NCBI GenBank assembly: GCA_964199315.1
Contig: OZ116700.1
Location: 2,418,001-2,482,000, forward strand
DNA from: Orbicella franksi
Taxonomy: Eukaryota
DNA: 64,000 bases
Direction of reading: 5' to 3'
The notes beneath the pieces were generated by a model, which saw only the letters and a list, made by a program, of their open reading frames with translations, searched no databases and was not told the DNA's origin. Position numbers and translations under genes: made by a program. Of this stretch, positions 1-64,000 are shown piece after piece (within the stretch, counting starts at the first letter, position 1; each line of letters starts with the position of its first letter).

Positions 1-10
1 TCTCATTCAG

Positions 11-3000
11 CTCAACGAAGGTCAGACAGGAGGTCCTGTTGGAGTGGACATTAATGTTCTTCCAGTATGGAAGAAGGGCTTCACGGGCAAAGGAGTTGTG
101 GTATCCATATTGGATGATGGTGAGTCATAAACTTATGTTGAGTCTTCATTTTTATGTGGCTAAATGTAACTTAGGTAAAGTTTGACTCGAGCCAATAGTG
201 GTCAGAGGCATTTCAGAGCAGCCATGCTCTGTGCGGTCTCATACAGGATTTCGCACAACCTACATGTTTTGCTTGCCAGCTGTGTAAGAACGTGCAGTTT
301 GCTTTGAGTGTGATTCATGCTTCTAGCATGCTTTTGCTCCCTCGCCTCCCTCCCTTTTGCTGGTGATGGTAAGTATCTCCACTGATTCTATTAGTTTGAC
401 AGTGCCTGACAATTGCCGCTCTCAGAGTTGCCATAGATACCTGCTTGCTCTGCTTGATGCTCATATTTCACCTGACTCCATCATCCCTTAGGCCCCTTTC
501 TCAAGCTATTCAGTTGGTGATGAGTTTAATTTGACTATTTTACTTTAAAAAATACACACACACTTGATTTGCTCACATGAACATGGCCTTTGTTTTCAGC
601 TCTCTGAAATGCATAGCAGTTCACCATATTTCTTTCTTTCTGTTTTTTTTTTTGGCAGGTGTGGATCACACCCACCCAGACTTAGCCGCAAATTATGTAA
701 GTTGTAGAGTTAGTACTTCAACTTTTGTACCTCTTTAAGTGTACACATATGCAGATCAGTATAGTTACCAAATAGAAGATGATATTCTATATTCTGCATG
801 CTTGAGCTCTAGAAAAACTGCTTGTGGATGCACAAGTGCAGCGCAAGTGCTTTCAGCGGTTTTTCTAGGCAGCAAAAATTGGATTATTTCCTTAGAAAAT
901 GTAGGAACACCATCTTCTATTTGGTTTAGAATATAGCACAGAAAAATGAAAATATCTACGCCTGAGAAAAGGCAGTGATTGTGCTGGCAACATAACATCC
1001 TGGACATACATCTATTTAAAAAATGCACACTCATCTCCAATGATGTGGGTATACAGCAGCTACATTTTATTATTGCGCCTTTCAATAACACGCGGACTCT
1101 AAAATTCAAAGCTCAACCGACAGATGCGTTTTTTGCTACCGTCAAGCAAATGTTCAGCGGCTCCTTGAACCTTCCACTATGTTGTTTGAACTGTGCTCAA
1201 CGATTTGATTTGATTACCGCACTCTCGGCAGTACTGGCAAGCTGGGAGGAGCTGCCAAACATTTGATTGGCAGCAGCAAAAAACACATCTGTTGGATGAG
1301 CTTTGAATTTTAGAGTCCACATGTTATTGAGGGGTGCAGTGAAAGTAAAATACATAAACTGTGCCAAATGAAAGTACTGTTCAGTAGTATTCATTTGAAC
1401 AGTCACACATAAAGATTTCTTTCACAGACTTTGGTCTTTTCACTGAGTGTGTTATTGTTCTCTTATCGTTACAGGATCCAAAAGCTAGTCACGATTTTAA
1501 TGATAATGATGATGACCCTAGGCCACGGGACACAGATCCTGATAACTGGTAATAGCTTAATAATGATTTTAATGTCATATTAATATATTTACAGGTAGTG
1601 TCTTACATGTAACCTTTTGCTTGCTGTGCAAGTTGCTTCCCAGCCCTCCTCCCCCCCTCCTTTCCGGGTCGAAGTAGCCTCCTACACAGATGTTCTTTCG
1701 GCTTGTCATACACTACCCACCCCCCCCCCCAACCCCAACAAAAAAATACATCAGAAGCCCAAAGACCTTCTGCATAGGAGACTAGGGTTGAAATGAAATC
1801 GAAGGAAACAAAAAAAAAATCGAATTTGACTGCAAAATATATTGGTCTATTTGAGTGGACTCTAGGGTTTGAGGCCGACTTCCTGAGCTCCTCCATACTC
1901 TATATAAGGGTTAAACCCAGGCAGGAGAAGAGAGAGCGAGGAGGATAACTTGCATGTGCAGCTTAGAATACTGCCATTGATCAGCACTCTTTGATTAGCT
2001 GGCTATAATAAGAGTGCTCGCTTTCAGCACGTGCATGTAAGTTATCCTTCTAATCTTGCAAGAAAACAGACGCTACGTGCAAAGTGATGACAACTTACCT
2101 GAGTTGCTTGTTGATCAGAAACCAGAGAAAAGGAGCCAGAAGACCAGAAAAAGGTTTTTTTTTTCTTTTTTCCTGATTCCTTTTACAGCCACGGCACGCG
2201 CTGTGCAGGAGAAGTTGCTGCCTTGGCAAACAACTCTATCTGTGGGGCAGGAGTAGCATATCAGGCGCATGTTGGAGGTATGATTTTGTCGGAAATAAAT
2301 TTCGTTTATTTTTCTTTACAGCATAGATCCTTTGTCAATGAAACTGTTTAATGAGAAACATAGTACAGTTCAACCCCTATTAAACGGCCACCCTCGGGGA
2401 ATTGGATAGAGGTCGCTTAAAGGGGCTGGGGCCCGTTTCTCGAAGGTCCCGAAAAGTTTTCGCACCCGGAAAGCCATAGCAAAATCTTGAACCTTACGAT
2501 TACAGAGCTGTTTTATTCACATATTCTTAATATGATCAGAGGTTCCCTTCATACAAGAAGTTTCAGGCGTATACACTTCTCCGTTGTTAGATACTGACCA
2601 ACTAAAAATGGCTTTACGGGCCCGAAAAGTTTCCAGGGCTTTCGAGAAATGGGCCCCTGGCCGCTTAATAGAGGTCAAAACTATACAGAAGCCCTCATAG
2701 GGGCCTTGATTACTGGCCTCCTAATAAGGGTGGCCGCTTAATAGGGGTTCGACTGTATTCCGATGTTGGACAATACCTTTAGCTGCGAGAGTATTAACGT
2801 CAAGAATAAGGAAGCATTCGTAAAGAGGAACTTACAGTAGTTAATGCGCTGTGATTTTTAGCAAGAGATGCCAAAAAAAAAAAAAAAAAAAAAAACCGCT
2901 TCCCTTAATTAACCGAAGAGTGAAACTGATTCATCATAAAAGACTTCTGCTAACTTCGCTTTTTGCCTGTCACTGGTCAAGCAGCGGCTGGTTGCGATAT

Positions 3001-6000
3001 CTACTCTTATTTACAGGCTTCGAAGTGCTCAGTTTGTTTCAGATAGCCTTTTCACAAATTTAACACAAAGCGCGTGCATTTCAGGTGTTCGCATGTTGGA
3101 CGGTAAGGCCACAGATGCGTTAGAGGCCAGCTCCCTGGGATTTCAACTTCAGTACGTTGACGTCTTCAGTAACTGCTGGGGTCCAAAGGATGATGGAAAA
3201 ACGTTTGGCAAGCCAGGTCCCTTAGCAGCCAAGGCCCTGAAGAGAGGAGCTGAGGCGGTAAGACACGGGGAATTATTTCCTGTTCGAGGTTTAATCGGGC
3301 GTTATCTAACTAGTACTATGGTTTTACTGTGAAATCTGGGAATTACACTTAACTTAAAAGAAACTATGGAATTTGTTGACTTAACTTGTAACTGAGTGCT
3401 GAAAGACACATCTCATTAGTTGACAACCACTATGCCTTAGCCCCTGACCACATTAATCGATTACGGTGCCAAAACTGCAGCCTTTTGAAAACGCATCGTT
3501 TTGAAAACGTTTCCTTTCTAGAGTGGGTAGGTGAAAACGGAGGCTTTTGAAAACGGTGCCGGAAAAAGCGTCATATACTGTCGTTTCTATCAGCGTTTTC
3601 GGTCGTTTTTATAGTGCGGACGATAGGCGAAAACGCATCAAAAAGTATGCATTTTCATACGAAAACGCATTAGTGTGTGGACAAGTGAAAACAAACCGAA
3701 AACGTTAGTGTGGGCGAAAATATTTTGCTTCGCTTTGGTTGTGACGAAAACGGATACTTTAAAAAACGCATTAGTGTGGTGGAGACCGGCCTTACATTAT
3801 TGAAGTGCGACCAGTAAATGCGTGTATCGCTTTGTCTTAAAAGTGCATCGAATTGGCGGCATCCAGAGGCCGATGGATATGGCAGTTCGTAATAAATCCG
3901 GCCCAATCTCCTCCAGTCTTGACCATCCGTGGTCGTTTATACTTATCATTACTGCTTTTGGGTTTTTCATCCTTAATCAACGCTTATTTTTAAGATTCCT
4001 TCCTTTGGAAGATAATTATCAATTCTCCACGTTGCGATAATGCCAATCGTGTTGTTTTTTCTATTCCAGGGTCGTGGCGGCAAAGGTAACATCTACGTGT
4101 GGGCGACTGGTAATGGAGGTCTGACAGATGATGACTGTAACTGTGATGGTTACACCACCAGTATCTACACAGTGTCTATCGGATGTATCGGGGACCATGG
4201 TCTGTCTGCTTACTACACTGAGCTCTGCTCTTCTACTTTAGCGGTCACGTTTAACGGAGGTGCTCACAGAGAGCGCGAAGAAAACAAAATGGTACCTTGA
4301 TTCGTTTTCTTAGTTGTACTGCAGTATTACTGATGGCGAGTAGATCTTAGCGGATGCTTGTCGAACCTGCCTTCTCTAATTGTTGTTTTTGTGAATTTAT
4401 TTGTTTGTTTTTGTAGATCACTACAGATCTTCATCATCAGTGCACAGAGCAATTCAAAGGCACTTCATCTGCCGCTCCTCTGGCAGCAGGGATGATAGCT
4501 CTTATGTTAGAGGCTAAGTAAGTAATACCGAGTCCATGCAAGTTCGGTCATGTTGCAGCTCTCGTAAGGTCTCACATGAATGGCTTGAAACCCTTTGAGA
4601 GGACAATAGAACAAACAACAGAAACAATGCCCCCTAGCCCCAAAACAATAACAGCTGCTGCAATGACGACAAATAGAATTACAAGATTGCGAGAGCTGGT
4701 ACACTACCGACAAGTTCTGGCGCTTCACCTAAGCTGCCACAGGCTTCCGCCATTAGCTCGGGTTTTTCTGTTTATGGAACCAACTAAAACTAGGGCCTGA
4801 TCCAAACAATTGACAAATATCACTCTATGTGGTACATACGTTATGTTGTTAAAAGTGTTAGACATCCGGATCGGACTTTCGGAGTCCAATTTTTCCTCTA
4901 TAAAAATGTTTTTCCCTGCTTATGTTTTGTGTAGTTTGAAATTATTCAAGCTCAAAACAGAAGGACAGACAATATAAACTGAAAAACTTACCGAAAAGTT
5001 ACAAAACTGAAATAAAAACTCTCGCTAATCCTGGGTTAGCTTAATCGGGCTTTGAACAACCCAGCCCTGGGACCCGGTTCTCGAAAGCCATTTTTAGTTA
5101 ACCTGTATCTAAAAACAGAGAAGTGTATACGCCCGAAACTTCTTGTATGAAGAGAGCCTCTGATCGTATTAAGAATATGTGAAGAAAACAGCTCTGTAAT
5201 CATAGCGTTTGAGATTTTGTTACGGCTTTCCGGGTGCAAAAACTTTTCGGGACCTTCAAGAGTCGCCTCATGCTACAGAATCCTGAGTTAGCGCCGATAC
5301 CGATGATAACATGATGCATGCAAATGTGTCATTCTGCGTTTGAATCATTGCGGATATTTATTTGTGATAAACATTGCTTTTGTTTTCTGTTTCAGTAATA
5401 AACTTACATGGCGAGATGTACAACACATCGTGGTCAGAACAGCCAAACTAACGAGTCCTGTAGACGACGGCTGGCGTACAAACGGAGCTGGATTTCATTT
5501 TAATCACAAGTTCGGTTTCGGCCGCCTTGATGCTGACGCTATGGTTGAAATGGCCAAATCATGGACTACTGTTCCCGCTCAACGCATCTGCACTGGTGCT
5601 GCCAGCATAGAAGAACGGTGAGCAACCGTCAGTAGCTTCATCGTTACTTATCATACTCACAGGGCTCGAAAAAGGTGCCGTCCGGTCTCCCAGAACAAGT
5701 AGATTTTCCTGCCAGCCATGTAATTTTTCACTCTCTCTTGACTTTCCGCAAGGGCAATGGCCCAGGCGTATATTCTGCCAACTAGGTAGAAAACAAGTAA
5801 ACTAAGATTTGTCCAGGGCAAGCAAAATTTGAGGGCTGCTTGTCCGAAGTGCAAGCTGGAATTCTATTTTTTTTTTCCGAGCCCTGACTTATCATTAATT
5901 TGGTTACCAAACACTTTTCTCGAAAGAATTTTTAAAGAAAATTGATACAGTTGCTTTAGTTTTGGGTTTACTCAAATTGCTCTCTGTGACTTACTGGTTG

Positions 6001-8892
6001 TTTCAGATAATATGGATTGTGCAACAAACACGTGCGATTTATTCGATTCGAACCACTGGTATTGCTTTTTATGCGGTTTGAGGCGGTTTGGTGTTTCTGG
6101 TCATATGACTTCACTTGCCAGATTTTGATGTGACTTGAGAATGATGAAAGAGCCTTCAAAAACCAGAAACAAGGCCAGCTTATATTCATATGTTAGAGAT
6201 CGAAAATTGTAATTCTTCTTTAGCAACAGAGCGGCAATTGATTGAAATCACCAGATTAAACCGAAGCTATTCTAAGGTGACCTGCAACGAGCCTTCGGTT
6301 CTTCATATAGCGACATAGAGTGATATCATTTATGCCTTGCATGTCTTTCGCTGTACAGAGACATCCCATCAGGAGGTGCACTGGAACTGTCCATACCCAC
6401 CAAAGCGTGCGCGGGGACTATTGCCGAGATAAACAAACTCGAACACGTGGTACTCACCATCAGTTTCATTCACCGGCGCCGCGGTGACGTCAGCATTCTT
6501 CTGATGTCACCATCCGGGACAAAGAATGAGATGCTGTCAACGCGCCATTACGATGACTCAAAGGAAGGGCTTGACAACTGGGGCTTCATGACTGTCCACT
6601 GCTGGGGTAAGCACTGTTCAACAACCAAAATGTCCTTAGTAATATCTGTATATTTCTTCTAGCATTGTTTGGAGAAATAGACTTTCTGTGAAGAACAGGG
6701 TAAATGGAGTTGCCACAGGTCAGGAAAAAAGTCGGGCTTCTTTTTCAAGGTCAGGGAATTTCTAATCTGGCCAGAAAAATATAAAATTTTTATGAAATTT
6801 AGAGAATTTTATTTTCCCGTTGCTGTAGTTGAGAAACGTTTTGTTGTAGCCAGTGAAAATGTTTTTCAAAATAAATTGGAGGCAAGTTTTATTCTGCTCA
6901 AGACAAAACCAGGGAATTTTTTACTTTCCTCCTACCGGGCGACCTACTTAGACTGGTTAGTATCTATACAAACTGCTCAATTTTATACGTAGTGCTGTTT
7001 ACAAATGGAACTTTTTTCGCATGACCTTTTTGCGTTTCTTCAAGTGTGGTCATGCCACATTGTAAGCTATTTTTATCCTCAGCATCTTCAGCCATCTGAC
7101 CTCGCTTCCATTCGGGTTCCTACCTTTTGTTGGGTGCTGTTCCACAAAATCGAACCATTCAGTTATTGATCGTTTTGTGACAGTATTTACAATAATCATT
7201 TTCCCAAATCATGCTGTTTCACTTGAAAACGAACTAGGTTACACTGTTAAATGTGTCATTATTTAGGTGAGAATCCTCGCGGTTTCTGGCAGTTGAAGCT
7301 CATAGACAATCCTCTGAATGAAATCGGGGATCGCGTGTTGAATGGGTTCGGGACACTGCATCTAGACACCAGTAAACAGGACACTGATGTGGAGGACTTA
7401 GAAGAACAAGTTATCGACGATCAAACCAAACAGCAACAGACCCATGTACAACAGCTGAAATTACAGGTATCATCACAAGTGTGCAAAAACAATGTAGTTA
7501 CACGTGCCTTGGAAAAAATTAATCACACAACGCTCTCCAACGTCAGGAACAAAAATCCGGACGACACCGGTTGCACGTTTTCCCGCGCTTTGTGCCGGTG
7601 GCGTGTTTTCACACGCTTGTCACCGGATGCGGTTTCTCTGCGCTTTACACTGGTTCTAATTTTTCATAGATTGCAAGTAGTCTGTCTTTTGCTCTAAAAT
7701 CTGCAGCGAAATACGCTAAAAGAAACCTGTGGGAACTAGCACGATATTTCAGAGGCGAGCGATGAAGCTACGAGTCGCGAGTGTTGCAGGCGTGGTGTCT
7801 CTTTTCGCTCGTTTTCTGACCCCCGGGCTACTTGTGGTTTAGTCTCCCACCCCTCGAATATTGTAGTTGTTCGCTCAATTTTTGCGGTCTTCCCTGCGGG
7901 TTCTAGAGCAAAAGAGAGTCTGCGAGCATTCTGCTGTTTCCTGCGCTTGGTACCGCTGACGATTTTTTCTGTGTTTGTAACTGGATGCGTTCTCTTGGTA
8001 CCGGTTATACTCTTTCCCGCGCTTGACGTCAGTTGCAGTTTTTGCTTGAAGTTTTGATTGAACAGTTTCGTTGTTTCCGTTTGCTGTGATGAGTTGAAGT
8101 GATTATTGTGGCTTTACGACATTGTATCATTTCTGGGTTTCATTTTATACCATAATTTTCCTTTGCTAGAATGCCCATGTTGACTTTCCATATCCCCCTG
8201 GCGTTAGACGAGATGAAGTGCGGCACCAGAACAGGTCTGAAATGAGCGAACAAAGCGTGATAGACGATCTTTATAATCTCACAGAAAGCGACGTGGCCAG
8301 CACCACGGAATACGTGTACGATCGCAGCCGAATCTCGTATCCCCAAAATTCTGGAAGCGGAGATATTTCCGGTAGTGATCAGGATTTCGGAGATCCCGGG
8401 CTTGACCTTAATCCCGAGGGATCTTCTAGTGGGGAACATCCCATGGGATCAGCTAATGAGAGAGTTTACTTAGAAAAAATCCCCGACGATGACATGGATG
8501 CCGAAGAGCGGGACGACATTTCGAATCCCGCGGGATTGAGGGAGGCATCTTGGGACGGTGTACCCGACGACGAGGAATATCTCGACGAAGACATCTCCAA
8601 TGATAACGAAGACCTTAAAGATACTTTCGAAGAAAAACCATCTGTACCTAAGAAAACGAAATATAAAGCTGGAAAGAGGAAAACAAACAAACCAGTTGCA
8701 AAGAAAAGCGTTGTTGTAGACAATAACTCTAATACGATAAAGAAGAAGGTTCAAGTAGCGGCCGAGGAGACCGCTACCCAGCGTGTTCAAGTGAACGCGG
8801 GCTACGAAAATCCCGAGATCCCTTGTTTGGGCAGCGGCTGTTCAGGAGTGTTGTTAAAATGGGTGTTGACATTTTATGGAACTGAAAATTAA
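11..8892 (+). CDS. Proprotein convertase (subtilisin/kexin S8B family, soluble PC1/3-like architecture), paralogue A; 5'-partial, 11 exons in window, 732 aa encoded here
   Basis: Hand-spliced GT-AG exons with consistent phases: 11-119, 659-696, 1475-1548, 2189-2277, 3085-3257, 4070-4291, 4417-4517, 5396-5617, 6359-6606, 7267-7466, 8170-8892(TAA). Catalytic motifs VSILDDG (Asp), HGTRCAGEV (His), ATGNGG (oxyanion Asn), KGTSSAAP (Ser). P-domain RRGD and terminal WVLTFYGT. No transmembrane or Cys-rich region. Confidence 0.95.
1083..1329. repeat. Imperfect inverted repeat (82-bp arms at 1083-1164 and 1248-1329), probable MITE remnant
   Basis: Left arm aligns without gaps to the reverse complement of the right arm with 12 mismatches in 82. 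Confidence 0.8.
2366..2755. mobile_element. Tc1/mariner-pogo-type MITE (TA-flanked) carrying a nested second MITE
   Basis: TIRs CAGT(T/C)(C/G)AACCCCTATTAA(A/G)CGGCCACC at both ends, flanked by TA. Confidence 0.85.
2429..2656. mobile_element. PIF/Harbinger-type MITE (228 bp) nested in the element at 2366-2755
   Basis: TIRs GGGCCCGTTTCTCGAA / TTCGAGAAATGGGCCC; 3-bp TSD CTG on both sides. A partly deleted inverted copy lies at about 5069-5260. Confidence 0.85.
3437..3795. mobile_element. Degenerate MITE with internal GAAAACG repeats
   Basis: Imperfect terminal inverted repeats (…ACCACATTAAT / ATTAGTGTGGT…); multiple internal GAAAACG(C/G)A motifs. Confidence 0.5.
5069..5260 (-). mobile_element. 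Inverted, partly deleted copy of the Harbinger-type MITE at 2429-2656
   Basis: Shares GAAGTGTATACGCCCGAAACTTCTTGTATGAAG and CAGCTCTGTAATC with the reverse complement of 2429-2656. Confidence 0.75.
5660..5886. mobile_element. hAT-like MITE
   Basis: Terminal CAGGGCTCGAAAAA / TTTTCCGAGCCCTG; no clean adjacent TSD. Confidence 0.55.
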
Positions 8893-9104
8893 GAACATTT
8901 AGTCTAGCAATTTTTATTAATTTATCAATTTTATAATTCTCAGGAACAGACCAACCACAGCTACATCTAGGTATATATTAGACCATCATTTGGCTTAATT
9001 TTGAAAAAAAAAAAACAGGCTCAAGAGTGGTTTGTGATAATATTACACCTTACTACAACCGTGTATAGAATCGAAACCTTTGGCTGAGCCATATATTCGA
9101 TTCT

Positions 9105-9410
9105 ATTTAACAATTAGATTATCAGGTCGAGACTTCTGTCGCGTGACAGTTGACGAGGGCGCAGCCCGAATCATCTATCACGCATAGAAATCGAGAGCGA
9201 ATAATCTAATTGTTTAAGTACAAGTCTACTAGTCGTTCACAACTTTACCTCAAAACTCTTCACAGACACTTCGAAAACGCAAAGAAGTGGCGGGTGTCAT
9301 TTTGTTAACAAGCGCACACTGCTACGCTACTCGCTATCTATCACAGAACAGATAGTGAGTAGCGTAGCCAATCAGAGAACGGCATTCGTGGTAGAACGCT
9401 AGTAGATTTA
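9105..9410. repeat. Interspersed repeat with internal palindromes; inverted relative at 13740-14010
   Basis: The reverse complement of the 3' part of this repeat (about 9325-9400) closely matches 13740-13815 (…GCCGTTCTCT(G/T)ATTGGCTAC(G/A)CTACTCACTATCT…). Confidence 0.7.
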
Positions 9411-12379
9411 CACTTAAAAATTAAAATCATTAGGATTGTTTTAAGGCGTTCTTTCCAGAAGATGAGTTCAGTGTTGGTTAAGCCGAATATCGAGATTTTT
9501 AAAACTTTGGTTTAAACGCCATGTTGTGGTCTCTCCCCTCCTCTATTTACATTCTTTCAGTGAATTGTCGAATGTTTTTTTTTGACGATTTTTTACTTAC
9601 TGTTCAAAACAAAGATAATACCAGTGCAAAAATAAACATAGTCTGTGTATAATCTATAGATGATTAATTTCATAGGTAAATCATTGAAAACTCTTGCGTA
9701 GAACTATCATCTTTCAGAGTCCCAGCGTTTCAAGGAATTGTCTGTATTTGGTAGTTAAAATATCTTGTATTTATGACAGTCTCGCCATGTTTTACATGAT
9801 AACTGATGTGAATGGGATTTTGAACTGAAGCTTACAGTGCGTTTTAGATAACAAACGTGGTTACGATAGACCATTTTGCAGTTGTCTGCCCAGTGGCCTG
9901 GCCTTTGAATGACAGCGAGGCTTGAGGTGACCTTGTTTTGATACAGACCTCACTGTTTTTGTTGTGTAAATCAAGGTGCACTAATGCTTACTAGTTTGCA
10001 TTTAGATGAGAAAAGCAGGGAGGTTTGTATCAAGCATTGTCACCTCTAGCCTCGCTTGCATTCAACTGTAAAATGGCCTATTTAGGCTTGTCATGTATTA
10101 TGGGATAGCTTAGCCTGTGCTGAAACCATGTTCAGGTTAAATGGTTTTTAAAATGAATGTGTAAATCACTGGAACATGTTGTCGACCTTCCAACCTTCTT
10201 ACCTAAACCTGTACAGAGATACAGATAGTGCTATTTTACAAGAGATAATCATTGCTGTTTCCATCTCTACAAAGATACTTTCATTTCATGCAGTTCCTTG
10301 CCAGGCTGGTGACTTCTGTTTTAAGTCACATTAAACACGCTTGTTTTTTTAAGAGGTGTTGATTTATTAATTTCTTGTGTGAGCTACGCTTTCAGTTCGT
10401 TAACACTGGCGGATTTCCGCCTGTTGTCTCAAGTCACTGCAAATAAAGGCTGTGCTTGAGTCGTATCGAAGGGGTAGGGGGATGGGACCACCCGGCCCCC
10501 TCGTGCTTGCGCTCGCTTCGCTGGCTTTTTCCTTCGCGTGCGTTAAAATTAGAGAGGCTGTGTACAATCCAAGGCTGCGCGATGCGAAGAAACAAACGCA
10601 ACTCCTTATGCATTCGCACGCTTTTGTTCAGTGAAAGCGTTTCCCAGTCTCACATTTTTGTTTTCTTTACCAACGTGCGAAGGCTGAAATCCCTTCGCCC
10701 AGGATAATTGATTACAAGCCATAATATTTGTTCCTTCCTCGGCAGTTATTGTTACAACTCATTCTAGGGCATGCTAATGATAACCCCACCCCCCCCCCCC
10801 CTCCTCTCCCTGTTCAACTGGCCATTTCCGAGTTGCTTTTGCCTCTGAGTCAAAACGAGTCTTCGAGCGAAACCATTCATATGAAAATGTTTTCCGCCTA
10901 CAGGCTCATTTTCGTGTAAATCAAACTCATTTTCATATGAAAGATTTTGCACGAAGGCACGTTTTGAAGATAAGATAATTCGGGCGTGGCCTATCTGAGA
11001 ACTGCCGTTTTCACCCGAAGAATTCGCGATGCAGTCACAAATACACGAGCTTTGTTTCAAGGTCAACCTCGCCTCAAGACCTTCACATTGGTGGTTTTAA
11101 AGATGGCAGGTCGTCATCTTAAAATCCCGGCCAGGAACCCTGACCCTGCTAGACGAGGTCAATTTGAAAGGTCGTTATCTCAGCTTGTTGCCATCTCGCT
11201 TACCGAAATCGCAGGTTGAGGCAAATTTTGGCTGCAACGGCTGCTGCAAGTAGCTTCCTCGCTCCGGGAGTATTGTATACTGAGAGCCTGTGTGTTTGCT
11301 AATGGAGTTTCCTGAACGAGTATTGCTCTGTTGTCTTCACCGCAAAAAGTTGCTTTAATTTACTTCTAAGGCCCTACGTGCTTGCAATTTAATGGAAGCT
11401 CCCCTTATACATATTTATTTCAATTAGCGCCTAAAAATTACTTTAGAAGATTGAACGATCCGCCAACTTAGTTATGTCTGTGCGCATTCTCTGGAGAAGC
11501 ATTATCACTGAAAAAACTCGGCATCGTTCGTACTTTTATTAAAACTCCGTACGCTCGACTAGTTTGTTTAGGAAAAGTCTTGAATGATCACCTCTCAGGA
11601 ACTTTTAGACGGAGATGGAAGAGGTTCACTACAGTATATTTCCAGCGAACCGGCGTGATGTTGTTAGCATCTGCGACGCAGGCTTGGTTGGACATATGCG
11701 AAATGGAAAGAGAATTCCAAGAGGTCATTCAATTGTATGCCTGATGTTTGGGGGATTTTTTGAATCCACTGTTCAATCTATCCGTTAGTTGTCTATATTT
11801 TTAAAAGCTCCTGTCACTTGTCAAGGACCGTTAAACAAATGAAACTGTTAATCTTGTGACCGCTTTTTTATGACCTTGGAATGCTCGAAAAAAATAGACG
11901 GATAAGGACTGTTTTTCTTCCTCTTTCAGTGTATTTACAGTAATATAAGGAGGTGACCAACTCCTAAATGGATATGGGGTGTGTTCAAAATGTCACAAAC
12001 CACACCTTCAAAGACCTGATCACCTTCAAATACTTCACAGATCACAAGTTTTAAATCTGTGCTTCGAATTCTACTTAGATTTACTCTATCGCGTGCGTTG
12101 TTCAGTGGCGCGCGGTTTTCTCGGTAAACGTGCCGATGGGTGCTCGACTATACCTACGGCTTGTGTGTGGTGTGAGTGATATTTTCGTATGAGTAATTCC
12201 ATGCATGGGCAAGGAAAGAGTTAGGTTCAACGAAGCGTTTGTTCCGAGACAGCCCACAACCTGCTGTCCACCCTGAGTTATACCGCGCGTCAGACTGCCT
12301 AAGTAGTTGGGCCATATTCATGAATTTATTCAACAAAATTGGCCTCGATTTCTATAACTATTTCCTTAGAAAGTAAAAA

Positions 12380-15300
12380 ATGAAACCGGTGCGATGGCGT
12401 GTTTACATCACGTTGTTTTTCCTCACGTCGGAGATCGCCGTCTTGCTGGGAAAGCCTGCCAAGAAGTCACGTAAAAGAGGCAAGCGAACGCTCGAGTCGA
12501 CGCCGAAGCTAACGCGCAGAGAATGGGAACAGCTTCATAAGTTCGAAGATGCGCTTAAAAACGACAATGGAGAGCTTATGTTCACCAATTCCTGGGCTGT
12601 CAAACTTGACCCCGCCGAGATAAAAGTCGCGGACAGGATTGCTAAGAAACATGGATTTACAAACTATGGCCAGGTAAGATTGGGTTTTTTCTTTATGTTG
12701 TTCTGCGGGTGTTCTTACCTTTGAGTTTAAACGTCAATAATTCCGCCCGGTGGCCTACGCTTTGAAGAGATGCATCCTTCGATCTATTGTTCTTTTGATG
12801 TTAGAAACCCTTGCCATTGGCCTTAACAGTAATTCACAACACAGATGCAAACTTTGCGCTGTTTTTTATAGAAATGTTGGCTTAATTTCTTGAAATCGTG
12901 ACATTAAGTGCGCCATACTACAGGTAAATCGACAATTGGTTGTGTTTGTTCAGCACCAGTTATGTTAAGAGTTCTCCAGTTTGTTTCGACTTCTGTTTTT
13001 AAGTGCTATACTTCTCAAGCAAAGCTCATAGGGTACATAAAGATTCTAGCCATTCTTTGCTTACCTAATGTCCACTAAGATATAGCCGAACTTTTTAGCA
13101 AAGCATTATATTTATCTTCAGATTCAAAATTGCTCAGGGTGCTTTACAAATAAATTTCGGATTGTTTGGATGGGTCCAAAGGGAAAATCAAATTGATTGG
13201 TTTTATTGCTGTTTTGTTTAATTACCAATTTTCCGCCTAAAGCATCGAAGGAAACAAACCGCCTCTGATAAAAGCGAGGGACTAGGCCCAAGTCTCACCC
13301 GTGACTTTTATCATGACACAGTAACTAATGAACCAAGCTGCTGTGATCATGAAGGAAACCTATAAGGAAGATCACATTACTTCTAGTAATCGAATCGGTG
13401 GCAGTATAATTGCGGCTTTTCACTGTCAAAATGTCAGGAAATTGCAAGAGGTCCAAGGGGCCTTAGGCGAGTGCAATTTTAAAGAATTTCAAATTTTAGG
13501 AGTAATGTAAATTCTTTTAATTACTCGAGCTTTCATAAGATTAATATTTTGCTTTTACTGCCTGACTGAAAAATTATGAACCCCTGCAGTTTGACGTATT
13601 TTGTTGTTTTATTGTAGCGACTTTTCAAGTTTGTATACACTTAACCGAACAGCTTTTACCCTCGTTTGAGTTCACTTAAGACTAATCGAGTGGCGCGTCC
13701 CAGCTTGACAAAGAAAGGCAATACCTCTTATTGCGCCTTAGCTTTCTATCACGACTGCCGTTCTCTTATTGGCTACACTACTCACTATCTATTCTGTTGT
13801 AGATAGTGAGTAGCCTAACAAAGTGTGGTTGTTACGAAAATGGCGGCCACTTCTTTGAGTGTTCGAAGTGTCTGTCAAGTCAAGCGGATTAAATAAAGTT
13901 TTGAACGACTGGTAGATTTATACTAAAAGCAATTCGCTTTCAATTTCTATGCGCAGCCCTAGTCAACTATCAAGCAATAGGAATCTCGAGCTCATAATCT
14001 AATTATTATACATCATGAGCGCGCTTCGAAAGGCCAAAACCTTATAGACATTTGTATTTATTAAAACTTAAATAAAATGGTCTACGTTTGTTGAAATTAC
14101 CTTATAAGGCACTGAAGCTATACGAGAAGTGTTATACCAGTTTTTAAAAGCACAAGGTTGTGATCTCAAATTGAAAAAGGTTGGGTATTTCTGTCGTCCT
14201 GTCTCGGTAAAAATCTCTAAAAACTATATTAAAATTGCTCTCCCTGTAACAGTTCAGCCGGTTTATATCTTTGTTGTGGTGTTCCATGAACATGGTAATG
14301 TAACGGTCGTTTATAACAGTTCGGAATACGGAAAAAAATTGAATAAGAACGACTTACTTCGACCCTCTTGCGTGCTACTTGGCTAATCTTTTTGTGTCAT
14401 TAGTTGTAGTTGTGATTAACTCTTGGTGTGATTTTATTCCAGGTTGGGTCACTTAGAGGTTACTATCATTTTAAACATGTAGGCAAAGGTTTACGTCACA
14501 AGCGTCACATACATGAAAAGACCAAGTTATTACTATCTGAAGAAGAAGTAAGATTGCCTCGTCTTCATCATGTTGAACTTTCCTACACGTTAGATAATCC
14601 GACCTCTCTCTCACCGTTACTCCCTTAGGATTGTAAGGAAGTAGCGAGGCCGAGAGGTCAGGGCGCTGGATTTGAAATCCAGAGGTCGTGGCGGGTTCAA
14701 GTCCAGTTCTGACCACTAAGCTGGAGTTGTTTCTCAGTAGACCCTAGTTCAACTTCTCGGTCATGCTTGCAAAAAGTTTCGAAAGTTTAAGGTAGCTTGA
14801 ACCCTTGCCACAGAATGTTTTTAAACTTTGTTAAAAGTTGCATTTTATCATGCTTATCACAATTCGATAATAAAGAAAATGGGGATCACCGAGCTCATTT
14901 TTGAGTTATAAGCGCTTAAAACTAACATAAGGGTGTTTTTCGCAGGTTGCATTGTTGCTGTGGTGACCTGTTATATAGAAAGGATGGCTGCAACTTGTTT
15001 ACCAATGATTGGGCATTTGTTTGAAACCATTATTGCATCACGTCACTTGCAATTGTTTAACAGTAGTAGTATTCATTCTTCAAAGTATGGCTGTTAGAAC
15101 ATTGCTGGAAAATGTTGCCAGCCTCCTTGATATTTTACAATATTAAATATTTAATATTAATTGAGTAATCTTGATTTTGATAGTTTACGCCAATCTTGAT
15201 GCTCTGCTGAGTGCATTATCGAATTCACCTCATTATAATTTATACAAAGGAGTATCAGTCTGCGAACAGGCTCATCGCGGGGAAAGAAAATTGTCACCAG

Positions 15301-18300
15301 TCCTTCTTACTTGCCACGCGAAGAGCCTGCTCGCAGGCTCAGGACTATAGGCTCCGTTTTAGCATTTTTCTTGATTTTTATGGTACTTTAGAAATGTCAT
15401 TTGTTCTATGTGTCCTAGGTTGTATGGGCGGAACATCAGCACATCTTAGTAAGAACAAGAAAGGATGGTATTCCTAGTGATCCTAAATTCAGAGACCAAT
15501 GGTATCTTGTAAGTATACCTAGGCTCTCAGTTTCACAACAAATAAATTCCATGTCGCCGTGTGTCTGTTCAGTAATAGATAAAAAATGACGTCAAAATGC
15601 GTCAGGAACAAAAAAAAGTGGAACACTCGGCTATCGCCTCATGTGTCACTGATGTTCTTACCGCATTTTGACGTTTTCTGTGATCTGTTACTGAACAGAC
15701 GTAAGGCAACATGGAATCTACTTGTTTTATATAATAAATAAAAAAATGGTTAAGGACGTCATCTATGCGTCTGTCTCCCAATAGATAATAGGTAAGAGCC
15801 AATCAAACTGCAAGAATAACTCGACATATTATATAAAGGAAAATATCACATGGTTTTCCGATCGAAATTGAGCTAAGTGCATAAGAGGATAGTGATATAT
15901 ACACGCAAACGTATTTGGGACAAAAGCTTTGTAAAAGAATTGAAAACGTAAAGCGAAAATATGTTGACAAACGAGCAGGAATTTGTGGGTGTTCCAGACC
16001 ATGTCGTAATTTTAAAATTAACTGTCATAATCTGTTATCATACGACTCTAGCTGCTATTTCTTCAATCCTCTTAGAATGTATTATTGTGTTATTTCCTTG
16101 TGTATAGTTAAACCAAGGCCAGTCAACCGGCCCAGCAGGTGTCGACCTCGATGTCATGCCGGTCTGGCGGCAAGGTATCACGGGAAGAGGAGTTGTTGTT
16201 AGTATTCTTGATGATGGAGTGGATCACACGCATCCAGATCTTAGAGATAATTTTGTAAGTGGAAGAAGTCATTTTTGACATTATTGATGACCAACTAGAT
16301 CCTATAAAACCATTTAAAGTAATAAGAGATACCATTAGTCAGTGTGGCAGCAAAATATAAATCTGAATCGGAAATTAAAAAAATTCCTTGTTTTTCATTG
16401 TATTTAAATTTATAGATTTTCATACACACGGAAGACATTCGTACAAAAATATTGCACCTGCAATTTTATTGCGCTGTATAGGTGTTTCTCAGTGTTTTTG
16501 TTGTATCAAAGTTTCGGAAGCCGATCAAGGTAAATAAGGATTCTTTTTTTTTTTTAACTTATTCACGTAGGACCAAAAGGCCAGCTATGATTTTAATGAC
16601 ATGGACGCTGATCCCAAGCCAAGAGACAGTGATCCTGACAACTGGTAAGTACCTCACGTGATCATTTGAAACTCAGTCCTTCAGTATGAAACCCGGTTAC
16701 GAACGTGATGCGCAACAAAGTTGTCCGGGTTCTCCATTTTTTTTTATACCCGCAAGAGCATAATTTAAGTATTCGTACTCGATACATCCTCCTCCACTCT
16801 TATCGGATTCATGAATTTACTACGCGCGCTGTACGTGATTGGTTGAGACTCATTTACTGTAACATTGATGGGCAGGGGTTCCATGTAGATATAGCAAGTC
16901 AGCAATTTTTCTTGGACAATTCTGTCCAAGGAGGAAAGGTGCAACCCTATGTGAAGCAGCAACCCGAGAGACAAGGCCAGACCCCAACACTGATAACTAC
17001 GTGCCCTACTCTTTGAGAGAAGTGACAGTTTTTGCTACGAGGTTTTAAATCACATCGTTATGTGACGACTTCGATTCGATATCTACCCCGTCAGACTGAT
17101 ATGAGTTACAGTTCGTAATGTTTAAGGAAATAAATAGAACAGCACAGAAGTTAATGAAGAGACAAGGTACTTCTTGCATCACCGTTTTGTTTGTTTGTTA
17201 CTTACGGAACTTTCTCAACATTTCAGTCACGGCACACGGTGTGCAGGAGAGGTGGCAGCGGTAGCTAACAACAGTGTATGCGGAGTAGGTGTAGCTTATG
17301 ATGCCAATATTGGAGGTAAACATTACATTGACACAATTCAGCACATAACAGTCCGTCATAGTTTATACGAATTAAACAATAGTAACTACTGATATCTATA
17401 AGATGGAGTGAAATTGTAACGATTACTGCCGAGTAGTATTTTCCCAGAACCAGTTTTGTCTTGTTGCCTTAGAGAAACCAGTATAATAGGTGAAAACCTA
17501 CTAGATTCCTGTCTTGTGGTAAACGAAGAGAGAGATATTCGTTAAGTTCTTATTTCGTTTGTTTGTCTCTTGTTAGGTTTTTACGGCATTCGATTCATTA
17601 AATACCAGTTTAAAATCCAATTCACATCCAATTTCCTAAACACGACAACATTTTCATATAGAAGTTGAATAATGAAGTTAATAATAGAGTTAATAATGAA
17701 AGTATTGCCACATGGGAGGGTTCACACTAGCCAGTTGCAGACCCTAGTTTATAACTGAATTAAACCTGTTTCAAATAACTTCCACGTGATTGGCTGATTC
17801 ACAATACATAATCCTTTAAAAATGGTCAATTTATGGGGAGCAGATGTGGCGCATTGGTGAGAGCGCACCCCTCCCACCAATGTGACCCGGGTTGATTTTG
17901 TTGTTGGTTCTCGCCTCACTCCGATGGTTCTTCCGAGGGCTGAGTTCTCCGGTTTTCCTCCCTCCACAAAAACCAAATTTCAATTCGACCAGGACAGACG
18001 ACCAGCATGAAAACCAGCTAAGGCCAATGTGGCTTCCTCTCTAAATACAGTAATTTATTTTACTTTTATCCCAGAATGCATCTTTGTAATAGCTTAGAAT
18101 GGGGTAATAAAAGTGGTATTTAGGGTGGCCGAACACAGTTTTCAAGAGCCTCTGCTTAATTCACCATTACTTTAAAGATATTTATGCTTTGGCGCCCGGT
18201 TTTTGCAAGAGTCAACGTTAACCACAGAAGGGTTTATTCTCACATTTTGACTAAGGTGAGTGCTGTTGCCATGGCAACGGGGCTGGTTAAAAACAAGGCT

Positions 18301-21300
18301 TAAAAATGGTTTTTGTTTATTTAAAAAAAATTCAGTCGTTAGATTTTTTTCATCATTTGCCCACTATGAATGGACATTAAATGCCTTCTGTCAACACTGT
18401 TCTAATAAAATTTGACATAGGCGACTTTCGTAATTCGCCGTAAATCGTTTTCACTGCATGTTCTGTATTATTAAAAATTCCCTATGTCAAAATTCAGATT
18501 TTTTGCGATAGATCATTCGCGTGGTTTCTGAATTATTTTCAGACCAAATTTCTTGAAATTCTAACGACTGGATCGTTAGAAATCGGCAAGTTTCTACAAA
18601 AGCAATCGGTCTCAATTTTTCGAGCAACTGCGCATGCGCTGCATTTAACTGGGTTCCTTCGGTAACAAAGAAAAATCTGAGAATTGCTGGGTTCTTTGCG
18701 TCGTTACCTTTTCTAACATAGCTTTGTAATAAAAGACTAAAGGCATCAGTACACTGCGTTCAATAATGGAGAAAAATAGCGCATATAGTGCGGGTGTTGA
18801 GTAACTGAATAAAATGATCGCTCTATTGAAGGCATGTTTTGCATCAGCAAAAGCGCGCGCGAAAACAGTGTTCGGCCACCTTAAGCGTATCATTATGCTA
18901 CTAGAAAACCAAACGGAACCAAATTACCAGTCAACATGCAATAACGTAGTTCATATGACTAAAACATTTCCTCGTTTTATGTTTTGAAGGCGTGCGAATG
19001 TTAGATGGCCAGGCGACTGATGTGTTGGAAGGAAGCTCTCTTAGCTTCCAGTCAGAATACATTGACATCTACAGTAACTGCTGGGGTCCTAAAGATGATG
19101 GCAAAACATTTGGCAAACCAGGAAAACTGGCACAAGAGGCGTTAATGCAGGGCGCACTCAAGGTAAAGACGAAACATTCAGTTAGCTGTAGTAGAAGATT
19201 ATTTTGACGCACCTGACGATATTGTGGTAATTACGTTAACATTACAAATGTCCCCCTGAGGGGAATTCCCATATTCAAAGGCGGGGAATACTCGTCTTCT
19301 CGCGTAGGGGTATAAATCAAGGATTCTGGTCTCATTTAGGGTGCTCATGACGAAACGCCACTATTTTTAGCTGTCAAAGTATCTTTTAGGGTACACTCGA
19401 AGAAATAATGATAATAAACGTTCTCATATCCGTTTTTTGGCTCGATTTCCACCGGTCTCTCGAGTCCGGTCTACTCTACTAGCGCGGGCTGCTTTCCTGA
19501 ACAGAGGCTGGTGATCAAGCCTATCTTGTTTTAAGTGGTATCTTTTGGGAGTCAAACATAGCTTGAGCCACGCTGGGCATTCCCGGCCTTTTCATGTGAA
19601 AGTCCCCCATCCCCTTCCCTCCCCCACCGCGGCAGATGTCCTGGCCTGCACAAAAATTGTCAAGTGGTATAATAGTTAAGGTGTCCCCACCGCAATGTTT
19701 TGGTGCGATAGACATATCCATGCATTTTTTCAGGGTCGTGGCGGCAAAGGTAACATCTACGTGTGGGCGACTGGTAATGGAGGTCTGACAGATGATGACT
19801 GTAACTGTGATGGTTACACCACCAGTATCTACACCATATCAGTAGGGTGCATAGGTGATCATGGTCTGTCGGCCTATTACACCGAGCTATGCTCGTCTAC
19901 CCTGGGTGTTACTTTCAACGGAGGATCACACAGAGAAAAGGAAGAAAATAAAATGGTAAGCATTTCAAAATTAGAAGACATATTTATGGAGCTTAAGTAA
20001 ACCACGACGACGACGGCAACAAGAACGTCACCAAACAAAAGGTTTAATGAGAAAAACAATAGTTCGTACGTTTTTAATCTTAGTGCCTTTATTAGCCGTC
20101 CTCTGCGAAACAAGAAGGTGAAACGACTAAGTTCTGCGTAGTCTGAGGAACGCGAACGAAGACGGCCAATTTCCTCGTATTTCCATTTGGAATTGAACGC
20201 TGTCATTGCATATTTAGCCTGAGCACGTTTTTAGAGCCATTGGCGTTCTGAACAGATCTAGACAATTGCGAATTTCGCTGGTAAAATATAAATTCAGTTT
20301 TCACTTGGCGTCGTCCTCGGCGTCGTCCTCGGCGTCACCGTAGTCGTTGCTTAAGCTCCCTAATAACTCTTTGGAGAGAGATTATGGTGAAGTGGTGAGA
20401 GCGCTCGCCTCCCACCAATGTGGCCCGGGTTCGAATCCTGGACCCGGCGTCATAAGTGGGTTGAGTTTGTTGTTGGTTCTCGCCTTGCTCCGAGAGGTTT
20501 CCCAGGTTTCTCCGGTTTTCAACCATGCACAAAAAAACAACACTTCTAAATTTCAATTCGATCTAGAAACAGGGGATCGAGAAGAGCCTCTCCGGGGGAT
20601 GTGCCATTGCAAATTCCTATTATTTATTTATTTATTTATTTATTTGTGTTTATTTTAACTCTCAACTCTTCCTACTTGATCGAAAGCCGTATTCACAGAA
20701 ATATTATGTTTCAGGAACATTTATTGCCGGAGGGAAATTCAACCAAAATGGATCACTTGATCGATAACGCGTGCTGTTCACATAAGTACAAACCATTCTT
20801 TTGTTTTGTCTTAGGTAACAACAGATCTTCATCATAAGTGCACAGAAGAGTTCAAGGGAACGTCCTCTGCTGCTCCTCTGGCTGCAGGAATGTTTGCTCT
20901 CGTTTTGCAGGCTAAGTATGTTACTTTCCATTGTCTTCTACAAACAATTTTAGCACTCGGACTGGTCGTATTAAAGGCGGGTTATTCAGTTATATTTGAA
21001 AAGAATCGTCTAAACATTCCATGTACGTAGTAACGTAGTCGTATAAATGGGTGGTCGAAAAGTAGAGGTTCTTAGCCGTTGACAACACAAATATTCTGCT
21101 TGACAATCGGTTGATTTCTTTTCAGCCCAAACCTCTCATGGCGAGATGTCCAACATCTTGTGGTTGAAACTGCTCAGGTAACGAGCCCAGTTGATGAAGG
21201 ATGGATGAAAAATGGAGCTGGCTACCATTTTAATCACAAGTTTGGCTTTGGAAGGTTAGACGCGGGAGCCATGGTAAAGAGAGCGAAGACATGGAAAAAC

Positions 21301-24280
21301 GTAGCACCACAAAGAACCTGTCACGGACCCTCTAGTCAGACACAACAGTGAGTAATATCTATAAAATATCAGCAAAGTGGACCCTGTGGGGTGATAAGCT
21401 ATTAGCGTAACACATTCAGTACAAAGACAAAACACAAACGGGAGCATCTACATTTTTGTTTGAGAGAAATAATAGAAAGTTATGCCGACTGCTTAAAGTG
21501 GAACGGTATAAAGACCCCAATTTTCCGTCCTTCAAGTCAAAGAAGAATCTAAAATAGCTATACACTCATTATATAGAAACGTTATCGAAATTACGGTGAA
21601 GGACTGAATTGATTGCAAATTTTTCCTTCGTTCACGCAAATTGGTTTATGTGGCAACTATTTAGTTCGGATTTATAACATTATATGACTTGCGAAACTTA
21701 ATTTTTAGCGATGATAAATTCCGCTCTAATTTTTGTTGCCCTCCGGTATGACAACAGGTCATTGGGTTATAATTAAAAAGAACAAACAAGTGGTGACCTC
21801 AATACAAATTCTTTCTAAAGAAATCACAGAAAATGTATAACAAACAATCAGGAGAATTTTTATATCGATACTGAACTTCTTGCAGGGAAATTCCCGCTGG
21901 CGGAACGTTGTCAATCACTATAGACACCATCGCATGTGACGGAACTGACAAAGAAATCAACAAGTTGGAACACGTGACTCTGACCGTCAGCTTCCAACAC
22001 CGGAGGCGTGGTGACGTCAGCATCGACCTGTTCTCGCCGAGTGGGACTAGGAACGAGATGTTGTCGACCCGTCGTTATGACGATTCTAAGAACGGCCTTC
22101 ACGATTGGACGTTCATGACCGTGCACAACTGGGGAGAGAATCCCAAGGGAGTGTGGGTGATGAACGTGACTGATAACATCGCTACGTTGAACAAGGGGGT
22201 CGACGTGAATGGATATCTCCAACATGACACTAGCAAACAGGAAGCCGATGTGGAGGACTTGGAAGAGGAGGTAACATGGCGCTACAACCTCGCGCAAAGC
22301 TAGTTGGAACACCTAACTGAAAGAAAAAACATACTTCAATTTTTCTGGTATACTGACCAACATCCAAAACGTTTTCCCCTCCCTACTAAAAGGTTTATGC
22401 GGTGGTTGTAAAGAGAAAAAAAAACATCGAGTCGGAGATGGAGAGGAGGGCGTGTTTATTATGGTTTGATGCAGCATAGTGCGCATTGATTAAAACACAG
22501 AACTGTCTTTACCCGGGAGGCGCCATGGCCTCGTGGTTAGTGCGCTTGTCTCCGGATCGAGCGGTCTGGATTTACGTCCTGGCCGGGGACGCTGTGTTGT
22601 GTTCTTGGACAAATTAAAACACTTAACTCTCACAGTGCCTCTATTATCCCAGGTGTATAAATGGGTACCGGCGAACTTAATGCTGGGGGTAACCCTGCGA
22701 TGGACTAGCATCCCATCCAGGGGGGAGTAGAAATACTCCTAGTCGCTTCATGCTAGAGAACCCGGGATAAGCTCTGGTCTGATAGGCCACTTAACTCGCA
22801 TGCAAACTTTACCTTTTTACCAATTCAAGCTCAGGGTAGAGTTTGATTGAGTCTGATGGTTAAATGTAGGTTCTCGCTCGTGATGCAAGGGCCAGGCCGC
22901 TTTGGGAACGTGCGGCAAGTATTTCCGGAGGGCACATTTACGGAGTATATACTTCAATTAAATTTCTTAATTATGTTGTGTCAATCACGAATTTAAAGGT
23001 CATTGACGACGAGAAGAAAACTCAGGAACTAGAGGCTAACAAAGATGGACCAAATAGAGCTAAAAACAATAAAGGCGCGGCCTGGGATGCCCCTTATCCT
23101 GAGGGGGTGAAAAAACACAAGATTCACATACCAGAGGCTCCGCAGGCTAAATCAACTAATGATCATGAAGAGGAAAACGTGAAAGCTGATGGTAAGTACA
23201 GAAAATAAAGACCTGCATGAAATTATAGAAGTAAGACCTTCATTATTTGCAGATGAAAATAACACAAAGTTAAAGTTAGGCTTTCACGTCTCAGTGCATG
23301 TGCAAGCTATAACGTTAAGCATTAATTTTTATTGGTTATAAAACAATGGGAAGAGCGCTGATGATTTCAGCGGTGACGATAGAGGTAAGGTTCCTTATTA
23401 AAATTCCTGTCGTATGTTCCGACTCCCTGCATAAAGTACATTTTTGTCTTCGTGTCAACCACATGTATTTTAGTAATTGCAGACTATGATTTTGTGAAAG
23501 TAGCATGATACCCTTCTTATCGACGTGCAATTGGTCGAAGACATCATGTATGGCTTGCACATGCGCCGCACTGTGAAACTATCCCTTAAAAATTGATTGC
23601 ATTTTGTATTGTTCTTTTCGAAATTAATGCCGTCATCCCACAAACTTACAAAAATTAAGAATTTAGGCCTGGCCTATGGACAAACACATGAAATGAAGTT
23701 AATACCTTGTTCCAGAAGTACCGTGGCTTGACGAACGTTGTATTAGGGTCAAGTGTTACTGAGGTAAACGGTAAGCACTCAAACCACAAACGTGGCGCAC
23801 ACCGTTGGAACTTGTATCGGTTTTCATAGTGTAAAGGGACCACTGTCGTATGACGGGATGCCAGATCAGGCAAGGGTATCTCAGTTTTGCGGTAACAATT
23901 TTTATTCCTGGCTGGAAAAAGGCGCTATAGGGTAAAATGTCTTGTCCTATAAAACTTAGACCGGCAAAATTTCAGACAGTTGCGGTTTTCACTTGAGTGT
24001 CGAAGATAATTCGCATTTACTTTTTCTTTGAATCATTACACTAAACAAATTGCTTAAAAACTCGCTCATTTTGTCATTCGATCAGGATTAAAGCCAGAAC
24101 CAATAGTGACTTGCTCGCAAGCGTTCTCCCTCGCTTCGTACCGGCTACACGTATTTGCTTCAAGTTTTCATTGTTTCCTTGGACCGTCTGCGGTCTGTCA
24201 TTGGCTAGAGTGACTACATTAGTGTTTATTATTATATAGCTAGCTCCGCGAGCGGGCGAGATGAATCAAATCCTGCGCTG

Positions 24281-24311
<31 letters not shown>

Positions 24312-25264
24312 TATCTTGCCCGCTCGGGACTACCCGCCGTGTCCCGCGAGAAAAATTTCCCCGAAAGCAATATAATAAATCCTTTATTGACCAAGCTTGT
24401 TCGGCCAAGATGGCTGGATATTGGCCTCGTTCTTTTTTTGCGAGTTTATCGACCTCGACTCCGTCTCGGTCCATGAACTCGCAAAAACAGAACTTGGCCA
24501 ATATCCAGCCATCTTGACCTCACACTTGGTCAATAACCCATATGTATTTTACAACACACAACTGAAAACTGCTTTTATTAACAATTAAAATGACGTTCAC
24601 TTGAATTACAGGTTTATTATATGAGGAATATCTAAAAACACATGTCATATCCATTGTAGGTCTCTTAATTTCCAGCATGTTTGAACTAATGTTTATTTTG
24701 CGCTTCAAAGTGCCAGGCAATACAGAGGCAGAGGCATTGGAAAGTTATGAACCAGGAATGTTCGATACCATTCTCCCAGAGGATTTTCAAAACGGAGTAG
24801 GAATTAGCCAAGATCCGGACGCTTTTGTTGCCGCGTTTGAAACACCAGACGTCACACAGGACAATAACTATCAGATGTTAAAAGCATCGAAAAAAACACT
24901 TAGTGATGAGGACAATGGTGACGATGAAAGTAACCAAGTTTACGGATACGATCGTTACATTTACACGAAGGAGCCCGACGAACCACCGAAGGTATCCGAA
25001 AGTAAACGAACAGATACGGATTATCAGGGACAGCGTGTTCAGGTCACAACTGAAGAGACTGGGTCCCAGCGGGTGCAAGTCAATAATGGATTTCAAGAAG
25101 AGTTCGTTCCGGGATTAAACCCGGAGTCTGGGCGGATTAGTTCAGGAGTGTTTTTAGAATGGAAGCTGACATTTTACGGTACGGGTCCTAATGATAGCGT
25201 GTCTGGAGATGATGAAGACGACGAGGATGATAATGATTCTTCAGATGTAGATATTGACTTGTAG
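12380..25264 (+). CDS. Proprotein convertase (subtilisin/kexin S8B family), paralogue B; complete, 13 coding exons, 882 aa: signal peptide, propeptide, catalytic domain, P domain with large insertion, acidic tail
   Basis: Exons 12380-12673, 14443-14547, 15419-15508, 16108-16254, 16571-16644, 17227-17315, 18990-19162, 19734-19955, 20815-20915, 21126-21347, 21886-22270, 22999-23191, 24711-25264(TAG); total 2649 nt, all GT-AG, phases consistent. Propeptide motifs [18 protein letters not shown]. Mature start [15 protein letters not shown]. Intact Asp/His/Ser triad and oxyanion Asn. Confidence 0.95.
13740..14010. repeat. Interspersed repeat, same family as 9105-9410, opposite orientation
   Basis: Direct visual alignment to the reverse complement of 9105-9410. 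Confidence 0.7.
14637..14775 (+). mobile_element. tRNA-derived SINE fragment
   Basis: A-box-like TAGCGAGGCCGAGAGG, stem-loop CTGGA-TTTGAAA-TCCAG, B box GGTTCAAGTCC, followed by a non-tRNA body; no clean acceptor stem. Confidence 0.6.
15549..15715. repeat. Hairpin-forming interspersed repeat
   Basis: CCATGTCGCC…TCTGTTCAGTAATAGAT…GACGTCAAAATGCG pairs with CGCATTTTGACGT…ATCTGTTACTGAACAGA…CAACATGG. Confidence 0.6.
17835..18067 (+). mobile_element. tRNA-derived SINE (same family as 20373-20645)
   Basis: Shared TGGTGAGAGCGC…CTCCCACCAATGTG(A/G)CCCGGGTT…TTGTTGGTTCTCGCC…TTTCAATTCGA body and TATT-rich tail. Confidence 0.7.
18124..18880. mobile_element. Non-autonomous DNA transposon (757 bp) with TTAA-like target site, possibly Kolobok-type
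   Basis: TIRs GGTGGCCGAACAC(A/T)GTTTTC; flanks TTAG and TTAA. The superfamily is inferred from the TTAA site and GG termini. Confidence 0.65.
19986..20361. mobile_element. Harbinger-like MITE; related copy at about 51700-52015
   Basis: Termini GGAGCTTAAG / CTTAAGCTCCCT; GACGAC subterminal repeats; GAACGTCAC(C/T)AAACAAAAGGTTT shared with 51720-51745. Confidence 0.65.
20373..20645 (+). mobile_element. tRNA-derived SINE with (TTTA)n tail
   Basis: A box TGGTGAAGTGG, B box GGTTCGAATCC, family body as at 17835, tail TATTTATTTATTTATTTATT. Confidence 0.75.
22515..22815 (+). mobile_element. tRNA-derived SINE with a conserved central domain (resembles CORE/Meta-type domains); second copy at about 58955-59135
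   Basis: A box TGGCCTCGTGG; body GTGTTCTTGG…CTCACAGTGCCTCT…ATAAATGGGTACC…ACTAGCATCCCATC shared with the second copy. Confidence 0.7.
24232..24545. repeat. Palindrome-rich interspersed repeat, likely a non-autonomous element
   Basis: Internal inverted repeats CCCGAGCGGGCAAGAT/ATCTTGCCCGCTCGGG and TTGACCAAG…AAGATGGCTGGATATTGGCC / GGCCAATATCCAGCCATCTT…CTTGGTCAA; fragments at about 39440-39500 and 40040-40075. Confidence 0.7.
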
Positions 25265-27781
25265 ACTTTATGCTAATTGCCTTTTTTATCACTGCGATTG
25301 TTAAAGACATCTAACTAATCAAATGTACAGAGTCTACAATCTCAACGAAATTCGAAAGAAACGTGAGAAATCGCTGCACGGTTATGTACCAGATCAACAT
25401 ATTTCACTGTTAATAGCTCTGGTTAGCAAGATCTGATCGTGGAATATGTCTTCGGAGGGCGCGTGGAGATGGTCCTTATTCTATGCCAGTTACTAAATTC
25501 CACGAGCATTACAGGCTTCCTAGCTCAAGATGCAACTAGCATCGCAAAGTCCGAAATTATCAGGGCGTAAATATTTGTAAATGGAACTCTATTTGCAAAA
25601 AAATCGTCCATCCTTTTGATTTAGTTGAAGTAGCAAATGCTCCACTTTTGTTCTAATGATCCTTTTAAAATGGCTCGTAAAGTTGTCGATTCTTTCTGCC
25701 AATCAACGAACAGAACACGTGAACAGTCCGAACGACGTCATGATAGCTTACCGCCTTACGTCATGCGTGTCGCTTAGTGACGTCTATGACGAAACAAGGT
25801 GGCTCAGTCAGCTCTTCGAGGCAGGATTTTGACATTCAATGCTTCTTGTTGATTCGTACAATTATTGAAGTTTAGAATCTGTCTCGCGGAAATCAGGAAA
25901 AAGTGAAGGAGAGTCAATCTCTTTGCTTATGACTCACTGGTTCTTTTCAGAAACTTCTCAGAAACTCCTTACAGTTAATGGGGAATGTTTTGTATAGAAT
26001 TAGCGTCTCAAAATTAGCATTCTTAAAATTAGCATCCCTTTTAGCTGAAAACACGTTACCATCTCCATTCTCGCCAGATTTCAGATCAACTACAACTTGC
26101 ATATCTTCTCCTAAACGTTACAGTTTTGAATGTCGTGACGATTTCCTAACCTATCATTGCGTGAATCTTTATTATCATAAGACAGTTTCGTTCGTATTTC
26201 AGCCTCCCCGCACTGTTTTGAATTTTAGTTCCCCAATTACTAAAGATAATTCTTACCTTTGCAGAATTTTTTAATTCCAAAGATCAAGTCACTATGCTAT
26301 ATTTTATAATACTGATTGCTTTCTGTATGTAACGTTTCTTTATACAGAGTATGAAACCTAACTTACCTGCCGTGTAAAGTTGTCGTAATGCCGTCGTAAA
26401 TATTCTAGTTTAAGCAGCTTTACACTTTATGGATGAGCTTTACACAAGCTAAATATACGTTTCAAATTAAGCTTCCTTAAGGAGACTAAAAATTTTAATC
26501 GAACATTAACTTTAAGTTGTTGCTTAAACTCACATGCCAACTTTAATTTACCCCAGCTTTACGTCAACTTTACACTCGGTAGCGCAAATGTTGGCTTCAT
26601 AAAAACGAAAGCTTGACTTACTTTAGGCAGATTTAAGGTAACTTCAATTTTCCGTGAGTCTTTATTTTCATGCTGTCAATCAGCTAAATGATTCTTCTCC
26701 TTTCGTATGCGAACGTAATGTACCATACTGTTCTTGTTACTGGTTGATTTTTAAATGGACGCAATTTTGATCAATAAAGAGCTTTACAATTTCGTAAATG
26801 GACTGGCCTAAACTAAAAACTCTTACTAACGGTGGCAACACATCTGCACGATAAAAACACACACCTGCCTCGTGCACATGCGCGGTTATTTGTATTTTAT
26901 CGGTGACTGGTATCGCGGTGTTGAATAGTTAGGTTGCGAAACGCAGAGCGCCGTCGGACCATTGGTTCACTTGCGAAGAGAAATACAACGACAACGACGC
27001 TGTGTGAGACAGAGCTAAGCTTTTCTCGGTTTTGCGGGAATGTCAGCTATCGCTTCCCCTAAAGGTCGGCACACACTATGGACTATGTTGCGGGGAGGTG
27101 AAGAGCGGGAACAACGGTCCTTTCGTGTGTATGCATAGGGCGTATGTTGACCACAAAAACAAAAAATTTTCTCGCGTTTCCTTCGATGAAATTCCATGAA
27201 TTTGGGAGACTAGTAATAACGATTTTACTTCATTTAGGGCTCGTTTTCCAGGGAAGTCTATCTGACTAGTTCTTATGCAGCGGCAAAAGACGGAAATTTG
27301 CAAACATTGAGAAAAAAAACTGCCAGTACAAACTCTACTTCTTACTTGCTTGAAAGTCTTATCTGGCCAGATTCGATGTATTGTGAAAATGCTGGAAGAT
27401 TCCACCGAAGGAAATTCAAGAAAGCCACAAATGTTGCCACATAAACGATGAAAAATGCATTTGTTAGAGCAGTTTTAATGCAAGAAGCTAAGAACCATTA
27501 TTTTAACAGAGATGATGAAAAGCATTATTTCATCATTGCTTATTACACTTAAAAAAAGTTAGAGTCAGCTGGGTGGAATGCGAAATGAACTTTCAAACTG
27601 ATGTAACAATAACGTGCAACACGACAAATGATTACCCTATGGAACCACCTTAAATTTTATTTGTTCCTGAGCTTTCAGTTAAAAACGGGTATTTTGACAA
27701 GTTCTCGGCCACCGCTTAGTTCAACCCATCCAGACGTCATATCTTTATTTCGGACAAACCTGTTCTCGTCGATAGCAAAGA

Positions 27782-30700
27782 CTATATGTATCTTTGGATC
27801 CAATCATTAAAGAAGTTGTCGGGTTCGTTCTTCCGATGTATCACGGGCTTGTTTTCTCTTGTGCTCAAGTAGTCATCGAGATCATCAATCTGGTCTGATG
27901 CGGGTTTGTCATGTTCTGCTATCAAGAGGTCGTCTAAAGTCGTCTCCTGAAATTTGGGTTCCTTGTCCCTCGTAATCAACAAGTTGTCTAAATAATCTCG
28001 AGGTTCGGGCTTCCTTTCCCTCACACTTAATTTATCTGTTCAAGAAAATAAAGCAATTTTAACAATACGTATAGAAATTAGGTACATTAAAGATTGGCTA
28101 ACAAACGAATAATATTTCTGACCGGCAATATGGGTGGATTGCAAAAGATGAAAAAAATAAATAGTGAGATTTTAAAACCCTGGAATCGTACAGTTAAGAG
28201 CACACCAACATTCTAAACAGTTACAGAGTTGAGCGCAGCTTTAGCAAATTTTTCATAGAATCAGACGTATCACACAAATTGCGACTGAAGAGTGATCGGA
28301 TAACTCAATCCCGGTGCAATAGGTCGCCCGATTCTTTACCATTTACCCAGATACCTGGGAACACGATTGTAGCCGAGTGCAAATAACACACACAAAAAAA
28401 ATCAAAACAAAAGAAGCAAAAACCCTGAGAAATTATTATATTAGATTAGTTAGCACTTGATTCAGCACAGGAATAAATCGACGTAAGAACCAGAGTCGTA
28501 TAGTGGGTCACATTTTTAATAAGCTGCGTGCCCGACTCCATTGAATTCAAATTGTACTTCAAATGCGCATTAAGCTTCGTACATGGTACGCAAGCGCACG
28601 ATACAGAATGTTTGATCTACGCCATATTCATTACCACACACATGTAGTCCTATCAGCAGCCTCATTGGCTCCTGGTCCTATATATATTTATATCATTATT
28701 CATAAACAAACTGTGCCACACATACCTGGTTTAGTAGTTAATTCTACAGCTGAAGCCGTAGAAAATTCAGGTGCTGTGGTTTCCTGTGGAACTGCAGTGG
28801 TTTCCTGTGGTGCTGCAGTGGTTGCTTCTGATGTAGCAGTAGTTTCCTCTGAAACTGCAGTGGATTCCTGGAGAACTGCAGTGGTTTCCTCTGGACCTGA
28901 AGCGGTTATTTCTGGAACTACAGTGGTTTCCTCAGTTACTGTAGTGGTTTCTTCTGGTGCAGTACTGGTTATCTCTGGAACTGCAGTGGTTACCTCCGGT
29001 ACTGCAGTGGCTACCTCCGGTACTACAGTGGTTTCTTCTGGTGCAGCAGTTGTTTCCTCTGGAAGTGCAGTGGATACCTTTGGTATTGCAGTGGTTACCT
29101 CTGGAACTGTAGTAGTTTCCTCTGGTACAACAGTGGTTTCCTCTGGAACTGCAGTGGTTACCTCTGGTACTGCAGTGGTTTCTTCTGGTGAACCCGTAAG
29201 TTCCTCTGGAACAGCAGTAGGTTCCTCGGGAACTGTAGTGGTTTCCTCTGGAACCACAGTGGTTTCTTCTGGTACAGCAGTAGTTTCCTTTGGAACTGCA
29301 GTAGTTTCCTCGGGAACTGTAGTGGTTTTCTCTGGAACCACAGTGGTTTCTTCTAATGCAGCAGTAGTTTCCTTTGGAACTGCAGTGGTTTCCTCTGGTG
29401 TCGCAGTGGTTGCTTCTGGTGAAGCAGTGGTTTCCTCTGGAGCAGTAGTAGTTATCTCTGGAGCTGCAGTGGTTACCTCTGGTTCTACAGTGGTTTCTTC
29501 TGGTGCAGCAGTAGTTTCCTCTGGAAGTGCAGTGGTTACCTTTGGTATTGCAGTGGTTACCTCTAAACCTGCAGTGGTTTCCTCTGGTACTACAGTGGTT
29601 TTCTCTGGAACTGCTGTGGCTCCCTCTGGTACTACAGTGGCTTCTTCTGGTGCGGCAGTGGTTTCCTCTGGAACTGCAGTGGTTTCCACTGAAACTGCAG
29701 TGGTTTCTTCCTGAACTGTAGTAGTTTCCTCTGGTACCGCAGTGGTTTTCTCTGGAACTGCAGTAGTTTCCTCTGGTGCTGCAGTGGTTTCTTCCTGAAC
29801 TGCAGTAGTTTCCTCTGGTACTGCAGTGGTTTTCTCTGGAACTGCAGTAGTTTCCTCTGGTGCTGCAGTGGTTTCTTCCTGAACTGTAGTAGTTTCCTCT
29901 GGTACCGCAGTGGTTTTCTCTGGAACTGCAGTAGTTTCCTCTGGTGCTGCAGTGGTTTCTTCCTGAACTGCAGTAGTTTCCTCTGGTACTGCAGTGGTTT
30001 CCCCTGGAACTGCGGTAGTTTCCTTTGGTACTGCAGTTGATTCTTCTGGAACAATACTAATCAGATCTGGAACTGTAGTGGTTACCTCGGGTACTGCGGT
30101 GGTTTCTTCTGGTGCAGAAGTGATTTCCTCTGGAACCGCAGTGGTTTCTTCTGGCATTGTAGTGGTTTCTTCCGGAATTGCAGTGGTTTTCTGTGGTATC
30201 GCAGTGGTTTTTTCTGGTGCAGCAGTGGTTCCGCCCGGAACTGCAGTGGTTTCTTCTGGTGCAGAAGTGGTTTCCTCAAGAACTGAAGTGGTTTCTTCTG
30301 GTGCAGCAGTGGTTTCGTTTGGAACTGCAGTGGTTTCTTCTGGTGCGGCAGTGCTTTCCTCTGGAACTGCAGTGGTCTCTTCTGGTGCGGCAGTGGTTAC
30401 CTCTGGAACTGAAGTGGTTTCTTCTGGTGCAGCAGTGGTTTCCTCTGGAACTGCAGTGGTTTCTTCTGGTGCGGCAGTGCTTTCCTCTGGAACTGCCGTG
30501 GTTTTTTCTGGTGCAGCAGTGGTTTCCTCTGGAACTGCAGTTGTTACCTCTGGTACTGCAGTGGTTTCTTCTGGTGCAGCAGTAGTTACCTCTGGTACTG
30601 CAGTGGTTTCTTCTGGTGCAGCAGTAGTTACCTCTGGTACTGCAGTGGTTTCTTCTGGTGCAGCAGTAGTTACCTCTGGTACTGCAGTGGTTTCTTCTGG

Positions 30701-33700
30701 CGCAGCAGTAGTTACCTCTGGTACTGCAGTGGTTTCTTCTGGTGCAGCGGTAGTTACCTCGGGTACTGCAGTGGTGTCTTCTGGTGCAGTAGTAGGTACC
30801 TCTGGTACAGCGGTAGTTAGCTTCGGCACTGCAGTGGTCTCTTCTTGTGTAGCAGTAGTTACCTCTGGTACTGCAGTGGTTTCTTCTGGTGCAGCAGTAG
30901 TTACCTCTGGTACGGTAGTGGTTTCTTCTGGTTCAGTGGTGGTTACCTCAGGTAATGTAGTGGTTTCTTCTGGTGCAGCAGTAGTTACCTCTGGTACTGT
31001 AGTGGTTTTTTCTGATGCAGAGGTAGTTACCTCCGGTACTGCGGTGGTTTTATCTGGTGCAGCGGTGGTTACCTCTGGTACTGCAGTGGTTTCTTCTGGT
31101 GCAGTGGTAGTTACCTCTGGTACTGCGGTGGTTTCTTCTGGTGCGGCGGTAGTTACCTCTGGTATTGCAGTGGTTTCTTCTGGTTTAGCGGTAGTTACCT
31201 CCGGTACTGCGGTGGTTTCGTCTGGTGCAGCGGTGGTTACCTCTGGTACTGCAGTGGTTTCTTCTGGTGCAGCGGTAGTTACCTCTGGTACTGCAGTGGT
31301 TTCTTCTGGTGCTACAGTTGTTACCTTCGGTATTTGAGTTGTTTCTTTTCCTTTAGCAGTGGTTTCCTCTGGTACTGCGGTGGTTGCCTCTGGTGCTGCC
31401 GTAGTTACTTCTGGTTTTACTGAAGTTTTTTTTGGTGGTACTGTAGTTTTCTTTAAAGCTATAGTAGTTGGTTTTGGTCCTGAGGTAGTATGTACTTGTG
31501 GTGCCTCAGTAATCGCTTGTGGTTCTAGAAAGGGAAACTGTAATGTAAGTAAAATCGCAGACTGATGAATAGTGGAATCCATTATCTGGATCTTACATGA
31601 GCTTGGTTTGAAGGTTAGGTAACATGTTTCTGCATATTATTTTAGAATTAACGAAGAATGTGAGAAACGTAAGAAATGAACAATGAATTAATAGGTAGAT
31701 TACTGGCACAAGTCATGTCAGTGTATATCATCTACGGACTGTTTTGTTCAAAATATTTGTTATATTTATATCGGAGAAATCTTCGATTATAATGATCACT
31801 GGTTTGAAACGAAAAAGAATAATTTAGAAGGACACTCGTTTAATATTATTTTCTGCCGACCTAATGTTTTTGTGTCGAGGTTGATGATGTCTGCACCTCT
31901 AGCTGTTGTGACCATTGTGAACTGGATTTACTAGTTAAATGGATGCGTGCCGCAGCTCATCCGTTTAACTAGCCGAGCAACTGAGTATCCATCTAGTAAA
32001 GACTTATTTGAGTTTTTGATCTGCTTCATTTGATTTTATCACGCGGAAATCGCTTAAAGCAAGATTGCAGCATTTTTGGCTATGGTTTATCCTGCTTTTT
32101 ACTTTATGCAACCAACCTTTCTCACAAATGAACCTGTATTTTAATGAGCATTTGAACCTTCCCCACTTAAGACCTCTTAGTTTTGCCGCCATTTGAACGC
32201 AGAGTGGCAGCTTAGAAATTCTCTTTGGCCCTGTCTTGGTCCAGTTTCGATAATCACTTCTCTCCCCACTACTCCAAACTCCATCTTTGCTGTTCGCCTT
32301 GAAATGCAGTCCATTCCAGCTCCCCTTGTCCTTCATTAGCGATCCAAGGAAATTCATTTCATCTTCATCATTGACAGTAACCAAGTTAGCTTCGTTTTCT
32401 TTGCACATCTTCTGTGCAAGAAACCACGTGACTCTAGTATTTACTCGAAGATAGCAGCTCTTACTAAAATGTACCCAACCGTGGTCGCATTGGACAGCTG
32501 CAAATGAAAACACACACCCGTCACTTCAATAATTGGATGACTTTCGTATCGAATTCCTAACTATAAGTTTAATTGTACATGGTTAGTTATTTAGTTACAG
32601 TGGAAACCATATAATGCCAGACACACGCCTATCACATTCTGTCCTCAGTTCTATACTCAGTCGCGGTATCTTGGGTTGTTTTGGTCACGTACAAAATTAT
32701 CTTTCAATTGAAGGAACACTGAATATAGTAGTTTACTAATATAGAAAAACACCAAAGAGATCATAATAAACCATAAAGGAATAAGGATGGTTAAGGATGA
32801 AAAAAATTAACACTGATTAGAAACGACAAACTTGAAATATTGAAGCTAAACTTTTCAAGATGTGCAAGCAGTGACGTATACATTCTTTGAACTGAAGAAC
32901 AAGAATGGTATTATGAATGAATGTCAAAGTTTGCCTGTCCCCTTAATCGTTCTTGTAAAGCTATTTAATGGCTGTTCAATTTAGTATTTTTAGCAGAAAC
33001 ATGCCTCTTATTTTGTGTAGCTTTTTGCTTCTAACGTCTCCAAGCAGAACACACTACAGCCAGACTGGTCTAGAATTTGATGAATATAAGAAAACCTAGT
33101 CTGCGGTCAATATCCACTTTAGCCAATCTTGAGTAATGATCCTGAATCCTTCTGAGACTTGGCCATGTAAAAGTAGTAACGTGAAAGGATTTTTAAATCC
33201 TTTAAACTTTAAAAAAATTATCAGATCATAGTCAGTTAAAACAAATTAACCTTACCCACTGTGGGTTTCTCCTCCGGCTCTTTAAGTAAACCTGAAAACG
33301 AAATTCAGCAACCTCAAGTCAATATAAGTCAGATATATTCTAAATTCACATTAGGCATAAGAAAACATTCCTTCCATTTGCTATAAAAAGGAATCGTCTT
33401 GAACATTTTATTTCATAAGCAAGAATTACGATAATACGATATCGTCAGCGAGATATATGACTGCACAGCGAAGACAACAACTGGAATTAGTAAATAGATT
33501 TAGGCTTCACATACTTGATGTTCAAACATTTTTGTTAATAACACAATATTTAACTTTTTGCAGTGCGCATTTGATGTTATTTGTCTGGTGCCGAGGGAAA
33601 AAGTCGAATTTAAAGTCTAAACGCCTTCTGTTCATCTAATTTGACTTAACTAGTTACCAAGCTCTCGCAGAAAAATTAGTTATTAATAACTGTGGGCCCT

Positions 33701-34817
33701 AGTGTGTGAAAAATCTCTATCCATCGCTAGTAGATGTCGACTCCTTTTAACCGCTCGAGGCCCTTAGATTTTCAGTATTGGAAGCCATCGGAAAATTGTG
33801 ATGAAGATCAGTGTTAAACAAAACCTGGTTAAAACGTAAAAAGCTTGGATGGCATAGGATGTCTATGGTCCATCCGCCCTACTCATTTAGTTGACTTTAG
33901 ATTTCATGTTTTACCTACCTTTTTCACAAGTAAATTTGTATTCAATAGAGCACCTTGACATTGTCCACTTGAGGCCTTTCGTTTTTTCTGACATGTGAAC
34001 ACAGTTCTGAAGTTTCGACTGCCTCTTGGATCCCCTCTTTCCCCAATTCTGATAGTCGCTATTTTCTCCGCTGCTCCAAACTAAGGTTTTGCCATCCTCG
34101 TCCAGGTGCAGTCCATTCCAACCTCCTTTGCTCTTCATTAGCCATCCAAGAAACGTCATTTCATCTTCACTGTTCACAGTGACAAGGTTAGCATCATTCC
34201 TCTCACACGTCTTCTGTGCGTCTGACCATGTCATTTTGGTGTTTACTCGAAGGTAACAGCTGTCTTGGAAATTGGTCCAGCCCTTCTCGCATCTTATTGC
34301 TGTGGAATATAGCAATAGCTACACGAGTTAAATATATTCTTACGTATCGATTGATGAAGGTAATACCATGATGACATTGACTTCAGAACAGATACTGGTG
34401 GAAGAAATTTATTCTCTCTAGAATACTTAGCTGTCGTTCATTACTTCTACAGGATATCAGGACAATTTGCTTTATTTCTGGTCAAAGCAAATCTTTGTTC
34501 GTACAGAGAATTGCAGAAACCATTCAACATTGGATTGGCCATAATAAATTATTGAGGGGACAGCAATTTTTTAACATAACTGGACCGTTAAAGTGAGGTT
34601 TCCATCTACATGTATAATGAATTTCGTTTATATTTAACTTTTTGAAGTCATGTTCCTGATAGGAAAACATGCTCCATACTTTTTTCGGCGGCAGTCAAGC
34701 TTTCGAAAAATTGACATCAGCTTTTAAACAATAACTAAAAAAACCTCACCTTCAGCACTTGAAATGATCACTGAAAGAAGTAAGAAAACAGGAAATTTAA
34801 TCAAGAATTCGAAACAT
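27782..34817 (-). CDS. Secreted tandem C-type-lectin-domain protein with long Thr/Glu/Pro heptad-repeat (mucin-like) region and Asp-rich C-terminal tail, about 1300 aa
   Basis: Exons in transcript order: signal-peptide exon ending at 34750 (…KFPVFLLLSVIISSAE, donor GTGAG; start codon uncertain), 34299-33919, 33291-33256, 32497-32117, 31524-28726, 28035-27782(TAG). All introns phase 1 and GT-AG. No transmembrane segment. Confidence 0.88.
28726..31524 (-). repeat. Coding 21-nt tandem repeat, roughly 125-130 units of (V/A)PE(E/V/K)TT(A/T/V), filling one 2799-nt exon
   Basis: Visible 21-nt periodicity such as GTGGTTTCTTCTGGTGCAGCA on the + strand; reading frame open throughout on the - strand (ORF 28700..31582). 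Confidence 0.95.
32117..32497 (-). CDS. C-type lectin-like domain 2 (381-nt exon)
   Basis: CDHGWVHFSKSCY…TWFLAQKMC…ANLVTVND…WNGL…FICEK; same length and phase as domain 1, consistent with exon duplication. Confidence 0.9.
33919..34299 (-). CDS. C-type lectin-like domain 1 (381-nt exon)
   Basis: CEKGWTNFQDSCY…TWSDAQKTC…ANLVTVNS…WNGL…W…C…FTCEK; six-Cys long-form CTLD pattern; phase 1-1 exon. Confidence 0.9.
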
Positions 34818-37800
34818 TTATCTTAAGCTTAGTGATAAACTTTCAATATATTTTCTTAAGCGATTTACGTTTTATCGAATGACAGGAAAAAAACTTGTAG
34901 TTAAACGTCAGCCACCAACAACAGTTCTTTTCAGAACTACCCTCACCCAGAAGATCACAATAGAGGACTAATGACTTACAGCATTTTCTAGGGGGAGAGG
35001 GGGAAGGACATGCCCCCAGACTACCCTAGTGGCTTGCACTTGCGGCGCTCGCTCCCTTGTCCCTTGTCTAGCTACGGCCTTGGAGAAAAATGAAAATGGC
35101 TGTCCACCACTTCATGTTTTTGAAAGAAAGAAAACATTGCTTACCACTTGCTACACAGCAACCCAAAAGGACCAGCACTGTTGCACTCTGACTGCCTGTC
35201 ATGGTTGCTGCTGGCAAAAATAAATAACCCGAAACAAATTAATACATTTTGTGATGAAAAATAAGCGATAGAGTGTCATAGCGTTTAGAGCTCACCGAGG
35301 TCATTTTTAACTGCGATTAAAAAAAAAAAAAAAAAAAAATACAAAATTATTAGTAACATGTTTATAACAGTTAAAAATAGTTTAAAATGCCATGAACGCT
35401 GAAGTGGAATACAATATGTACGATGAGTGATAAAAAATATTTATAAAATTAAACAAATTGATACATGCTTTTTTGTTGTTAAAAATCTGAACAACTGGTA
35501 GAGGCTGCCTAGCGTAACCGTGCCCAAGCCCTATACCTAGTGAGAGAGAGGCTGTAAAGAAAATGGCATCGACGAGTTCAACTTGGGACAACCGAGAACA
35601 AATCTAGCTGATGGCAGGGAAAGGAATCTGAACTTTCAAATCCAGTGCCCTAAACCACTCGACCACGCCCTCCCCTCAAAGATCAAATTGGCGAGCGTTC
35701 CACACAAAACTACGACTACAACAACAAACAACACAGCGAGAACTTTTCTGAGAGGTTTCTTTCGGAATGATTACAGCTTTTTTTATTCCATTCGGTTGTG
35801 ATAAGAAGTGAGAGTCGCAAGAGTTATGTATGTGCTTATGGGCTATTTACAAACTAGACAAATAAAACTAGCAAATGTCCTGTATGTTATGTGTAAAATT
35901 GTGCAACGGATGCAAAACATGCATCTCGCCTCATGTATTGTGCACATTCGAAGCATAAGATAACTACTGAGAGGCTTGCTTTCTTTGCATTGGAAAAATC
36001 ACTTGGTTGATACAAAAATTGTGAATTGAACAGATTTCATACAGAAAACCAAGGCAACATTTCATCTTCTGACGGCAAACTTAATGAGTCAGCAATATTT
36101 TGGTGGTTGATAAACCGAGAAAACAGTAATGATATCACATTAACTGTTACACCTTTTGACGATAATACCTCAAGGATTAAGCTTTCTTAAATATTATATT
36201 TTGTTCAAGATACGAGCGACCACATACAAAAAGACAATGTAAAGTAATACACCATTGGGATAAACACTTAAAACCGACACCCTCGGGACCGTCACCTGGA
36301 GTCCGTCAAAAGCGAGATTCCGCAATAGCGGGGTGAGATGAAAATGACCCAATTTTCGGTTATGAAATGTCACGTGCTGTTATATTCTCTAAGATTTTCA
36401 GTTTCTTTTCAGATTTATAGTATACATTTACTTCCATTCATAATCATATAATGTAGGTCAAAACAGTGTACAAGCTAGTAAACATTCCAAAACTGCAGAA
36501 TAATTAGAATTAAAATTATATCATTCAATATGTTCAAGTTGTCCGTCGTAACGAGAAAAAAACATGGAGTCCGTAATAGCGGAAAGTATATCAATACATC
36601 TCGTTGTAGCAGTTTCGGCTGGGGATGAAACCAGTTCTGTCGATCAGTAACAGCGGAATGCCCACAAGACGAGAGTTGACTGTTATAGGTAAACCATGTG
36701 ATTGGTGCGACAAACTTTTCTAAATTATCTTGACCGTAGTAGTTAAAATAAAATTCTTGCAGGCTTTCTTGTCCCTTTCTCTGGTTTAATGGCCTCCGCT
36801 TTTCTATTTTTATGCTATTTGTTGTACTTGTTCCAAGGTGACTGGGACCTCAGTGCATCTGGTTGCAAAAATTAGCATAAACTTTTGGCGCTTTTTTTCC
36901 AAGTGCGTCTTTTTAGTAAACTTTCAACTTTCATTAAAAAATGTGAGATGTACTGAAGGATCATAAAAATGAAAAACGCCACTTAAGCACTGCATAAATG
37001 AGTTGCAGGCTTAAAAATGCTTGATATCGCGTAAACTACTTCTTCCAAGATGGAGTTACATCGGATACGCCCGAATAACATATGCGCGGGCGGAATAACC
37101 TTTTATTAATCAAGACTCCATGTTAATCAAAGTCCATTGTTTTCACCAGCTATTGTAATATAACGTGATATCATTGAAATAATACAAGCAAATGCTCTCA
37201 CTTCCGTTAAAGAGCAAGATAGAAGTATTAAATCTCTAAGAAAACCACGCTTCAGGAAAAGTCTGCTAATTATAGCACTTCAGAAATGGATCATCATCAG
37301 CCGTTAACAAGCCTTCACAGTGGCTGTTTTCTTCTGTGTGCTGTGAGGACATTGAAACACCCAAGAGGCGTTCCATACAGTGATAACACAAACAAAACGA
37401 AACGTGCCCAGAGTGTAAAAGTAGATTACATTTGCATAATTTTTGACGGCTATTTCTTCTCCAGTTACATTCAGGGTTCTGACCTTAATGATTTGAAAAT
37501 TGCCCTTAAAAATAATGTAGGTTTTTGTTATTTCAGCACGGTATAAGAACAGTAACCTTGTCCCTCTTACATTTAATCTCTGTTTGTCTTACATTACTTT
37601 ATCTTCCATTATCTCTCTTTTTGTCTTACATAACCGTTGACATAACTCTCTGTTTGTCTTAAAATACATTATCTTACATTATCTCTCTGTTTGACTTAAT
37701 TTACATCATCTTACATTCAGTCTCGCTGCTTGCCTTACATTTTGAGGCAGACTGTGATATTGCATGGTGGTGGCAGTTGAATTTACGACAATTCATTGGA

Positions 37801-39507
37801 AAAAAAATGAAATAAAGGATACCAGGTATTCAATGATGTTACCTGGACTAAATGATATCTCAAATCTCGTATCTTCAAGTTAAATTGAATCTTACCTCGC
37901 AGTCTGATCGCAGGCGATTTTCTATGATAAAGTTATCCAAGAGAAACCAAAACATTAAGGAGCCAGATGTGGAAGGCTATTTTGTCCCTATTGCGCAAAA
38001 CAATTTGTACCGATGTCATTTTAGTACCCATTAACCGATTACTGATTTTGTGGGATGCTTAAGAATGTTAGCTGAAACACAACCAAAGTGATTTTATAAA
38101 GCAGTGAAATCTTTCCCATGGTTGCATTGATTTTCTTCAAGTCAACCTTAAAGCAAAATATTAAACTTCAGGACTCTAACATACCTCAGTTCAAACAATT
38201 TTCTTCAGTTCTCCAATAAAGCAGCCACCTTTTCTCGCTTTAATTTGTTGGACGCCTGGAGCGAATTCCTATGCCCGCACTTTCTGGTCGATGAACCAAA
38301 CTATTTCCAGTCGGGAACATATAATATAGCTTTAATGACTTTATAACAATAAATGCTCATTGAAGCGTTCCTGAAAAAGTCATCACCGTGACCAGATTTA
38401 ATAATAAGTACTTATTAACCGAGAGTGAGGTCTTTACAGGAAAATCTAGAGCTGCGACCTTGCCGAATTGTCCGAGCAACAGCGAAGTCAATACAGCAGG
38501 GCCGAGGTTTGAGATTTTCCCGCAAAGAACGAACGTTCGAGGTTAAAAAGTAATTTGTTATCTTGGCTATTTGCTTTGTTTTTGCAGGCCCGTAATCGCC
38601 CCGTGGGCATTACGGGAGAATAATGCCCTCGAATTAGCCAATCAGAGAGCGTCTCTTTATCGGCTACAAACACATTAAGCCTTGTCATAATTAACGGTTA
38701 TTCCAAGCCCGCGCGTTGGATATGAGATGATAAATTAACCTCCTTCTCCTTGTGGGCAAAGAAGAACTGGGAATGAGATTAATGATAGATAGCTAATGAG
38801 GTGGGTGAACCAAGATCTCGTTCCCAGGGTCTCTCTTCTTCCCGACCCCTCGCTCTCGTATACAGGCTGAGCGCCGATAAGCAACAGCAACACTAAAATG
38901 TTAATTCGAAACCGTTAACGAATGCTAATACATCTATGACAATATTTCATAATTTGTGATTGTCTTTATTTAGCTCGTCACCACACAGTTCGTGTGTCAA
39001 TGTCTGCAATGTGAAACGAGAAATAAGGTCCTTATTATGCAGCAGACTGCATTGCTTTCAATGGGTTGGGTAGGTTGTCTTTTTTGGTACATATTCAACC
39101 AGATGGCTCGATTGGGTTTTCTTATCGTCTGCTACGCCGAACCAAAAAAGATAACAACAAACGAAAAAACAATAAACATTTAAACAAAAAAACACAAAGC
39201 AAAAACCTTAGTAGTTAGTTCTTGCGAGATATAGATTGTTTGCCTGCGTTGTTAATTTAATTTCTTTAATATAAATATTTTTAGATGATAATACTAATTG
39301 TTATGTGGCTATCTCCACCAGCGGGCAAGATACACGATCAACGCTGAAAATGATTACCCGAATGGTCAAGATGAAGATCTTACCCACTTGGTATTAACCT
39401 TCATGTCCCGTAATAAAATGGTCTTCCTTATCCATATAACAAATCCTTTATGAGCCAAGCTTCTTCGGTCAGAATGTCTGGATATTGGCATCATTCATTT
39501 TTGCGTA

Positions 39508-39993
39508 CAATGGAAGCTCTCTTAACGTACACTCGCGTAAGTCCACAGATCTGCGTACGACCGCCTTCACAAAATCCCGTTTGAACTCCCATACAAACTC
39601 TGTATTTATTCATTCCCGCAAGCGGACATTTCCGTAAGCGGCCACGGACATTTTGAGGGCTTACGATTTAGACTTTTCATTTGTTTTGGAAATCCCATAT
39701 ATATAGCATAGCATTGCAGTTAGTACTGCAGTTAGAATCTGTTTATCGTATATTACGGCAGTTAAATATCTGTATACAGTTATCGCCATTATCAGAAACA
39801 AAAAAATCATTTGAAACGGTGGTATTTTTTGCATTCCCAATGTTTATTGTTATTTGGGCAAGCTACCGTAAGCGGCCATAGACATCTAGAACTCTAGTGG
39901 GCGCTTGCGAGAACCATTCTCGAAAGCAGCTAGCTCCAGTTACGGACACCTTTTTCGCGTTTCGAAGGTATCCGCTTACGAGAACTTCCACTG
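39508..39993. mobile_element. pogo/Tc1-like MITE
   Basis: TA-flanked imperfect TIRs CA(A/G)TGGAAG(C/T)TCTC. Confidence 0.55.
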
Positions 39994-40139
39994 TATTTAT
40001 GGACTTTGACTATGTCTAGCTTCAAAAACGCTTTAAAAAAGAACCAGCCATCTTGACCTCGTACTTGGTCAATTACTTCCATTTCATAATTTCTGTGAGT
40101 TCCCTCCTTGCTTCCATCATTTCATCATTTCAACCGTCT

Positions 40140-40310
40140 GTGTGAGCCACCCCGCCAGTCGGTCAGGCAGCAAGCCAGTCAGTCAGTAAGTCTGTCCGCC
40201 AGCCAGCCAGCAAGTCAGTCAGCCAGCCGGTTCGTCCGTCCGTTTGTCAGTCGGTCAGTCAGTCAGTCAGTCAGTCAGTCAGTCAGTTAGTCAGTCAGTA
40301 AGTCAGTGAT
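40140..40310. repeat. (CAGT)n / (CAGC)n tetranucleotide microsatellite
   Basis: Direct observation; lies immediately downstream of the GPCR fragment stop codon. Confidence 0.9.
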
Positions 40311-40325
40311 TCATTCCTTGCTAAA

Positions 40326-40766
40326 TCAACAGCTCATTATTGATCGTATTGCATTTCTTATCTCGCTATTCCGCCCTGGATAAATCACAGGGTTTATGGA
40401 CGAATTGATATACACAATAGCGACAGACCAGGAATATAACAATTCATATTCCTCAGCGCCAATTAACTTTTGAAAAATACTCAGGACTATTATTGGAGTC
40501 ACGCAAAACATCAACACAGCTATAACAATGATCATATCAATCGCAGCCTTCTTTTCCCACTTAAATAGAATGGATAAATTCTGTTCTGCAACAACGTCAA
40601 CAACCTGGTTGTTATGACGACGAATAGCGATGAACATTCCAACATGGTTAACGATTGGCATGACGACCAAAAGCACACCCAGGACCAGGTTTATGACGGA
40701 GGAGAGTGACTCGGGTAAACTAAAACTTGTCAAAATCACCATGAGCAACCATGCTGATCCCGCCAT
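40326..40766 (-). pseudogene. 5'-truncated intronless class A (rhodopsin-like) GPCR fragment, approximately TM4-TM7 plus helix 8
   Basis: Hydrophobic helices, basic ICL3 (IRRH…EKKAA), TM6 Pro in FCVTP, TM7 NSSINPVIY, helix 8 EIRNAIR. In-frame TGA four codons upstream of the Met; no TM1-3 or DRY region seen upstream. Confidence 0.7.
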
Positions 40767-43700
40767 CAGAATTACTCATAGCGCCTCTGTTGATATAGAA
40801 TTATCAAGTTTTGTTAATTATTTTTTTCAATTCAACAAAACATTTAAGTACAGTACTCAGAGCGGTACGATTCCCAAGCCTAGGAGATGTACATCAAATT
40901 TAGGCATTGACCATTTATCGGAAAATGAAATAAGATTGGTTTCTCTTTAAAGTCATTCTTCTTCGACTTATGTTCATCTCACACGGAGTTAACCCGTCGA
41001 CCGATCTATATTCAATACTCTGCCTCTTACCATGGTTTGCCCGCTCTGCTTCGCAATGTCCTCGCGAGTTCACAATCAATTCGTTCGTGATGAAGTATTG
41101 CAAAGCTTAAACTTTATTTATCCTAAGAACACCTTTTGCCCACGTAACGGACTTTCTAAATTATGAACGTAAGAAACGTTAAGTTTCACGTTAATTACCC
41201 CGAATAATAGCCGTGCAAGGGGTGGAAGAAAGAAGGATGAAAAGGTGCGTTATTCATTGTCAAACGTTTTATAATTCGGCAAAGAAAAAACAATTCATTT
41301 TTAAAATTAATTAAAGAAGAACAAAACTTGAGTTTATTGCTAATCAACCTGATTAACAAAGTACGAATTAAATTGTCATTCAGAAAGAAAAACAGATGAG
41401 AGGTATGTATTTTCTGACAGAGAAGCACACAGGATTTTTAGAAATGTGCGTTCACTCTGTGTTTGTTTTTGTTCCTGTTGCATTACGAATAGCATTTTAT
41501 GACCGTTGTACGTACGTTTTCTCGACCTTCACTTATTCAGTCATTTTAAACTGTTTCGTGCTGACAAACGATATATCTTTTACTCAATATATGACTATAT
41601 GTCGTATTAACCATATCATTTTCTACTTAAACAACTCATTAACCTCAAATCTCCCCACTTTCTAACTGGCCTCGGTAATTCTTCTTAAATCAGTGGCATT
41701 ACCATTTTCTGTGACTGAAAATTCAATTTTTGCTTTCTTATTCAGTCTACAATTAATTTGTAATTCAAACGAAAAATAATTCAGTTCAACATGATTTGAT
41801 GAATTCTTTGTTATTCAATTCATTAGACTTGAGCGATCTGTGAAATGTGTAAACGATCCGTGCATGCACGCTTCGACCAATTCCATTTTTCAATTTTCGT
41901 AAAAGATGGAATAAGCAAATATTACTCAACTAAACTGTTTGTATTCATTTTCACGAAACTTATGGACAAGACGATTGCTATCTGTACCACCTCCCATGGG
42001 GAGAATTTGTCTTTTCATCGGTTTTGCAGGCTCAGTCTCCAGCCGTTGGTGTTTCGGTGCGCCCGCGATCCTCTCCACCACCATGACTTGCCTCACGGGC
42101 TCTATTTCGTGTCTTTGACGCCATACCATAAATATTACAGTTTTGTTAAAATTATGCAAATAAAATTACTTTCGGTATAATTACTTCTATACTATAGTGG
42201 TGCTTCTATACTAAAAGGTGCACATCTAAGGCCCGAGGGGAAAGAAAAGTGTTGGAAGCAACACCACGTGGATCTAAATTCTTTTAGTTGTTTACAATAG
42301 TAGAAATAAACTGTTGTCAAGTTGTTGTGGAAGTGTGAAAGTGTTTAGAAAAAATGGTTGCTTTGTAAAAATAAACTTCGCTAATTTCTTGTGTGTTGCG
42401 AGTCATTCATGTACCTTTACTAAAACCACAATCCGTTCGATCAGATCTTTGAAATTTTTCGTGTGATAGGAAATTTTCGGTTCATCAGAGTGAAGGCCCG
42501 TGTGACGGCCATTTTCAACACCTAAATTTAACACAACTTTGAACATTAATCAAACAAGAACAAAAAAATCTCTTACAAAACAAACACAACTGCGTTATCA
42601 TATTGGAGTGCACTTATCGATTGAAAAACGGCCTTGCGTTTTGTCATAGGTTTTGCTCTTCATTCAAGAAATGTCAGAAGCAACTTAATTTTCTCAAAAT
42701 AGCTCCAGCTAGTTACAGTTGAACCCCGCTATTTCGAACACTCGGGGGAAACGAAAAGTAGTTCGAGATAGCGGGAGTTCGAAATAGCCGATAGTAAATG
42801 ACTGAAGGGCAAATCCAAGGAAAATGGTTTTCGGTTTGAAATAACCGAGTTCGAATTTGCGGGATCACACCGGTACAGTAACTGAACCATTAGCCCTTAC
42901 TGAGGATTGTAATGACATTTTCCACAAACCCAAGAACACAACACAAGAGATCGGCCTCAGCGGCCAAATGTACATAATAAATTTCTGCTCTCAAAATTGC
43001 GGACCGGGAAGAATTAAATTATCGAAAATTTAGCTATATATACCTTGCGAGGTTTCCTCTTTTCATTTCATTTAAGAAAACGCTGTTCCATCCGCCACAG
43101 GAAGTTTCCGGAAACTCAACCCAGAATTTCTGCTCGAATCGAAAAAGGTCACAGACTGCAGCAAACTCCGTATTTTGACGTGTGTCAATTTGTCTGGGGA
43201 ACGATCCTGCCACGAGCATCCATGCTCATCGCACTTGACGTCAAGCGAATATCTCTGCCATCGATTTGCAGTTCTATTATCTCTTTCAATTTTGGTAGCA
43301 AGTTAGCTTTGCAGTCTCTGGCGTAACGAAACAATGGGTCGAAAAACGGGCAGATACCTTTGAGCGTAGAAACTGTGAACGAGGCCAATTTTCCCTTATC
43401 CTCCTTCCTCCCAGATGTAATACAGATTCCATACTCGGATGTCGGATGCTACCTCACTTAGTCTCAGAATCAACCTGCTCTTCCTCTCAGTTTGTGGATG
43501 AACCACCCCTAGTTAAAAGAGGCTTGGCAATCCCTCGGTGTTGATAGTACCATCTTCTTCCATAAGGGTGAGGGGTGAGAATTTCTCAACCCATACCCAT
43601 TTAAATCGTCGTAAATACTTTTTGTACCCTGGCCAACACATTTTCAATTTTTTTTCCACATCTGCAACCGATTTGAAAGTCCTAGCACTAGGTGTACGCA

Positions 43701-44018
43701 TTCAAACATTGGAACTATATCACTGCTGTTACGTGAGGATTCACGGTTCTCCCTTGGAACAGATCGAGAAAACATTTTTCTCTTCGATCGTTAGCTCAGT
43801 AACACTTTGATGTGGTACACAGATGTCACCCCAGATAGACGGTGAACTACACCGCTTACACCGCACTCACTTTGCGCCACATTTTTTGCCATTTATTCTC
43901 CAAAAACATGAAAGGATAAAAAACACAGCTATTTCACATTTCACGGGAAAAACAGGCTATTCACGAATCACGAAAATATCCTCTTACATGTTTAACACCC
44001 TCTGTATAGCTATTTTTA

Positions 44019-44418
44019 AGCCCTGGCCAAACGGAATCGCAAGTAGAGGCAAGTTGAAAACTTGGGTCAACTTGGAAGTCCGTTCGGCCAGGCCTTCCGT
44101 GTACTTGTGTTGACTTGCTATGACTTGCGCTCACTTTGGTCGAGATCAAATTTGCATGCAAGGCGAAGCAATTTTTTTGCCGTTTGGCTACCCAACTTAA
44201 GTCAACAGAAGTTGAGTGACGTCCATTCGTTGCCATAGCAACCCATTAGCCGATAAAATACAGGATATGTCTGCGGGGTTTTCATGATGGCGACCTTGAA
44301 ATGGGTTTTTTGCAACTTGCGTGTACTTGCGAAGCAACCTATGAGTCCGTTTGGCCACCCAACGCAATTCTCTCTTGCGGCTTCTTTCGACTACTTGCGA
44401 GTCCGTTTGGTCAGGGCT
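44019..44418. mobile_element. PIF/Harbinger-type MITE (400 bp)
   Basis: TIRs AGCCCTG(G/A)CCAAACGGA(A/C)TCGCAAGTAG; TTA TSD on both sides. Confidence 0.85.
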
Positions 44419-44911
44419 TTAGATTGTTTTGGATTTTGTGCCATTGACGTACATTGTCAATTAAATGTCTTACCAATAATGTTTCTTTCGTTATTCGCTA
44501 CGTAAATAAAATAATTTCGGGTGATCAACCTTAATCCAAGCTCAGTTACCTTCGTCATACTGCCATGGTCTAATCAAAAGGAAGCATGCAAACTTTCAGT
44601 TTACGTCTTTTATCACGGAAATGTACGCTACCTTTCTATCACTGGAATTATACAGTTTGTCCTCTGTCCTGAACTGAAAATTTCCCCGTTCGCAATTCAC
44701 AAAACCAATCAAAAGACAAATTTTCCCCGTTGGAGGTGGCACAATGTGGAGATGATTGCGTCATATGTTGCGTGGATGGAGGCGGAAAATCGCTCTCGGT
44801 AAGTCCAAGTACGTCACTTGGACGTCTTTTGAAGCAAGCTAATGTTATAAAGAAAACAGGCTATGGGCGTTTTGCATCCTTTTTGGTCATCACTGAATGC
44901 GATAACGAGTT

Positions 44912-45743
44912 ATGGAGACACCACATCAATCCATCACACAGATGAAAGACAAGCGGAATGGAACAAGCGACGGACGAAGTAATCCTGCGAAACGAAAGCT
45001 GGGAATGGCTCCACAAGTTACTGCAAAACAGAGTGACGTCCAAAGCAAGCCAAGCAGTAGGTTCTACATGAGGGACAGAGTGATGGGCGAAGGAGCGAAA
45101 AAATTATCACCCGAAGAGATGGCCGCATTGGAGATCGATATTTTCAAGCCACTGGATTTCTACGAAATTTTATTTAACAGATTGAAGGGAAGCGATAAGG
45201 GGAAGATAATAAGTAATCTCAACGAACTGTAACTGCCTGAAAAACCGATTTGTCGCCACAAGTAGTCTTGAATTGGGTTTTTGGATAACAGTAATGAATC
45301 GCTATATTCTCTGTTCTCCAAAGCGGTAACATAAAACAATGTAAGTAGAATATCAAAGGAATTAAAAAGGAAAATTTACATTTCACTGTACTCAGAGTAC
45401 TCGTTAATGAATATTGTAAGCATTAATTATTGTAAGCATTAACTAAGGAAATCTTCGCCAGAGGTGTCCTTGTTCCGAAATATTTCTCTACAACGATTTA
45501 CTGTAAACAATTTCTATTCCTATAATTTACCTTTTTTCTTTCCTTCGTTCTTTTTCTTTACCTTTTCTATCCTGTCACAGGCGATTACAGAACCGATTGA
45601 TATCTTTCGATCATGAGCAAATTAAATGGGGTAGCACTGGCTCTCTGAAAGAAAGTCATTTGCGTAAAATGAATTACACACAAAAAACATGTGGTGCTTG
45701 CTCCTTCTGTCCGCAATTACAAACAAGCGACGTGTTGAAGTAG
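44912..45743 (+). CDS. Candidate small two-exon orphan gene (about 160 aa, unknown function)
   Basis: ORF 44912..45232 has a possible phase-2 donor after 45228 (CT|GTAACT). A strong pyrimidine tract and acceptor at 45580/45581 continues in frame to TAG at 45743. No recognisable domain. Confidence 0.3.
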
Positions 45744-45769
45744 CGCGCGATTATATGCGACATCACATA

Positions 45770-46086
45770 ACGTAAACTGCCGCTTCAAAGCCCCGGGCTT
45801 TGTATAACTTCCTAAGGGCTTTTAGGTGGGCTTATAAACGGAGGGGCTTATATCCGAGGGGGCTTATAACCTGAATAAAGAACCGTTTCGAAAAGAACTA
45901 TAGCTTTGTTGATCGAAATAGGTTTTTCATTTGCTGGTTTTGATCAAACTTCAAAACATCACAGTAAAACGAATTCACAACAAGAAAAGCTGGATGGAGG
46001 CTTATATCCGGCGGGGGTGGGGGAGGGGGGCTTATAACCGAACCTATAACGGAGGGGGGTGGGGGCTTATAAGCGGCAGTTTACGG
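45770..46086. mobile_element. Tc1/pogo-type MITE with GGCTTATA subterminal repeats
   Basis: TA-flanked TIRs (A/C)CGTAAACTGCCGCTT…AAGCCCC; repeated GGGGCTTATA motifs. Confidence 0.75.
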
Positions 46087-47987
46087 TATTTTCACGCATC
46101 TGATCCTTTTTAACGTTTACAGTGATGCACATTTCAAAATGATTCAGTTGAAGCTACATCGAATACAATCTATTTATTAAAAGCTAATTTTTTTTCCCCG
46201 TGAAATGTGATATGGCTGTTTTTTTTTTTCGTGAATCGTGTTATTGGTAGCCGTGAACCATGATTTTCAGTGAAATGAGAAATAAACGTTTAATTCGTCG
46301 AAGACGAGACCCTTATTTTCATTGTTTTTTTTTAAATTTTTTTTTTCGACTCTTGTCATTGCATAACCGTGAAGGCAATTCGTTGGATCCCTCCACATTA
46401 TTAGTCTTCAGTAGAACGCAGTTTTCAAGTCCTTTCGCTACTTGTGGAAGAAAGAATTGGTGAAGATGTCGGTTTCAAAATCTCATGAATGTTCTCAATC
46501 CATGCGGGTGACAAATGTCTCCTTTTTGTGTTTCGCGAAATATCTATTTTGTTTTCCATGAATTGTGAAAGGTCGACGTTTTTATTTTCCATTACAAGCC
46601 CCGTTTACCACCCTCAAAAAATGCGGTCAAACGGGGAAATTTTTAGTTCAGAACAGAGGACAGACTGTGTAATTCCAATGATAGAAAGGTAGCGTACAGT
46701 TTCGTGAAGGACGAAATAAACGGAAAGTTTGCACGCTTCCTGTTAATTAGACAGCACATACCATAATTTAAGAGCTAAGTGACTATAACGGCATTGTAAG
46801 GAAGTAAGAAGTAAGAGACTTAATTTTATGAGGGTGACACGTAACAGTAACTAACATTACTGATGAACTTGTGGCCCTCTAAAAAATACAAAAATACACT
46901 CCTTGTCAAGGAATGCTCTTATCTGTCAAGAAGCGTTAACGATTTCATACCAGATATCTACGCCATTAACGCCCCGTATTTTTATTTTTTGAAATGCAAC
47001 CCTAAATGGTAACTTGATGCGCGAAAATCACGCTTTTTCTTAAAGTCTAGTGATACAAAAACCTGCAATCTTCCCCATCTCAACCCACATCTCGGCTTTT
47101 GGCGAGGAAGTTTCGCCAAACGAGTTCGAGCTAAAAAAAATTAATAAGAAAAAACAGCCTCTAAGCGTTTGACCAAGGCGAAGAGAGCTCTGTAAGGGGA
47201 GTAACATTTGTGGGGCTACAAGTACTTTTTGTTAATCTGTTTGTTTTCATAATTTGAGATTTATTTTGAAGTGATAAAACATGTAATAAACCAGTCAGTG
47301 CTCCCTGGTGATTTTCACGCCCAACTGTCAGTCAGATCTCAAGGCGTTACCAGCCAATAGAATGTACCAGTTTTACTGAGACTTTCCTTCTATAGTATCT
47401 TTTGTTTTCATGGGATTTTGAAGCATGTTCAGTTTGCAACATGCCAAAAAGAACAACGAAAATTTCAGTCAAGATTACTCGTGACAAGAATAAAAAACTA
47501 TGGGTCCCTCACACCCCTTTCCTCGCTTCCTTCTCCCATCTCTCAAAACCACTCTCCATCCTTTGTTTACAGCTCCGTTTATTACGATTCACGCTCTTTT
47601 TATAATAAATATAAATTAATTCACTCTTCGTTGATTTGCAAATCAACAGCATTTTATGCACGAAAGTTATGTTATGACCGAGCCCACCTCGTAAATTATT
47701 TACTCAATCACACGCCGAATAACCACATTCAGTGCCCTAAGTATAAACCAATTTTTACAATGTTAAACAAAAAATAAATTCTATAAACAATTGTGGTTTA
47801 AAAAACTTTGTAGTTACTTAACAAGATATAACTTATAACCCACTCCACACGCCAACTATACTCTTTCTACCTTCAGAGGAACCAAAACTACATAAATTCT
47901 CGAAACGAGTTGGAAAAAAAACGCTTATAAAGCAAAGCGAAAAGGAACACGCGGTTCGTCGCTCATGTAAATAGTTGTCATATTACA

Positions 47988-50900
47988 CTACTTTGTGTCA
48001 CACAACAAGGCGACGCCACGTAAAATCCAGTGGTCGGGATGTTGTGAAGTCTTGAGGTTCAAGCAGAAAATGTACGTCAAGTCCGTACGTCTGGGTTTCT
48101 TGTAAACAGGGCACTCGTAAAATTTAAGCGCATCTTTGTTGTCTTTCGAGTCTTTGACCAGAGCAGCAGTATTCACTGCGAATATGTGCACCACTGGAAG
48201 AGCGGTAAACAGAACTTTCGGCGAAGGTTCCGTGAGCCTGCAGTTTCTTCGGTCCCATCCAGCGCCATCCAAGAACAGACCGTGCACGTAGACACCTTCT
48301 GCCGGTGATGACGAAACATCTTCTTTCATCATTTTGGTGACGTCATTGGCAAGTGCCACGTTGTCGAGAGCCCAGCCTTTGTGCGCACGCGTAATTTCTT
48401 GTCTCATGGCTGTGAGAAAACCCTGAGGGAAACAGAATGAAGAAAACATTAGACACGACAAAACGGGTAACTTCATAGTAAAAAGAGCAGAAAGTAATAA
48501 CTGACAATTAGTCAGCATCTTGTTACTTAAGTAAAACAGTCTTGTTCGATACCAGCTATCCTCCCACGTTTCTCCAATTCACAAAGTGTTTTCCTTTTTA
48601 CTTTATTTTGGCAAACATCAATTATACATTGCTCATGCTAGCTTTCGTATGATCTGATAAATTCTAGCGCCAAACATTTTTCTTCAATCTTCCTTAGTCC
48701 TGGAGTGGCGAATTGAAATATATTTCCTTCAAGACATTTCACCTCTGGGCAACATACCTGAGGGTTAAAGAAACCAGTCATCCAGAATGCAGTGGGTCTC
48801 CCTTCAAACAGCCACGACGAGAATTGATTATTACGCTCGATGAGCTCTGTAAACCAGAACCCCAGGGTGGTGGAGTCCCAAGAAATCTTGAATGAAAAGA
48901 AAAGATATTTTAGAGCTCACACGTTGCTACTGCTATGATATGAAATTGAACAAGATAATCTAAGGTCGCGTTTCATTTGGATCAATCGATTTCTCCCGGT
49001 TGAATTGTTGTTGCTATGGTTGTTTTTAAGTGGTCTGTTAGCTTAATCTCCTTGTTCAACGCATCACCGATACGGTTGCAACACTTTTTTAACCGTTTTT
49101 GGTGGGAACCGTGCATCAAGCCTAGCCTGAAATGTCAGCCATCTCCACCCTCACCCGAATCCGCGGGCGAGAGTCTCTAGCCCGGATGATTAGGCTGAGG
49201 GTGGAGATGACTGGCATTTCAGGCTGCATTAGTCCCTACAACCTGACCAACCAGAAATTGCTGTTTCCAATAAACCATGAAAGTCGCAAAACCAGGTTAA
49301 AAAGATTGATCCCAGTGAAACAACCCAAGAGTTCCGTTGGAAAGTTTCCATCTAATCAATTCGGACTCTCATTAATTTAGGGAGTAGAGGGCGAGTTCAT
49401 GAAGTAGACGGCTGACATTGATTCAAGTGCTGAACGGACACGCCTCTAGGGAGGTCCGGGGGTAGGCCTGAAATTGAGAGGCTCTGAAATGCTACTTTAT
49501 ACATTCTCTTCCAGTTTCTATCCAGCAACGCTAGCGTAATTGATGACGTACACCACACCCTGACCCCGTGCCTCTTCTCTGGCTACAGCCTCGACGGTCC
49601 TGGGACAAGGACAGTCAAGGTTCACTCACATTCCAAAATACCTGTGTTTTCCCTAAATTATTCTTCACAACTTACACACATACTATTTCACGAAAAGTAA
49701 GCGGCTAAGAAATCGAATTGGCTGAAACGGTTCTTCCCATAGAACACGACCTGTCTAAAAGCAAAGATACCTTCTTCCACAAGGCGGGTACTCGAGCGTC
49801 ATAGATATTGTCCAAAGCATCCTTCAAGTTCTCACTCATGATAATGGTACCGTCTATGGCCAGTTTGAGGTCCACCAGTGTGTTCCTCACCGCTGTTATT
49901 ACTCTCTGCATTCGATCGATCTCTTGACGAAGGAAAATGTTCATCGACGTCAATGCACCCATTTTTTGAAGGCGTGCTTTAACCTGAAGCGATTCACAAG
50001 GGTAAAATTAACGACACGTTCACAAATAATTTCAAGGTTACATTACAATTTTAATCGTAAAAATATAGATTGTCCAAAAAGCGTACTACAACGCAGGCTG
50101 TGACATTAGAAACCACAAGGTGTTATTTATGTTGATATAACAGGCGCTCTGATTGTTAGATACGGCCAAGTTCTAAGATTGCATGTTGTTTATAAACGGA
50201 ATAGTGCGTGTTTATTTTATTGAGCGAGATAGAAACTGGCGGGGCTTACATAACCTAAATATTTGGGACGTTTCTAACGTTCCAGTCTACCCGTAGTAAA
50301 CAACAACAAACAAAGCACATGCGAGATATGATATTGCATTAAGACCTCAGTATTCTGACCTCAAAAGGAACGTAATCCACCGGCAACTTGTCTAACATCT
50401 CAGTAGCCTGGCGAGCAACTAGTGATTCACGGGTCTCTCCTGATCCACCTGAGCTGTCTTTGGGTTGAATGTTCACAATGGTCTCCAATACATCTGAAGT
50501 GGTTTTTGTCTGATATGTGATGTCAGCATTTGAGTGAAGACCAAACACCTTAAAATAGAAAAACGAAATGGGTTTTGTGATATGTGTGTTTTCTGTGCGA
50601 GATTTGAAATAGCTCAAAATAAGCGGCCATTTGAAGTAAGGACGATCACTATAAAACTCGAAATTTCACGATGAATGTATGGGCTCATTAACATTATGGA
50701 GTTTTTGAAAACCAGTTTCTCCGTGAGTATCATACCCAAAGAGCCAAACATTTTACCAATTATTAAGTGTAACAAGCTCTTTAAATAGTTAGACTTAATT
50801 CATATCTTACTTGACGCCTTTTCTACGCAAAGTCGTATTCTAATGAGGTTAAATTTGAACAATGACGTCAGACGTCAGATCACCTTATACCCACTTACCT

Positions 50901-53900
50901 CTGGAGTGTCCGACAACGGCATCTCATCTATGTGAGATCTGAAGTCCGCAATCTGCGAGCAGCGAGGGATGTTATAGCCTTGGTAAAACTTGAAGGTGTC
51001 TTTAAACATTTCCTGACTAAACCACACGCGGGCGAAGGTGTTAAGCAGGCGTTTGTCAAAGTCGTCTGTGACGCGACCACCGTACTGAACCTCACCAAGC
51101 ATGTAGTGTACTGTGACCCATGAAACACCCTACGGGGAGGAAGAAAGGAGAAAATGTCTCCGATTAAACAGATTGATACCCAGCACGGTTTGCATTATGA
51201 AACCGCTGTTTGCATCCTTGAAATTTATATAACTACATGGTTTACTCATGGAAAAGGGTGTTTGACATGGGCGTAATTTGGTTAAAATGATTTTTTTTTT
51301 GCGCACTTGTTCTCCGGGCGCAAAGGGACTGATTATCGGTAGGAGTTTTTCATGGTTCAACATGTATTTGGAAGAGACTGCGTCTTCATCATAAAAGCTG
51401 CATAAAAGAACACTGAATGCCCATCAAATGAAAATCAAGTCTCATAACGAGATGAAACACAAAACACGTTCTACATCAAAACTCTCTGGAATTACTCTCA
51501 TGAAACAAAACCTTCTCTAGAGGGCTTAATAATCGGAAGATGAATTTCAGCGTTGTTTACTACCAGAGTCTCAGTATAAGCCGGTATTTGAATGGTTTTA
51601 TTATCGAAAGGATTCTGGCGCCTGCAATTTTGGCGCGTGTATAGTAGGAATTTCACGATAATCTTCTTTCCATCTGACTACGCAGTTTTTTTCAGTTACC
51701 ACAACGGCAACGGCAACGGGAACGTCACTAAACAAAAGGTTTCATGAGCAGAACAATGGCTGTGCACGTGAGTTACAATTCTTGGTACATTTCTCTGCCT
51801 TCCTCTCCAAATGACCAAATTCTGCGTTGTCTGGAGAACGTGAACCACGAAAAATAATTTTTAAAATTCATATTCGAATTTCACGATGTGTTCCATATTC
51901 AGTTTCGTGATAGTTTTGACAAAGAGGAACAAACTAAATGACTGAAAAGTATCGCGAGATTCGTAGGTAAAATGTAAACTCATTTTTAATCAACCTTGTC
52001 CTCGGCGTCGCCATCATAGTTACATAAACTCATAGCAATAAGCAATGAACACAACTCACCGCCTTTGGATCGATGTCATCAAGATGATTCTGAATAAACT
52101 GCACAGATGCTGTCAAATCAGCGGAGTTGAATTCATAAGGGATGTTCCATCCAAGAGGTCCAAACTTGCGTCGTTCTTGAACAATGGTGTGCAAGAAAGC
52201 TGTTGCGTACAGCATTGGTTTCCACTGAGGCATGTTAGTCACATCGAGTTGATCCTATGGGAAAACAAAATTAAATTAAACACCGGTTACAAGTTTCCTG
52301 CGTTATTCTTCCATGAAAATTTCAATAAGGGCTAGTAACAGGGCTAATTGCCTGGCTGTGAGGAAGATTTTGCCTGCCTGGTTTGATTATGTAGAGGAAA
52401 GTTGTTCTCATAAAGAAGTTCTGTTCAAAAGATTTGTCCGCCTGCGAAAACCAAATGACTTCCCGCTAAAAACGTCATTGAAACCCCTATCATATAGAAC
52501 GTGTTTATGCGAAGAGGTTATACCCAGCGTGCAAAGAAAGTACTTTCCGATAGCTCGGGACTCGCATAGATTTCCGTAGAAAAATTGAAATTTCTTTATT
52601 TTCTTGTCCAATGAGTTGATAACATTTTTAGAGTTATAGTTGGCAGATAGAATAAGGCCAACGAGAAGGGCTATCGGACTTGCATCAAATGCAACTTCCC
52701 CATTGGGTCAACCTTGGATACTTTGTACCTTTTTCTGCACTCTCGAAGGTTCAGTTGTTTAGTTGACAACGTCCTTAAATGGGCACAATTTCTGGACTGA
52801 AAGACTGCAGAACTAGACGAAATTTTCCGCAATGACGAAGGTACATACACTTTCGACGGCAGTCTTGGAGACTATCGCTTCTCCAAGGGGATGACACTTA
52901 AAACAAGATCAGAATTCTTTTGCCTAAAATAAAGTTCACAATTTTCAAACCCACGTCACCAAAGTACAATTTGTTCCTTTATTCCAAAGATGATGAAAAA
53001 TAGCACCCAGAATCATACACTTAATTCTCCTTCAGCTCACTGAAGCTGAAAAATATCTACGAAAAAACAACTTGATCTGAGCCAAACCTGTGTGATTCCA
53101 GCATACGTTCTCTTCAGACCAGCCTTGATTCCCTGCGGGGGCTCATTAGTAAACTTGATGGAGGACTGGAGAAGAGTTATTGGGAATTTAGGATGAACTT
53201 CAGTCGTAATCCACAAACGGAATTTTTCGTTCACATTCTCAGTGCTTGTGATCTGAAAACCGAAAATAATAAATCTCTTGGTTAGTAAAATCTGACACAA
53301 CACAAAGTCATGAGAGAAAAGAACATAGTCAACAAGGAAAAGTTGCCTTGCTGCAAAACCAAATTGTTAGAACTAACATTTAAGAAACGTAAAGCACTGT
53401 ATATCGAGAATTGACATTTCTAGCTTGAAAAAGGTTCTATCCGTCATACCGTCTCCAACAACTCATCCATGAAGTTGAGTCCCAAGTGACAGTTCTGCAG
53501 TAGTACCCAGCCTCCCTCGTTCATAAACTGTCCCAACAGACGCCGCGCGTGCACTTCTTGTCCTTGCCCCATGGAGATGGCCCGGCAGTCTGTGCGAGAT
53601 ACAAAAACAATCACCATTATTAGACAACTTTTCCCATGACATGCTTAATCCAATTATAACACCTGTCTAATAAGGCTAATCTTCAAACTGACCAAGGACA
53701 TTTTGCTTTATCTTGGGACAAAAAGATCTGGTCTGTGTGGAGGAAGTTAGTTTAACGTCCCGGGAACAATCATGTAAACAGCCAACTGATTAACCATTTA
53801 ATAGTTGCAATCCTTGACCACATTGTGTTTTAGATGGTCTATTTTGTTTCACGGTCACGAACTCAAAAGTCCTAAGCTTGAAACACAACACTTGAGTAAA

Positions 53901-55203
53901 TAGAGCAAAAACTAGTCTCTTGTCTAAAAATCATCTAACGAAAGGCTCACATTGGCTAGAACATATTGCGTTCTTTTTTGTCAGAGTTCATGTGGATAAA
54001 ATTCTACCCTGTCAGGGAACGTTGCCTGCAATTGCAACAGCTGTCAGTTTGAGGAAATAGATTAACACTACAATAGTCATTACAAGAATAGAATTCTTTA
54101 CCTAAACGTTGTTTCTTGGCCAAAGCCTCGATGGACGCTGTAGGATCTGAACCCATTGACAAGAAACAAATCATTGGTGTTCTGATATCACTCTCCTCCC
54201 ACATGTTTTCCAAGTTAAGAATCACGCCCTCAGCGTACTGTCAAAGTAAAGCAAAGAAAAATTTCAGAGAGGTTAACTATTTACTCCTCGCCTCAAACGG
54301 TAGGTAACTTCTGAGCTCAGGCCTTATTTTCTGCTGGTGAACCTCTAGTGCTCAGTCAAATGAAAGCTTCACAGAAGTAGGTTGCTTGAGCTTTAAGAAT
54401 CAAACACGAAAGACCGTGTTTGACCACGTTTCCAAACACCAAGAAGAGAGTTGAAAATACGACGCGTAGCGGAGTATTTTTGACGAACTTCGAGGTGATT
54501 GAAATGCGGTCAAACACGGTATTATATGTTCTTCAGTTTTTGGCATAATGAATTTTTCTTCGACTGGTTTGAACTCCCGAAAGTAATTTTGGGGAGCAAA
54601 AGTAATTATTGCCTCTACATTACCTCTTTTCCAATGGCGTCACTGATGTAACGTCGAGCCTGGTTAATAGTACGATCTGGGCACCAGGCTCTGATAAGCA
54701 GAAGTTTCCTGAATGTGTCGAGAGAGCCCTGGTATCCATCGGGTATGGGAGTATCCTCTGGGGCTTCAGAGTCAAACCAGGTCTTCCAAGCTTTCCCTGA
54801 TTCGTTATTTGCAACCTGTGGAATTATAGTACGCAAAATTCATTAATGAAAGCCAGGTAAGATAAACTGATCACTATGGCTTAATTCGTGCATTAGAAAT
54901 AAAAAAGGCTGTGACCGGAGTGGATTCATGAACGTTTGATCAGATTCAGCATTTTTGGTCGTAAGCGTGTTGATCCGTTTTCAAAAAACCTCTTATAATG
55001 ACGTACACCAAGTTGAACATGACTCGTTAGTATGAGTGAACTCATGAACAATTCACAATCGAGGGACCTGTTATTGTCTGATAAAGGAGGTGGAACGAAA
55101 GCGGACCTATTCAGTTACAAAAATTCCTCATTCTTAAACCAAAAAAGAGGGTGGGACCTCGGCCTCGTTTCTTACACTCTACTGGTTCTGTAACATTGCA
55201 TGC

Positions 55204-55251
<48 letters not shown>

Positions 55252-58200
55252 AATAACAACAATAACAAACACAACATCACCTGTCCCAGTAGCTGTGTAA
55301 ATTGAGGCAGTTTGCTGAGTTCAACAAGGTTCAACCAGGTCATGTCCAAGATCCACTTCTTAGGCTTGGGTTCCACAGCATTCAGATCAAGCGCGGCACC
55401 ACCTGTCATACGGAATAAGCAAGTATTCAGTAACCAGTTAAACAGGATACGGGTATGAACATTCAACTAGACACACAGTATCCGGCAGAATACTGTGTAC
55501 AGGCGCGGCACCACCCGTCATACGGGATAAGCAAATATTCAGTAACCAGTTAAACAGGATACGGGTATGAACATACAACTAGACACACAGTATCCGGCAG
55601 GATACTGTGTACAGGCGCGGCACCACCTGTCATACGGGATAAGCAAGTATTCAGTAACCAGTTAAACAGGGTACGAGAATAAACATATAACTAGACTCAC
55701 ACCTATACTTGGTCGCTGTTGTTTCGTAAGAGAGTTTTTAACACACAATGGTGCTGCCTCTTGAAATCGCATATTTAATTAGTTTCCCTTGACAATGGCA
55801 CCAAGATGTCGCCGAAACGTCGGATTTGTCTATCGTTAGTTTTTGCCTGTATATGTTTATCTAAATCATTGTTGATTGAAATTATTATTAAGTTGATAAG
55901 GGCACCCACGCACGCTCGCACGCACAAAAAAGGGGCGAAGTACATGCACGGTCTCCATACCTTTGATAAGAACCTTAAATTCATCGTGGCGAATCTTTTT
56001 CTCTTGCAAATCAATCTTCAAAGTCAGCAGCAAAGTGAAGAGGAACTTGTGTTCTTCATACAGGCCACGCGTCGTGTAGCGAAACACCTCAAACGTCAAG
56101 TAATCGATGATGTTCTGGATTCGTTTGGCGGGAATCGGAGACTTCTGGGAACGTGCCATTGAAATGTCAAACAAACCCAGGAACTGCCTGAGAGAGGTCT
56201 GGTACATAACGTTCACGTAAGACATCTCGACAATCAGGAAATACAGGATACTGCCTCGTGTGGCCACTGTGGGGGAGAGGGACAGAATGAAAATTCGTCA
56301 TCAATCATATTACAGTATTACAGCAAGCTAAGTAAGTTTGCTTCAGTTCTATGAATCGAAGAGGTATGACAACTTATCAGTGCTACCAAAGCTCCAACAG
56401 GAAGCAACTCGAAACAATACCACTCTCACTGGATGGCATGGAGTCCATCGTAGAATACAGCCTCAGTGTGGGCCTAAGAATGTCGCAAACGAACACACGA
56501 AAACGAAGAATTGACAAAAACGACCGACCGACCGACCAAGAGGAGCGAACGAACGAAAACGAAGACATGACAAAAAGACTAGCCGACAGACCGACCGCAC
56601 GAACGAGCGATCGAATAACAAACGCATGAACGACCAGCCTACTGACCGCATGAACGAGTGAACGAACAAACGAACAAATGAACGAGCGATCGAACCAACG
56701 AACCAACGAACGCATGAACGACAAGCCTACCGACCGCACGAACGCGTGAACGAACAAACGAAGTGAAAGGGGAAGGAAGCAAGGAAGGACAGTGGCCGTA
56801 CAAAAACTCTCAGTTCAAATAATAACTGACCTGGTCTGTATTCCTCCCGAGCAGTGTTGATCTTCAATTCAGTCTCCGCGGCAACCAACAACTTCTCACT
56901 CACTTCCTCTGAAGTAGATTTAGTGACGCTAAGAACCTGGATCAGAGACTCATCTTCAACCAGAGAGCCCTGGGTACTAGTCAGTCGATATAGCAGATTG
57001 TCCTCCAGGTCCTTCATTTTACGCTTGTTCGCGGTCACTTCTTCCATCAGTTTGGTGCGCTCAGCTTCTAGTTCCTAAACCAACCACAATGAATTATTCA
57101 TATTTCATACGCGCACGATATTTCCAAATTTCGGAAGTTAAAGCACAGAAAAGGTGATGATCCTCGCATAAATAAAACAGTTTTAAAACAAAAGTTTCGG
57201 ATGACCTAAATCCGACATCGGTTACCGTTAATCGGATCTAGGATCTATATAGAAAACAAGATTGGCTAGTAATCTTGCTGCCATTTCCTTGACCATGGCG
57301 ATGTCCAAACAGAAAGCTCTTGCCACTTTGGCCACCGCTTACATATAAATTGTACTTCTTTACGGCTTAATATTTCTACTACTTTCATTACTTAACCTAT
57401 AAAGTGTATCTAAATGCCTTCTATAATGTAAGCGAAAGGATTGAATAGTATTGAATACTTAAATTGAATAGGATCTAGGATCTAACGATGGATGCAGGTC
57501 ATCCGAAACATCTACTTCATTTGTATTGAGGTTTTCGCCCTCAAAAGTGACTCGCATATTAATGATGTGGAAAGTTAAAGCTATTATCTTTCCATGTAAT
57601 AATCCAGGAATAACAGGCCGTGATATCAGAACAGAACAAGAACGTTTTTTTTTACCTGCTTCTCTGTTAAGATTACTCTTCCAAGCAGCTGATCTTCCAG
57701 GCCGCTCATTGTGACCGTGAAATCGATAATGGCGGTCTTGGCACTAACTTCCGGTGTGTATGAGGGGTTACCAAGCTTGGTGGTGACGTAGAGACGGAAG
57801 CCCTCCATAACATCCACTTCCTTGTCACCTACTTTGACCTAATAACAGAAATAACACAGCAGTCATTACTACAGTCGAACCCCTATTGAACGGCCACCTA
57901 TTAAGGGCCAACCCTATTAGGCGGCCAGAAATGAAAGTCCCGATGAGGTTTTAAAGAGATTAAGCATGACGTAACAACAAACAGCAAACGGCAAAAATGA
58001 AAATTTTGCCGTCCGTCTTCAGCTGTCTGTGAAGTAGAGTGAAAATATTTGTATTTGCGGTGAATAGTAGAATGCACTTTTCCATTTTTGTGTGATTTAT
58101 TTAAGGATTACAAGAAAAGAATAACAAGTCAGAGGTAATCTTTGCCGTTTGCCGTCTGCCGTAAACGTCATGCTTAAACTCTCTTTTTTCTGTTGTTTTT

Positions 58201-61200
58201 ACCTCTATTAAGCGGCCAGCCCCTTTAAGCGGCCACTATCCATTTCCCCGAGCGTGGCCGTTTAATAGGGGTTGAACCTGTGACGAGTTTTGGAAAAAAG
58301 TTCAAATCCATTGTGGTGAATTCTCTCTTGTGTGTAACCGAAGGTCATCTTTCCTTTACCGATTGTCGGCTAAAACGAGTATCTTCTTCTTTAGTTTAGT
58401 ACATGCACGTGAAAGATATCAAGATGTCACTGTTATCTTTACTTTGTGAAATGTTTTCTACAGAAACAGAAACGGAGCTTTAAGTTAGAGATAAAATCGA
58501 AACTGAACCGAAGTTTCGAGCGAAAAAACGAACTTTTGGAAGGTGACCAAAAAGTTATTGCAGTTGCTACTTTTGTTACAGTCTTTCTCGAAAATAAAAA
58601 CAAAACCCGCATGGCTTCAAGTTAGTGATGAAATTGAAAATCGAAGTTTCATTCCCAAAACGAAACTTTGTGCTTGTCAATGTCCCCGCCATGGCACGTT
58701 ATTTTGTACCTTAAACGTCTTGCCAGACTTGATGAAGTTTTTCTCCAGTACATTATCAAGAGCAGGGTCAAGCTCTTCGCCCACATCCTCGATGATCAGC
58801 GGTCTTCCCAAAGAGAGCGCATCTTCCAAATGCGTTCGGAAATACTTGTGGTTGAGGGCTGTGACCTGATGGCAAACACAAGTCACCAGTAGAAATGGTA
58901 CACACAATTCTCAGAACTAACTACTATTTTAACAAAAGTATGAAATCAGTTGGAAGGGAGGCGCGGTGCCTTATAGCCATTATGTCATATTCTTGGGCCA
59001 GACTCACTCTCTCAGTGCCTCTCTCTCCAACTAAACCAGTTGCATAAATGGGTACCTGCGAACTTAATGCTAGAGGGTAACCCTGCTGTGAACTAGCATC
59101 CCATCTTGGGGGAAGCAGAAGTACTCTGAGTCACATCAAAGGCTAACTATTCACTATACCTTTTATACTGAAAGGGTAAAGTGGAACAAATAATTTATGA
59201 AACCCACCTGCAATTCGTTCGGTCCTTCTTTCTTTCTGATCCACGCTTTCCCTTGGCCCTGAGTAACATTAAAAAGCAAATAAGTACAAAGAACTTAATT
59301 TTTTTCTACGAATAAATGCATCTATGTTTTCCAGGCAAGAATCTGAAAGTGAAGACTTTTTGAACAATTCGAGCTTGTAAAACCTGAGTTTAAAATCAAT
59401 ATTGTCATGTCGATGGTTACAGGACTTCCGCTATTTTCTTTCAGGAACAAGTCGATCCTTGTTGAAACCTAAAGCTTCCATGTCCAGCAGCGAGCGATTT
59501 ATGCTTCTCTAAAGCACACCGTATTATCAGAGCAAATTCTGAAGAGCACCATCGCAAAAAGCAAATGGAAAGTTAAGATAAACAACACTAAGAATTCAAA
59601 CTTCTGTGGCAAACAAAAATTGGATAATTTTATTATTGGCCTGGTTGTGACCGAGACAAGGGACGATCGGAATTTCACTTCTCGTCAGGAACTTCATTGT
59701 CGAGGACATCGCTTCATGCTCAGGGTAATAATAATCGATATCTCACCTGAGGGTCAATAAGAAGGGGATATCGTGCAGCCTTGGTGACGATGATACCGTT
59801 CTGGACTGAGAGTTCATCACTCGGTAATCCCTGAAGGGCCCATTCACCAAGCGTAGCAGCATCTGTCAGCATGTTCACCAGATTCAAATCCTGTTCAGAC
59901 ACAAACAAAACGGTGAACGTCACGCCCGGGCCAAACGAAGTCAAGAGTGTATAAGTTAAAGGATAGGTGTTGCACGAGAGGTTTCTTTAAACATCAGGGA
60001 ACCTGTGCAAAACGAACTAAAGTTCTTGACGACCGTCAAAAATGTACTTAACAGGCAAGCTTAAACTTCGACAGTTGCCGTCATTGCAGGGAGGTTTATT
60101 CAAGCAGGAAATTCTACACCCACAATTTTGCGAGTATACCAACAAAAAAACAACGAAAACAGCACAAACATTGAAAAACACCAATAATACATCCGCCTCA
60201 CGACTGACTTACAAAAAAAAAAAAAAAACTTATGCTGAGTTTTAGCAAATTGAAAAAATTTCGCTCTAAGAGTGTAAAGAGACTGGAGAAAAAACAGATA
60301 ACTTGACAAGTTCTGGGTAACCGAGAGGTCATAACTCCTGATAATTATTTTCGTAAGGCATTACCTCTGAGAAAGGAATCTTCTTTTTTCTCATTTCTTT
60401 TTTCCAGTTGTCAAGTAACAAAGTCCTGAACGCCTGGTTAAACGGCCCAGAATAGGATAAGAACCCTGTGGCCAACAACACATCACCAACCAACCTGAAG
60501 AACACAGAATGACCAGGAATCTGTGATTAAAATCACATCAATCCTCTACAATAAGTGAATGTAATTTTCCATTAATTCAATGAAACGAAATAGGTGAGAA
60601 ATGTTTTTCTCACGAACCATAGAGCCTGGGAATGGATCATGTGACCTTAGGCGCGCAGCTGTTCTGTTGTGTCCGCCATTACCGACCTTTGAATTTTAGC
60701 CAATTTCCAGTGGCAAATGGAACAGCATTTTGCGAAATTTCCGGGAAAGAGAATAAATAACCTCTCACGAGGTGTATCAAAATTTTCAAAAAAATGCGGA
60801 TGAATGGTTCACATTGTGGAAATTCAACAATTTTCGGATTTTCGGGAAACTTTCCCCGGCAATCTTCATACCATTTAACCCCGCTTCCAACGTTCCGGTC
60901 TTTCGATTGAATGAAAAGCGCCCAAGGAAACAGAGGGACGATGTCATAGTCCTTAATTAAGTAACCAAAACAAGGGACTTGAACCACCCAATGAAAATAG
61001 CTCACTCCAATAAGAACCACACCTTTGAATCTGTTGGTCAAATTTCTTGCTCTGTTCGGTCCATCTCGTTTTCTCGCCTCCCAATCCATCGATCAGCGCT
61101 GTCGCGTTAGCCATCTTCCTCCTGCACGCCTCCGCGTCGTCAACTAGCGTTTGCTTGTCGCGCATGGCCTGATCGTACTTAGCTTGCACGGCATCCAGTT

Positions 61201-63935
61201 CACGCTGTTTTTCATCCAACTGTGCCTGAGCTTCATTCAGCTCACTTGTTGCTTTCTGTAAGCGAGCTTCTTGAATGATCAGATTGGCCTAGAAATTTGA
61301 AACGTATTAAAATGTAGTTAAGTTATATGTTCTAGTTTTAATCCTTAGTTGTACTCTAAAGTTTTTAGCTTTTATTGCTATACCGGCTCTATTTTAGACT
61401 TTTATTTTATCAGGGGACCCTCCTGATTGGAGGTTTCCTCTTAAAATATTAATTTCTTATTATATATTATAGGTAAAACGTTGGCCGTATGAAATGTATT
61501 AAGAGCAACAGCTTACTCATGTGGCGCTAAGTTAAGAAAACACTTTTTTAAAAGTACGGATACATTTGGGGACGAGATAATTATGGCAGGGGCTGTTGCC
61601 TTCAAAAAAATCGGCCTAGTTAACAGTAGCAAGAGTTTTGCGTTTGTAAAATTAGCATGCATAGAAGCATAGCTTGGATTTTAACGATCAGTAAGAACTC
61701 TGTAAATGTAACAAAAGGAAACACGAAACATGTTCGGGGAGGGGAATCTTTTGGGCTTGAGGTAAGTGGGGTTGGGGTGATTACTTTCGAAAGATAACGA
61801 CATGCTCAACGTCACTACAGAAGCAAGACATGTTAGTCACCTTGAGAGGAAGAACTTCTTTGTTGATTCCGAAGAAGAAGGCCATAGCTCTGGTCCAGGA
61901 TGCCAGCCCAGCCACATCACCACAAACTTTCTTGGCATTTTCCATGGTGTAGTCCTCCATCTCGAGGTAAGGCATCAGCAGCTCCACAGTTTCTTCGTTG
62001 ATGGAATCCTGAGTGTGAAAATGAGGTACAGTACCAACCCGCAAGTAAGAAACTGCTACCAGAAATTTGCCATTTTACTACCCAAAAATCAAGCAGGTTA
62101 TTATATGTTGGTTACAGTTAAATTATGATAACATTTTAACCAAGGCGTGTGACTTTGAGATTGAAAATTTATATTGCGAGAAAATACCTAATACAGTTTC
62201 AGGACCAAACCCATGCAAGTTTATTTATTTTTCTGGTAATCAACACCTATATCTCCTTCACAGAAATTAAGAACCTACTTAATCAAAATTGCAGATAACT
62301 ACCCAAAACGACAAGAACTTTTGCCAGACTTCAAAAAACGTAGGTTCTAACGCCCGGGTTATGGCGTCGAATCTATCTTGATGCCTTCTCTGAGTAAAGT
62401 CGCATGTTAAAGAAAAAAGTTTAAACAATGACGTCAGTAACGCTAGCTCTATTGAAGGCAGTCCCTGCTAAAATTTGAAAGTAGCCGTACACACAAAGGC
62501 GACATATATCTAATTGAAACACATGCAGACATCCTTGTTATCATCCTTTTTCACTGAGTTGTCAACATTGTACAGGGATGGTAAGGGCATAATCGTGACT
62601 AGGCTTGAACTATTTCAACCTATGTTAGGGTGCTGGCAACGTTTCCCTGCAACGTTATTACACTGCCCGCGGTACCGAGATCTCTGCGGAGAATGATTGA
62701 GGAACTCTTAAAGGTGATGTAATGATTTCGCTTTACCTTTGCAAAAGTTAGCAAGTTGTTCAAGAATCCTCCACCACTCATGAGTTTTAGAGATTCACCC
62801 CAGGATGGCTTGCAACAAGGCTTTTCAGGATCGGGGGTCACGGGATCGATTTTTCGGTTAAACAGCAGTAGCACGCAGTCCATAATGCGCATGATCAAGT
62901 GAGGCGGCTTGGCCAGTTTCCTGACGGTGGCAATGTGCGCTGGTTTGATGGTCTGAAGAGCGGCTTCAGCCTCCTCTAAAGCTGGTTTGGCAGCCTCAAG
63001 CTTTTCCTCTGCTACCTCTTTGTCCTCCTGTTGGAAGAAGAGCACCGAAGCTCGAAAGTTAGTAGAGATTTAATAATGAGTATTTTTGAAGAACGTACTT
63101 CACAATGAGAGCAAACGTACGTGCAACACTGCGTGACAGAATTGACACAACCTAACCTAAAGTAGAGTGACCTGTGAGTAAAGAATGCCCTAAGTAATAG
63201 CGTTTTTTAGAATGAAAGAATTTCTTAAAAAATCGCGTGACTGACAAGCCCAAAATAGCGTGACAGAATCGCCTACTTACCGCAATCTCATCAACAATAG
63301 CCTGTGCCTTGTCCTTAACTTTTTGAACCTGTGATTTGACCTTCTCTGCAGCCGTAGCGCTGACGGTCACCTCCTGCAGCACCACGTCTGCCTTCTTCGA
63401 GGCTACAGCAAGTTCCTTTTCCTTGACAACGAGCTCTTCAGAAAGCTTTGCTACTGACTCACTTGCTTCCACAAGCTTGGCGAGGCCAGTGTTCATGCGC
63501 GTGGCCAGGAGACCAATTGCTTCGTGCTGCATCTTGTAGATTCCTTTGTAACCACTAATGAAAGATAGGTAGGACTTCGGTGTCACGTGAGTTTGTCGAC
63601 GGAATCGTTCAAAGTACTGCACACACATCTCTGCAACGTTGTCCTTGAAATAAACAAAACAGTAATTATTCCTACTTTCAAATATTCACTCGTAGTAATT
63701 ATTCCTATCAGGTTGGTTGGTTGTTGGTTGGAGAGCCACAACTTACCTGTATGATGCCCATCGTATTGACAACAGCCACTTTCGTTTCTTGAGAACAAAC
63801 AATTTCAAATGAGGACAGAAAGTGTGAGGCGACAGCAATTAATGCATCTTTAGGCCAGCGGCTGAACCAGTCCATTGTGCAACCACTGAACAGTCCGGGA
63901 AATTTCAGAGAACGATTACGGAACTTCTCCCCCAC
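47988..63935 (-). CDS. DNAH5: Axonemal outer-arm dynein heavy chain (DNAH5/DNAH8 clade); 3' 23 exons, 1545 aa in window (end of AAA4, stalk/MTBD, AAA5, AAA6, C-terminal domain); continues beyond the window end
   Basis: Exons in transcript order: 63935-63747, 63643-63281, 63027-62737, 62008-61841, 61288-61023, 60494-60365, 59890-59747, 59258-59208, 58865-58710, 57838-57656, 57074-56831, 56266-55961, 55402-55281, 54815-54624, 54237-54102, 53589-53450, 53252-53088, 52254-52060, 51129-50899, 50548-50360, 49983-49771, 48886-48758, 48422-47988(TAG). Phases consistent, 4638 nt. Motifs [67 protein letters not shown] and CPVYKK…[14 protein letters not shown]5 versus DNAH8 cannot be resolved here. Confidence 0.95.
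51700..52015. mobile_element. MITE related to 19986-20361
   Basis: Shared start CAACGG…GAACGTCACTAAACAAAAGGTTT and end GTCCTCGGCGTCG. Confidence 0.55.
55203..55269. repeat. (CAA)n microsatellite, 16 perfect units then degenerate
   Basis: Direct observation; about 10 nt from the donor of dynein exon 55402-55281. Confidence 0.95.
55391..55710. repeat. 112-bp tandem repeat (about 2.8 copies) spanning a dynein intron-exon junction
   Basis: Units start at 55391, 55503 and 55615 (GCGCGGCACCACC(T/C)GTCATACGG…). Confidence 0.95.
56480..56790. repeat. Degenerate (CGAA)/(CGAC) tetranucleotide low-complexity tract
   Basis: Direct observation in a dynein intron. Confidence 0.85.
57193..57510. mobile_element. 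MITE-like element
   Basis: Terminal inverted GTTTCGGATGACCT / AGGTCATCCGAAAC with GGATCTA subterminal repeats. Confidence 0.55.
57872..58280. mobile_element. Second copy of the MITE family at 2366-2755, carrying a different nested MITE at about 57954-58184
   Basis: TIRs CAGTCGAACCCCTATTGAACGGCCACC / TGGCCGTTTAATAGGGGTTGAACCTG; inner TIRs TTAAGCATGACGT / ACGTCATGCTTAA. Confidence 0.8.
58955..59135 (+). mobile_element. Degenerate SINE, same family as 22515-22815
   Basis: Shared ATAAATGGGTACC…GCGAACTTAATGCT…GGGTAACCCTGC…ACTAGCATCCCATC. Confidence 0.65.
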
Positions 63936-64000
63936 CTAGAAATACAAATAGTACTTTTAAACGCAAAATAATCAATTAGTGAATGAATCGAGTAATCAGG

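Follow-up and report, generated by a model that had tools for sequence, protein, structure and literature searches.

How does a proprotein convertase complete its P domain when hundreds of residues separate the last two strands of that domain? The question is raised by two neighboring furin-like convertase genes, PC-A and PC-B, on the forward strand of a 64,000-nucleotide stretch of the Orbicella franksi genome (the window). In both, an insert sits just before the last P-domain strand. Recounting from coordinates gives 277 aa in PC-A and 240 aa in PC-B between the WGENP...DN strand and the GV(L/F)L.W.LTFYGT strand, exactly the lengths given in the original prediction. Asp and Glu make up 21.3% of the PC-A insert and 22.1% of the PC-B insert, versus 11.2% of the rest of PC-A, and each insert has a net charge of -29. 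The composition count thus agrees with the claimed acidic richness, and the three shared islands (the helix, the PYPxGV-dibasic motif, and VQV..QRVQVNxGY) are found in both genes.

Both genes have the catalytic motifs with Asp, His, Asn, and Ser, including a 17-letter stretch and GTSSAAP, and orthologs carry PF00082. The P (Homo B) domain directly follows the catalytic domain in each. A split Pfam match had been expected; PF01483 (P_proprotein) matches PC-B with an E value of 4.8e-24 over profile positions 1 to 72 of 86 and PC-A with an E value of 1.9e-14 over positions 1 to 57 of 86, ending early, as a displaced last strand would lead one to expect, and the missing end of the profile is supplied by the distal strand. 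Both proteins depart from the usual unbroken P domain whose last strand follows a short loop, as 240 and 277 residues are inserted there, but this does not take them out of the kexin/furin family. Judged by sequence, both genes encode kexin/furin-type convertases (peptidase S8B) that look active.

In PC-A, the end of the catalytic domain and the start of the P domain lie in an exon at 5396 to 5617, which is supported by spliced RNA contigs, GT..AG introns, and a match to the paralog. The middle P-domain strands follow at 6359 to 6606, where the PF01483 match to PC-A falls. This exon, whose boundary we corrected to end at 6606 with the next exon starting at 7267, closes one base into the Gly codon of WG|ENP. 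The recounted penultimate strand of 16 letters comprises 6603 to 6606 plus 7267 to 7310 (14 letters in the second exon); its alignment partner in furin, from an alignment made for PC-B, is the strand WVLEIEN. The insert itself occupies 7311 to 7466 plus 8170 to 8844. It opens with a loop (7311 to 7364; pLDDT below 50 in the ortholog model) containing NGFGTL, which we take to resemble the start of furin's last strand. Module 1, a predicted amphipathic acidic helix beginning with a 17-letter motif, spans 7365 to 7466 and is followed by a GT..AG intron at 7467 to 8169. Weak intron-retention pieces were seen within this intron at 7470 to 7652 and 7698 to 7899. Module 2, a 10-letter dibasic motif conserved as PYPxGV(R/K)(R/K), lies at 8182 to 8211, and an acidic low-complexity spacer whose length differs among taxa at 8212 to 8739. 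EYVYDRSRI (8305 to 8343) is the single island in the PC-A spacer. Module 3, 18 letters and then a Cys-x6-Cys loop, covers 8740 to 8844 and adjoins the 13-letter last strand (8845 to 8883), after which EN and the stop codon (8890 to 8892) complete the feature at 8845 to 8892.

The PC-B insert is divided among three exons (22178 to 22270, 22999 to 23191, and 24711 to 25144). The first of these exons, 22130 to 22270, holds the penultimate strand (22130 to 22177), where the Pfam match ends at position 72 of 86, as well as the loop and the opening half of the helix module. The middle exon, 22999 to 23191, has AG/GT borders and encodes VIDDEKK.. and a 10-letter dibasic motif, so that the exon join rebuilds the helix motif that runs uninterrupted in PC-A. 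The last exon, 24711 to 25264, encodes the acidic spacer, the VQV module (25028 to 25102, with a 14-letter core), the last strand (25145 to 25183), an acidic tail, and the stop codon, and is covered in 13 RNA runs. All introns of both genes are GT..AG.

Spliced RNA contigs from four studies retain the PC-A insert via GT..AG joints 6606|7267, seen in three of the four RNA runs, and 7466|8170, seen in all four, which provides the RNA confirmation of splicing that the original prediction had called for. One contig of 1768 nt aligns with zero mismatches to 4141-4290, 4416-4517, 5396-5616, 6358-6605, 7266-7464, and 8168-9000, and its joints recur in runs of other studies. Transcript-length contigs of many cnidarians (2.7 to 3.6 kb, 780 to 930 aa) likewise include the insert. 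These RNA-checked splices are those of PC-A; the PC-B joins rest on AG/GT borders, on the models of relatives, and on a 2898-nt transcript contig (P0240), with the identical join present in the Pocillopora and Acropora models. The insert is translated sequence within the mature mRNA. One could still imagine an alternatively spliced segment or exitron, with a canonical short-loop convertase as the main product, spliced from a donor near NGF to an acceptor before SGVLLKW. A pyrimidine-rich, AG-ending stretch (..ttcag|GAGTG) does precede the last-strand codons in both genes, weak GT donors occur near the end of the penultimate strand, and assembled contigs, the form of our RNA evidence, lose rare isoforms, so that a minor transcript lacking the insert may have gone unseen. 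However, no insert-skipping joint at PC-A occurs in the contigs of the four RNA runs, where every crossing contig carries the insert; the cnidarian transcript-length contigs hold it as well, the segment is under purifying selection, and candidate donor/acceptor pairs compared by eye mostly clash in phase. We regard this explanation as extremely unlikely.

The last strands of PC-A and PC-B carry the canonical W/F-x-L-x-L/F-Y-G-T signature. To follow the path of the chain we used an AF2 model of an 86%-identical ortholog of PC-A (P0050). The distal strand (residues 767 to 781) has a pLDDT of ~95, residues 546 to 757 one of ~30, and the helix (518 to 543) one of ~73; a model of Hydra variant A gives the same picture. 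The core superposes on furin (PDB 1P8J) and Kex2, which have a canonical catalytic domain and an eight-stranded P domain. VIA-align against furin chain 1p8j_A returned a Z score of 51.6 and an rmsd of 1.9 Å over 465 of 470 residues, with model residues 36 to 783 lying on furin 109 to 575, furin's last strand included; the Z score for Kex2 is 48.9. PC-A has no Cys-rich or transmembrane region beyond its P domain. In a two-chain test, residues 715 to 783 docked onto residues 1 to 500 with an ipSAE of 0.96, versus 0.01 for the best of three controls, evidence that is model-based and may partly echo the models' memory of furin. For reference, 51 of 78 solved complexes and 2 of 108 mismatched pairs attain that ipSAE mark. 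The two-chain runs have at least 65% of their contacts in common, partner pLDDT is at least 56, and the distal strand touches P-domain strands 383 to 396 and 420 to 432. The models thus bear out the proposed discontinuous P domain with the distal WxLTFYGT as its last strand: the GVxLxWxLTFYGT segment is predicted to return to the canonical last-strand slot, so that the protease core in the models is an ordinary furin-like fold.

That the isolated C-terminal piece docks confidently on a core without its own last strand implies that strand insertion needs no covalent link. Together with a tether that is long and disordered in the models, this would also suit docking in trans, in which the 240- to 277-residue tether lets the last strand fill the open slot in the P domain of another molecule, with domain-swapped dimers or chains as the outcome. 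Yet nothing favors trans over cis, AF2 monomers close the fold in cis, and cis closure is kinetically favored for a tethered strand; we consider docking in trans very improbable. A pseudosubstrate role, with the PYPxGV-dibasic motif or the VQV module in the active-site cleft, has so far found no support from AF2 or ESMFold2, as neither placed the motif or the module with confidence.

Across 44 sequences, the Asp and the Glu of the helix module are invariant and its second Asp is kept in 42, with hydrophobic residues at i, i+3, i+7, and i+8; the module is present in every insert-bearing paralog group. PYPxGV(R/K)(R/K) is kept in nearly all PC-A and PC-B type sequences. Module 3 hardly varies between corals, Hydra, and Myxozoa, has only two copies in the 497-Mb genome, and its VQV..QRVQVNxGY portion adjoins the last strand in both types. 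Estimates of omega, which are rough because dS is saturated (~1.2), are 0.028 for the core, 0.012 and 0.024 for modules 1 and 3, and 0.25 for the acidic spacer. These patterns indicate that the insert is conserved and under purifying selection, and, with the same layout in more than 40 orthologs and paralogs, it is not a chance feature. They also bear on whether the loop is a dispensable, drifting expansion that has no function of its own and is tolerated at a permissive surface loop. Its length of 93 to 722 aa, a spacer that barely aligns and has a pLDDT of ~30, and loops already about twice the length of furin's in crinoid and elasmobranch relatives would all fit drift. Against it stand the invariant acidic residues, module omega values of 0.01 to 0.02 (as low as in the catalytic core), an omega of 0.25 even in the spacer, and the charge of -29 kept by both paralogs, as well as retention of the insert since before the Anthozoa/Medusozoa split and its survival in the reduced Myxozoa. 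Drift is thus very unlikely to account for the loop.

Anthozoa, Hydrozoa, and Myxozoa have inserts of 93 to 722 aa in the same loop, which no others among the 227 convertases examined share. The spacing between the flanking motifs is 11 to 23 residues in the 53 canonical convertases measured but 93 to 722 in the insert-bearing clade. The full architecture is found in Stylophora, Pocillopora, Acropora, Montipora, Oculina, Dendronephthya, Paramuricea, Hydra, Hydractinia, Clytia, and Thelohanellus. The models available for Sanderia (Scyphozoa), Henneguya, and Nematostella, which are partial or truncated, contain the start of the insert and end before the last strand. Identity is 86% between PC-A and the Stylophora and Pocillopora proteins and 85% between PC-B and Pocillopora variant B; the orthologs of the two genes are annotated as "PC3-like endoprotease variant A/B." In a tree built by a quick method without the insert columns, the insert-bearing sequences form one group (SH-aLRT, 93), within which the PC-A type (96) and the PC-B type (99) each include anthozoans and hydrozoans, and PC-A of the window clusters with Stylophora, Acropora, and Montipora PC-A (99). 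The PC-A/PC-B duplication is older than the Anthozoa/Medusozoa split. The nearest bilaterian rows are crinoid/elasmobranch "PC3-like" and lophotrochozoan "NEC2-like" proteins; the only row named PC1 (Toxocara) is a very long branch. In Hydra, the variant B isoform is missing the last strand and is thus predicted to be folding-incompetent or regulatory.

As the original prediction had suggested, a search of cnidarian proteomes, including the Hydra PC3-like enzymes, recovered both the islands and the architecture. Hydra vulgaris NECA_HYDVU (793 aa), whose cDNA was reportedly described by Chan and colleagues in 1992, and the RefSeq PC3-like variants A and B of corals and hydrozoans belong to the same family and share the architecture: the WGENP strand, the DVExLEExVID helix, PYPxGVRK, a 17-letter module, a Cys loop, and the final ..LTFYGT strand. 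Compared with Hydra variant A, only the length and sequence of the spacer differ (178 aa in Hydra against 277 and 240 aa in PC-A and PC-B), and PC-B is without the Cys pair and carries an acidic tail at its C terminus. A split P domain is therefore not special to this genome but a clade-wide cnidarian feature. To call it the best candidate in the window for an undescribed enzyme architecture goes too far: the arrangement is routine in an annotated, phylum-wide family and already present in NECA_HYDVU, but an explicit description seems to be missing. The openly searchable full-text literature yielded no account of an insertion in the P domain of cnidarian convertases, and a 2019 preprint on convertase diversification (10.1101/802215) makes no mention of one.

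Beyond the family, the C-terminal tail of PC1/3 (PCSK1) offers a possible functional analogue only, and no sequence similarity between it and the insert was found. The PC1/3 tail, an acidic, part-helical accessory lying outside the fold, undergoes cleavage at dibasic sites and influences both activity and granule sorting. It comes after a complete P domain, whereas the accessory segment here is threaded within the P domain. PYPxGVRR may also bear some likeness to the C-terminal inhibitor peptide of 7B2, for which we make no claim. Matches of insert pieces to APP_amyloid (15.1 bits against a cut-off of 27, produced by the likeness of GYENP) and to GW (13.9 bits against 21) are attributed to chance, and an ESM Atlas feature search with the last exon gave no usable match.

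Very probably, then, the loop between the last two P-domain strands grew into a long lumenal insertion in the cnidarian PC3-like clade. Its layout runs from an amphipathic helix through the PYPxGV-dibasic motif and a disordered, variable spacer of 21 to 22% acidic residues to, in the PC-A and PC-B types, the VQV..QRVQVNxGY module. By analogy with the C-terminal tails of PC1/3, the loop may take on an accessory role: it may sort the enzyme to regulated secretory compartments that are acidic and rich in Ca2+ or keep it there, modulate activity, or do both. If the chain were clipped at its conserved dibasic site, which is possible, a two-chain enzyme joined by the docked last strand would result.

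A more specific reading, possible but doubtful, makes the split P domain a synapomorphy of Cnidaria with a link to the cnidocyst. The acidic loop and its conserved modules would direct convertases to the cation-rich vesicle of the nematocyst or polar capsule, or keep them there, for the maturation of capsule proteins and toxins whose acidic proparts end in basic pairs. Three observations count in its favor: Myxozoa, which as far as we know have no neurons, retain the insert; the Ceratonova polar-capsule proteome contains PC3-like endoproteases (PMC5566210); and the Chrysaora venom proteome contains a PC-B type enzyme (PMC4848628).

Practical consequences follow for annotation. P-domain matches in Pfam and PROSITE are cut short, older gene models (Nematostella) stop within the insert, and comparative studies demanding complete Pfam domains may lose these genes. 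To our knowledge, the P domain has been regarded as an indivisible folding unit needed by every kexin-like convertase, and in PC1/3, loss of the C-terminal end of the P domain abolishes folding and activity. The threading of 93 to 722 residues between the last two strands in a phylum-wide clade suggests that the sandwich tolerates a natural split, and these enzymes would offer a ready-made system for studying strand complementation and the control of sorting and activity by an accessory region.

The window carries two kexin/furin-type convertase genes in tandem, both on the + strand: PC-A, whose 5' end is cut off by the window start and which ends at 8892, and PC-B (12380-25264). A six-frame comparison of both regions recovered their conserved exons. 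The penultimate P-domain strand of PC-A (..WQLKLIDN) ends at 7310 and its last strand, a 13-residue segment, lies at 8845-8883, with an insert of 277 aa in between (7311-7466 plus 8170-8844) and no tail beyond ..YGTEN. The corresponding strands of PC-B (..WVMNVTDN, ending at 22177, and a 13-residue segment at 25145-25183) are separated by 240 aa (22178-22270, 22999-23191, and 24711-25144). The original prediction had described both P domains as split by a long acidic insertion, and our recount gives identical lengths and coordinates. Asp and Glu make up 21 to 22% of both inserts versus 11% of the remaining PC-A, in line with the predicted acidity, and the net charge is -29 for each insert. The expected split of the Pfam P_proprotein match was also seen, with positions 1 to 72 of 86 matched in PC-B and 1 to 57 in the PC-A exon.

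PC-A contains a 660-nt intron within the WG/ENP codons (6606/7267) that is absent from PC-B (22130-22140), and PC-B contains an intron within the helix motif of the insert (EEE/VIDD) that is absent from PC-A, indicating that intron positions changed after duplication. A 104-nt tract covering the exon with the oxyanion Asn motif (ATGNGG) is identical in PC-A (4067-4170) and PC-B (19731-19834). RNA contigs break or overlap exactly at this tract (some records stop at 4170, others begin at 4141), a pattern consistent with gene conversion having left a tract at which the assembly graph forks. Elsewhere, the composition profile of 27782-34817 is strongly skewed in both GC and AT at 28-32 kb.

Assembled RNA contigs of four runs from four different studies, aligned to 3050-9000, contain GT..AG joints of PC-A at 3257/4070, 4291/4417, 4517/5396, 5617/6359, 6606/7267, and 7466/8170, confirming the predicted splices with the insert included. 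A 1768-nt contig from run X1 (0 mismatches) is unbroken from 4141 across the PC-A exons to 9000, indicating that the whole insert and the last strand are present in RNA. No insert-skipping contig was found among the PC-A contigs of the four runs; a minor isoform lacking the insert may exist, since rare variants are lost from assembled contigs. Two weak RNA pieces in the PC-A intron 7467-8169 fit pre-mRNA. At 4443-5238, in the region of PC-A intron 4518-5395, RNA contig depth is 500 to 5300 in all four runs and many contigs continue into unrelated sequence, as expected of a high-copy repeat or transposon fragment transcribed in many contexts. Support for the PC-B splices is indirect: the last exon is present in thirteen RNA runs, the insert exon borders are AG/GT, the first join restores a 12-residue motif that is continuous within one PC-A exon, the joins are identical in Pocillopora and Acropora RefSeq models, and the 875 aa encoded by a 2898-nt transcript contig align gap-free to the Acropora digitifera model, with 7 mismatches.

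The structure of P0050, a transcript-derived PC-A ortholog (86% identical to PC-A), was predicted with AlphaFold2 from a 44-sequence alignment. The model has a confident furin-like core, a helix at 518-543 (pLDDT ~73), ~210 residues at pLDDT ~30, and a strand at 767-781 (pLDDT ~95); a model of Hydra variant A gives the same picture. VIA-align superposes the P0050 model on furin (1p8j_A) with a Z score of 51.6 and an rmsd of 1.9 A over 465 of 470 furin residues. Model residues 36-783 correspond to furin 109-575, so the distal segment matches furin's last strand. Complementation was tested by folding residues 1-500 and 715-783 as separate chains. This gave an ipSAE of 0.96 versus 0.01 for the best of three controls, a mark that 51 of 78 solved complexes and 2 of 108 mismatched pairs attain. 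At least 65% of contacts were common to the runs, partner pLDDT was at least 56, and the last strand (766-783) lies paired with the P-domain strands 383-396 and 420-432.

These models agree with the original proposal that the distal WxLTFYGT strand completes the P domain. Together with the canonical last-strand signature, they make a P domain split in cis well supported, although the structural evidence consists of models that may lean on memory of furin. Docking of the distal strand in trans is a less likely alternative. With the split in cis, the models show an ordinary furin-like core whose last P-domain strand follows a lumenal loop that is long and mostly disordered. Catalytic-domain residues 195-197 of P0050 are among those touching the C-terminal piece in the two-chain model. 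The matching stretch lies within a 14-residue segment at 3151-3190, where the positions that we take to be furin Glu257 and Asp264 are Lys and Gly.

In 44 sequences that span all five paralog groups, the insert opens with a helix in which one Asp and one Glu are invariant (44/44) and another Asp is nearly so (42/44). Its hydrophobic positions are spaced i, i+3, i+7, i+8, indicating that the helix is amphipathic. PC-A and PC-B types also carry PYPxGV(R/K)(R/K) and a nearly invariant VQV module, (K/R)VQVxxEETGxQRVQVNxG(Y/F), adjoining the last strand; a Cys-x6-Cys loop after this module and a fourth island, EY.YDRS.I, are common to PC-A types. Anthozoan PC-A keeps N-G-F-G-T-L-H-L at the insert start (7344-7364), which is absent from hydrozoan sequences; furin's last strand begins similarly (N-N-Y-G-T-L-T-K), and the anthozoan residues may be a remnant of the insertion's origin. 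Comparison of the window with the P0050 transcript by the Nei-Gojobori method gives omega values of 0.028 (catalytic and P-domain core), 0.012 (helix to dibasic motif), 0.024 (VQV module), and 0.25 (acidic spacer), these ratios being rough with dS saturated at ~1.2. Even so, the substitution patterns indicate that the modules are constrained as much as the enzyme core and that the spacer is under looser constraint, mainly on composition.

Searching 1.84 billion representatives by HMMER with the last exon of PC-A returned 36 proteins, and two length-aware searches recovered full-length relatives. Both strands and the insert are present in Stylophora, Pocillopora, Acropora, Montipora, Oculina, Dendronephthya, Paramuricea, Hydra, Hydractinia, Clytia, and the myxozoan Thelohanellus; models from Sanderia, Henneguya, and Nematostella are partial or truncated, containing the insert start and ending before the last strand. 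The insert is therefore widespread in cnidarian proteomes, including the Hydra PC3-like endoproteases in which it had been suggested to look, and most insert-bearing relatives bear the annotation "PC3-like endoprotease variant A/B", a name taken from the 1992 Hydra cDNAs. Three older Nematostella models (P0125, P0136, and P0149, "predicted protein") end inside the insert without the last strand, and gene predictions in this species appear to have been truncated by the split domain.

Strand spacing was measured in the 140 of 227 collected convertases that were long enough. The strands are 93 to 722 residues apart in 50 proteins, of which all species-named ones are cnidarian, and 11 to 23 residues apart by the same measure in 53 canonical convertases. 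At least one strand was missed by the automatic pattern in 37; inspection showed that the cnidarian members of these include truncated models as well as additional paralogs with the insert, and that the non-cnidarian members inspected have short loops. Crinoid and elasmobranch relatives have a loop roughly twice the length of furin's. The loop is short, as normal, in a second group of cnidarian convertases (Porites and others), so the insert is no gene-model artefact.

In a tree built by a quick method with the insert columns left out, all insert-bearing rows form one group (SH-aLRT 93). Within it, anthozoans and hydrozoans occur together in both the PC-A type (SH-aLRT 96) and the PC-B type (99), so the insert and the A/B duplication are older than the Anthozoa/Medusozoa split. 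Other paralog groups have inserts of ~93 aa (Acropora and Montipora), 140 to 180 aa (Clytia and unnamed sequences), and ~700 aa (Montipora and Oculina). The ~700-aa inserts (P0141, P0142, and P0166) are Lys/Ser-rich and then acidic; they and those of ~93 aa (P0150 and P0153) occupy the same loop, and these five coral proteins retain the helix and the last strand alone. Only PC-A and PC-B carry the C-terminal module in the 497-Mb genome.

The original prediction's rating of the insert as the best candidate for an undescribed enzyme architecture was overstated. The family is annotated, the genes are ordinary orthologs, the feature is not confined to this genome, and the Hydra protein sequence has included the insert since 1992. 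A full-text literature search and one relevant preprint yielded no description of the P-domain split in cnidarian convertases; prior notice in the 1992 Hydra paper is possible. The observation and the structural inference are right, and the functional proposals are candidate roles.

We favor a reading in which the loop is an accessory region inside the fold instead of after it. The helix would pack on the enzyme body, and the acidic spacer and conserved motifs would have putative roles in sorting or retention in acidic, Ca2+-rich regulated secretory compartments and/or in modulating activity. Clipping at the conserved dibasic motif is possible, and the two-chain model implies that the enzyme could remain assembled after such a cut. 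Hydra variant B (P0048, NECB_HYDVU; 710 aa) departs from variant A (P0046; 793 aa) within the insert, right after PYP; its alternative end opens with a second GVRK.KV copy and terminates with neither the VQV module nor the last strand, so that, judged from its sequence, the P domain of this isoform should be incomplete. Two proteomic studies assign such enzymes to organelles of the cnidocyst type, with PC3-like endoproteases found in Ceratonova polar capsules (PMC5566210) and a PC-B type enzyme in Chrysaora venom (PMC4848628). Together with the retention of the insert in Myxozoa, these data make a link between insert-bearing convertases and cnidocyst biology, so far only correlative, testable.
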